Source: Rhizaria sp. SCN 62-66
Lineage: Eukaryota
Length of the DNA: 64,000 bases
Assembly (NCBI GenBank): GCA_001724265.1
Contig: MEDY01000112.1
Location: 1 to 64,000, forward strand
Reading direction: 5' to 3'
A program made the translations under genes and the position numbers. Shown here piece after piece: positions 1-64,000 of this stretch. How positions within the stretch are numbered: the first letter of the stretch is position 1; every line of letters starts with the position of its first letter. Under the pieces are notes generated by a model. It made no database searches and was not told the origin of the DNA. It worked only from the letters and a program-made list of their open reading frames with translations.

Positions 1-132
1 ACCCTTGCGAGCGAGCTTGAAGATCTCGTCCTTGGCGGCGTTGGCGGTCACCTTGTTCCAGGTGGGCGCAGTGCGCTTGTAGGGGAGGGAGGAGCGGGAG
101 ATACCCTTGCCCGAGGAGTACATACGACCCAT
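1..132 (-). CDS. RPS13: 40S ribosomal protein S13 (uS15), N-terminal part; runs off the window edge
   Basis: Manual translation from ATG at 132: MGRMYSSGKGISRSSLPYKRTAPTWNKVTANAAKDEIFKLARKG, matching the eukaryotic uS15 N-terminus (MGRMH..GKGIS.SALPY.R..P.W). Confidence 0.97.
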   Translation of the reverse strand, partial: MGRMYSSGKGISRSSLPYKRTAPTWNKVTANAAKDEIFKLARKG

Positions 133-1019
133 GGTGAAGAAGACTGCGTCAAAATAGAGTTAATAAAGGAGAGAAGCGGGTGGCGGGTGAGAGGAGACAA
201 AACAGTGATGATGAGACGACAGGCAGCACGAGAACGGCAAAGTAGGGCTGTGAGCGGAGAACGTCGAGCAGGCTCGCGGAAAATAGCCTACAGTTCGTCC
301 CATGACCGTTCTACACAAATGCCAACCTTATGTAACTATTAAGCAACGCATTTAAAATCTACCATATATGGCGATTCATTAAACAAAGTCATCATGGCGT
401 CATATGTGACCTTTTTAAACAGGGCGGACGATGCCGCAGTCAGTTGCGGCGGACCCAGAACAATTTTTGGGAACCGCCCGACCCAGCCAGGCAGCCTAGC
501 TAGTCGTGTCGCGTTATGATTATGTCTTTGTTTTTGATTATTCTTTGATTATGATGATACAGAAACGTGCATAGTGCAACATAAACGATGATTGATACAG
601 AAGTGATTTATTCCCGCTCGACGTCAATTTCGGTCATTCTGAGCGTGCTGAGTGTGAGTTAATAATGGCTAAGTAGGAATCATTGCGGCGGATACTCTTA
701 CTTCAACTGACGACTCTGTAGAAGTCTGTGTGATATTCAGTCAAACAACACGTGCGGACCCTCGAACACGCGCAATTCAGCGCAAAAAGCGAGGCCGTCA
801 CGCTGGTTGTTGAGGTGACTCAAACACATTGGATCTGACGACTACGAGTTGCAGGAAATACAAAAAAATAAATTCTTAGTTACAAAAATAGAAAATGAAA
901 ATTCACTTAACAAAGTCATATGGGTTGTAAATCAACATGCAGCGTCACTGAATGATACGGCTGATAATGTTCTGATGCTGTTACATTTACTGCAGTTGGT
1001 GTTCGCGTTGTTCACGTTG

Positions 1020-4000
1020 TTATTGTTCTTGTTGTTGCTGTTGTTGTTGCTGCTGCTGTTGGCGCAGCTGGCGTTGCTGTCTCTGCAACTTCTGCAGCCG
1101 CGTCAGGTTGGACATTGAAAGCGGCACCTCAGCCCGGCTTTCCTCGTCCGCACCTGCACCACCAATCACAGCGCTCGCATCCACAGCGCCTGCGCTCGCG
1201 CCAGAGCTCGCGCTCATGTTTTCGTTCGAGCTGACACTGACGCTGACGCTGGGCCGTGCGTCGCCGACGGCGACGAGCCCGCCGCCGACAGCAACGCGCG
1301 TGACGCCGCCAGAGAGGCCCAAGCGGCGCGACACTGAGTCGCCGCTGCGGCTCCCGCTGCGGCCGCCAGCGCTGCGGCCGCCGGAAGAGTGGGCGAGCGC
1401 GCTGGAGCTGACGTTGTGCAGGCTCACGGTCCCGCCGGAGCCCGAGGAGACAGGAGAGCGCGCGCTGGACACCGTGGGGCTCACGCCCACGCTCGCACTC
1501 GCGCTAGCACTGGCTCCGGCGACATCGCCTGAGTCAGTCGCGGAGCCGAGATCCGGGCTTCCGTCCACGCCGGCAGAGCCAGAGGCCGTGGCCGTGGCCG
1601 TGACTTCGTCAGTGTGAGCGCCAGCGTAAGTCACACCTGCGGAGTCGAAGTTTGAGCCTGTGCGGCCACCAGCAGCGCCCGTGCCCGCATCGGCGTCCGC
1701 GCTCGAGCTAGAGCTTGCGCTGGAGCTGGAGCCGGGCCGGGCTGCGGCGCGGGAGCCCCCAATGGAGCCGATATCGCTGGGGAATGGAGAGTTTTCGTCG
1801 CTGGGGCGCGCGCCGGAGCCGGAGCTGGTGCTGCTAGCGCCGGAGCTGTTTGCCCCGCGAAGTCGCGGCAGCAGGTGGACCGAGAGACTCGGCGGCGAGC
1901 AGTCGCTGCCGTCGCCGGTCACCTTGATCGGAGCCAGAGGCGCCTTCGGCAACATGCCAGAAGGCTTCGGCGCAACAGCGGTGGCGCTGACACTGACAGC
2001 AACCTCGGCGTTGGCAGCGGCATTAACTCCGCCACTAGCGCTCGAGTCCTCGGCGACAGCGGGAGCGACGGGCTCAACGCCAGTCTCAGCGACTTCAGCT
2101 GTGTCAGCAACTGCCGCTGCGTCAGCGACGAGGATTGTGACTGGAGCAGCGGCTACGACTGCGGCGGAGGCGGCCATGGCGTCAACGACGGGGCTAGAGG
2201 CGGCGTCGGCGTCGGTGATGTGGAATTTCCAAACCGACCGCGTCGCCGCCGGTTCTTGCGCAGTCTGCGCCTGAGCAGACTGCGCCTCTGAGGCGGCGGT
2301 CGCTGCAACGGCAGCGACGGCTTCAGCATCAGTGCGCGGCTTCGTGGCGTCACCGTCGTGGGGAGACAAATGCACTACGTGGCCGTGACCAGGACCGACA
2401 ATGGCCTGGTGCTGTTGCTGTTGCGGTTGCTGCTGCTGAAGTTGCTGTTGCTGCTGCAGTTGTTGTTGCAGCTGTAGCTCAAGTTGCTGCAGTTGCTGCA
2501 GTTGCAGTTGCAACTGCTGCTGTTGTTGTGCATTGGAGGACGCGGTAGCTGCGGCAGCGGCGGCTTCAGGACCCTCGCGCGCTTCCTTCAGCGGCGGCAG
2601 CGGGGCCGCGCTAAGCCCAGTCCCGCTGTCGCTGCTGCTGCCGCGACTACTGATGCTGCGCTCTTGCGAGAACGATGGCCGCGGCGAGCCCAGGTTGGCG
2701 TTAGCGGTGGACAGCATGAGCAGCTGCTGCTGCTGGAGCTGCAGCTGCTGTTGCTGCAGCAGGAGCTGCTGGTGTTGCTGCTGCAGGTGAATCTGTTGCT
2801 GGTGCAGCACATGCTGTTGGGCGGCCATTGCAGCCGCACTCGGCTTCGGGGAAAGCTGCTTTGGTTGCGGTGCCTGTGGTTGAGGCGGGACGTTCAGCTG
2901 CGACGTGCCGTTGCCCGAGCGCCGCGGCGACGCGCCGCGAGACCCACCGGCGGCGGGGGCAAGACTGCCGTTGGCGTTCTCGTTGTTATTTGGGTCAGCA
3001 TCAGGCTTGCCGGTCTTCTGGCGCAACAGCAGATCGATGAGCTGCATGCGCAGCTGGTGCTGCTTCTGCGACGACGGACTATGTTGTTGCTGCTGCTGCT
3101 GCTGCAGAGCGCTGTTTGCGGGTAGAGTAGACTTGCCATTGACAATGCTGCGGCCGGCACCAGTAGCCGCATTGCGCGTGGCCGTGGCCGTGGACGTGGG
3201 CGCGCCCATCGAAAGCGACACATGATCCTGAGGTTTGTCCAGAGCGGGTGACACAACCTCATTCTGCTGCTGCTGCGGCTGCTGCTTCTGACCACGAGGG
3301 AAGAAGTGAGCCATGAGCGCGTTGTAGTTCGCATAGTATTGCTTCAGCTGCTCTTCAGTGGGCGCCTCACCGTTCGGGCCAGTGAGCGCCGCCGGCGGTG
3401 GGGGCGGCGGCGGTGACGGTGACGACGAGACGTCAGCAGCCGGTTGGTGTTGCTGCTGCTGCTGCTGCTGCTGCAGAGGCTCGCTGTACATCGAGCCATG
3501 AGGCGTTGGCGCGCCCACACGCACCATAACGTCGGGCTGCGGCTCGTGGGCCCGGCCGTTGCTGCCGGACACCACAACGCCACTGCCGTTTTCGTAACCG
3601 CTGTTGGCGCTGGTTTTGACCGAGTCGCGCCGGTCACCGTCGGGGTTGCTCCTGGCACTGAGGCGCAGGCCAGCACCCGCCTGCTGTTGCATCGCGCGCA
3701 TAGTGGGCGTCGCGGGAGCCTCCAGATCGTCGAGCTCCAGCCCAGAGTACGTGAGCAGCGGCACCGGCGCAAGCGCGGGCGCGGCGTGGGCCACGCGCGA
3801 TGTCGTCGCAGACAGCTGCAGCGGCGACCAGCCCCAGCCCGAGGCCGCGGGGTCGTGGGGATCGCGCGCCGTCGTCACAGTGCCGCCCCCCAGCAGCGAG
3901 AACTGCTTGCTCAACGTCAAGCCGGCGCGCGCGCGGGCGGCGCGGGGCGTGCTCGAGCGGCCAGAGACAGCCATCACCGTGGTGCTTGAGTGACCCAGCC

Positions 4001-7000
4001 CGGACTCGGCGTCGCCGCGAGACCGGCCGCCGCTCGTGTTGCTGCCGCTGCGACTGCGGCGCGCACCGGCCTTGTCGAGCGCGCGCACCTTCCACATGTG
4101 CTCTTCGGCGGCGACTGTGCCCGCTGCGACCGCCGGCTCGGTGCGCAAACGTCCACTGCGCATCGCACGCAGCTGCTCCATGACGTTTTCGCGCGCTAGC
4201 AAGATGACAGCGCGGCGGCGCTGGCGCATCTGACGCGCAATCTCGCGGCGGCGACGACCGTGGAGCCGCATGCGAATGCGTGCAGCACAACCTGCAACAA
4301 GCGCGGTGAAGGCAAGGAGCAGCGGAGTCATGACGAACCACTCGACAATGACGCCAAGCACGGCGCCCAACATCCACAGCCACACGCCCGTGTCGCCGTC
4401 GCGGTGCGCAAGCTGCACGGACAGAGTGAGTGCAGAGACCACCGCCACCACAAACAGCGCAGTCATCACGATGACCTGCACCATCAGCGTCGGCAGGAGC
4501 GTCCAGGTGAAGAAGTTGTCGCGCTGCAGCTCGGTGGCGAGCTGCGCGGTCGAGTTGGCGGACGAGGCAGCGACGGTGTCGCAGTTGCCCGCGCCCGTTT
4601 GGGAGTTGCCAATTTCCACGGCAGCAACACTGTCGCGGTGCTGACGGGGACGCAGGCGCCAGCAGCAGAAGCGCTTGCGACCACGCTTGCTGCGGCCATT
4701 GCTACTGCTGCTCGTACTGTTGCCAAGGTCACTGTTTGAGGTTGTAAGGTTGCTCGAAGACGGAGTCACGACTGCAGTCTGCGCCGGAGCCTCATCAATT
4801 GATGACTTCTTACTGACGCTGCTGCTGACGCTGTTGCTACTGGTTGCGTCAGGTGCAGGTTCCACGAAGCGCTCGTAGCAGCGCAGCACGTGCGCTGGGT
4901 CAACAGGCACAAGAATCACAAGTGCGCGCGCGATGAGGGCTTCATCACGACGGCGCTGAGCCAGCTGCTCCTGGAGGTCCCTGCTCGCGCCCTTGCGCCT
5001 ACTGATGCCGCAGAACGGCGCGCCGTTGTAGCACGCGGCCAGCGCGCGCTCGCCTGCGCTGGGGCCCGGGTCCGCTGAGCGCAGCAGTTCACCGTCGCGA
5101 CGGCGGTGGCGGCGCGCGCGTGCAGCCTCAGAGACTGCGTCTGCGCGCGCACCAGCAACTGTGGCGACTCTAATGAACGCCCCGGGCGCGGCGCCAGCAA
5201 CGGTCACCATTGTGGGCTCAACTTCAGCATCGGCAGCAGCGGAACCGGCCTCGGCGCTGGCTGCAGCAGCAGTCGCGGCTGCGGTGGCTGCAGCAGCCGT
5301 AGTCGCATCCGTTGCGGTCGGGAAGGATTTGCGCTGGCGCATAGATGCAGGCCGACGTAGCGCCAGCCCGTGTGCGCGCGCGCGGGTGTTCTGGTTTTCG
5401 CGCTCACATTCACTATCACTGCTGCTTCCTGAATTGAGGTCTTCGTCAAGACCCGTGAGGGAAGTGCGCCCACGGTACGCCTGGCCTGCGAGCACGGCGG
5501 CGCTGCGGCTCAGCGCGCTGTCACCGTAAAGCGTCGCCAGCGGCAGCACGCGCAGGCGGCGCTGCAGCAACTGCTCGCGCGCAAACCGAGCCAGAGCGTG
5601 CCGCTGCGGCGCCTCACCGTTGATCGGCGTCGACATGCCTGCAGCGGCGGCAGCGACTGCCACGGCGGCCGCTGCGGCCGCAGCGACAGAGGTCACAGGG
5701 CCGCGTGCGCGAGCTTGGTTGGCCGCGTACTGCGCACTGTCGTGCGAAGAGTGCGACGAGCCCTCTTCAACGTCGTTGCTAGGGCTTTCGCTTTCGCCTG
5801 CTTCCCACGGGTTGTTCTGAGGCAGATTGTCTCCCTGCATCCGAATACCCGCGCCTGTGCTCGCCGCAGCGCCCGCGCCGGCAGTGGCGGGGCCGCGCTG
5901 CGACGACATAGGGTCGCCCGGCGTCACAGCGACAAGAGCTGAGCTCTTGCCCTTGTCGCCTGCGGTGTTCGAGTCGAAGGCCGCAGTCTGATCCTGCGAC
6001 AGTGGTGAGGGCTGCGGACTGGCGTCCGGCGACGGCTCTGACGAGGGTTGGCCTGATCCAGTCCCCTCAGCAGCGGCGCCACGGCGGCGGGCAGCACCTC
6101 GGGCACTGATATCGCTTGCGCCTGCGCGTCTACCTGCTCCGTCAGTGCTTCCCTCGGTCGTCGCCACGCGGTCACGGTCAGTGCTATCTTTCGTGCGCGG
6201 CGTGCGCACCGGCGTGAGCTGCTTCGGCTCGGGGTCGGCGCTTCTACCGCGCGTGTCGTGGCGCCGGTGTGGTGGTAGCGAGCGCTGCAGACGCGACGCG
6301 GTTGTTGCGACCGCCCCAGTGGACGAGAGCGACACTGACGATGAGGAGGACGATGACGAGAGTTCCAAGGCATGATTACGCGCCGCACGAGCCCGGCGCG
6401 CGCGACGGGACGCAGCGGTCACGCTCTCCAACGCTGCAGCGGCAGCAGCTGCTGCAGCGGCGACGGCGGCGGCCGAGGTCGCCTTGCCGGCTTCCGAAAG
6501 CGCGCATAGCAGCCGCGCGAGCTCACCCGTCGCGTCGGGGATCTCACTCTGCGGTGGCCGCCAGCGCGCCGCGTACGACAGCACGTGCAGCAGCTCAAAC
6601 GCGCGCGTGTTGCGCGTCTGCAGCGCAGCTCGGAGGAGGCAAGGCTCAGGCGCTGTATTCGGAGTAGCAGAGGCGTCACCTGCAGTTGTGTTCACACCAG
6701 GCCCGTCGGAGCTTGCGTTGTCATTCGCGGCCGAAGTATTTGACGAATAAAGAGAGGAGAGTCCTGCCTTGCGGGACGCGATGAGAGAGTGGGCAGTGAA
6801 AGTGAACGATCCACGCTGTTGATGTAGCTTGTTCGCACCTGCGCCCGTGCTTGAGCCCGTGCCAGTGCTGTTGGTGGCGGCAGCGGCAGCAGCGGCCGCG
6901 GCGGCAGCAGCGGCGACGGCCGCGGTGATGCGCGCTGCGGGGCCCGCGTAGAGCGTCACCCAGCCGGGCTTGCGCAGCGGCGACGCGGCAGCGGCAGCGG

Positions 7001-8263
7001 CGGCGGCGCGCGCGCGGGCGGAACACGACGCACAGGCGCATTGCAGACGCATGCCAAGGTTTGCCTCGAGCGCAGCCTCAGCGGCGCTCAGCACGGCCGT
7101 TGACGGCTGTGTTGCTGCGGTCGGGGCAGCCGAGGTCGGGTGGCCAGGACGGAGACTGGCTCTCGGACCGGGGCCAAAGGGCAGCATGATGCCCGGCGTC
7201 ACGCGTGCGCCCGACTTCCTCGATCCAGCCGGGGCGTGAGAACTGGCCGCGGGCTGCTGGGGGCGGGTGTACAGAACCTGCGGGAGCTCCATCTGAGGGA
7301 AGAAGTTATTTGCATACTTGCCGGATCCCGCTGGAGGAATGACGCCGCCGCAGTAGTTCGCAAAAGCAACCTGCTCCGCATAGTAACGGACAAAGGCGTC
7401 GGCGCGCTTGACGCCGGAAGTGCGCATGACCGAGAGCATAACCTGTGAAAGCACTGCAAGGAGAATCGCGGTGATGATGGCCGTAATGATCACACGTACA
7501 GCGTTGTTGCCCATTGTGGTGACGTAGCTATCAAATATCAGGTGCAACACGGCAGCCGAAAAAGCAAGCGCTGCGAGCGCGGTGATTGACATGATGATAA
7601 AGCGACGCGTGAATGTGATGCGCGACACGGATGCACGCTGCCACAACGAGTACGCCACGTGGCGGCGACGAGCGAGACGGGTGAAAAACACACCCACAAC
7701 GGGACACAACGGCTTCGGCCGTGAGCCCCACACAAAAGCGCTCCCACCACCGCGCGCGCGTACGCCTCCTGCATTGCCCTCTCCAGCAGCAGTCGCAGAA
7801 GCAGCCACGTCGTTGCAGTCGTAGTCCTCGTCATCCGAGCCGCGGCTGTCTCCCTCGGAGTCTGAGTCAGAGTCCCAGTCACTGCCAGAACAACGCTTCT
7901 CCAGCGCGTCCAGCTCCGACTGCAGCTCGATCCCCAGTGACTTGGCCGCTGTGGCGAGCGCCGTGATGTCGAGGGCCTCGTAGTCGCTGCTGCTCTCGTT
8001 CCGACCCTGGCTCCGGTCGTTGCCTGTCGCGCTGCTGCCGCTTGTTGCGTTACCAGCGGCTGCGCGCCACGAGCCTGACTCGGCGCGCGCACTGGAGCCG
8101 GACGTCGCGGCCGCAGTGGCGTGCGAACGGCCGCTTGGGTGTGAGCGGCCTTGATCATCAGACCGAGGCTCGCGCCAAGCACTGTTGGCCTGCTGCCGCT
8201 GGTGCTGGTGCTGGTGCTGGTGCTGCATCAGCAGCAACTGATGCTGGTGCTGCGGCGACAATT

Positions 8264-8297
<34 letters not shown>

Positions 8298-11200
8298 ATG
8301 TTGTTGCTGCTGCTGGGAGCTCGTGCTATGCTGCGGACTGCTGCGAGAGGCAGTACCTTGAGAAGTGCCATTGGGTGCAAGCGGAGGCCGGATCAGGTGC
8401 TGATGAGGCTGCTGCGGGTGCTGCATGTTGTCGTATGACGGGCGCTGCGGCCGCGGGGCGCTGCCGCGATTGGAGCTCGACTGCGACTGCATGACCGTGT
8501 AATGCTGCTGCATTTGGAGCTGTTGCTGATGGTCGCTACTGGTGACGGCACCGCGCGAGGCATCGTACTGTTGCTGATGCTTCGGCAAAAATTGCTGTTG
8601 GGGCATATACGGTTGTTGCATGTGCAAATGCTGCTGCAGTTGCTGTTGCTGCTGCTGTTGTTGATGCATCAACCGATGCTGCAGCGTCTGGGCAAAGAGT
8701 GCCTGCATCTGCTGTGCATGCGCCTGCGCAGTCGCGTCCTGCTGTTGCTGCGTTGCTGCAGCCGCAGCGACATCGGTCGCGCGCTGGTGGGGCGGTGTGG
8801 GCGTGCGCGACTCGGGGCGATTGCCGCTGCCGCTGCGACTGGGCCGCGCGTGCTTGCTTTTGAACATGCTCATAGCAGAGTGGTAAAGCGCGTCCGTCTG
8901 AAAAACGTCCGTGGGCCGCGCGCCGCGCGAGCGACCGTTGGTGCTGCCGCCCGTGGGGGGCCGCGCGGTGGTCGAGGTGTGGCCCGCTACAGCCGTAGTC
9001 GCAGACTTACCAAGCGCGGTTTTATCAACAACGGGTGCAGGTGCGGCTCTGGAAACTGGTTCTGTGGCAACAATAGCGCGCGCCAAAATCGGCAGCACGG
9101 GGGAAGGCGGGTCGAGCACCGGCTGCGTCGGCGTCAGCGGCTCAGGCGGGGGCGGGAGCGGGCCTTCATCACCAGAGTCATCACTCTCGGCCCCGTGGCC
9201 TCCACCGTTGTTGCGGCCGTAGTAGTAGTGAGTGCTACCACCTTCCGCAGACGCGATGCCTTGGTGCTTCAGCAGCAGCGCAAGCTGGCGTTCTTGCTCG
9301 CCCATGACAGAGGGCGACAGACCGGAGTCCTCAAACTCGCTGTCGCGAGGGCGATTGCCGCTGTCTTCACCTCCGTAGGTCTGCTCGTCAGGCGCCTGTC
9401 CGTGCCTTTGCCTCATGTCGTAGTAATTGCCGTTGACGGCCTGTCCGCCAGATCCGCCGTTGCCGCTGTTCGGCGCTGTGCCAGGCGCGTTCGCTCCCCC
9501 ACGCATATTGTCTCCAGCACCAGCGCCAGTGCCTGTCGCAAGGCCAATTGTGAAGGACCTACGGCAATTAGGAGGATAAAAAGGCTCTGAGGAATCGCTG
9601 ATCATCATGTGCTTGAATCCACTAGCGTCGGATTTGGCGCCGCGCATTTTGGTGGCGGCAGCTGCAGCCGCAGCGGCGTCTTTTGCAACAGCTTGCGCTG
9701 TCAGTGTGGTCGGATCAGTCTCCAGCGCCCAAGGGTGGTGCGCCAGGTGCCGCTTGTTCCATCGCAGCGCCGCGAGGAGGATGCTGTTGCGCAGCGCGGC
9801 AGCGTCGCAGGCGCCGGCAAGTACAACGGAGAGAACGCACGCGAGCAGCACCACGAAGAGCACGACGCTGGGCGCGACGTTGTCCTTAAGCATCTCGGCC
9901 GTCACACCGAGGAACGTAAAGGCGGACTGCACGGGCGGCGTCACCACGGTGGCGACGGGATGCACAACAACGGCGTGGAGTCCCAAGCGCGTGCACGCAC
10001 AGACCGTGCGAGTGGACGAAATCCGGCGTGCGACTTCGCACGACGCTGAGTCCCAGTCATACACCGAGCCCGAGATAGCGTCCTCCGTGCCCGTGAGTAC
10101 CGCAGTCACCGAAGGCGTCTCGATCCAGTCGTTCGGCCGGCTCACACAGTACAGCTGTTCGGTGTCGCTCGCAGCACGATGCTGCACCGACACGTACATA
10201 GGCGTGTAGAGCGCTGTCCACGAATCGGAATCGACAAAGCTTTCGAGGGAGCCGGTCGGGCGCGCACCACGCTGCGTCATGCCGCGCTGCGCAGCCAACG
10301 ACGAGATGGTACCGCTGCCAGCAACGTACGAAGAAGACGACTCGCTTTCACCCTCAGTCTCTGACTCGAGCTCGGGAAGCACGGCAGCGGTGAGCTGCGA
10401 GGCTTTGAGCACCTGTTCAGCGACATTGCGCTCGGCGCTGCCGGCATAGACGAATACACTGGAGAGCCCCGAACGCACCCACAGCGGCCAGCGCGTCACG
10501 TCGTCCGTGCGGAAGAGGAGCCGGCCCAAAAGCGAGGGCGAAAAACCCATGGCGGTGAGTTCTTCGTCTGTCACCTCGACGTCTTCCGCCGACGAAGAGG
10601 AGGCGGTCACGGGAGTAGTACCACGCGACGCAGCGTCTTGCGACGCGGCCTTTCGCAGCGCCGCGCGCGCAGCAACAGCTTCCGCGTGATCAGCAGCAAT
10701 GTCGGCAAGCCCAAAGGCATCCCGAGGGAGTGTGAGCTCAGGGAAACCAGGCAGCAGGCTCGACAATGTCGTCTTCGATTGAGACTGCGACAACGCTTGC
10801 GTGTCTTCCTGTGAAGTAGATGTGTCAGGTAACACAGTTTCCGACGTCGTGGGGGTGCTTGTGGATGTAGTCGTATTTTTGGTCACGTTGGACATCAGGG
10901 TGCTAATGGCGGAGAATGCACCACCTGAGAAAAGTGTAAAAAATGCGATATCTGCGCTCTCATACCCGTTCACAGCTTGCGTAGACAGCAACGACTCTGG
11001 GATTGTGACCGAATTGGCTGCGTCATCGTTCATAGGATGCACATCCGAGACTTCGTTATTATTCACCATGCGCACGCCATTCCAGATTGATCTAAGTTGG
11101 CTAGCGCTTTGCTGCTTCAAATCCACGCGTGTCGCGACACCGGCAGCCTTCTTGAGGCCTTTCGGTAAAGACGCTGACGATGTTGCGACATCACTCGCGT

Positions 11201-14200
11201 CAGACGTCGATGTAGACGTAAAAAGATTGTTGGCATTGTAACTGAGTCTCAACTTTGCAATATTATTAGGATCTGGCACCACAGTGGTGTCGACCTGCAT
11301 CTGCGTCGATGAACGCATAAAAACAAACGATAGCCCACTGTTGCCGGTGACGACAGGTTCTTCGTTAGAAACCTTGCCACGCAGCACAAGTGCAGTGAAA
11401 GAAGGCATAAGCGTGGTAACATGGTTCATAAGTGTGTCTATCGTTGGGCCGAACGCAGTAAAGCCAGACATACGTTGTGCGATATAGACGCCAGACATCA
11501 TCGTGGCGAGACATGCGTCCAGCAGCACAGTGTTCTGGTGTCGATCAGTCATCGCAACAGCAAGCACGTGCTGTGCTTGGTAAGAAAGCACGCGCTGCCA
11601 CATGTTCCACAATGCAGTGAATGCTGCCCACGCTCCGTCACTAGCAACAGATGCGGAAATTGAGCCGTGCTGGCTCGAGAGCAGCGCTGTTGTGTTGAGA
11701 GATTTCAGCATCGACACAGATGTGTTGCGCGAGCTGTCCAACGCGCCAACTTGCTTCAATACAAGCGCAAGCTCACTCCGCAAGAGCGCTGATTGGCGCA
11801 CCATCGGCGTTGTCGTTGTTGTTGTTGTTGTTGTTGTTGAGTTCGTTGTCGTAGTAGTGCTTTTGGTTGCGGCGGTTGCGAAGCTAGGCACAGGCTGTGA
11901 TCCCATCTGAGCGGCTGTCGCCGTGGACGCAGTGCCAGTGCCGGAAGAAGACGTTGTTGCGGCGACGGTACTTGCGGCAAGTACGTTGAGTTCGACGACT
12001 GAGTTGTAGAGCACGTTCATCAGGTATGAGACCAGGACGACGCCCGTCCGCGTCGGCGCTTCGGGGAGCGCAGTGCTACCACTATCAGTGTCATTCGCAG
12101 CAGGAGCAAACCGCGCCCGTGACGGTGAGCGTCGCGGCTTGTGCGAAGCATGACGCGGTGAAGAAAGTGGCACGGGCCGCACTCCAGAGCGCTGAGGCAT
12201 GTTTGCCGCTCCACCCTTCAACTTCTCCTCAGCCATGGAGGTTTCCGAGGCAGCCGAGGTGGCAGTGCGCTTTGCGACACGGGGTTTCTGCGCAACGAAG
12301 GCATCTGACGAGGTCTCGAAGGTGGTACCCGACTCAAAGATGGGCAGCGCCTCAAGGTTCTCCATGTTTGCCAGCGTGACGTCTATCGAGCCGTCGAGGA
12401 TCTCGTTCAGAATCGCGAAGGCAGTACCGGCGCACACCTGCGGGGCGAGCTCCTGCGCCGAAGAGAGTAACAGTGCAATCGACTGTACGATGTCAGAAGC
12501 GCGTCTACTGGCGAGAGAGCTGCGCACTTCAACAAGCGCATTATTGTAGCGCTTTTGTTGCTCCAATAACAGGGCTTTCGCAGCAGCGGTGGCGGCGGCC
12601 GCAGCGGCGGCGGCATCGACGTTGACCGAACTCGTGTCGTTGGAGGACGTGGTGGTCTCTGAGACAGCGGGAACCGTGGTGGAGGTCCACGCTCTGACAC
12701 CCGCAGCGTCGATAACTTCGACAATGACGTTCATGGCACGCGGGAAAAGGGTGAATAGTCTTATGGGGTCGACACGAGTCGTGTGCATAAGCAACTTCGG
12801 CAACTTATTGAACGCACTCGACACAGTATTCCAGTCTCCAGTCAAACTGGTAATATTGGTGGTGGGAGTGTCGTCCGTAGTGACGAGATTCGACGCCATG
12901 TGCCAGCGGTAGATCAGGGGCAGCACCGACTCCGCGGAGGAAAAACCATAGCAGCGCATCGCATTCTGGTGCACACTGACCGGCGTGTTAGGATCCACAA
13001 CGCACTTACCCGCCGACGCCATGGGCGCAGTGAGCACGGTCACCACGGACATGCTGAGCGCACCCGGTAAGAAGTCTCCGGGAAGGCGCGCGCCGTCCGC
13101 GCACAGCAGCGCGTCGACCGGTGGCTGCGAGCGCGGGTACATGGCCTCCGTTTCAAAGATGTGTACGCGGAACGTGTACAGTGTCTCAGGGCTAAGTGCA
13201 GTTGAGTTGATGACGAGCGTGGTGAGAGTGCGCTTGCCGATGGTCACATACGGGGCTGTGAGGTTGAGCTGGCCGGACTCGCACGTCCAGAGCACTGCGT
13301 AGTTACCGTCACGGGCGGCGACCTGCGCGCTGAGTCGCAAGTGGTCCGTCGACGGGAAGACGCCGGGGGCATACTGCGGGTGCGGCACGGCGGCGGCATT
13401 GACGTAGTACTTGTTGGCGCGATGAATCGTGCCAGAAAGCACGGCGGACGACACACGTGAGTAGTCGGCAGCATAAAAGACGCTAACGACAAAGTACAAC
13501 GAAACCACAGCGTCAGGGCGTTGCCCCACAGTTGACGCACATTCAGCGTCAGTCTCGACAAGCTTGGCCATAATCGCCGGCGAGAAGGTAATACTCGACG
13601 ACGTTGCACTCATCGCCCTGTAGCCGTCAGAATTGGCCTCAAAACAGGGAGTTGACTTCCCCTCGAGCTCGAGAAGCGGCACTGACAGCTGCATCTGCGA
13701 GATCGATGAGTTACCCGCCAGGTCCGCGTGCGTGAGATTCGACCGCAGCGTGGCATTCATAGGCACGGCGGTCTTGACCATCGTCGGCGAGTGATAGCGG
13801 CGGTAGCACGACCAGCTGTAAAGAAATTTGGTCGGATCCGTCGTTTTCAAGTCAGGGTCCACTGAGCCGTTAGCGTACAGAGTCAGCTTCTGGTTCGGTG
13901 ACAACACAACACCGTAAATCACATTACTGCGAGCGTCGACGCTGGGTGTCGAAGTACCAATCTTCAGAGCATCACGACTATTCGTGGAAGCCGTTGCAAA
14001 ACCAGACGAAGTAACCGGCTCGTATCCTGTCGTACTGAGGCTCGTATTAAGGCTCGAGAGTTCGAGAGTAGCTTCAGAAGCAAGACTTGGCTCGTAGACG
14101 TACGAGAAGAAAGATTCAAACGGACGCACCGACGGCGCTAGCTGAAAACTGGTAGCGGAAACCACAGCGGCGTTTGGCGAGAATTGCAACTGAGAAAAGG

Positions 14201-17200
14201 GCCGCAGCGCCAAGTGTGCAACGATGGGCATGCTCTTAATAGTGAGTCTGATCCGCTCACATGCCGTGAGGTGGGTCCACGTGGCGCCCACAAGACCCGC
14301 AGTGGCACAGAAGCGGAAGCGGTACGCCGTACCCGGCGCCAAAGTGAAGGGTGGGATGTAAAGCGCCGTTTGGTTGAGCGTTGTGACTGTGGCAGCAAAA
14401 AGCGCGGGCAGCGTCTCGTTAGCCAACGGTCCCCACTTGTAGGAAATAAGCTCGCGGTCCTCGGCGGCAGCACACGTCGACAACGAGACGATCGGCGTCA
14501 CCGTGATCGCGTCCGCGGCCGCGTACGTGTTCTTGCGCCCCGACATAATGGAGATAAGTGGCAAGTCTGACGCCATGCGTGAGATCGTGACAGTGGGCAC
14601 AAACTCACTTCCCAACCAGTTGGTGATGCGCGCGGCAAACGTGGCGTTGGTGCCTAAAGGAAAGAATGTGTCAAGCTCAGCGGGAGTCAGTGTGATTGAG
14701 AAGCTGCCGGCGGGGCTGGACATACTGGCGTAAGGCGCGTTGACGTTGACGGGCGCGTACTTGGCGACGAGACTCATAAACGTGGTTACAGCTGCATTGT
14801 TGGTGCCATTGCTGACGAGTTCGAATTGCATCGACGGGTGCAGCGCTGCGTTGCCGATAAGCGACCGCACAATCAGCGTCAGCGGAGCGCACGAGCCTAA
14901 AACCGATGGCGCCGCGAGATCTGCAAAGATCTGCGGCAGCACGGTCGGAGCTCGTACGATGACCGCTACTTGCGGCATGAAAGAGACATACGCCGTGTCA
15001 ATGTCGCCGTAGAAAGCCGAGTTGGAAGCCCGCACTGCCGGCTTGATAAGACCACCCTTGACGGTGACCGCAGAACCAAGCCGCAACCCAAAGGAGAAGC
15101 CCATTCGGACGCGCAGGATCGAGGGCGTGCGCCAGATGCAGCCTACGGACTCGATGTCACCGAGTAGTTGCATTGTCGCGCTGCTCAGCAAGTATGTGCA
15201 CGTGCGCCACGTCCCAGCCGTGTCAGTTATGGTGACACCGTCGACCGTGTACGTGGCAACGGGCTGCGTCGTCGGGTACGTAAAGATAACGTCCACAAAC
15301 GCACCTCCGGTGTCGATGCGCGCCTCGGACACGGCAGTCATGGGGATGCACATCACCGCTTCAGTCCACTGCCCTGTCCACGTCGTGTCGGATGACGAAC
15401 CATCGCCGTTAGCCACGCGCGAGCACAGCGTGATGGCTCCGGGATACACCACAAAGCCGGACTTGCACGTCACGTACGCCTGTGTGTCCAACGCAAGTTC
15501 AGTCGGCACCGCAATAGTGCTGGGACCGCCGATGATAAGCTCAGCACTGACAGCCTCGTTCCCAGAGCTTCCAGTGCCTACACTTGCGCGAGTTGCACGC
15601 AACCGGGCGCTGGCAACGAAAGGTAACCCAGCGTTGCCGCCGCCAATCCCGCTACCAGAGCCGCCATCATTGGTGGCACCACCGGTGTTGGTCGCAGGGT
15701 CAACAACGTAGATCGTGCCGTTAGGCACAGTATACGTCACAGAGACGACACCGAGACGCACATTGAGTGGCTCACACACGGGCTTCGGTTGACAAGAGAT
15801 CTTCTTGGGGCTCCAAGAGCCGCCAGCCTGACACACGCGGTGGTGTTCCAGCATACCGTAGCCGTAACCAGACAGCTCATATCCGCCGATGCATGTAATG
15901 ATCGCGCGTGTACCCAACGCAAGTGTCTGCGTCGAATAGGTAATCGTTGTGCCCGCGGGCATCGCATCCACATTCTCGATGGGCAGACACACGCGCGACT
16001 CATACGGCACGCAGCCTGCAATCACGGGCTCCCACTGAGCCACTTCATTGCACGTCAGTTTCTGAGAGCTGCTTGTGGTGCCAGCAACACGCAAGCCGAC
16101 AGAGCAGACACGATATAACACGCGACCAGCAAAGTAATTATACGCAGTGAGCTGATCCTGTGCAAAGCCGCCGCCGTCAAAGTCGCTTGTCTGCAGAGAC
16201 AACCGTAGCGTTGCGTTCTCGCCCGCGATTGGAGCCTGGCACGAACGCACGCACGCGATCACCATATCAATAGGGTCCCAGCCGGCCATGCCCGTGGTGT
16301 TATAAAACGTGTCTAGCATAGCCTCTGCACGCGCTGCAGGGCGGCGGGATGCCTCAGCATCACTAACGGTATTACGCGTGGAGTCGTTAACGTGGCGTGG
16401 AGCGCCACCGAACGCGCGTTGAGCGCGCGGGAGCGAGCTGACAGCGCGCGCGACTGGCTCGGCCTCGTCGACGTTGCTTACCTCGTAACCAGCTTTCGGG
16501 AGCGTGGGACCAGGTGAACCGTTGAGCTTGCAGTTAAAGCGTGAGCGCGCATAGCTCACCTCCATATGATAAATACTTGCCCTGGTGATACGGGACCCGT
16601 TCTCCGTCTTGACCTCGATCGGGGTTAGCATCAACGACACCGCGTCCGAGGGACAATAGACGATCACGCCCGCGTTGATATCGTATAGTGACGGATCCGG
16701 GGACGCGGCTTGCTCGGCCAGCAAGTGCAGCGGCTCGCGCAGAGTCACAATGAGGCTATCATCCATTGTCGCAGAAGGCGTCGGCAACGTCGCGTTGATA
16801 GCAGCAGCGTGAAACACAGCCTCATGAGATTCTTCGACAACAGGTGTCAATTCGGGCAATTCATCGGCCGTGGAAGCACTAAAGCTGGCGATGCGCGCTT
16901 GCTTGCGCGCATCGTATTCCTGGTATGACAGCATTGTGTAATACAGCTCCTTCGGGGGCGAGGGCACGATGGGATACACCAGTGCCGGGCAGCCGACTTG
17001 CGAGCACTCAAGGTCGCTCCCGGAGAGGACCCAGCCGCGACCGTATGTGCAGACGTGCGCAGCAATCTTGTTGTTGTCACCGAGGATTAGTGCACCAGTG
17101 TCGAGGTCTACTGTCGGCTTGGGAACACTACACTTAGTGTGCGCCAGCGCTCCAGGGATGTGGTGGAACCAGACATAAGAGCCGTAGTAGTACCCCGTGG

Positions 17201-20200
17201 CAGGGTTCGGCGCCTCATCTTGTCCAGGAGGAAGGTTGAAGGCAGGGCAGATGTATGACTCACAGCGCGTCGGCTCCGCGGTCCACAGTCCCGTGGGTAG
17301 GCACTCGATGATGGAGTTGACAACGTCGGTGAACGAGAAAGGCGCGGGACACGAGAGCGCCAGCACCGTGCCCACCAAGAATCCTGCTCCGTACTAGTCT
17401 CTTACAAAGCCTCCGCGGCGGAACGAAGCCAACGGCAGCGGTTTAGTAGCCGTGGAAGTCTCCCCGGCCAGGGGGTCTGTGCAGTGCACGGGCACACATG
17501 GCGTCAGGGTCGACCAGCCGTCGGCGCGGCACACGATGTCCTGCACGGCCACGTAGCGCGAGGACTCGCACGTCACGTGCGCGCGCGAGCCCTCGAGGGT
17601 GTGGCGCGTCTCGCATGAGGGCGATGAGTAATACACATATGCGACAGGTGACACAATCGGCAACGGTCCACAGTCATAACGAGGCAGACACTCGACGAAG
17701 TCCACGCTCCATGACGTGCCAGCGGTCGAAACAGCCGCCGCAGACACCGCACGCGGACGCGCCGCGGTGACACGTGCTTGAGAGGTGGGGTTGCTATTGC
17801 TCAAACTAGAGAGTTGCTCCGCAGTGTCGAAAACAATCGGCGCGAGCGTGTCGAGCGCGTTGACTACGTCGCTAGCGACACGGTTGCAAGTGATGGGCGT
17901 GGTGACCGAGGGCTTAAAGGCAGACGAGGTACACTTGGGCACGACGAACGAGCCCGGGATGCGGCTGTCCGAGTATGACACAGAGCCGCCGTCGATCGCG
18001 GGGAACTCGACGCATTGCGCCGTCGGCGAGCACTGCAGCGGCAGCGCAGACTCCACCACAGTCACGGTTTTTGTGGCCTGCACGACCATCAGGTCCTCGC
18101 TTTGCTCGCTTGCAGCTGCGTCTTCACCGGCACTCATAGGAGTGACACCGGAGTAATAGGCCGTCCAGCCCATAGCGGTACAGTTGAGCGCGCTCGCAGT
18201 TCCGGCCACAGGGGTGAACCAGGTCCTGCAGCCCAGCGTGGCCAGCGTGCCGAAGGGGTGCGACGTGCGCTGCGCGTCATACGACGACGTAGCGACCATC
18301 TGCGTGCCGACAAACGACACAACCAACGGCAGCGGCGGGCACGCGGTGGTGAAGAGACACAACCCTGCACGAGGTACCGCGCCTAGCAGCTCCAGCGACA
18401 CTTGCGAGACCAACACGGCTTCCCAGGTGCCAGCGCTGCCGCACTCCAGCACCTGCTGCGCAACGGCTAGGGAGTCGACGACTGCTGTTTCCGAGCGGCA
18501 CGCGTACGTCGCGCGCGCGCCGACAGGATAGCCCGGTGCGGGGCGAACCTGGTACACCGCCCCGTCGGTCCCCGCATCGCGCACAGTCACCGTCATGGTC
18601 TGCGGTGCCTGCGGCGGGGGCTGGCAGAATACGCGTTCACAGGCGGGTCTCCGGCCGTACCACAGCCCATCGGCAGCGCACTCGAGCGTGGATGAGTCGG
18701 CGACGTAACCGACCGGACAACTGACCGTGACCTCCGAGCGGAAGCCCGGGTACCCCGAGGCGTGCTTGTATGAGCTCACAGCGGCTGTCACGATGGACGC
18801 GATCGCGCCGTGCAGACGGCAGGGCTCGCCCAAGTCGCATTCGTCGTGCGGTGCGGTGGCGTTCCAGGCCGCGCTCGGCTGGTCTCCGAGCCCGCCGGGC
18901 GGCACGACGACACGGGAGGACAGCACGTCGCCGTTGTCGTCGAGCTCATAGAGCACCTCTGTCACGTGTGGACACTGCACCGGCACGCACAGAGGCACGA
19001 CACCGTGCCACTGCCCGTCCGTCAGACACTTCAGCGTCGAAAGCGTGCCCTCCGGCGCGTCAGGGCACGTGTCGCTGCCCAGCGCAATAGACGGGTCGAG
19101 GTCGTAGCCTTGCGCGCAGGATAGATGCAGCGAGACCGACGCGGATGGGTACTCGCGCGGAACGTCGAGCCGCGCCGACTGTTGCGCGACAATAAAGCGC
19201 GCCTTGAGTTCTGGCAGCACGTCCTCGCACTGCGGCACGACGCACTGCAGCACGCTGTCGGCCAGCGGGCCGGAAAGCACGAGGTCGCCCGTCGCGGGGT
19301 CGCGCAGGCGCCACACGCCGGTCTGCAGGGTGGCATTCCACGGCGCTTCATCTTCCACGCACTCGTACGTGCGCTTGGCGTCGGTTGCTGGCGCGGCGGG
19401 CGTGGCACCAATCTCGCTCACACAGGTGACGCGCACCGTGGTGGCAATAGGGAAAGACCCGCCTATCGCGGGCTCAGTGGAGTAAGCAAGGCCCACGCCA
19501 TCGATCGCGAGCGAGGTCGCAGTCGTGTTGACCCCAAACATAAGCGCGGCCGACAGACACATTGGCGTCGTCGTGCACTGCGGAGGCTCCTCGTCCCAGG
19601 AGCCGGAGCTGGAGCAGCGGCGCACGAGGGAACCACCGACGTAGTGTGTGTGCGGCGCGCATTCGTATGTGATCATGGACTCAACGAGCGGATACGATGC
19701 GATGTTCTGATTGCCATCATGCTCGGACACCGTTACAATTGTGTTCGACACGGTGCCTGGCAGTTCGCAAGCTGCAAACGTACCGTTGACAACGGGCACG
19801 CAGAGTCCGAGGAGGAAAGAGGACGCGTGGTCACTCTCCCACTCCGCCGTGGCGCCCTTCTGAATGCACTTCCACGACACTTCGTGGTCATCGCGCCCTG
19901 GCGCACGCACGGCGTCGTAGCGGCAAATGCCGCGCAGCACCGTCCCAAGCGGGTAGCCCGTCGTGGCAGTGAGCATCGGGTTTTCCCACCCGCCGATGAG
20001 CGTATGATAGATCTCTGTCGTCGTATACACAGAGCTGTTGACGGAGGGTGGCAACGGACACTCTGCGCGAACGCAGTTGAAGTTGAGCACATTGTCGGCG
20101 CCGACCCACACGGGTGCGTCGGTATGCGTGACCGAGGGCCGCAACTCACACGTTGCAAGTAGATTCGCGTTTCCAGCAGGCACAAAGCCCGACTCGCAGG

Positions 20201-23200
20201 TGTACCGAATTCTAGTCCCCAGCGGGTAGTTCTTGCTGGGGTTCGTCGCCGCCATGACTTGGTTCGACAGCAGCAGCGCGTCGGCGTGGATCAGGATCGC
20301 GCTGTTGGTCACCGCTGGCCGCGGGGGCACGCCGCAGCCCGTATAGAGCGACGGCGGCGCGGTGCCGCAGGCCAGGAAAAGCCCCACCCAGGCGCCGACG
20401 GGGGAGCAGTAAATGACACCGGGGCGGAAGCTCAGCGGATCGTCGCTTGAGTCGACATCGCTCACAAGAAGCGCGAAAGCAACATTAAACGAAGAGTTTG
20501 TTGTAAGCGAGGACATTCCACTGGTAGCGCGGCGCAGGCGCTCGATTTTGCGGCTAATGCCTGTCTGCCTCAAAACAGGGCGCTCACTCTCATTAGCAAT
20601 ACCCTCGTCGACGTTTCCGTCGTTCAAGTCATCACTGTTGCTGGTGGAGTCAGGGGCAGCGCTCGGCAGCTCCAGCGCGACACTGCCGTCCTCGGGCAGC
20701 GGCGCGCATGTGAGCAGCGTCGAGGCGCCGACGATCGGGTACGAGTAGGCCCCGACCTTCATCGGGGCTGATCTAATCAGGTTGGACATGGTGTTGCCGA
20801 CGTGCAGACACGCCATGTTCGCCGGCGCGGTCTGGCACTTGAACTCTGGCGGATCAAGCTCGATGTCGCCCAGCCCCGTCGGCGTGGGCGCGTCCCAGGA
20901 ATGCGGCGCCAGCGCGAGCAGCGACGCGTTTGTCCACATCGCTCCTGCGCCGCCGAGGCCGGGGGAGACGCACGTCATCCACAGCGAGCGCGGGGATCGC
21001 GGCGACGCGTGCATGTCGGTGTCACAGCTCAACACCACGGAGGCGCCGACGGGCGCGACGTCGGGGAACTGGCCCCCCGCGCCGGTCCACGGCCGCGAGA
21101 AGGTGCCGCTGGTGCGCACGACGACGACGCCGGCGGGCAGCACGGAGCGTGCGCACTGCAGGTCGAGACACTGCGCGAGCTGCGTGGCGTTGTACTTCCA
21201 CTGGCGGGTCAGCTCGTCGCACTGCAGCGAAAGCCACGCCAGATCCGCGGGCCGCGACGGGTTGCGGCAGCGCACCGCGACAGTGCTGCCGGGGCCCGCC
21301 GAGATCTGACTGGCCGGCAGGGTGTCCGCCTCTGTGTATTGGACGCCAGGGACAGGGGCGTACGGCAGCACCTCGTGGTGCACGGACATGATCGTGGTGA
21401 GGAGCGGGCAGACAGGTGCCACGCATGCGTAGTCGCGCGCCTCGTTGGCCCACGTCCATCTCCCAGTCTGCCCGTCGCATACGCGGTACAGCGGCTTCAC
21501 CGACAGTGCGTAGGGCATGGGCGCATCAGACGTGCACGAGTAGCGCGCAACGGTGCCCATGTCGAACGTGCCCGCAGCGGCCTCGATGTCAGCGTCGCTG
21601 TGTAGGATACCGCCGTCGACGTCGACCGCGTCGGTAAACATGTCGATCTGCACGAACTGCGGCGTCAGCGTCTCGCCGTTCTCGATGTTATCGGGCGCCA
21701 ACGGCTGCTTTGACGTAGAGCCCAGGGTAAGCTGCCCGCAGCTGTAGCGCGACGTGCAGTTGGGCGGGACGCCGCGCCAGGAGCCATCGTCAGCGCACTC
21801 GAGGTACGCCTGCCCGCCGTATGTGCCCGCGGGGCACTGAAGCGTGATGCGCGAGCCCAGCGCGGGGTACGTGACGTCGGAGTTTTCGGGCTGCGTCAGC
21901 GAGGTGACGTAGCCCTTGAGCGATCCGGCGATATCCTCGCAGAAGGTGGTTTCGCAGACAAGCTCGTCAGCAAGCTCGGTGCGTGTCTTGGACCAGTAGC
22001 CCACGTCGGACACGCCGTCGTGCTAGCACGTAAAGTTCACGTGGCGGTTCACCTCTGGCGTCGTGAAGGTGGCCCAACTGACCCGCGACTTGAACGGGCA
22101 CTGGTAGTACACGTGCGTGCCGAAGGGCCACTTGCGGATCAGAAACCAGAACGTAGAGCCGAGTCCGATCGGCACCACGGGCTTGGGCCCCAGGCCGTCG
22201 TCCTCGTCTAGCAGCGTCGCGTACGGCACCATGCCTGCGTACGTCACCACGGGCAACGAGCCGCACGCAACGGGCACGCACGTCGGCAGCGAGCCAACCC
22301 ACAGCCCGTCGGCGCCGCACGTCAGCTGCGTGAAGGCCGGCACGAAGCGGCGCTTGCACTTGACGTGCAGCACCGAGTTGTACTGAGGGAACGGCACAGC
22401 GTCCGTGACGTTGCTAAAGAACATACTCGGGGGACCGAAGTCGAAGCGGTAGTTGCCAGTGAGCCCGTTATCATAGGAGCAGCGCGGGCGCACGGGCTCG
22501 CACCACAGCGTCGCGTCCGCCACGACGGGGGACGCCGTCAGGGCGCCGCCGGTCCCCGCAGAGAGCGCGGCGGCGTCGGCGGCAGGAGTGATGCGGACCC
22601 ACCGCGCCGGGGTGCCGGGCTCGGGTTGCGCGCACTGCGCTGCGACCGCACCATCGCCGTCGAAGAGACGCGGCACGCCCTGGGCCGAGAAGACCGACGC
22701 GGGCGCAAAGCCGGGCGCGCAGCGCAGGTGCACGCGCGCGCCCACGGCGGCCACGCCCCCGGGCGAGAACGCGGTGGGCGTGGGGTACGTGATCTGGTAC
22801 CGCTTGAGCGGGTAGTCCGTGGCTGTGGCATCGCTGGACGGCAGCATGAGCAGCTGCCGCGCGAGCGCAGTGGTCATCACCGCGCACGTCGCGGGCTTGC
22901 AGTAAAAGTTCTTCATCGTCGTGCTGGGGATCGCGTCGGGCGGCACCGTGCCGGAGTACGCGGGCACCTTGTTGGGCACGGCCGTCGAGATCCACTTGGC
23001 GAAGGTGAGCCCCGTGGAGCTCTGCACGGCCTCGACGCAAGTGTCCGAGACCGTGATCGCAGGCAGCGACTCGCCAAACTGGTCCGCGGCGTAGTAGCCA
23101 GCGCGGCACTGCGCCGAGACCGCGGAGCCGGGCATCACGCGCACCTCCAGTCGCGGGTCCGCGAGGCGACCCAGCCGGTCGCCCATGAGCGGCGCCGCGG

Positions 23201-26200
23201 GGTCCGTTTGCGGCACGACGGCCGAGCCGTTGTAAACCATGGAAGTGTAGACGGCGCCCGCGGAGAGCGTGACCACCGCGCCCTCGGTCTCGAGCGCGCC
23301 AGAGTGCGCGAGCTGCAGCGGCAGGCGGCACGTGCGGCGCGGACACACGGGCACGGTGTCGCTGCCCGTGGCGTTGAGCGGCAGCGCGGGCTGCCAGCGG
23401 CCAGCGTCGGTGCACACGTGCGACGAGGCCATCTCGTATCCGGGCTCCAGGCAGTAGATTGTGAAGTAGCTGCCGACGAGTCCGTGACTGCGGATTGTTG
23501 CGGTCGGCGCGGCGCGCTCGAAGGCGAGCTGCGACACGGGGTCGACGCCAGACCACGGCATCTGCGTCACCAGCGGGCACGTCACTATGGTGCACGTCTG
23601 CGTCGACGCGATCGTCACGTTGTTCCACAGCGGCAACACATCGAGGAAGTCGTCGCCCTCGCGCGTCTCCGCGGGCACGCGCTCCCAGTACTCGCCCACC
23701 TCGGTCGTGCGCTGCGGGTCCAGCCGCAGCGCGCCGCGGCCGCACGAGCGCCACACCACGTCGGAGCCGTTGACGTCGAACGCGTCCCCGGCGTTAGCAC
23801 ACGACTGCAGGACGAAGGAGCCGAGCGGGTAGTGCTCCTGGTCGGCGTCGCGCCATGGCACCGACATCTGCTGCTGCAGCTCGTCGTCGTCGCTGTTGCC
23901 GCCGCTGACGCTATTGCTGCCCTCAGCGTCGGGCAGCCCCGTGATGCGCGGTGCGAGAAACGTGAGCCGCGTGAACATGGGCTGGTGCACTGGCAGCAGG
24001 CAGACCGAGTCGGCCCGGCACTCGGTGCCCTGCGCCGTCCACACGCCGTCGAGGCACGTGATGACGCCCGGGACATCGGGCGTGAGAGACACGTAGTGCG
24101 CCGGACACTTGGTCGTGACGTCCGTGCGCAGTCCCGACGACGTGAGAGCCGACGACACGACCGACACGGACATGATACGCGCCGTCTTAGGTTTGGCCCA
24201 CTCCGGCAGATGCAGGCATTCGCTCGGAACGCACTGCGGCAGCCCCACGCCGCGGCCCAGCGTCAGGTTCGTCTCCACGGCGACCCACGCGCCGCGGCGG
24301 AAGCCCGCTCCGACGGCGGCCGTGGCTGCCTGCGCCTCGGCCGTCTCGACGGAGGCCTCGACAGCCGCGGCGGCGGTGGCGTTGATCGCGGTTTTGGAGT
24401 CAGGCTCACATTCGACATGCGCGTACCCGCACCACGCCTCGCCGAAGGCGCGCGCGCGCGGGGCAGCGCGCGCGCGGCACTCAAAGCGCGCGGCCGAGGG
24501 CAGCGGCGGCAGCGTCGAGTACTGCATGGCCAGTCCGCCCAGCGGGCACGAGAAGGCGACGACAGTGCCCAGTGGGTAATGGCGCCCGCGCAGCGACAGC
24601 GCCGCAGTCGAAACAACCTCAGCGGCGACTGCGGCGGTGTCGTGCTTGGGCTGCGCGCCGGGGTAAATGGGTCGCGCGCTGAAGACGGTGCGCAGACCCA
24701 GCGTGGAGGTGTAGGCCTCAGGGAAGCTGTCGCACACCACCGTCAGGCACGTCGCGCACATCACAAGCGCGGTGCGCGCCATCGCGTCCGTCGCGGTCGC
24801 CGGCAGCGTCGCCGTGAGCGCCTGCAGCGCCGCCGCGGCGGGCTCGGAGCCGAGAGAGGTGGGCACAGTCGCGGGGACCGAAGATGAGATGAGGCGCCAC
24901 TCGCCGGGGCCCGTGGCCGAGGCGTGGCACTGATAGGTCGCCAGCGGTCGCGCCGTGGTGTTCGACGTGGCGGCGTTGCGGCAGGCCACGTGCGCAAAGG
25001 CGCCGTCGCTGTAGACGCGCGGGCCGTCGATCAGCCCGCCGCCGACGCCGGGGAGGTCCTCGGCGCTGATGCCGTCGAGCTTGCCGTCAGCTGCAGCGGC
25101 GGCGGCGGCGAACACGGCGGCCGCGGCAGGGCTTTCGCGGACCGAGTCGAGCACAGGCGGCGGCAGCACGCCCTCGTGCGCCGAGGGCACGGCGTAGGAC
25201 GAGTAGTGCAGCCGCATGTGGGGCGGCAGCGCGCGCTCCAGAGGGTGCGGGGAACACTGCGCGGGGCAGCGCGCGTGAACGACTGGCCGCAGCGCAAAGG
25301 TCGCCGGCAGCGGCGTGCCCAGCGACGTGTTGGTTGCCGTCGCAGCGTCGCGCAGCTGCGTGAGCGCGTGCCAGCGGCCCTTGCGGCACGTCATGGCGAC
25401 GGCAGTGACCGCCACAACGTCGTCAGGGTCAGTTGCCGACTCTCCAAACTCGTCGTCTCCGCCCTGAGTCTGGGAAAGGGAGGCAGAGGGCACGGCGGGA
25501 ACGAGTGGGGCACTGCCTGACAGTACGGCGGTGAGATTCACGAGCGCGGCAGCCTGGGCGGCCGCATAACCACTGTTAACAACCCCAGTGCCGCCGTTGC
25601 CGTTGCTGTTGCTGTTGTCACCAGTAGAGGCGCTGCCGTCGCCCTGCAACACGGGGAATAGTCTTTCGGCGTCGCGGAGAGCTGGTCTCAACTCATGCAC
25701 CAGTCCGTCGCCCGCCGGCAGTGAGTTGGGGCTGCCATCAGCGTCGTCGTCGTCACCGAACGACGAAGGGTCCGTCGAGAGCACGTAAAGGTCCGGCGCC
25801 GCGTCATGCCAACAAGAAAAGGTCACCACGGTGCCGTCTAACGCAAAGGCAGACGTGCGCCCCAATGGCGTGCCGTCCAAGGCGGAGATCGCGGCGCGGA
25901 CGAGCTTGGGCTCGGCGGAGGCGGTCGAGATGTTGAAGTACGCCGCAGCGGCAAAGACAGTGAACGGGTCATTGCAATGCTGCGAAAAAATCCAGGGGTC
26001 GAGGTTGGCGTCCTCCGTACCGCTCTCAAACAGGTGTTCCGCGTTGGAGCGCGGATCCAGCAAGTCTAAATGCTAGGGCGCAACCTCAAATCTGCCGCCG
26101 CACTTGTCGCCGAGCAAGACGCCCGACGGCAGAGCGGGCGCTGAGGTTGTTCCTCCTTGCGCCTCCGCAGCCGCCGGGCCCGCTGATAGCACGACCAACG

Positions 26201-26321
26201 CCGCGGACAGCGACAGCAGCGCGGCTAGACAGTGTAAAGCCACTGAGCCGCCGTGCAAAGGTGCGCGAGAGCGAGGCGGCGGCATCGCGGGACACGGCAC
26301 TGCGTGCAGGGTTAGTAACAT
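1020..26321 (-). CDS. Giant polycystin-1-like surface receptor (~8,433 aa): signal peptide, about 30 Sushi/CCP-like repeats, REJ-like region, GAIN/GPS, 5 TM helices, long low-complexity loops; contains 3 in-frame TAG codons
   Basis: ORFs 26073..26321, 22023..26063, 17394..22013 and 1020..17378 share one frame and are separated only by single TAG codons. Hydrophobic signal (LHCLAALLSLSAALVVLSAGPAAA); repeated C..P..YP.GT....C..G......C..DG.W....P.C units; REJ-like motifs (GSVDPD..YSWSC, YRFRF, GKCVVDP, PLIYRW); GPS-like WDSASC...TVCACTRLG; PKD1-like HVAYSLWQRASVSRITFTRR and WMLGAVLGVIVEWFVMTPL. Alternative start ATG at 26285. Ends TAA. Confidence 0.85.
8189..8665 (-). repeat. Coding (CAG/CAA/CAC)n poly-Gln/His low-complexity tracts
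   Basis: Runs of tgc/ttg/tgg triplets on the + strand within the giant gene; similar tracts near 1023-1080, 2410-2530 and 2720-2820. Confidence 0.85.
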
Positions 26322-26874
26322 TGGAGCGAGTGAAACTCCACCCTCCGGAGTCGTGTGGCCGAGGGCTGAAAGCGACTCGTGTAAGGCGGCGACGCCGACT
26401 TAGAAGGCGTTGCCCAGACAAAACTATAAAATAGGTCAGACAAGACAGGATATAACCAGAGCAACGCTTAAGCGTCAGTAACTGAGTCAGAAATAGCGGC
26501 AGGCTAGAGCAACTCGTGCAGCCTAAGAAGACAAACAAATGGCGAAATTAAAGCAAGTTATGTGAGATAAAGATCAGATGTCCGTTTTTGCTGTTCATAA
26601 TTACAATTAAAAATAAAGCAAATAAGCTGAACAGGAAATAAACATTTTACTCTGACGTTTGCAAGCATGCTAATTTCATCTTCTAGCGACGCGGAAAAAC
26701 ATCCTCCTTGCAGCGTAGTGACAACAAGGGACCATACAAGGTTCGCAAAAATGCAGTGCTGGTTGTTGTCAAGAAGAGAGGAGCAGTGGCAGCTGTGTTA
26801 TCATGTGTCGCTGTGCTCTTTCAAGTCCGTTGAATAACTCATAGCCATTGATGTCGTATTTACTTTTGCTTTAG

Positions 26875-28644
26875 ATGCCTCGGCATACTTTTCGGTCTGA
26901 CGAAAGTGACGCCGAGGCTGACGACCTCGTTTTAATGCCAGGCCAGTCAGCCACCAGCTCCCTGCTGCACTCCTCGCACCCTTCGCGCGCCGGAGGCAAG
27001 TCTGGTTCCGTGCAGGGCCCTTCGGCGAGCCGCATGGGCATTATGGGTCTCTCGCAGGTCACCTCGCAGCGCTTCACGGCCCAGCGCGGCGGTCTCGCCA
27101 TCGCAGCCTGGGTGTGTCTCATCGTGCTCGTGTATCTGCTCGTCGGCTACCTGCGCTCCGCCGCGCCCGCCACGGGCGCAGACGCCGCGTCCTCGCGCTT
27201 CAGCATCCACCCCGTGATGCCCGGGCCCGCCACTCCCGTTCTTATTGATATTGCTGCCGCGTCCACAGAGACTGACGGCAATCTCGCAAATTCTCCTGGA
27301 CACGCTGGTGTTACGGGCCTGCCGACGACCCCGCTCGACCCCAAACTCTCGCTCTACGGCACCATGCAGTCGCTCATCTCCGCAACCACGCCTGCAGCAT
27401 CCACAGCCACTGCTGGAGCAACTGATTCTGCTGCCAGTGCGCCCGCAGTCCCTTCATCCGCGTTCTACTCCTCCCTCGTCGCCCGCAGCGGCGCCAACCC
27501 CCCCGCGCAGGGCCAGTCCCCCGCCGCCGCGGCCTCCGCGGCCTCTGCCGCCGCCCCCTCCGCCGCCGCCGCCGCGTCACTGTCACGCCCACTGTCGGCC
27601 GTGTCGGCGGCTTCGGCCCACGCGCGCGCGCTGTCGTCGGCTAAGACGCGTCTATGCAGCCGCTGGTGGGCGCCGCACCGCGACGCCGCGCTCACGCTGA
27701 TCCAGCAGACGCTAGGCGACGTCGTCAACCTCATCCTCGACCTCAACTTTGAGTTCACCTCGCAGCGCGCAGCCTACGTGGCGCAGCTCGAACACTGGCG
27801 CACAAGTCGCTTCGCGCGCCGTGCAGAGGCCCGCGCACGCAACCTCGACTGCCGCGCCGTCTGCGCGCCCTCGCGCGCGCCCTCGGTCGCCACCAAGCCG
27901 GCCGCCGCCAAGGCCTCCACTCCTGTTGTTGCAGAGGTGCAGACGCCGGAGGACCTGGCGCGCACCAACGCGTTCCGCCAGGCGCTGATCGAGTGCATTC
28001 TGTGTGAGACCGCGGCGATCGACCTCAACTCGCGTTGCGATGCCAAGGACATGGGCGCAGACTCGGGCGCGCCCGCGCAGGCCGCGCACCTGGAGGCCGC
28101 CTTTGAGGGCATGCTCGAGCCGCGCCACCTGGGTCCCCGCGGTAGCAAGGGTGGCCAGAGTACGGAGGCGGGGGCGGGGGGCAGCGAGCCGTTCTTCATC
28201 AACTCGCCGCTGGAGCAGACGTTCGGCACCTTTATGACGCTGCTGTCTACCTTTGCGTACGCGCCCGCGCAGCTGGAGGGCTTTTTCCCGCTGCCTTCGC
28301 ACCAGGTCGAGGTGTCGGTGCCCCGCGCACGCGCCTACACGCGCTGGCTCGCGCAGCGCCAGCATGACGCCTTCGCTAACGTCACGCTATCCAGCAACAC
28401 TCTTTACAGTAATATGAACGGTAACGGCGCGCACGGCAAGGGCCGGGGCGCGGCCGCGAAGCCGTCGTTCGCTGAGGTGCCTGTGGTGGAGACCCTCGCC
28501 AACGGCGGGCTCGGCGGCGGCATGGGTGTGCAGTTGCTCTGCAGGCCTGCACCCGACGCCGCTCCCGTCGTCATCCTCTCCGCGGGCGGCGGCGGCGGCC
28601 GCGGCTTCGGCCTCAGCCTCGACACCGAGCTCGATCTCGCCGCG

Positions 28645-28675
<31 letters not shown>

Positions 28676-30270
28676 GCGCCAACGCCGACGCGGACGCCGC
28701 CGAGGCTGACGGCAACGGCAATGGCAAGAAGCAGCGGCAGCGTAAGCGTCTGTCACACGAGGTCAGTGCGGCGCGCGGCGCCATCAGGCAGGGTTCGCTG
28801 CACTCGCTGCCGTTCCGCGCGACGCGCCAGGCGACCTTCTCGGCCGGCTCCGGCGGCGGCCTCCAGCTCAACGCACGCCCCTTCGCCCGCAAACGCGCTG
28901 ACGGCGACAGCAACAGCAACGGTGACAGCGAGACGAACCCCGAGCTGCAGGCGTGGCTGGAGCCCTCGGTGGACGTCTCGGGCGCCGCGGACTGGGACCT
29001 TATCGCGGGCGGCGGCGGCGGCGGCAGCGTGAGCATCGCCGACGACCAGTTCACCGAGGCGCACGGCTCGCAGCCCGACCAGGACACGCACCTGCCGTTT
29101 CTGTACCCCGCCGCCGATGCTGACGCGCCGGTAGGGACTACGGGCGGCGGCGCCAAGCGGGCCGGTGTGGTGCGCTTGCGCAAGCGGCTTTACGGCGCGC
29201 TGCGCGACTGCCTGCTGCACGGGCCCGACGCCGAGCTCGTCATCTCGGGCGGCGGCGGCGCGGGCAGCGGCGCCCAGCTATCCGCGCTCGTCATCGACCC
29301 CACGCAGAGCAACGCCACTGACAGCGCTAGTGGCGTCGGTGCCAGTTCGAGTGCGAGCGCTAGTGCGGCCAAGTCGCGCCAGCTAGCGTCGGCGTACTTC
29401 GGCGCCGAGCTGGGCTTCGGCTTCTCGCTGCCCGTGCCGCACGCGTGGTTCACCGCCCACCCCGTGCGCTCTGTCCGCGCCGCTTCTGTCCACAACGCAG
29501 ACAGCAGCAAGAGCGGCTCCGGCTCCGGCTCCGGCTCCGGCTCTAGCGCGAGTGCGAGCGCGCAATCCAAGAGCGCGCCGAGCGTCGAGGACGAGCTGCT
29601 GGCCGCGATGACCGCGACTCCCAGCCGCGGCGGCGCGCTGCCGGCGAACCCGACGACGGGCGCGCTGTCCCGGCTGGCGCTCTCGCGGTTCACGCCGATG
29701 ACCGAGGACCCGTACGCGCTCTCGGCCGTCGCGTCGGTCTGCGTCGCCTCCTGCGTCGCCACCGCCACGGCCGCCACCGCCTCGTCCGGCGCCACCAGCA
29801 ACGGGAGTGCGGGCCTTGCGGGGAGCGGTGTGGCCTCTGAGAGCGCGCCGACGGTGGGCTCGGAGCTCCCGGACGTGATGTCGACGGGCACGGAGCACAC
29901 CAAGCCGCTCTTCTACGCGCACTGCGTGTGTCCCTGTCTGCAGCGCCACCTCAAGGCCAAGCCGTGGGCCGGCTACCTGGCCTGCCGCGACATGGCGCTA
30001 GGCACCTTCGACCGCGCGACCTCGGGCCATGTCGACTCCGTGCCCGACAATGACGTCGCGCGCGCAGAGCGGGCGCTGGCCGCCGCGGCCACCGGCGCCT
30101 CGGAGGCCGCGCTCGCGGCAGCGGCGGGGCAGGTCTACGGCGCGGACGGCGCCAACGCGGGCCGCATCCGCAACCAGGCGTGGGCGGCCGAACGGCAGGG
30201 CGCCTGGGGGCCGCTTGAAGCCACCAGCAACGGACAGGCGCCCACGACCGGTTATGACACGCACGTTTGA
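26875..30270 (+). CDS. Uncharacterised single-pass (probably type II) membrane protein with repeated Gly-rich motifs and Cys pairs, 1131 aa
   Basis: Long ORF with GC3 bias, ATG to TGA. One hydrophobic segment (GLAIAAWVCLIVLVYLLVGYL); motifs GGLGGGMG, GGGGGRGFG, GSGGGLQ, GGGGGGS, GGGGAGSG. Confidence 0.85.
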
Positions 30271-30724
30271 GCACGCTTGTACATAAATGGAGGGACGGGT
30301 GATCTTAAAGGTTGTAGAGGACGTGTAGTTCAGTTCTGGCCATGCGCTGTATGAGGCCAGAGAGTTGATATAATAGTTTCCACTTTGTACGTAGAATACA
30401 TATAAGAATTAACCTATTCTGTTACACAACACATATCTTTATTTCAGCTTGAAACTATAATTTTCTTGAGATATACCGTAAAATCAGGACTACTTCGCGA
30501 GCATGCGAGGCGCCGCCAAACAATCTTTTGGCTTTCATTTTGACATTGTATGGTGTGTAATGCCTGTCAATCATGTTGAAACGCCCCTAGTCGAAGAGAG
30601 TCCCGAGTTTTATGTTTGTTCACATTATTATATGCTGTTTTGTGTTGACTGTATCTCACTGTTGTGACTGAACGTAACTTTGTTTACTCTGTCGGTTGGG
30701 CATTGAGCACCTAGACAGTTTGAC

Positions 30725-32575
30725 ATGGCGTCTCCTTTGTCCCTTGCGTCCCGCCTCAAGGTGGGTCGTATGGACCTTGCCCACCGTCTTGTACTTCCAC
30801 CGCTGACCCGCTACCGCGCGACTGCGGAAACGCTGGCCCCGAACGACATGATGATCGAGTACTACAAGCAGCGCACCACCAAAGGAGGCCTCCTTATCTC
30901 CGAGGTACGAAAAATCATCAGCAAATCAGAGCCTAAGACGTCAAATGCCACGCTAAGAGATAAAAGATGCGAGTATAACGTTATTCCATCAATTCATATT
31001 GATTGGCTCTAATCTGCTTGTGATTAACATTCCTATTTTAACCATACCGTTTCTGCTCGCGAACACTCTATACCCCAGGCGACCGCCATTTCGCCCGAAA
31101 CCATTGGCGCGAACAACGCCCCGGGCATCTGGACGCCCGCGCAGGTTGCCGGGTGGAAGCAGGTGACCTCCGCGATCCACGCTAAGGGCGGCTACATGTT
31201 CTGCCAGCTCTGGCACGTCGGCCGCGGCGCGCACGACTCGTTCAATGCGCACCACCTCGTCCGGGGCTCCGGATATCAAGTCAACCGCTCGGCGTCCGAC
31301 GTCCCGCAGGAGGGCACGACGCACATGACGCTCGACGGGACGGCGCTGGCGCACGTGAAGCCCGTGCCGCTGACGCTGGACGAGATCGCCCGGCTCCGCG
31401 AGGACTACACCAAGGCGGTACGTGACAATGATGATATCTTGATTGCCAGAGTGACTCGTGTCAAAATTCATGTCTAGTATATGAAACTATATTTTTCGAT
31501 AATGATAGTATTCTTCAGTTTGGTCATTTTCTGCTCACATTTATAATGCCATTTATGTCTTGTGTCAACCTCACCCGTGACTGGTTTGTGACTCTTGCTT
31601 CCCGTTCGCTAGGCCAAGAACGCGATCGAGGCCGGGTTCGACGGCGTAGAGCTGCACAGCGCCAACGCCTACCTTCTTGACCAGTTCCTCAACTCGGAAA
31701 CGAACCACCGCACGGACCGCTATGGCGGCTCGGTCGCCAACCGCACGCGTCTGCTCGATGAGGTGCTCGGCGACCTGTGTAGTGCGGTGGGCCGCGACCG
31801 CGTCGCCGTGCGCCTGTCGCCTCATCGGAACGCGCCGCCGATGTTCTTCGGGCTTACGGACGCGGACCCCGTGGTGACGTACCGCGCTGCGTTCGCCACG
31901 GCCGCGCGGCACAAGCTCGCCTACACTCACGTCAGCGAGTCGAGCTACGACCCGACCGTGCCGGGCGCTGCCGAGGCGGAGATGCAGTTCCCCCGCGCTG
32001 CCGCCGACCTTTTCCACGCCTCCTACGTCACCGATCCCACCGACAGCTCTACTAACGCCGACAATAGTGCTGTGAAGAGGGCCAGCCCCGTCATCGGCGC
32101 AGGCGGCTATACCCCCGTCTCGGCGGCGCGCGCGGTCGAGACGGGCGTGTACGACCTGGTCGCTATGGGCCGCTTCTTCATCAGCAACCCGGACCTGCCG
32201 CACCGCGTGCTCAACGGGCTCCCACTGACCGACTACGACCGCCACCAGTTCTACACCCCTGCCGCCGCCGAGGGGTACATCGACTACCCGACCTTTGCGC
32301 AAGTGTGCGCCGCGCTGGGCGCGCGCGAGGAGGACTACCTGCCCGCCAAGCGCGGCGCGGCGGCGGCGGCGCGGGCCGCGGGCGGCGGCGCGGTCGCGGT
32401 CGCGGCGGCCGAGGCCGAGGAGCGGCAGGAGCGCGCCGCGCTCGACGCCAAGATCGACGCGCTCGTCGCGCGCCACGCGCAGAGCGGGGCCAAGTACCCG
32501 CTCGTGTCAAGCAAGAGCATCGGCGTTAGCACTTCGTCTGCAGCCCGCAAAAAGACCGCTGCCGCGGCGATGTAA
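30725..32575 (+). CDS. Old Yellow Enzyme family NADH:flavin oxidoreductase (alkene reductase), 3 exons, 493 aa
   Basis: Exons 30725-30904, 31079-31417, 31613-32575; GTACG..AG introns 30905-31078 and 31418-31612. Motifs HRLVLPPLTRYRA, GGLLISE|ATAIS, PGIW, FCQLWHVGR, AGFDGVELHSANAYLLDQF, NHRTDRYGGSVANR, GRFFISNPDL, FYT..EGYIDYP. Ends TAA. Confidence 0.96.
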
Positions 32576-33053
32576 CGTGATATGTCTCAGGTTGACTGGT
32601 TACCGTTTCAAGCAATCAGAACAAGCGTGAAGACTTTTTTTCAATCAATGCTACGTATTTTTCTTATCATTTCGCCCAAAGTGCACCAACACCACGATTA
32701 ATTGTTAATCAAATTATCATAGATCCGCTATAGTCCTTTTTCTATTTCTTATTAATACACGTGAACCAAATTGTCGTCGATGGGCAGCAACGTTGAATTT
32801 GAGATTGGGTTTATTGATTGTTTTAAAGCTTCACACACTTTTAGATAAAGACGTGTGCAAAACATACTATTATTATTAGAATATATAGAAATACGAAGCA
32901 TACTATTTGTTGTTTTGTTGCGTTTTTGCAAAATAAGCATAAGCTATTTTCCTTTAAATACTACGGATGAGCCCAGTGTGCAGCAGCAACAACAACAGCA
33001 ACAACAGACCGGTACTGCTGCAGCAGCTGCTGCTGGTATTGCAGTTGCGAGGC

Positions 33054-34616
33054 TTAGTTGCGGCGGAGCTTCTCGGCGTCGTCGAGCGCGCGCTGGCGGG
33101 CGACTTCGATGCCGACGGTGTTGCGCGCGAGCTGGTAGAGCTCCAGGTCGCCGACGATGCGCTCCATGGGCGCCTCGGCGTTGACGTAGCGCTCCGCGGC
33201 CGCGATCTCGGGCGAGTCGGCGCGCACGGCGTCCTTGGTGTGCTGCGACGTGTGCAGCGGGTTGAAGGCGTCGTCGACAATCTGCTCCAACGTCGCGGGC
33301 GCGTGCGTGTCGTCCATGGCCGAGGCGACGTTGATGGCGTCGCTCGTGAAGTGCGTCTTGTACGCTTTGTCCACCTGGCTCGCGTGCACCTTCTGGAACT
33401 CCTCGCCGATCGCAAAGCCGGGCGTGGAGTAGGAGATAAGCTTGAACGACTCGCCGTACTCGCGCATCGGCTCCGCGTGCACGGGCGCCAGACGCTTGTG
33501 AATGTACCCGTTGGGCTTGCCGAGGATCTCCTTCAGCGTCGAGCCCACGGCCTCGAGCGTGCGCTCAAAGCCCTGCGGCGCGTTGACGAGCGTGATGCCC
33601 GTGGCCTCCCACGCCGGGTTCGGCCGCTGCTGCATCAGCGTCACGGGCGGCATGTCGATCATCTCCTCGCTGATGATCCCCATGCCGGAGCCTTCACGCT
33701 GGCCGAACGAGCCCGAGGCGGCAAAGCGGCGCTGCTGCGCCTCGACCTCGGCCTCGAACGTCAGCTGCGAGGCCGCCAGGTCGACGGCGGCGCGCTCCAC
33801 GGCCGCGTCGTCCGAGTAGTGGACGCAGTTCCAAATGTTGTTGAGGCCGGCGTGCGTGAGGGCGTCGAAGAGCTGCCACGGCAGCTTGCCGCCCGGCGCG
33901 GGGTAGCACACGCCGATCACCGCCTGCGGCTGCGTCTTGAGCGTCTCCAGGATCAGGTTGCGCGTGCGCAGCTGCTCAGAGTATGTCGGCACGTGGCCCA
34001 GGTCGAACCACAGCAGACCGCGGCCGCGCAACGGGAAGAGCTTCTTGGTGTAGTCCTGGTCGAGCGGGTACTCGCCGCGCAGCTGCACGCGCCGGTCCGT
34101 GCCCACAAGCTCGGCGAGCGTGGCGTTGGACACGGCGTTGTCGTCGTGGATGATTGCGCGGTCCATGGGGCCCATGTGCGAGTAGGCGATGGCGTTCTCG
34201 GACGGCAGGAAGAGGGTCTTAGGGAAGCCGTCCTCGTCCTCGGCCACGTTGTGGTTCGCCGCCTCGAACTGGCGCAAGTACGGCTTGAGCGAGTCGATGT
34301 CCTGTGGGATGCGGCGCATGCCGGCGGGGAGACGCAGCCAGCGGTGGAGAAGCACGGCGTCGCGGTTGATCTGGGAGATCTTGATCTGGGAGCCCGCGCC
34401 GCCGCCGAGCACGTTGACGAACGTCGTCGCCGCGGGGTCCTCCTTCTTGATCTCGGACAGCAGCGCCGACAGGACGGCGCCCTTATAAAGGGAGCCGAAG
34501 GTGCCGGTGTGGCGCGCCGACTTGAGGCTCTGGGACAGGGCCGCGGGCTTGGCGGCAGGCGCAGCGTTGCGGAGAGCCGTCGCGACCTGCGAGGCCTTCT
34601 TGACACTACTCAGCAT
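33054..34616 (-). CDS. Probably mitochondrial protein of unknown function, 520 aa; possible degenerate Dam/D12-type methyltransferase fold
   Basis: ATG to TAA with very strong GC3 bias. N-terminus MLSSVKKASQVATALRNAAPAAKPAALSQSLKSARH is basic and acid-free like a presequence. The fold call is speculative (see findings). Confidence 0.85.
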   Translation of the reverse strand: MLSSVKKASQVATALRNAAPAAKPAALSQSLKSARHTGTFGSLYKGAVLSALLSEIKKEDPAATTFVNVLGGGAGSQIKISQINRDAVLLHRWLRLPAGMRRIPQDIDSLKPYLRQFEAANHNVAEDEDGFPKTLFLPSENAIAYSHMGPMDRAIIHDDNAVSNATLAELVGTDRRVQLRGEYPLDQDYTKKLFPLRGRGLLWFDLGHVPTYSEQLRTRNLILETLKTQPQAVIGVCYPAPGGKLPWQLFDALTHAGLNNIWNCVHYSDDAAVERAAVDLAASQLTFEAEVEAQQRRFAASGSFGQREGSGMGIISEEMIDMPPVTLMQQRPNPAWEATGITLVNAPQGFERTLEAVGSTLKEILGKPNGYIHKRLAPVHAEPMREYGESFKLISYSTPGFAIGEEFQKVHASQVDKAYKTHFTSDAINVASAMDDTHAPATLEQIVDDAFNPLHTSQHTKDAVRADSPEIAAAERYVNAEAPMERIVGDLELYQLARNTVGIEVARQRALDDAEKLRRN

Positions 34617-35390
34617 GGCTGTGGGAGTAGCGAGGAGGTCAGAGTGGGGGACGAGCTGGGTGGGTTCCTGCGCAAGGCGTTAAAAGCTGTGTGACAGCAT
34701 AGAAGCGGCGTGAGGGGAGAAGGCGAGGCAAAGAGTGAGTGTGAGTGTGTGGGGCTTGGGTTAGGGGGCAATGAGCGCAGCGTGTTCGAGGGGGATATAG
34801 GTCATAGTAGCCAAGGGACGAATACCATAGGTGTTCATATGCGTCAGATGTCCAGGCAAAGTGTCGGCGTCGCTAAACAACGGTGTCTGCACTCGGACTG
34901 GCGGGTGCGGCGAGGGGTGCAGCTCACCCAGCCCAGCAGCCGTCAGACGGCTCAGTGAGCCCACCTAGAGCAGTCCGTAGCGAGGGATACCGACTCGATA
35001 TACCGCACGAAATAGTGGCAGCGCATAAAACGTACCTTGTTCGGAGGACTAAAAAAGCTTCGGGGTCCGCAAAGAAAACAAAAGCGTCGCAAACCGCTCT
35101 GCAAGATCTCACACCGGTCCCACACACAGCCCGAATAAAAGCAAGCCGCCTGCCCAGCCGAGACCGTGGGCTCGCCCGTTGGACTCAACTTTCGACTCTA
35201 CTCTCGTGGCTGACTGAGAGTGAATAGCAAAGTTTGAATTGCGAGATCTGAGCTCCGTCTGATACGGATTAATAGCGATTTCTACGTATTATACCAGTTT
35301 TTAATTTTATATTGTTTTTCACTGACCTTCTCTCTTTTGTTTCGCCCTCTTTCTGCCTTATGTCCCGAACCCACTTCCCCGCAGAGCGTC

Positions 35391-37951
<2,561 letters not shown>

Positions 37952-38310
37952 GGTGTAAGCGAAGAAGCGCAGTTGTGCGCGATTGAAGTACATAGACTCA
38001 TATTTACAATATAAAGTATATATTTGATAACCAAGCAATAATTTGCAAAGTATTACATTACTAGTATAAATACTGCCAAAAAATGTTGCTATACACGCGT
38101 TCTGTATTGGTTTGCTTTGCTATTGTACATGACGCTAATTGGCCCCATCAGAGCCCGCTACTGAGCCATACACACACCGCATTGCATTGTTGATGCCTTG
38201 CACTGTGTTGAGCTCAACTCATCTCAAAGCGAAGCCGCATCTTTCCCCACTCCCTCATCCGTTATCCGTCCACAACGTCCACAGTGTTTCCCCGTGCTTA
38301 TCGTGGTGTC

Positions 38311-39387
38311 TCACGCGTCCCGGAGGCCCGCGGCGGCGGCGGCCGCGGCGGCGGCCTCGTCCTCGGCCTCGAAGCGCGCCCGCAGCCGCGCCACCAGATC
38401 GTCGTTGGTGCGCCCACGCGGCCGCCGCTGCTGCTCCCGCACCGCCGCCGCCTCCGCCTCCGCCGCAGAGGCGTCACTGTGGCCGCTGTGGCTGTCGCTG
38501 TCAGCGAAGGCAGAAAAGACGGAATGTGCGTCGACGGAGGCGTCCATCTCGACAAACACGTCGCCGTTGTCGCTGTCCCCAACGCCAAACAGGTCGTGAC
38601 TCTCGCTCTCGCTGTCGCCGTCAGTCGCGCTGGCGCTGGCGCTGGCGCTGGCGCTGGCGCTGCTGCGGGCCATGCTGAGAGGGGCTGCGGCGAGCTCGGC
38701 CTCGGCGGCGGCGACCAGGGCGGCCTCTTCGACGCTTAAGCCGAAGTCGGGGTCAGACAGCGCGCGCGCAACGCCCTCGACCGCGGCGGCCGCGGCGGCG
38801 GCGTCGAAGCCAGCACCGGCAGGCTGGTCGGGGCTGCTGTCATCCTCATCGTCGAAGTCGTAGCCGTAGACGCCGCGGCCGCGCAGCAGCAGGTGTTGCA
38901 GCAGCTGCCCCGCACGCGCGCTGGCGTCAGCGCCGTCGCCATCCTCCGCATCCCCGGCGGCGGCGGCCTGCTGCGAGGGCGTGATGGCCTCGTCGACCTG
39001 TGCGAAGGACGAGGCGGGGAACGAGGGGATGTTCCACGACTTGGTCGCGGGCGCGCCCTCGGCCGCGGTGCCGCACACGCACTGCGCCTGCGAGGGCGTG
39101 CGGCCGTAGCGCGCAAGGTTCACGCTCACGAGCAGGTCCCAGACCGTCACGCCGGCGCCCGCGGCGTTGCGCCCGCCGTCGGTCGACGCGGCGGCCAGCT
39201 TGGCGTTGGTGGCCAGTAGCTCAGCCTTGCGCTGGGCGCTGGCCGCGGGCGTCGTCATCGCCGGGTCCGGCGCGGCCGGCTTGCCCGAGGAGGTCTCCAC
39301 CAGCACGGGGGAGGAGTCAGCCGAAGCCAGCGACACCAGGGCGAGGAGCACGGCAAGCGCGGTCGCGATCACCAGGCGGAGACGCAT
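38311..39387 (-). CDS. Secreted acidic Ala-rich protein of unknown function, 358 aa
   Basis: ATG at 39387 begins a signal peptide (MRLRLVIATALAVLLALVSLASA) and follows a pyrimidine tract ending in CAG. GC3 bias. Ends TGA. Confidence 0.82.
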   Translation of the reverse strand: MRLRLVIATALAVLLALVSLASADSSPVLVETSSGKPAAPDPAMTTPAASAQRKAELLATNAKLAAASTDGGRNAAGAGVTVWDLLVSVNLARYGRTPSQAQCVCGTAAEGAPATKSWNIPSFPASSFAQVDEAITPSQQAAAAGDAEDGDGADASARAGQLLQHLLLRGRGVYGYDFDDEDDSSPDQPAGAGFDAAAAAAAVEGVARALSDPDFGLSVEEAALVAAAEAELAAAPLSMARSSASASASASASATDGDSESESHDLFGVGDSDNGDVFVEMDASVDAHSVFSAFADSDSHSGHSDASAAEAEAAAVREQQRRPRGRTNDDLVARLRARFEAEDEAAAAAAAAAGLRDA

Positions 39388-39865
39388 GTCTCCTTCTCCT
39401 GAGGGGGAGCAGAGGCGGAAGGGTGGGAGGGCGGTGAGATTAGACACAGAAGATCGGGACTTGGAGAAATACAAAAGAAATTATATATACAAGCGCTCAG
39501 ATTATTTTAAAGCATCGCAGCGAATTAAGCTTTTGACGAACACATAGTGAGTTGTTCGAATCCCCGTTATGCCCTTGTCCCCTTGCTTTCAGAGCCAGCG
39601 ACTGGCTGGCAGCGGCCGACCCCCCACCAAGCGACCAGGCAGCATGGCAGCCGGCCTTCGAGAGCCTGCGGACATGAGCTGCAGCGAGCCCAAGTCTCCG
39701 ACGATACGCATATCGCTTGCTTTCCCGTGCTTCCTAATGTTGTTGTTGCTATTTCCTTTAATTCTTTATCGTCATGTTCTCACCTTCCCCTCCTACTCCA
39801 CCCATTTCCCCACCCGCTGCACACAGCCTTCCCCGACACTCCCCCGCCACACAAACGCCCCCGCG

Positions 39866-42800
39866 ATGAGTCTCTCTCGCCTCGGCCTTGTCCGCGCCTT
39901 TGCCGCGCCGTCCTCCACGGCCATTGCGGCCGCCTCAGGCGTTACCACAGCCCCCAGCAGCAGTTACGGCGGCTCCGCCGGCCGGTCGTCGTCCCGTCAC
40001 AGCGGCAGCGGCAGCGGCAAGGGCAACGGCAACGGCAACGGCGGTGGCCGCCGCCGCGACCGGGCCCCCACCGGCCCCGCGCGCTTCGACACTGGCGAGC
40101 CCGCACTGCCGGGCTCGCGCCTGGCCCGCGAGCGGCAGCATTCGGCCGCCGCCGCCGCCTACTCGGCTTCTGGCCGCGGCGGCGCAGTTGACGCCGACGC
40201 CACCGAGCAGGCCGCGCTGGCGTACGACCTGCCGGGCGGGATCGACTTCGACGCACTGACGGTCGAGGACACCTCGGCGTCGGCCCAGCGCGCCGGCGCA
40301 GCGCTGCAGACTGCGCGCGCAGCCTCGGACTTCTCCGCCGCCGCCGCCGCCTTCAAGAGCACCGGCAAGGGCAAGCCTGCTGCTGCGGCTGCTGCTGCTG
40401 CGGCTGCGCGCGGTGGCCGCTACGACGAGGACGCGGACGGCGACGAGGAGCGCATGCCGCGCGACCCGCGGCCGACGTTTTTCGACAGCGCCGTCTCAGA
40501 CGAGGCCTTCGCCACCGCCGCGCTCTCTGGCAACAACAACGGCGCCGACTACTATGATTCGCGCGACGCAGCCCGTGGCGGCGGCGCGGTGGCCGCGGAG
40601 GAGTTTGCGTTTGACTTTGACGACGCGCAGTTCGACGAGGAGGCGGGCTTCTTCTCCGACGCAGACGCATTCGCTAACACGCAGCAGCAGCAGCCCCGCC
40701 GCAACCGCGCCCTCAACGCCCAGCACATCAGCAACTCGACGGCCGCGTCGACTGCCCCCAGCCGGCCCTACAAGCTGCTGGAGGACGGCACCATGGTGTT
40801 CCCGCGGCTGCTGCCCGCCGACGCGCCGCCGCGCCCGCGCCAGCTGACGCCGCCGAAGCCCGTGGTGGCGGAGGAGGAGCTCCTCGCGCGCCGCGCCGAG
40901 CGCGACCTGCAGCGGCGCACGCCCTCGGCGGCGCTGGCGCCCATGCCGACGCCGCCGCGCACGCAACAGCTGCTCGCGGCCGTCCCAGCGGCCTTTCACG
41001 CGTGCCGCGGCTGCGGCTCGACGCTGCAGTGCGAGGACGACGAGCAGCTGGGCTTCATCCCGCACCACCACCTGCGCGCGCACCTGGAGCGGACCAAGCT
41101 GCAGCTCGATGCGATGCGCCAAGACTTGCGTGTGCGCTCGGGTGGCGGCCGCGGGCGCGGCACGGCCGTGGCGGCCATCCACGCCAGCATGGAGGCCGCG
41201 CTCCGCCAGACCGCACAGGAGCTCGAGGCCAAGCGCCACTTGGGCGCGTACACGGCCGAGCAGTTCCGCCGCATGGGGCTCGACGCCGCGGGCCGCGCGC
41301 TGCCTCAGGCGCCGCAGCTGGATCCCGAGTCGGGGCTGCCGCTGCCGCCGCCGCCGGCCGAGCGCGACTACGCGGTCGTGTTCGACCACCGCGGCGCTGT
41401 GCAGCAGGCGCGGGCCGCGGCGCGCGCACAGCGCGACAACGCAGCGGACCCCGAGTACATGCCGCCCGTGGACGCGCTGGGCGAGCCGGTGCGCGCGCAG
41501 CGGTTCTCGCCGCAGAAGGCTGCGGGCGCGGGTGCGGCGTTGGGCGACAAGGACGTGCTCGACGTGCGCGAGGTGAAGCTGCTGGAGAAGGTTGCCAAGG
41601 AGGCCGCTAAGCCCGCGCACTGCATGCGGTGCCACAAGCTCAAGCACGCGGGCGTGGATGCGGCCTCAGTTGCCGTGCTGCCCGCCGAGGCCTTCGTAGA
41701 CATGCTCAAGCACGAGTTTCAGGGCCCCGCGGCGAAGCCGAGCGTGATCCTCAAGCTGGTGGACCTCTTCGACTTCCACGGGTCCTTCATCGCGGACCTG
41801 CACAAGCTCGCGGGCGGGCGCAACCCGGTGATCCTGGTCGCCAACAAGGCCGACCTGCTGCCCAAGGGCGTGGGGCTGACGCGCATCACGGCCTGGGTCA
41901 AGCGCGAGGCCGCGCGCTACGGCGTGCCCGTGCACTCGGTCGCCGTCGTGTCGGCCGCCACGGGGCTGGGGCTCGACGCGCTCATGCAGCGCGCGCTCAA
42001 GCTCGCGCGCGGCGAGAACGCCGACAACGCGCCGCGCAACCGCGACATCTACGTCGTGGGCACAACCAACGTCGGCAAGTCGACTCTGGTCAACCAGCTC
42101 ATTAAGATGGGACTTGTCGGCACCGGCGTCCCCACGGACCTGTCGGGCGCCGCCTACTCGCGCGACAAGCTTGTGCGCAGCCACAGCTCCGCCGCCCCGC
42201 TCGACGCCACGGGCTTCGACGCCGCGCTGCTCAATAACACAGGCAAGACCGCTGAGGCCGTCGCCGCCGTCGCCGCTGAGTCCGAAGCCCTCGCCAGCTC
42301 CACCGCGAGTGCCACCGCGGCCGGTATGGGGCTCGCCGGGGAGACGGTGCGGCCCCCGGGCAACACGGGCGCGGCGCTGGCGGCGGCGACGGAGGCGGCG
42401 TCGGCCGAGTGGCGCAGCGAGCTGGACCTGGACAAGATCGGCGTGTCGGCGGCGGTGATCGACGCGCTCGTGCCGACCAAGTACATGATCCAGCACCATC
42501 AGGAGCAGCTGCAGCGACAGGCGCAGTCGACGACCTCGGTCATCCCAGGCACCACGCTTGGTGTGCTATCTTTCCCGATCGCCGAGAAGAAGCGCGGCGG
42601 CAAGAACCTCCAGCTCAAGGACACGCCCGGCGTGCTCAACGCGCACCAGCTGTCGTGCTACCTTCACTACGACGAGCTTAAGGCCGTGTTGCCGTCACAG
42701 ACGCTGCGGCCGCTGACGTACCGCGTCAAGCCCGGCCAGTCGCTGCTCATCGGCGGGCTCGCGCGCATCGACGTCGTCGCGGGCCGGCCGTTCTTCTTCA

Positions 42801-45800
42801 CGTGCTACCTCTCAGGCAAGGTCACCGTGCACCTGACTGCGACGCACAACGTCACCGAGGACTACCTGCGCCGCAATGTGGGCACGCTGCTGTCGCCGCC
42901 ATTTACGGCCGACCGCGCGGCCGCGCTGGGCGTTTTCGCGAACCTCGCGCTCAGCGACGCCGAGGCCGAGGCCATGCGCGCGCTCCAGGCCGCGTCGCGC
43001 CGCGAGTTCAACGCCTCCATGGCGCGCGCCAAGCAGGGCGAGGGCGCCGTCCAGCCCCACCAACAGCAGCAGCAGTTCCTCGCTCTCGGCTCTGGCGGCC
43101 GCGGCGCGCAGTTGTCACAGCAGCACTTAGACGCGGACGGGTACTTAGACCGCGTGGAGCGCTCGCTGGACGCGCCGCGGTCGGGTCGGGACCCGACCGC
43201 GCGTCTGCGCCAGGACGCGCGCGACGCCGTCAACGCCGCGCTCAACACGCCCACCGCCGCCGCCGCCGCCGCCGCCGCGGGCAGCCGCGACGAGGACGAT
43301 GTGATCCCCGTGATGCCCGGCGCGGCGGCGCGCGGCGGCCGGTACAGCCACACCAGCACCGACCGCTACGGCGGCCGTGGCCACCAGCGCGATATGGAGG
43401 AGGCCGACGAGGACGAGGACGAGGACGGGCTCTACTCCGAGCGCTTCGACCGCGACTTCGACGACACCAACAACAGCGGCAGCAGCGGTGCTGCGCGCGC
43501 GGCCGCGGTTCGGCGCGCGGCCGCGGCCGCCGAGGACGCCGCGCGCACGGCGGCGACGGGCGCGACGCTGCTGCCCGTGGAGGCGGCCGTGGACACGCGG
43601 AGCCCCGCGCGGTCGTTCGTCGACGCCGCGGGCCGCGTCGTGTACCAGCTGCAGGGTGCCGGGTGGTCCGAGGCCTCGCACGACGTCGTGCTGGCCGGGC
43701 TGGGCTGGGTTGCCGTCACCGGCGCGGGCCCGCTGACCGTGCGTGTCGCCATGGCGGGCGAGTCCGTCGCCGACACCGCGGCCGCCATTGCAGAGGCCGG
43801 CGCCCAGGACGCCGCCGCGCGCAGCAGCGCCGTCGGCAAGGCCCGCGCCGCCGCCTTTGCGCGCCGCGTCGCCGCCAACGAGGCCGGCAACGGCAGCGAC
43901 GGCGCTGCCGACGCGGACGACGGCGTCATCGACGGGACGACGGCGGCGACGACCGTGGCGGGCGCCGCGGGCGCCGCGCTGCCGCCCGCGCTGCAGCGGC
44001 TGTACATGCGCACGCAGCTGCGCGACCCGATCCTGCCCTGGGAGGGACTCGGCCGCGCCAGCGCCTTCACGGGCACGTCCGAGGCCGTGCAGCGCGCTGC
44101 GGCGCTGCAGCGGCAGGAGCGCGCGCGCGAGGAGGACGAGCGTGCTCGCGCCGAGCGCGCCGTCGCCAAGGCCGAGCGGCGGCGCGCGGCGGCCGCGGCG
44201 GCCGGGGGCGAGGCGCGGGTCCTGGCGAGCGAGAGCGACGCGCTGGCCGCGCTCCTGGGCCGCACGGCGCCCACGCCCGCGGTCGCGGCGCGCCTGGGTA
44301 GCGAGATGGCGCGGCTGCGGCTCAGCACTCCCAACCACCTGCGCGGGCTCTCGGACATGGAGTTCGACTCGAGCACCGATGTGGACCTGGGCGCGCGCTC
44401 CGGCTTCGGCTCCGGCTTCAGCTCCGGCGCGGACTCTGGCGCGGGCTCTGCGCTAGAGACGGACGGCGCGGCGGCGGCGGCGGAGCTGGAGCTGGGGACG
44501 GACGGCGAGTTCGGCGGTGTCGGCGCTGAGACTGACTTCGAGTCGGGCTTCGAGTCCGGCAGCGGCAGCAGCGACGGCGAGTTCCTGCGTTTTGAGGCGC
44601 TGTCTCCGTCGGATCTGGAGGCGATGGAGGGTGCGACGGCGAGCGACATCGCCGCCATCGTCGACGCCACCGCCGCTCGCCACGCGCTCAGCAAGGCCAA
44701 GGCCCAGTCTGCGGCTCCCTCTGTTGCCGCCGCGCCGCAGCGGGAGCGGAAGCAGAGCCAGCGGCTGGGCACCATCTCCGAGCGCGAGTTCGGCGAGGAC
44801 GACGCGAACATCATCGCATCGACCACTGCGACTGCGCCCGCGGCGCCCGCGGCGAGCGAGGTGGACTTCAACCCCTACAAGCACCCCGAGGTGGCGACGC
44901 CCGCGGCGGCGCTGTCGCCGCAGGCGGGCCGGCGCGCGAAGCTGGGCACAGCCGAGGACCCTGTGTGGGCGTCGATCCAGGCGTTCCACCGCGAACGCGG
45001 CGAGAACGCCGCCACGGTGGGCGCGCAGCACGTGGACCCGGACCCCGACGCGCCGCTCACGGGCGAGCTCGAGGCGCAGCTGGCGCACCTCACGCTCACT
45101 GCCTCGCAGCGCCGCAAGCGCATCGCCGCCGGGCTCGACCCCGCCGTCCAGCCCCACGGGCTCGCCGCCCAGGGCGAGGATGGCGAGGACGTCGATGTGG
45201 AGGACGTGGACATCGATGCCATCCTGGCGCGGGCGTCCCGCGCGCTGGCGGCCGAGGAGCAAGGCGTTGACCTGGAGCTCATGGAGGACGGCTTCGATGG
45301 CGAGGCTCTGGCCGCCAGTCTGCCGCGCGACGCCGTGTTTGACGACGACGGCGACGGTGACCTGGGCTTTGACTACGACCCGCGCGGCGACGAATACGAC
45401 AGCGACTTCGGCACCGGCGACGAGGGCGGCCGCTTCAACCCCGACGACTACGTCGTTACGGACCCTACCGAGATCGCGCTGCTGCGCGCCGAGGCACTCC
45501 GGGAGTCCGCCGCCGACGCCGCCGCGCGCCGCGCGCACCGTGACGCGAACGCTGGCACCGACGGTGGGGACCACTACGCCGAGGCGGACGCAGCGTCGGC
45601 CGAGGCGGCGGCGCTGTCGGCCGCGCACCGCGCCAAGCACCGCGCGCGCCAGGCGGCGGCACTGGAGCTGAACGCGGCCAAGCTGCGCGGCGACGTGCGC
45701 CTGCGCGGCGAGTCCCGCGATGCGCGCTACGCCACCGCGGGCGCCGCGCTGGACCCGGACAACGTGCCGGGCGTCACGCGCAGGCCCAGCAACGCGCCGC

Positions 45801-46456
45801 CCGCGGCCAGCAGCTACGGCAACGGCTACGGCAACCGCTACGGCGGCGAGAGCGGCTCCAACTGGAGCACCGGCGGCAACCGCGGCTACGGCGGCGGCAG
45901 CAACAACCGCGACCGTGACAGCGGCTACGGCGCGCGCGACAGCAACTACGGCGGCGGATACGGCGGTGGCAACAACAGCGGCAGCCGCAACGGCAATGAC
46001 GGCAACGGTGCCGCCCCGCGCCGCGACGCGCGCGGCGGGTACGTTGCAGACCGCGGCGCCGACGGGCGCGGCGCCGTGTACGTCAACAAGTGGGGCAGCG
46101 AGGAGCGCGGCGGACGGCGCGCGCGCGAGGCGATGGGCCTGGGCACGGCCAAAGACGCGCAGCGCCACACCAAGTACAAGGACGCGGCCAACTACCAGCG
46201 CGCCGTGCGCGAGGGACGCGCCAGTTCGCCCTCGCGCTCCAGTGGCGGCAGCGGCAGCGGCAGCGGCGGCTACGGCGGTAACAGCAACAGCAGCTACAGC
46301 GGTAACCGTGACCGTGACCGCAGCAGCGACCGGGGCGGGTTCCGCGGTGACCGCGAGCAGCGCGGCAACGGTGGCGGCTACAGCAACGGCGGCAGTGACC
46401 GTCGCACCAACAACTCCGGCGGCGGCTCGCGTGGTGGCAACAACAGTCGTTACTAA
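39866..46456 (+). CDS. NOA1: NOA1/YqeH/Gep3 family circularly permuted GTPase (organellar ribosome assembly), greatly expanded, ~2196 aa
   Basis: Zn ribbon CRGCG.TLQ...GFI and CMRCHKLKH; VDLFDF; G4 LVANKADLLP; G5 VSAATG; G1 VGTTNVGKSTLVN; G2 SVIPGTT; G3 DTPG; GQSLLIGGLARID; DVVLAGLGWVAV. Presequence-like start MSLSRLGLVRAFAA at 39866. Ends TAA. Confidence 0.93.
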   Translation: MSLSRLGLVRAFAAPSSTAIAAASGVTTAPSSSYGGSAGRSSSRHSGSGSGKGNGNGNGGGRRRDRAPTGPARFDTGEPALPGSRLARERQHSAAAAAYSASGRGGAVDADATEQAALAYDLPGGIDFDALTVEDTSASAQRAGAALQTARAASDFSAAAAAFKSTGKGKPAAAAAAAAAARGGRYDEDADGDEERMPRDPRPTFFDSAVSDEAFATAALSGNNNGADYYDSRDAARGGGAVAAEEFAFDFDDAQFDEEAGFFSDADAFANTQQQQPRRNRALNAQHISNSTAASTAPSRPYKLLEDGTMVFPRLLPADAPPRPRQLTPPKPVVAEEELLARRAERDLQRRTPSAALAPMPTPPRTQQLLAAVPAAFHACRGCGSTLQCEDDEQLGFIPHHHLRAHLERTKLQLDAMRQDLRVRSGGGRGRGTAVAAIHASMEAALRQTAQELEAKRHLGAYTAEQFRRMGLDAAGRALPQAPQLDPESGLPLPPPPAERDYAVVFDHRGAVQQARAAARAQRDNAADPEYMPPVDALGEPVRAQRFSPQKAAGAGAALGDKDVLDVREVKLLEKVAKEAAKPAHCMRCHKLKHAGVDAASVAVLPAEAFVDMLKHEFQGPAAKPSVILKLVDLFDFHGSFIADLHKLAGGRNPVILVANKADLLPKGVGLTRITAWVKREAARYGVPVHSVAVVSAATGLGLDALMQRALKLARGENADNAPRNRDIYVVGTTNVGKSTLVNQLIKMGLVGTGVPTDLSGAAYSRDKLVRSHSSAAPLDATGFDAALLNNTGKTAEAVAAVAAESEALASSTASATAAGMGLAGETVRPPGNTGAALAAATEAASAEWRSELDLDKIGVSAAVIDALVPTKYMIQHHQEQLQRQAQSTTSVIPGTTLGVLSFPIAEKKRGGKNLQLKDTPGVLNAHQLSCYLHYDELKAVLPSQTLRPLTYRVKPGQSLLIGGLARIDVVAGRPFFFTCYLSGKVTVHLTATHNVTEDYLRRNVGTLLSPPFTADRAAALGVFANLALSDAEAEAMRALQAASRREFNASMARAKQGEGAVQPHQQQQQFLALGSGGRGAQLSQQHLDADGYLDRVERSLDAPRSGRDPTARLRQDARDAVNAALNTPTAAAAAAAAGSRDEDDVIPVMPGAAARGGRYSHTSTDRYGGRGHQRDMEEADEDEDEDGLYSERFDRDFDDTNNSGSSGAARAAAVRRAAAAAEDAARTAATGATLLPVEAAVDTRSPARSFVDAAGRVVYQLQGAGWSEASHDVVLAGLGWVAVTGAGPLTVRVAMAGESVADTAAAIAEAGAQDAAARSSAVGKARAAAFARRVAANEAGNGSDGAADADDGVIDGTTAATTVAGAAGAALPPALQRLYMRTQLRDPILPWEGLGRASAFTGTSEAVQRAAALQRQERAREEDERARAERAVAKAERRRAAAAAAGGEARVLASESDALAALLGRTAPTPAVAARLGSEMARLRLSTPNHLRGLSDMEFDSSTDVDLGARSGFGSGFSSGADSGAGSALETDGAAAAAELELGTDGEFGGVGAETDFESGFESGSGSSDGEFLRFEALSPSDLEAMEGATASDIAAIVDATAARHALSKAKAQSAAPSVAAAPQRERKQSQRLGTISEREFGEDDANIIASTTATAPAAPAASEVDFNPYKHPEVATPAAALSPQAGRRAKLGTAEDPVWASIQAFHRERGENAATVGAQHVDPDPDAPLTGELEAQLAHLTLTASQRRKRIAAGLDPAVQPHGLAAQGEDGEDVDVEDVDIDAILARASRALAAEEQGVDLELMEDGFDGEALAASLPRDAVFDDDGDGDLGFDYDPRGDEYDSDFGTGDEGGRFNPDDYVVTDPTEIALLRAEALRESAADAAARRAHRDANAGTDGGDHYAEADAASAEAAALSAAHRAKHRARQAAALELNAAKLRGDVRLRGESRDARYATAGAALDPDNVPGVTRRPSNAPPAASSYGNGYGNRYGGESGSNWSTGGNRGYGGGSNNRDRDSGYGARDSNYGGGYGGGNNSGSRNGNDGNGAAPRRDARGGYVADRGADGRGAVYVNKWGSEERGGRRAREAMGLGTAKDAQRHTKYKDAANYQRAVREGRASSPSRSSGGSGSGSGGYGGNSNSSYSGNRDRDRSSDRGGFRGDREQRGNGGGYSNGGSDRRTNNSGGGSRGGNNSRY

Positions 46457-47101
46457 GCACAGAAGATGATATGCAGCAGCGCAGACACAAAAATATTATT
46501 TAATTAACTTAATTGTGTTTTACCACACACTCAGATACAAAATCTCATTCAAGAAGTCAAGAAGTTATTTATTACTTGCTAGAAATCGTGTGTACGTATT
46601 ATAATAGTAATGCTCATTAGAGACGACGAACGCTCGCTTACAGATGTGCAACTTGGCTTTGGCCTGCTGCGATGCTGCGCAACATATGTGTTGCTCGTCG
46701 GAATAAATTGTACATGAACATATATGGAGACAATAAACGGATTACCAATGGGAAAACAAGTGATATGAACAATATGAGCAAGTGACATTTGAAGTATTAA
46801 TACATAGTTCATAGTGTCATGAACTTGCAGCAAAGGTATTCTCAACACAAGAAGTAGTTGACAAACGAAATCGAAAATAAAAACACCCGAACACTTGCAC
46901 AAAAGAAAAAACACAAACAAAACATGAAAAGTTATGAGAGCATGCGCTGCTCATTCACGATACGTCGCATCGGCACGCGGCGACCGACTCTCTCTTAAGA
47001 CATCAGCGCTGCGGCTTCCGCGGTTTGCCAGTGATTTGAACCGAACTGAACTGGCGGTCTCGCTGTTCTATTGCTCACGCCCCGGTCGCTCACCCACTTT
47101 T

Positions 47102-50100
47102 TCACTTCTTCATGGAGGAGAGCAGCGGGGGCATGCCGGGCGCGGGCGCCGAGGGGCCCGACGCCGCGGCGGGCGCGGGCGAGGGCGTGCCGCGCGGCTG
47201 GTTGACCGCGGCCGAGGGGAGAAACATGCTCGCCTGCGCCGCTTGTTGCGGCTGATACCCCAGCGCAGACGCGCGCCGCGCGCCGGGCGGGGCGCCGCTG
47301 GTCGCGGGAGTGGGCGCGATCACCGCCACGGCGGGCGCGGGCGCGGGCGCGGGCGCAGCAGTAGCGGCGGCGGCGGCGGCGGGCGCGGCGGCGGCGGGCG
47401 TGGCGGTGAGGCTGGAGCGGCGCGAGCCCGCGGCGGAGGTCGGCAGCGGCGCACCCGCGGCCGTGGCAATGGCGACGGGCGCCTTGCCGGCGACTGCGGG
47501 CTGCACCAGTGAGGTCGTGCCGCGGCGGTGGCGCGAGAGCTGCTGGTGCTTGGCCTTGGTGGTCTCGGCGACCGAGACAATGGCGCCGCTCCAGGCGAGC
47601 ACGTCCTCTTCGTCCTTGAATTCGAAGGCCTGCTCGCGGACGAAGTGCGCGGGGTCGAACCCGGGCGCGCCGGCGCCCTCGTCGTCGGCGCCGGTCGCGC
47701 TCACGCTGGAGCCGCAGGGGACGTCGAGCGAGCCCGCGCCAAACGAGGCCGAGCCGCCGGCGGAGAAGCCGCCCGAGGGCGCGCCCGAGAGACCGGCGCT
47801 GGCGCCGGCGCCCGGCGCGGGGGGCGTGAAGACGAGCTGGAGCCCCCACATGTCTGCCTCGCGGTGCGAGGTCGACACGCGGCCCAGTCCCGGGTCCGCC
47901 GAGAGGCCCGTGTTGCGGAGCGCGGCGACGGAGCGGCCGAAGGGGCGCACGCGCAGCTGCGTGACAGGCAGCGCGCCGCGGAAGCCGTACTCGGGCGAGG
48001 TCCAGAAGATGACGTCGTTGCAGAGGAAGATGCGGGTGTCCTTGGAACGCGCGCCTTCGACGCGGCGCACGAAGTCCTCCTTAACGAGCAGCCGGTTGGG
48101 CGCAAGAATGTCGGCCGACTTGCCAGGGGCCTGGCGGATGAGCTCCTGGATCGCGGACAGCCGCGAGCGCGCCTCGGTTTCGTGCTGGAACGCGTTGATG
48201 GTGCGCGCGACGGCCTCAACGGCGCGCATCGCCTTCTCGATGAGCTCGAACTCGCGCCGCAGCGCCGCCATCGCCTCGGGGCTGGTCCGCTCGATGGGGC
48301 CGCCCGCGCGCGGGGTCGCCGCGGGCGTCTGGTTGATCCCGGAGCCGCCGTGGACGGCGTGACCAGCGGTGGCGTTGATGCCGGGCATAGGGCCGAGCGT
48401 GGAGAGCGAGAGCTGGAGCGGACCCAGCTCGCCGTCGGAGCCCACCAGGTCGGAGAAGGGGTCCGCCACGCTGTTGCTGTTGCTGTCGCCGCCGCTGTTG
48501 CCGGCGGTGGGGCCGCGCTTGGAGACGGGCGAGACGGGCGTGGACACTGCGCCGAGCGATGCGAAGGGGTCCTCCTCGGCCGCCACGGCGTCGGCGATGA
48601 CGTTGCGTTGGCAGCCCTTAAGCTCCTTGAGCAGCAACACGTAGCGCGGGAGGCGCTGGATGGGAATGATGAGGTAGTCGGCGACGGTCTTGCCGCAGAA
48701 GGCCGGGTTCGCCTGCACGCGCTGCACGAACGCCTGCAGCAGCGCGTTGGTCGCCAGCCCGTCGAAAAAGGCCTTGACACACTTCTCGTAGTAGGAGATG
48801 TAGGGTTTGTAGAGCTTGAAGTAGGGGGCGAGTGTGATGAAGGTTGACGCGACGCCCGTGCCGTCGGGCAGCGACTTGCGCAACATGTCCAGCACAGAAT
48901 CGTGCAGCATCGCGATCGGCCCCACCTGCGAGAGGAAGAACTTGAAGTCGGGGTCGATGTCGGGCATCTGCGCCAGCTGCTCGAGCAGCGGCGTCACGAA
49001 GTGCGTCAGCAGGATCCGCAGGTTCTTGATGTACGTCTCCTCGGTGGAGATGACCTCGTTGCGCACGCGCTCGCGCTTACTCTTACTCTTGCTCAGCCCG
49101 CCCTCGACGCTCTCCGTGCTCACCAGGTTGCTGTTGCTGCTGCTCGACAGCGCGGCCGCGGCCGGCGGCGCGGGCGACACCGAGCGCTGCGCACCGCTCG
49201 CGCTGTTGGCGGCGGTGGCGGCGAGCGCGGAGGTCATGGTCAGCGTGCCCGGGTTGGGGTTGGGCGTCCGGTTGCGCGGCGGCACCGACGGCGGCGGCGA
49301 CGCCGGCGACGGCCCCCCCGCGCCCGCGCTCGCGCCCGCGCTTGCGCTGGGGGACGGCGACGGCGCGCGGCCCGGAGACGTCACACCAGCAGCACTGGCG
49401 GCGGCGTCGGCGTGGGGCCCGCCGGCGACGGACGCGCGCGGCGGGCGGGCCGGCGGGGCGCGCAGAGTGCCGTTCGCGCCAGCGGCCGCGTTGTTAGCAG
49501 CGGGCTTGGTGACGACGACGACGGCGGGCGCCTTGTGCTCGCTCTCCTTCACGCCACCGGAGGCAGCGCCGCCGGCGGCAGCGGACGCTGAGGCGCCAGA
49601 GGAGGCGGCGAGCTCGAGGGCCTTAAGCTTCTCCTCGAGCGCGCGCTTCTCGTCCTCGACGCGGCGCCGGTCGTCCTCGGCCTTGCGCTGGGCGAGCTCC
49701 ATTCGGCGCTTGTCCTCCTCCATCGCGGCCTCCATCGCGGCGAGGCGGCGGCGCGTCTCGTCCATCTCGTGCGTGTGCGCGCGCGCCGCCTGATCCAGCA
49801 TCGCCTTCATGTCCACGGTCGAGATGCGCGTCAGAGACGGCGCCACCAGCGCCTCCCCGCCCTCGGTCACCATCGCCGGCACAGCGGGGCCGTGCGCGCC
49901 GTGATGACCGTGAGCCGCGGCGGCGGCGGCGGAGGATGACGGCGTGGCGGCGGGGGTGACCGCCGCGGCACCGGCGGCGGCCACCTCGGCGGCGGCGGCG
50001 GCGGCGGCGGCCGAAGCGGGGGTGGGCGCCGCGCCGGGGTCTGCGACGACGAGCCACTCGGCCGCGCTGCCGAAGATGTCGTCCTCGCTCAGCTCCTTGA

Positions 50101-52921
50101 CCGCGGCCACCATAGCAGCCGCTCTGCTGCTGCTGGCATTGCCGGGCTTAGCGACGCCGGCGCTGAAGCCGCTGGTGAAGGAGTCGGTCGCGAAGGACGC
50201 CGTGCTGACGCACCCGCTGTTGAAACCCGCGGCGCCGACGGCGCTAGGGTGGTGGCCGACGTTGCTGCCGTACAGCGAGTGCTGCGGCGTGAGCGTCACC
50301 GCCGACGGCGTGCCCGCCTGGAACGGCAGCCCCGCGAACGGGTCGTCATCGTCGTCGCCGCCGCTGCCACCGAAGCCGCCGCTGGCGCTGGCGCTGTTGC
50401 CGACGCCGAGGCCCAGGGGCCGGGGTGGCGACGACAGGCCCGTGCCCGCTGCAACCGCAACCGCAATCGTCGTCGAGCTCGCACTGTTGGCGTTGGTGTT
50501 GGCGCTGGCGCTGGCGTTGGGGGGCTTGGTGTATGGCGTGGCGGCAGAGAGCGCGGAGAAAGCGCTCAGCTCGCTCAGCGCGTGGTCGCTAGCAGAGCTC
50601 GCGCTCGCCTTGCTATTGTTGCCGTGGCCGTGGCCGTGGACGTCGATCGTGGCCTCGGACTTGGAGCCCTTTATCGAGCCGACTACACCAGCGCCCGCGC
50701 CCGCGCCAGGGCCGATCTTGCCATTCGCGTTGTTGTCGTTGCCGTTCTTGGCAGCAGCGGCGGTGGCGGCGACGGCGCCGGTCGAGCGCGACTCTGCGAT
50801 CGGCGCCAGCTTAGCGCCCACGCCCGCGCTGGCATTGGCGCTGGCGCTGGCGGCGTCCGCGGCTGCGATGGAGGTGACAGACTGGCGCTTGCCGGAGCGG
50901 TCCTGCGGCAGGTCGTGCGACGCGTGCGTGCAGTAGACGCCGCCGTTGCAGTGCTGGTGGCGCTGCGCCGACGACAGCGAGGCCGCGACGACCTCATACG
51001 CCATGCCGCACACGCGGCAGTCGTACACGCCCGCCTCGTTGACGCACTGGCACAGGCACTGCCACGCGAAGCGCCCCCGGTCGCGGTCATTACCGCCGTG
51101 ACGCGCCGCCGCGGCCGCGAGCGCCGCGCTGTCCTGGCGCGCGATCTGCAGCTTGACGCCGTTGGCGGCCTTGGACTGCAGCGAGTCCTGCCCGCACGCG
51201 ACGCAGAAGCCCGCGTCGGCTGAGTTGAGGCGGAGGCAGTTGGCGCAGGCCCAGCCGCGCGGGCGCACATGCAGCCCCACGCGGCCCTTGGCGTCGACAA
51301 CCAGAGGCACCTGCGCGCGCGCGGCGACCTCGCGCAGCCACGCTGAGCCCTCGTCCGCCGCGGCGGGCTTGAGCGCGCCGCCGTCCTGGTCCACCAGGTC
51401 CACCGACACCGACGCCGCAGAGGACTGCGCCGGACCAGAGGCGATGGAGGAGAAGGAGAGCAGCGAGCTAGCGAGCCCCGCGTCCTTACCGGGGGCGGGG
51501 GGCGCAAGCGGGGAGGCGACGCCGTCGACGAGCGCGCCGCCCGCCATATCGCCGCCGCAAATCTCGCAGTTGGGTAGGTCGGGGTGGTTGTGGTATGTGC
51601 AGTGCGGGCACTCACGCATCTGGCCCAGACTGCTCCCGCTCTTGCTGCCGCCGCTGGGCCCGTTGCCGCCGCCGCTGCTGTGGATGCCGAGCGGGTCCAC
51701 GGAGCCGTCCAGATTGCCGCCGCAGCCGACGCAGACCACGGCCTCAGGGTCGTTCTCGACCTGCCAGAGCGGCAACAATTGACGAAAAAGGGGTATCCGG
51801 ATAATATTTGTAAGTGAAAAATTGGCATTGACAAATTTTACAGAAATATTAGAAATATAGTTAAATTTACCTCGATTAAATCCAATCAAGTTCATAATCG
51901 CAGAGAAAATTGTCCCGATGTTGTTTCGTTTCCATACCTGGCAGAAGGGGCACGCGATAGCCCCGTGGCCGCCGCGGCGCGGCTTGCCGCGCGCGCCGCT
52001 ATAGTCGTCGTCGCCGTCGAGGTCCTGCGACACGACGGGCAGGCGGCGTTCACACGCGACGCACGCGGTGGCGTCCGGCAGGTTCTCGATTCCGCACGAC
52101 GGGCACGCGCGTAGCCCCAGACCGCCGTCGCCGTGGCCGTGGCCGTGGCCGTGGCCATGGCCGTGGCGGCGGGAGGAAGGCGCGGCGCCGAAGTCATCCT
52201 GGTGCTCCGAGCTCAGCGCGAGAGCCGCAAAGGGGTCGAACCCGGCGAGACCGTTGTTGCCGCCGTTGTTGTTGTTATTGTTATTGTTATTGTTGTTGTT
52301 GGCCTCGTCGAGGAGGGCAAAGATGTCGATGCTCGGCGTGCCCCCGTGGCCGTGCGCGCCCTGCCGGTCCGCGCCCGCGCCGCCATTGACGCCCGCGGCG
52401 TCCTCCTCGTCGTCGTCGGAGACGTCTCCCGGCATGTCGGGGATGTCGACGTCGACGCCCTGTCCGTGCGGCGCGAGGCCCATCTCCTCGCGCGTGCGCC
52501 GCCCCGCCGACAGCAGCCAGTCGAGCAGGTCTGACGCCAGGTGCTTGATGCGGCCGAACATCTCGGGGTTGCGCGCGACATTGATGTGCGCCAGCAGGCG
52601 CAGGTCGGGGAAGCGTGACGAGTCGAGGATGTCGTTGATGAGGCGGCGCTGCACCTCGGGCGACGGCGGCTTCAGGCGCACAAGGTACGTCAACACGAAG
52701 AGGCCCTTGTACATGTGGCGCGGGTACTTGAAGTGCGAGAGACGCTTCCAGAGCATGGAGAAGAGCTTGGGGTAGAGCTCGGGCTTGTTGGCCGCCGTGG
52801 CCAGGTCGAGCAGCTGCTTCGACGTCGGGTCCGCGGCCGCGTTGGAGGTTGTGTTGCGCACGAGCACCTCGACGGGCTCGTGGAACGCGTCCTTGACGCG
52901 ACGCACAAAGCCCTTGAACAT
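47102..52921 (-). CDS. ENTH + five RanBP2/NZF-type zinc fingers + DPF motifs + coiled coil + DH (RhoGEF) + PH protein, 2 exons, ~1880 aa
   Basis: ENTH: EVLVRNTTSN..DPT...LFSMLWKRL..PRHMYKGLFVLTYLV. Five C-x(1-2)-C-x3-N-x6-C-x2-C fingers. DH: RERVRNEVISTEETYIKNL...DYLIIPIQRLPRYVLLLKEL. PH: NRLLVKE...RIFLCNDVIFW...AW. Intron 51761-51937. Ends TGA. Confidence 0.92.
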   Translation of the reverse strand: MFKGFVRRVKDAFHEPVEVLVRNTTSNAAADPTSKQLLDLATAANKPELYPKLFSMLWKRLSHFKYPRHMYKGLFVLTYLVRLKPPSPEVQRRLINDILDSSRFPDLRLLAHINVARNPEMFGRIKHLASDLLDWLLSAGRRTREEMGLAPHGQGVDVDIPDMPGDVSDDDEEDAAGVNGGAGADRQGAHGHGGTPSIDIFALLDEANNNNNNNNNNNNGGNNGLAGFDPFAALALSSEHQDDFGAAPSSRRHGHGHGHGHGHGDGGLGLRACPSCGIENLPDATACVACERRLPVVSQDLDGDDDYSGARGKPRRGGHGAIACPFCQVWKRNNIGTIFSAIMNLIGFNRGKFNYISNISVKFVNANFSLTNIIRIPLFRQLLPLWQVENDPEAVVCVGCGGNLDGSVDPLGIHSSGGGNGPSGGSKSGSSLGQMRECPHCTYHNHPDLPNCEICGGDMAGGALVDGVASPLAPPAPGKDAGLASSLLSFSSIASGPAQSSAASVSVDLVDQDGGALKPAAADEGSAWLREVAARAQVPLVVDAKGRVGLHVRPRGWACANCLRLNSADAGFCVACGQDSLQSKAANGVKLQIARQDSAALAAAAARHGGNDRDRGRFAWQCLCQCVNEAGVYDCRVCGMAYEVVAASLSSAQRHQHCNGGVYCTHASHDLPQDRSGKRQSVTSIAAADAASASANASAGVGAKLAPIAESRSTGAVAATAAAAKNGNDNNANGKIGPGAGAGAGVVGSIKGSKSEATIDVHGHGHGNNSKASASSASDHALSELSAFSALSAATPYTKPPNASASANTNANSASSTTIAVAVAAGTGLSSPPRPLGLGVGNSASASGGFGGSGGDDDDDPFAGLPFQAGTPSAVTLTPQHSLYGSNVGHHPSAVGAAGFNSGCVSTASFATDSFTSGFSAGVAKPGNASSSRAAAMVAAVKELSEDDIFGSAAEWLVVADPGAAPTPASAAAAAAAAEVAAAGAAAVTPAATPSSSAAAAAAHGHHGAHGPAVPAMVTEGGEALVAPSLTRISTVDMKAMLDQAARAHTHEMDETRRRLAAMEAAMEEDKRRMELAQRKAEDDRRRVEDEKRALEEKLKALELAASSGASASAAAGGAASGGVKESEHKAPAVVVVTKPAANNAAAGANGTLRAPPARPPRASVAGGPHADAAASAAGVTSPGRAPSPSPSASAGASAGAGGPSPASPPPSVPPRNRTPNPNPGTLTMTSALAATAANSASGAQRSVSPAPPAAAALSSSSNSNLVSTESVEGGLSKSKSKRERVRNEVISTEETYIKNLRILLTHFVTPLLEQLAQMPDIDPDFKFFLSQVGPIAMLHDSVLDMLRKSLPDGTGVASTFITLAPYFKLYKPYISYYEKCVKAFFDGLATNALLQAFVQRVQANPAFCGKTVADYLIIPIQRLPRYVLLLKELKGCQRNVIADAVAAEEDPFASLGAVSTPVSPVSKRGPTAGNSGGDSNSNSVADPFSDLVGSDGELGPLQLSLSTLGPMPGINATAGHAVHGGSGINQTPAATPRAGGPIERTSPEAMAALRREFELIEKAMRAVEAVARTINAFQHETEARSRLSAIQELIRQAPGKSADILAPNRLLVKEDFVRRVEGARSKDTRIFLCNDVIFWTSPEYGFRGALPVTQLRVRPFGRSVAALRNTGLSADPGLGRVSTSHREADMWGLQLVFTPPAPGAGASAGLSGAPSGGFSAGGSASFGAGSLDVPCGSSVSATGADDEGAGAPGFDPAHFVREQAFEFKDEEDVLAWSGAIVSVAETTKAKHQQLSRHRRGTTSLVQPAVAGKAPVAIATAAGAPLPTSAAGSRRSSLTATPAAAAPAAAAAATAAPAPAPAPAVAVIAPTPATSGAPPGARRASALGYQPQQAAQASMFLPSAAVNQPRGTPSPAPAAASGPSAPAPGMPPLLSSMKK
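51761..51937 (-). other. Spliceosomal intron, 177 nt, in frame and stop-free
   Basis: AT-rich island bounded by CAG|GTATGG and GGCAG|GTC; removal restores the zinc finger CPFCQ|VENDPEAVVCVGC. Confidence 0.93.
52130..52300 (-). repeat. Coding microsatellites: (CACGGC)n His-Gly and (AAC/AAT)n poly-Asn
   Basis: gccgtggccgtggccgtgg... at 52130-52166 and ttgttgttattgttattg... at 52266-52300 on the + strand. Confidence 0.85.
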
Positions 52922-54083
52922 TCCGCCTGACGACTGACGACGACGACGACGACGACGCTGACGCTGCTTATGAAGGACGGTGAGGACGACGACGAGGACG
53001 ACGAGGGAGCAGTGTTGTTAGCGACGGCGTGTACGACGACGACAGCAACAACAGCAGCAGTAGTGCCGAGGTGGGTGGATGAAAGAAAAAGAGACTGCGA
53101 TGGAACGCGGCGAGAGTGCGAGTCAGAGATGCCGAGTTGCAGACGCCAGAGTGACAGCAAGCGAGAAAAGGTAGAGGAGAGCGAAAGGCCAATTGTGTGT
53201 GTGAGGGCGTGAGATAGGGGCGTGCAAGAACAAGCAAAGAAGATAAAGAATTGTTCCACGGCACGGTAGACACAGCGGATTGCGTGTCATGCAGAGCGCA
53301 ACAGCGTGGCGGGGCAAAACGGCGGTGATATCTTGGCGTGTGCACGCGACTTTGTCTAAGACACGAGGTAAACCCTGACTACGGGGAGCAGAGCGGCAGA
53401 ACAACGGCGTGGCAGCAACAGAACGGCCGTGCAGCGTGTCTCGCAGGCGGTGGTAGAGGGATACCGGCGGTGGGGCGGATTGGCGAGCGGTTCGCGAAGC
53501 AGGATGACCTGAAAGAGTGCCATTTGTTGGTGAGGAGACGTCGTGTGCCTAGATTCGATGACTCACGAATAGGTACAATATCGCGCTTCTGCACAAAAAG
53601 CAATTAATTGATCTAGCTCATGCACACAAAGTACCGATGCTTGCAAGTTCTTATGTCAGCCTTACGAGAATTGCCCCGAATATTCCCCGTTTTCAAATGA
53701 AACCGAGAGAGGATCTCGGCCATGTTCGTCAGAGTCAAGGGCTGCAAGGCGTCCGAACTCGGCCGACTAGAAGGATTACTTCGGCCGGGCGGCTAGACTT
53801 CCGACTCGACCTCCCCCTCGACTGACCGACCAAGAGGCCTCCTTCTGGGGAATCATTCGACCCGTCGTAGAGCGTTCCAGAGCAGGCCAACGCATCTTTT
53901 TGATTAATGTATGGACATATATCACAATTTTCAGTTTCATACTTAGTTGATGGTCCGCTCGGACGGATGCATGGTGCGCTTTGTGCTGTCTTTTGTGGCT
54001 ACCCCTTCACCCTTTACCCTCCCTAACTCACCCTCTTCCCACCCCTTTTCTTGACCCCCCTGTTACTCTGTTCGTGCGTGTAG

Positions 54084-55302
54084 ATGATCTCGAGCAAGCT
54101 TGCTTTGTTCGTGCTCGTCATTGTGGCCGCGGCCGCCTCGGTACGTCCGACCCCTCCTCACAACAGCCCCCTTGCAAACCACCTTTCTGCTCTCTTGCAG
54201 TCTCTCGCCTCTCTTCCTGCTTTCTCTATCCTCTCTTCTCCTCTATCATTGCGCTCCCAGCTGCCACCGTTATGACCAACACTAACATCACACTCTTTTC
54301 TACTCTTTTATTTCCTAATTGCCCCTCAATGCGCAGGTGGCCGCGCAGGGCGAGGTCCCCGTGGGCATGCGGGCCCCCAAGTCTGCAGTCGCGGGCCCCG
54401 CCGTCACGGGCGAGTTCAACCAGGCCCAGATCGTTGCCGCGCGCCTGCGCAAGATCTGGCCCGGCGGCGACGTCGGTGTCCTCTCTTCTGATGAGGTTTC
54501 CGACGGCTCCGAGGACGCCAACGAGGTTCTGTCGCGCCTCAACAACAAGTACGGCGTGTACGACCGCTACAACATGGCTGTCCACACCAAGAACCGCCGC
54601 GACCTCCCCCCCGTGGACGACACCGTGACCGAGTCCGGCCTGCCCCCGGAGGCGGAGGACTACATGGGCGTCTACAAGGCGGCCAACAAGCTCAAGTTCG
54701 ACGCCCGCGTCGACAACCCCGAGGCGCTGGAGTCGATGCTCGGCTCGCTCTGGGGCAAGCGCTACCACTACCTCGACAAGGAGCAGCGCGAGGACTCTGC
54801 GCGCAACGACAACACCATCGTCATGCGTGCTACGCCCGCCTCGAACGAGCGCCTGTCGCAGGGCATCTCCACTGACGGCTCCGTCGACAAGTTCGTCGCC
54901 ATGGCCGACGACAAGGCCGACATCGAGGCCGCCGTCGCTGAGGCCCAGCTCCACGACCTGCCCTCCAACGCACCCCCCGCGCCGTTCAAGCCCTCCACGG
55001 TGTGGTACGGCCCCCGCGTTGCCGGTTCCGCGCTCGACGTGACCTCGGCGAAGCTGCCCGCCAACGTCGGCGAGCGCGTGCCCAACGACCCGCCGAAGCC
55101 GCCCGTGCCGTCCTTCGTGATCCCTGACTTCCACAACTCGTCCGCGCTGCCCGACAACGAGGCGCCCGTGACGATCATCCAGACGATCCGCGTGACGCCC
55201 GAGTCCAAGGGCAACGGCATCAAGAAGAGCGAGAAGGTCTTCACCCCCATCATGGCCCAGCCCGTCATCAACCCCAAGCCCGCCTACGTCGTCGGCAACT
55301 AA
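54084..55302 (+). CDS. Secreted protein of unknown function with Pro-rich C-terminus, ~340 aa
   Basis: Exons 54084-54140 and 54337-55302; intron 54141-54336 (GTACGT..CTAAT..CAG). Spliced N-terminus MISSKLALFVLVIVAAAASVAA is a signal peptide. A probable upstream intron 53974-54083 directly follows an ATG at 53971. Strong GC3 bias. Ends TAA. Confidence 0.88.
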
Positions 55303-55983
55303 GTTGTGTTCATTCAATATAACAGAACAGAGCAAACTTTGAGCAATGAGGAGATAGTGGGCAATTGACGGACAACATCGTGTTGCTGCCGGTTGTCTCT
55401 TGCTCCGAATCTGTCAGAGGTTTTCTTTCGTTGCTGCTGTTGACTAGCTGACCGAGAAAAGGGGTGATCGATGAGACATGAGTTGATACTCATGTTTGTT
55501 TGACTCTGTCACTCACTGCTTTTACGGATATAGGAAGCAGGGAAGGGTGTCAGAGAGTGGAAAGAGGCACTGCATTTGTTTGTCATTGATCGAGGGGAGC
55601 ACAAGCGAGCTTCTTGCTCGCTTTGTAAAGCTTTGCTTTTGGTTGGTGCTAGGGTGGTGTTGTGCTTCGCAATTTTTTGTCTGTTGAACATGCCCGGATG
55701 ATTTGATTTCCTGGATGCGTCGTGTTTGTGTTCAATACATCACAATAACAAAATCAATCTATCTCATCTTTTTATTCATAGCTCGTCATATATAGCCCCG
55801 TTTGTTGTCTTTACTTACTGTTGCAGGCAAAATCCTGTGCGCAGTTCTCGAAAAGTCAAATCATTTTTCGACCGACCGACCGACTCTGTGGGGCGGACCG
55901 ACCGGCCGCAGAAGTTGCAGACGAGCTGGGTGGTGTGCGTCTGTTCCGTTGTTGAGGACATTGATTCGTTTTGTAGCACGAAC

Positions 55984-58059
55984 ATGCATGCCAGTAAAGC
56001 GCGTCTGCGCGCTGCCGTGGATCGCGTGCCGCTCAACCGTGTTGTTCCCCGTATTGTTGAGAAGGTACGTTCCCCTCACCCACACCAGTCTCCAGCCCCT
56101 CACCGTTTGCCGCTTTGCCGCGCATTAAACCCTGCTCTGAGGGTGCTTAAGAACTGTTTTTTATTTGCTCAGATAGAACACATCTATTTATACGCCGCAT
56201 GTCGGTTTTATCTCTATACTACGTCCGTTTACCTATGTATTATGAGCCTCAAAATGACCGCGAGCTCACCCACACCGCTTTGACTTTGACTTTCTCTCTC
56301 CGCACAGTGGAGCACCCAGCTCCTCGAGCGCGCCCGTGCGGGCGACGCCGACGCGATGCTGAGCGTGGCTGAGCTTCAGTTCCAGCCCGAGGGCTGGGGC
56401 AAGATCGCCTACAACCCGACCGAGGGGGAGCGCTGGGCCGAGCGCTCGAGCCTGTCTGGCAACAAGAACGCCGCGCAGAGTCTGCGCGAGATCCGCCTGA
56501 CGAAGGAGATTGTGCAGCAGAAGACTGAGCAGATTCACCGCAAGATCCTTAACGACCGCTTCGCTAGCGACAACATCGAGGAGCCCTTCGTTGGTCCCAA
56601 GAAGATCGCTAAGAGTCTGATGAAGCTCAAGAAGAAGCTCGCCGCTGCCGGCTACACCCCGCGCGACGTCATCTGGCGCGAGGCCGTCGCCAACGCAATG
56701 CGGCGCCGCGACCGGCAGCTGCTGCGCGAGACGTCGGAGCAGTACATGATCGAGTCCAACTCGGACCCGGCCGACTCGTCCATCTACTACGAGACTCCCG
56801 TTCTGCAGTTCCCGCTCAACATGCAAGCCCCCGCGAGCCTGGACGGCATGCAGCGCGCCATGAAGGCCGCGCTCGACGGTCACCTCCAGCACACGGCCTA
56901 CGACACTGTTCCGCGCCCGCTTGTGGAGCTCTTCTCCGCCGTCGACGAGGCGCCGCTCGAGAACCACTCGCCGATGGTAGAGCACGACGGCGTCTTCGTC
57001 CAGGCGCAGTACATGCCTAAGATGTCTGCGGCCGAGATCATGCGCGCCCAGCGCGAGGGTCTGGCACCCGCCGCCGTGGACCCCTCTGCGCAGACAGCCG
57101 CGGGCGCGCTCGCGGGCCCCGTGCTGCTGCCGCCCGCGCCGCTTTCGGCGCCCGCGTTGCCGCTGCCCGCCATCATGGAGCGCTACCCCGCCATCGTCGC
57201 CGCCTACGGCGTGCGCGCGCTCGCCGGCAAGACGCGCGCGCAGCTCGACGAGCTGGCAGACGTGCTCCGCGCGAACAACGACGACGACGACGCGGCGGCC
57301 GAGGGCGCCGACGCCGACGAGACGAGTGGTCTGCGTTTCACGCCGCGCGAGAAGGACCGCATCGCCGAGGCTGAGCGGCTCGAGGAGAAGATCATGGCGC
57401 TGCCCGAGGTGCGCGCCCGGTTTGCGCGCTTCGACGAGCAGACGGGCCGCAGCGCGCTGGGTGACGACGAGGCCCGTTCTCGCCGCGCCGAAGCGCGCGA
57501 GGCGATGCGCTGGGAGATCCTGCGCGCGATGCTCACCGACGATGAGATGCGGTTGGTGCTTACCAAGCCCATTGCCGAGACGGCCGTGTACCTCGAGGCG
57601 ACGATCGCCGAGGAGAACGCGCTGGACGAGGACGAGAACTCGACGCTCTTGGACCAGATGGCGCCGCTGGATCACATCGAGCGCGAGTACACGCTGCGCT
57701 GGCCCTACGCCGAGACGGGCGAGTCGGCGCAGAACGAGTTCCGCAACACGCTTGGCGACTCGGCGGACCGCCACGAGATGGATCTCACGGTGTACGACGA
57801 GCGCTTCGCGCCCACCGAGGACATCGACGTGATGCAGGGCTCTGTGGCCGACGAGGACGCCTTCGCGGGCGGCATCAACGGCGGCGCGATCGACCCCAAC
57901 GCCGACGTCATGACCCGCGCCTCGATGGCCAGCCGCGCTGGCGCCAACGGCGTCGGCACCCGCGCCGAGTGGCGCAAGCGCGTCGCCTCGGCCGCCAACG
58001 AGCGCGCCAACGCGGCGGTCACCGGCAGCGCCGCCGCGGGCCCCGCAGAGGTCATCTAA
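55984..58059 (+). CDS. Protein with one N-terminal Sel1-like repeat and an acidic C-terminus, 2 exons, 610 aa
   Basis: Exons 55984-56064 and 56308-58059; intron 56065-56307 (GTACGT..CAG). Spliced: MHASKARLRAAVDRVPLNRVVPRIVEK|WSTQLLERARAGDADAMLSVAELQFQPEGWGKIAYNPTEGERWAERSSLSGNKNA (A..GD.DA...+A......G.G...N..EG..W). Ends TAA. Confidence 0.85.
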
Positions 58060-58645
58060 GTCAGCTGCAGACAGTCGCGCTCACAGACGCGCTCGCGCCA
58101 ATGCGTATGCGTGCGTGTGCCCGCACTGCCCGTTTATGTGAACGCGCTGTGAGTGAGAGATTGACCATTCGCAGTGTAGATTTAGTGTTGGTAGTGGTTT
58201 AGGTTGTTAGGGTTGAGCTACATTTTTTACTTAGTACAACGTATAAGATAACAGTAGCACTTCCCTCGAGCACAACGGAGTACATCATCCTACCATGACA
58301 GAGCATTGCAGCGCAGAGTTAGTTCGTTTTATTCCAAACTCAAATGAGACATTCAACAAGCAAAAAACATATCTTACTAATTAAAAGAAACAACAAAAAG
58401 AACGTCGTTGCGTTCAATATAACAATAGACACAAAATATTTATTTGTCATTGCATCACCACACTCTTATGCCGCATTGAACGAAGTACTAGGTCATATAA
58501 AGCTCTAGTGTATTGTTGATCGTGAGAGTTGTAAATATATGGCCATCGAGTTCGTTGGGTGTCATGACCTCAGATGGGCACGTCCGATTTTGTGATTAAG
58601 CAGTGAATGGGGTTCAATCTAGACGAGTCTGCCTGTACAATGCAC

Positions 58646-60121
58646 TCACTTGCCGCGCCAGCCATAGAGGGCCTCCGCGTTGAAGTCATCGTCATCGTCA
58701 CTGTCGCTGTCGCCGGCATTTTTGCCGCTGCCCGGCTGCTGCGGCTTCGCTTTCCTGTCCTCCTCCTCCTCAATAGCAGCAGCAGCAGCAGCAGCAGCAG
58801 CGGCGGCGGATGCGGCGGAGGCTGACGCAGACTCGAGCGCACGCTTCGCCCGCCCGCCCGCGGCGGCGACGGCGCCGCGCAGCCTCGCTAGCCCCTGCGC
58901 GCGCTCCTCCTCCTCGCGCGCCTCCTGCGTCGCGCGCGTCGCCGCCACCGTCGCCGCCGCCAGCCCGCTCGGCGCGACTGCAGCCCACACCGCCGGGGCC
59001 GGAGCCGGTGCTGACGCGGGCGCCGCTGCAGCCACAGCAGAAGGGGCGGAGGCGGGGGGATTCTTGCCGTCGCTGCTCTTGGCGTCGTTGGCGGCAAGGG
59101 CGAGGTCGAACGCACGCAGGTCGCTGTCCTCATCCTCCTCCTCCTCCGCAGCGGCGGCAGCGGCTGAGTTAGCTCTGGCAGCGGCGGAGCCGGCCATGAC
59201 GGCGGCGGCGGCGGCGGTGGCGGCGGCAAGCGCGGCGGCGTGCGCGGCCGCCTCGGCCTCGGCGTCGGCCTCATCGCCCCACAGCGGCCGCAGCTGCGCA
59301 GCCCCGGTCTCGGCGGACTTGCTGCGGTTGTTGCTGCTGCTGCTGCTGCTGCTGTTGGGAGAGGCTGCGGCAGGGTTCTTGGAGTCTCGGCTGTTCTTGC
59401 TGCTGTTGTTGGGTACGTTTGTGGTATCATCTGTGGCGGCAATCATGACAACATCGCCGTCGGAGTTAAGCCGCCACGTGTTCCCGTCTTCGTCCACCAG
59501 CTCCACAATCTCGTCCTCATTCGAAATGCCGTCGGTGGAAGTACTGTCAGACTGGCCCTGGCTCTGGCTCTGGTTTTGACTCCGGCGCGCGGACTGGCGT
59601 GCGGCGCGGCGGCGTGCGAGTTCATGATCGATGTAATCATCGGGGTCGCCTAACCAGTCGTCAGGAACCTCGATGTCATCGCCGTCCTCGTCGTCGTCGC
59701 CGTCGTCATCATTGGCAGCTGTGGAGCCAGAGCTCGATGTGGCGGAGGTTGCTGTTGCGGGGGAAGCGATATTATCGTCGTCGTCGCTGTCGCTGTCGGC
59801 GTAGGCCGCAAAGGCGGAGATGGGAGCTGCGGGTGCAGACACATGAGCAGGAGCAGCAACAGCAGCCTTTAGAGGTGCAGGTACTGGAGCTGCAGCACGG
59901 GCGCTGCTACTAGAAGCGGACGCAGCGGGCGCGCTTGTTCCGGCGGCAGCTGCCTTCTTCTGCGCAAGCAGCGCCTGCAGCGCGGCGATTTTCTACCTGT
60001 GCATGGCGCCCGCGACGTGTGCGGGCCAGGCGGCGTCGTCGCGCAGGGCGAGCTTGCACACCACGCACGTCAGCTGGCCCGCGTCTGTGTAGCGCGCGAG
60101 CTTGTCCGTCACGCCGGGCAT
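58646..60121 (-). CDS. ZNF830: ZNF830/CCDC16-like C2H2 zinc-finger spliceosomal protein, 491 aa, with one in-frame TAG (59993-59995)
   Basis: Manual translation from ATG 60121: MPGVTDKLARYTDAGQLTCVVCKLALRDDAAWPAHVAGAMHR*KIAALQALL..., in frame with ORF 58646..59842. Matches the ZNF830 pattern AKY...GQLSC.LC.......LW..HV.GK.HREKVAEL; acidic end with WRGK resembles DWR.K. Ends TGA. Confidence 0.87.
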
Positions 60122-60408
60122 TAGGCTGCGCGGGTACGTTGAGACAACGGGGTAATTGGGGCGCAAGGCGGCGTCTTGTTGGAGTAGATAAGGGCTGTGA
60201 CAGAGGAATCAAGAGCATGGGCGTATAACGGTTAGACACGGATGAGTTTGGACAGAACTTGGACCCGACGATTCACGGCATACACAGCTTCTAAAAGAGC
60301 ATAATAACAATATAGTATATATTATATCGTGATGAATATGTGATTGTGACGGGTTCTCAAATGACGGATGTATTGTGGTGCTATGTATCGCGTAAGTCTC
60401 GAGCGCGC

Positions 60409-60879
60409 TCAGCGGCGGGCGTCCTCCTCGCCGGCCGGCGTGGTCGAGTACCGGTGGTCGGGCTGCTGGATGGGCTCATATCGCATGCCCTGGTGCTGCG
60501 GCGGCGCCAGCGACGCGGCGGGCGACGCGCCGTAGGATCGCTGCGTGGGCTGCTGGTACTGCTGCTGCGGCGACAGCGCGGGGGCGGCTGCGGGGGCGGT
60601 GTAAGGCTGGCCCGGCACGTGCGGCGGCGGGGGCTGCGCGGGGTAGCCGGGCGGCACGTAGCCGTCGCGGTACACCGTCACCACGTTTTGCTGCGGGGGG
60701 GAAGGACAAGGGCGTGGAAAGAGAAAGAGTGAGGGGACGGAGAGGGCGGGGCAGCGGCGCGGAGGAGCGGGGTCGGGGTTCGAGAAGAGTCGTACCTTGG
60801 GGCGAAGAATCATGAAGGGGATCGTCACGCCGATGGCGAGGACGAAGAATTTACCAATGTCACTAAGCACACGACTCAT
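60409..60879 (-). CDS. Small protein with N-terminal TM/signal anchor and Pro/Gln/Tyr-rich tail, 2 exons, ~121 aa
   Basis: MSRVLSDIGKFFVLAIGVTIPFMILRPK|QNVVTVYRDGYVPPGYPAQPPP...; 105-nt in-frame intron 60691-60795 (AAG|GTACGA...CCCGCAG|). Ends TGA. Confidence 0.75.
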   Translation of the reverse strand: MSRVLSDIGKFFVLAIGVTIPFMILRPKVRLFSNPDPAPPRRCPALSVPSLFLFPRPCPSPPQQNVVTVYRDGYVPPGYPAQPPPPHVPGQPYTAPAAAPALSPQQQYQQPTQRSYGASPAASLAPPQHQGMRYEPIQQPDHRYSTTPAGEEDARR

Positions 60880-61237
60880 GTTCGTAGCTGAATGCACAGA
60901 TATATCACTTGTATCACGACAGGTCGAACCATCAGCCTAGCTTGTCACTCCGCCGGTTCGATCCATCGTTCTGCTTCATGCATCGAACCAGTTTGTGGTC
61001 AGATCACATCCAACTTAAAAACTCATTTAAAACAGTCTCTAAACCAGATCAGAGCTCGAAGTATAATAATAAAGTAACTATTGTATTTAAATGTCGTTTT
61101 AAAAGCCGCACGAGGCCCTCCTCTGATCATTGTCGGATAGCTTCGTTCACACGCGTAAAGCTCGCTGATCGAGCTTGCTAATCGAGTCTCGAGAACACAT
61201 TGCACAGCTGTCGCCCTGCCGCCGTCACCCTAGGCCC

Positions 61238-64000
61238 TCACACGTCTGTGTAGAGCGAGCTGGCAAAGGGCAGCCCCCTGCGCACGGCGGCCTCGGCCTG
61301 CTCGAACTTGGCCATCAGCGCCTCGTTGCCAACCGTGCGCGCGGCGTCGACGAGCTGCAGCAACAGCTCCGCGAGGCGCCGCAGCAGGCGCACGATGGAG
61401 CCCGGGTGCGCGTCAGTCATGTTGCACACGTCGACGAACGCGGCGCCGCGCGCCCACGCGAGCACGGGCGCCGCCATGCCGTGCCGGAAGCCAGCCAGGT
61501 AGGCCGGCTTGTCCACGCGTTGCCCACACTCGGTTGACAAATCGGCGACGCGCTCGACGATGGCGCGCAGGCGCGCGACGGGCGGCGCCAGCTCGGCGGG
61601 CAGCGGGTCGCGGTCGCTGCTCGAGCGGTCCGTCTCGAACAGGACCGTGAGCAGCGCCGCCACCTGAGCAGGCTCGTACGCCGCGAACGAGTTGTCGAAC
61701 ACAAGCTCCGTCAGGACCAACTCGTCGACGGCCTCGACGTGCGCGGCGAAGCGACCCAGCACGGTCAGCATCCCGTCGGCCGTGGCGTAGCCCAGGCGCC
61801 GCAGCACGCGCAGGCGCGCCGCGAGCTCGGCCGTGAACACGTCCACCAGCTCGCCACCGCCATCGCTGCTGCTGCTGCTGGCTGAGTCGCCAGATCCCGA
61901 AGCCGGGCCAGTGAGGGCGGCGTGAGCGAGAGGGCTCGACAGCGCGGCCTGCAGCGCCGCCGCGGACCCCGCCGGACCAGAGCTCGGGGCAGTGGAGCTG
62001 GAGCTAGAGGAGCCGGCTGCGAAGCGCGCGCGCTGCTGCGCGGTGATCTGCGTGGTTTGGTTGACGCCGAAGACGCCCGACTGCGCGGCCTCGGTCAGCG
62101 CGGCCGCGCGGCGCAGCGCGTGTGCCAGCGAGCCCGCGGTCGCGGCCGAGACGAGGCCATGCGCGGCCGCCAGCGCGTCCAGCGTGCTCACGGTCACTGC
62201 ACTGCTGCTGCTGCTGCTACTGCTCACGGTCACTGAGGTGGCGGCTGTGGGCGCGGGCAGCTGCACGTCTGTCTCACCGGCATTGGCAGCCGCACCGTCA
62301 TCGGTAGCACGAACGCTCATGTTCATGGGGGACTTCTTGGCGTCGTTCTGCTCTGCGTGTGCCTCGGCAGACTCGACACCCGTGGTCCCACAAGCATCAG
62401 CATCAGCGGCAGCTTGTGCATTAGCATCCGCGCTGTCAGCCTCGCGGAAACGCTTCTCCCTCGACGCAACAGCAGCCACAACACTAGCGGTATCACTAGC
62501 ATCATGCGCACTCGCATTGACACGCGAGTCAACCGCTGTTGCAGTCGCCGGCGTCTTGCTGAGAGCAGGCACGCGCACAGTCGCAAACGGCTCAGCCAGC
62601 CCCTTGCCCTTAGCCCCGCTCCCGCCCTCAGCCCCAGCCCCGGCCAGTGCGCCGACCAGCGCGCCCCCACTCTGCAGCGTCACTCGGCCGTGTCCAGCAA
62701 GCGCGGCGCGGACCTTGCGCGCGAGCGGGACCTCCCTGGCCGCCGCTACAGCCGCGGCCGCGCGCGCGAGGGCCGCGAGGTTGAACCCGCGCGGGTCGAC
62801 GCCCATATCATCGAAGGGCGAGAGCAGCGGCAGGGCGCCGGGCAGCCCCGCGGCGGCGTGCGCGCGGTGCGCCAGCGCCACAGCCTCGAACACAGCGGCC
62901 TGTTCGGCGGCGCCGCGGACGTCCGCGGGCAGCGCCACGCGCACGGCCGAGACCTTGTGCAGCATCGGCAGCGACACGCGGACGACGTCGTAACGCACCG
63001 AGGAGGCCTGCGCCGACTGCGCGCGCGCCTGCAGCTGCGACAGACTCAACCCTGACACCGCCGCATCAGCGTTGGCGATTGCATTAACGGCAGCGCCAGT
63101 GTTTGCAGTGGCGTGGAACGCAGAGGCTGCGAGCCGCTGCAGCCAGCCGGGCTCGACCGGGAGCGGCACTGTCACCGCGGGCGGCGCGGGGCCCGCGTCG
63201 AGCTGCTGACTCGAGGGTGGCGGCGCGACGGTGATCGTACCAGCCACGGGCACAAGCACGTCGACGTCGTAGGTCCAGGGCTCGAAGCGCTTCCAGACGG
63301 TCAGCACCACGGCCCAGCCGAAGTCGCGGCCGGTGTGCGCGAGCAATGTCGCCGCGTCCGCCGCCGACCGCGTGGAAGCCACGTTCGAGCCAGTACCAGC
63401 GCTGTTGCCGCGCACTGCGCGAGCAGACACAGACGATGTTGCATCATGTTGTGTCGAGGGGACGTCGCCAGAGTTGTCAGTATTGCTGCCGTCCTCCTCC
63501 TCATCATCTTCGTCAACGTCGCTGTCACTGAAGCTGTTTGCGGCGGCGCCAGCGGTGGCGGCGCGGCCGGCCTGCGCGCGCCAGAGCTCAGGCGCCGTGG
63601 CCGAGGGCCGCAGCATGCGCCACTTGCCGCCCATCACGGCCGCCACCTCCTCGCGCATGCCGCGCCGCCGCCGGTCCCCGCCGCCGCCATTGGCGCCGCC
63701 GGTCAAGGCTGCGTCCTAGCCGAGCGCGAGACCCAGCCCGATGCTGGCGCTGGCGGCCGAGGCCAGGTCGGCCACCGCGGCGGCCGCGGCGTCGGCGTCG
63801 GCCGACGCGCCCGCAGGCACCGCCGCTGCGGCCGCTGCGGCGGCGGCGACGGCGGCGGCGACGGAGAATGCGCGCGGCGGCGCGGGGGGGCCGAAAGAGT
63901 CTAGCACTGGCTCTAGCCCCCAGCCGTCGCAGCCCGCCCAGCCGGCAGCCTCGGCGCGCGCGCGGCGAGACCGCTGCGCCGCCGACAGGACCGTGCGCGG
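61238..64000 (-). CDS. MTR4: Mtr4-like (Ski2-family) exosome RNA helicase, C-terminal part (arch/KOW + DSHCT); in-frame TAG at 63716-63718; 5' end outside the window
   Basis: DFGWAVVL (KOW); ELAARLRVLRRLGY...GRFAAHVEAVDELVLTELVF; AWARGAAFVDVCNMTDAHPGSIVRLLRRLAELL...GN..L..KF....RRGLPFASSLY. Frame is open to the window edge except for one TAG. Ends TGA. Confidence 0.93.

Follow-up and report, generated by a model that had tools for sequence, protein, structure and literature searches.

The TAG at 59993-59995 of the window (by which we mean the whole 64,000-nucleotide stretch of DNA analysed here) is best explained as a translated codon within an intact ZNF830-family gene, in a host that would use TAG as a rare sense codon, most likely for glutamate. 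We put the probability of this explanation as a whole at roughly 0.8. The gene is also the only place in the window where the amino acid specified by a TAG can be inferred.

The ZNF830-family gene and its reading frame

The open reading frame lies on the minus strand, where translation from an ATG at 60121 proceeds to a TGA at 58646-58648. Its relevant features are:

58646..60121, minus strand: ZNF830-family coding sequence of 491 codons plus a TGA stop, with one in-frame TAG (from the open reading frame, homologues and BLASTP)
59999..60067, minus strand: U1/matrin-type C2H2 zinc finger, C19-x2-C22-x12-H35-x5-H41 (ligands invariant in the alignment)
59993-59995, minus strand: the in-frame TAG, codon 43 (CTA on the plus strand), two residues past the last zinc-binding His
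59978..59992, minus strand: K-I-A-A-L, start of the post-finger helix (from homologue columns and the predicted structure)
59648..59668, minus strand: VPDDWLG, a diverged form of the [LIV]P.[GD]FFD family motif, downstream of the TAG (from a motif scan and the P0126 alignment)
58649..58666, minus strand: YGWRGK, the terminal WR motif of the family, with the TGA directly after it (W[RK] stands near the end in 21 of 43 homologues)

Up to codon 43 the minus-strand translation reads MPGVTDKLARYTDAGQLTCVVCKLALRDDAAWPAHVAGAMHR, and the TAG is then followed by KIAALQALL, which confirms the first description of the site. A further 448 codons are open beyond it, starting with KIAALQALLAQKK and ending before the TGA with FNAEALYGWRGK (i.e. 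...ALYGWRGK-TGA). The C-terminus, DDDDDFNAEALYGWRGK followed by the stop, combines an acidic stretch with the terminal WR motif, as in the ZNF830 family, and the protein is very rich in Ala/Ser/Asp low-complexity sequence. A stop at codon 43, as the earlier sequence-only reading had pointed out, would leave a 42-residue peptide and orphan the C-terminal WR motif; we find that it would orphan the mid-protein motif as well. Since the finger lies before the TAG, and VPDDWLG and WRGK come after it, the two parts belong to one protein.

On sequence comparison the gene is a member of the ZNF830 family. A HMMER search of 1.84 billion representatives, run with the N-terminal residues 1-63 and an X in place of the TAG, found 257 matches at E<=1e-3, named ZNF830 proteins included, and the best 150 of the 257 were sorted. 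Among these 150 were 105 multi-finger proteins matched in several stretches, one short match within a 1065-aa protein (P0067), the window's own 42-aa stub (P0003), and 43 single-finger proteins of 70-463 aa, each matched in a single N-terminal stretch at E-values from 2.4e-12 to 7e-5. Our alignment consists of these 43 single-stretch homologues; P0015, a two-stretch match with the look of a duplicated gene model, was excluded. When 19 of the 43 homologues were looked up, eight proved to be named zinc finger protein 830(-like), from a barnacle, a bee, amphioxus, a sponge, the lycophyte Selaginella, the liverwort Riccia and two JGI records. Others among the 19 come from Creolimax, Salpingoeca and Copromyxa, which are the only named protist relatives among the homologues looked up and show 23-27% overall identity. 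C19, C22, W32, H35 and H41 are invariant in the 44 aligned sequences. As a separate observation, the 90% cluster of P0003 includes the 402-aa P0155, which looks like a clustering artefact; we rejected P0155 as a relative of the window stub, the protein being unrelated despite the shared cluster.

The homology continues on the far side of the codon. The closest full-length relative among the listed matches, P0126 (450 aa), aligned with residues 5-221 in BLASTP (E = 2e-29) without a gap at the TAG site, and reads IPEDYFG opposite VPDDWLG. In the columns that follow the TAG, position +2 is V, L or I in 40 of the 43 homologues and position +5 is L in 33. Judged from these columns, family similarity runs on beyond the TAG into K-I-A-A-L, as had been claimed earlier, and the BLASTP match with P0126 crosses the codon. 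A W[RK] pair was found within the last 16 residues of 21 of the 43 homologues, the others being mostly truncated records.

ZNF830 proteins (CCDC16 / Omcg1) are single-finger nuclear proteins, a family associated with splicing or DNA repair. The window protein shares with them the [AV][KR]Y..G.L.C lead-in at the N-terminus, one C-x2-C-x12-H-x5-H finger, the post-finger helix, the acidic stretch and the terminal WR. It differs from them in its greater length (491 aa) and Ala/Ser/Asp low complexity, in the divergence of the FFDD motif to VPDDWLG, and in having a TAG in the gene where most members carry Glu.

The Pfam zf-met profile matched the N-terminal 57 residues at E = 0.03 (15.1 bits, under the gathering score of 21.2), and the whole protein gave no Pfam family at E<=1. 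Sequence searches of the PDB with the whole protein and with the N-terminus returned low-complexity matches to sigma factors or nothing. A word-indexed protein search with residues 1-70 gave no matches at near lengths, and at shorter lengths just two stubs cut at the TAG. Searches for related loci found none for P0001 in metagenome contigs and none for P0126 in genome contigs.

Stop codons and introns across the window

The window has a GC content of 0.56-0.75 per 2 kb, with long open reading frames on both strands and AT-richer spacers between them. In 12 gene models with 17,971 coding codons we count five in-frame TAGs, no TAA and no TGA; the five, at 26073, 22023, 17394, 59993 and 63716, agree with the earlier count. 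Besides codon 43 of the ZNF830-family gene they are:

26073..26075, minus strand: codon 71 of a giant Sushi/REJ gene (without a homologue at this place)
22023..22025, minus strand: codon 1421 of the giant gene, right after the third Cys of a CCP-like module
17394..17396, minus strand: codon 2964 of the giant gene, in a Sushi module between its Cys1 and Cys2
63716..63718, minus strand: in a low-complexity insert of an Mtr4/Ski2-like helicase gene (unalignable to a homologue)

Homology on both sides of an in-frame TAG is found in the ZNF830 gene and in the Sushi/REJ gene. In the latter, a Pfam Sushi match (E = 1.2e-4) begins three residues past the TAG at 17394, and the diverged CCP-like module at 22023, searched alone, had no Pfam hit.

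Gene ends give the complementary picture. For the 12 gene models and the small gene at 60409, the 13 ends comprise six TAA, seven TGA and no TAG. GC falls behind all 13 of these stops, and stands at 0.56-0.84 on either side of every in-frame TAG. If only TAA and TGA are taken as stops, a single open reading frame of 8,459 codons spans 1020-26399 on the minus strand and contains three TAGs. Because it comes directly after the ZNF830 terminal motif, TGA is a true stop. As a sense codon TAG would occur about 0.3 times per 1000 codons, or, if it is Glu, at about 0.6% of Glu codons. We found no tRNA genes within the 64-kb window.

Several of these genes are unusual in their own right. In the giant open reading frame at 1020-26399 (minus strand, about 8,400 codons, 25 kb), a signal peptide is combined with dozens of Sushi/CCP modules, transmembrane segments, a REJ domain and an extended tail in which poly-Q, poly-A and poly-S abound; the product is a surface receptor unusually large for a protist. 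The public record of the helicase at 61241-63715 (minus strand) is an 806-aa fragment that starts past the TAG (P0158); P0159, 74% identical to the helicase across the DSHCT region, may come from a sister species. A 1,971-aa protein at 47105-53017 (minus strand) brings together ENTH, RanBP2-type zinc ribbons and RhoGEF, an uncommon combination of domains. At 39551-46453 (plus strand), a 2,301-aa protein has a small MMR_HSR1/YqeH-like GTPase core, with low-complexity sequence for the remainder; by its domain content this is a normally small GTPase, greatly expanded.

That TAG is read as a sense codon seems to us very probable from this pattern. Were it an ordinary stop, the ZNF830 gene would be a null allele, a pseudogene or a gene expressed through occasional programmed readthrough, and the remaining TAGs would have arisen by accidents of the same sort. 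The great rarity of in-frame TAG (5 in 17,971 codons) and the coexistence of a GAG allele with the TAG form in one run, X4 (see below), would suit that account. Against it, the five interruptions are TAG without exception, never TAA or TGA, and the reading frames behind them are intact; three of them fall within one otherwise open reading frame of 25 kb; the 448 codons past the ZNF830 TAG have stayed open and have kept the family motifs; and TAG ends none of the 13 genes, although its use would be expected in GC-rich genomes. Nor is the TAG form confined to the window, being present in a contig of run X3 and in the stub peptides, which come from three contigs each. We therefore regard the ordinary-stop explanation as very improbable. 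An assembly error at the TAG is likewise unlikely, the X3 contig, which belongs to a different study, being identical to the window over 59365-60670. A dual use of TAG, as both stop and sense codon, may occur, the absence of TAG from 13 gene ends being a small sample.

An open frame in this window can contain a non-coding TAG, as shown by the sequence of the Old Yellow Enzyme (Oxidored_FMN) gene at 31028-32575 (plus strand), and the TAG within its intron is the reason that an intron had to be considered at the ZNF830 TAG too. The two introns available for comparison are:

31417..31612, plus strand: intron of the Old Yellow Enzyme gene, 196 nt, GC 0.38, GTACGT...CGCTAG, containing a TAG (from the split Pfam match)
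60691..60795, minus strand: putative 105-nt intron of a small membrane-protein gene, GTACGA...CCGCAG (from reading frames only)

The first of these splits the Oxidored_FMN profile into 55-159 and 158-341. If the ZNF830 TAG lay in a short spliceosomal intron of this kind, it would never be translated. The organism does have introns (31417-31612 and probably 60691-60795), the TAG stands in a donor-like sequence, CAG|GTAGAA, and from this donor 24 frame-keeping GT..AG pairs can be drawn. Every other donor, however, removes zinc ligands, and the frame-keeping introns that start from this sole finger-sparing donor delete at least 21 codons, among them the conserved K-[VIL]-A-A-L. The would-be intron has a GC content of 0.61-0.67 and lacks a pyrimidine tract, its donor does not resemble GTACG[TA], with which both comparator introns begin, the variant found in X4 reads AAGGAG there, without a GT, and the P0126 alignment is ungapped across the site. 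An intron over the TAG is accordingly the least credible of the explanations that we weighed. No RNA library was among the runs listed as containing this gene, and in a poly(A) metatranscriptome, X13, none of the contig pieces shown extends over 59993. Contigs from X13 do cover the putative intron at 60691-60795, unspliced, and run into the upstream spacer (60640-61164), so that either DNA or pre-mRNA is present in the library or the 60691-60795 intron model is wrong. Since these contigs are unspliced over the putative intron and extend over intergenic DNA, X13 is uninformative about splicing at 59993.

The probable amino acid at codon 43

To place the residue in its structural setting we used an AlphaFold2 model of residues 1-63, calculated with the 43 homologues (mean pLDDT 86.7). 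It consists of three short strands and two helices, the finger helix at 29-36 and another at 45-60, with H41, R42 and X43 in the turn between the helices. In the model the residue at codon 43 is in the turn just before helix 45-60, outside the finger helix. The codon had been described as part of the zinc-finger helix; it does come directly past the zinc-binding His, but is predicted to sit in the turn between the helices. Because the N-terminal ends of helices favour acidic and amide residues, the predominance of E, Q and D in the TAG column fits this position.

Among the 43 homologues the TAG column holds Glu in 23, Gln in 8, Asp in 6, Ala in 2 and His, Lys, Thr and Asn in one each, with Leu, Trp, Tyr and Ser in none of the 43. 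A second alignment gave identical counts, and collapse of the homologues to 34 clusters left E 17, Q 7 and D 4. The column favours Glu over Gln by about 2.8 to 1. P0126 reads H-K-E-R at this place, i.e. Glu, and P0118, a partial fish record, reads WPAHILGKQHKEKVAELK, again with Glu in the TAG column. The column is less uniform in the seven homologues whose N-terminus is of the ITD.L[AV][KR]Y type, with E 2, Q 3, H 1 and T 1. The sequence-only reading had preferred Glu or Gln over Leu or Trp, a preference that the ZNF830 alignment upholds, and the animal ZNF830 sequence that it cited, with Glu opposite the TAG, agrees with database sequences such as P0118.

A further indication comes from sequence variation, for which contigs of four runs were compared over 56000-64000. 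One contig of X4 differs from the window at 59990, 59995 and 59997, so that its coding strand reads AAG-GAG-AAG (K-E-K) against AGG-TAG-AAA (R-TAG-K) in the window; the change to GAG is flanked by one conservative and one synonymous change. This variant is represented by one contig at a depth of 4.3 of 7.4, with the site 39-46 nt from the contig end, and a difference confined to one contig of depth below 5 could be erroneous. In X4 a second haplotype or a close relative co-occurs with the window form, with a cluster of differences at 56953-56987. The GAG found at the same codon tilts the choice towards Glu on the sequence evidence. X4 has 25 further coding differences among those listed, 12 of them synonymous and 13 amino-acid replacements, so that the change from GAG to TAG need not be silent.

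With these data we consider Glu the probable reading of codon 43. Gln is distinctly less likely, yet it is the alternative to be taken most seriously: TAG would then be a sense codon for Gln, and the GAG of the relative an ordinary conservative replacement between Glu and Gln. Near-cognate reading of UAG in eukaryotes, and most of the known UAG reassignments, give Gln. It is the second commonest residue of the column (8 of 43) and the commonest in the seven closest N-terminal relatives (3 of 7), and with 13 of 25 other X4 coding differences non-synonymous a replacement is not unlikely. In the portions of PMC11687900 available to us, reassignments of UAG only go to Gln in four lineages, to Leu in two and to Ser in one. 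Weighing against Gln, Glu exceeds it in the column (23 versus 8, and 17 versus 7 after collapse), the sole variant seen at the codon is GAG and not CAG, and the closest full-length relative, P0126, has Glu. The position of all five TAGs outside Q-rich tracts is a weak point against Gln: with 116 of 696 Gln codons in Q-rich surroundings, five misses would be expected with a probability of about 0.40 under Gln. The earlier remark that the TAGs avoid the poly-CAG tracts is therefore true, but its weight as evidence against Gln is negligible. Any other amino acid, e.g. Leu, Ser, Tyr, Lys or Trp, is very unlikely. UAG-alone codes with Leu (the rhizarian exLh) and with Ser (Scotinosphaera) are known from the parts of PMC11687900 at hand, and the residue is unconstrained at four of the five TAG sites; against this, Leu, Ser, Tyr and Trp occur in none of the 43 homologues at the column and Lys in one, and the variant codon is GAG.

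Our odds for Glu and Gln are our own weighting of the column, the X4 variant and a prior that favours Gln. The amino-acid reading draws on a single column and a single variant only, because just one of the five TAG sites aligns to conserved homologues, and the caution voiced at the outset, that one site cannot decide the amino acid, still holds. The other four sites were considered as evidence for the amino acid and rejected, the two Sushi-module sites being at variable positions, the helicase insert being unalignable and codon 71 having no homologue.

The proposed host code and its comparison with known nuclear codes

The host is an uncultured, GC-rich, intron-poor eukaryote of bioreactor and wastewater metagenomes; sequence of the window is present in bioreactor and wastewater runs from several studies. 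We postulate that in its nuclear code UAG is a rare sense codon and UAA and UGA still terminate, and that codon 43 is most likely Glu, with Gln second, at a site that is preferentially acidic or amide in the family. Decoding could be performed by a dedicated Glu-type tRNA with a CUA anticodon, and eRF1 would presumably no longer recognise UAG. The full proposition, that an uncultured GC-rich non-ciliate eukaryote of wastewater bioreactors has captured UAG, and no other stop codon, for Glu and still terminates at UAA and UGA, is a tentative one, to which we give slightly less than even odds. If the Glu reading is true, the rarity of the codon (about 0.6% of Glu codons) suggests an early codon capture, and a GAG/TAG polymorphism at the level of strains would still be visible in the environment.

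Few codes give UAG and UAA different meanings, and those that do bear directly on the capture of stop codons, since UAG can be taken over by a tRNA with a CUA anticodon while UAA is left untouched. Should our proposal be correct, a non-ciliate, GC-rich eukaryote would add a UAG = Glu code in which the two other stops remain. Its reassigned codon, still very scarce and perhaps polymorphic with GAG between strains that co-occur, would allow the course of capture to be studied directly. There is a practical side as well. Gene callers cut the proteins of the host at TAG, and the ZNF830 product is found in the databases only as stubs of 42 aa and 57 aa (P0003 and P0157 are peptides cut at this TAG, each recorded from three contigs). 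Gene calls cut in this way, the stubs and the 806-aa helicase fragment among them, imply that the host proteome is mis-annotated in public metagenome resources.

The nearest parallels are the codes that reassign UAG alone. According to the sections of PMC11687900 and PMC5304391 accessible to us, UAG alone is Leu in the rhizarian exLh and in TARA phyllopharyngean ciliates, Gln in Iotanema, Hartmannula, Trochilia and Protocruzia, and Ser in Scotinosphaera. PMC11687900 treats the combination of a sense UAG with a stop UAA as expected if UAA is not decoded by the tRNA whose anticodon is CUA. The window shares with these codes, as so described, a UAG that is probably sense and a UAA that is a stop. 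It departs from them in the amino acid, Glu being indicated here and absent from their set of Leu, Gln and Ser. Its GC-rich sequence (0.56-0.75 per 2 kb) is not that of a ciliate-style genome, in contrast to the UAG-alone ciliates, and it uses TGA about as often as TAA for its stops, whereas those ciliates end 87-98% of their genes with UAA (PMC11687900, in the portion available). With respect to the UAG = Gln codes of Iotanema, Hartmannula, Trochilia and Protocruzia, the one informative column of the window has Gln in 8 and Glu in 23 of 43 homologues, and the variant is GAG, not CAG.

A second group of codes agrees in the probable amino acid. In the same sections of PMC11687900 and PMC5304391, UAG is Glu in peritrich ciliates and Blastocrithidia (where UAR = Glu) and in Oligohymenophorea sp. 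PL0344 (where UAA = Lys), and UAG is probably Glu in the window as well. All of these, as described there, have UAA as a sense codon, whereas in the window TAA has no in-frame occurrence in 17,971 codons, ends 6 of the 13 genes and is followed by a drop in GC; UAA as Glu, the feature of the UAR = Glu codes, was not encountered in the window. A literature search of article full texts turned up, within the text that it covered, no code that pairs UAG = Glu with a UAA stop. If Glu is right, UAG = Glu with UAA and UGA as stops would, set against the codes in the accessible parts of these sources, be a new code variant; if Gln is right, the host would be a new member of the UAG = Gln group, from a GC-rich lineage.
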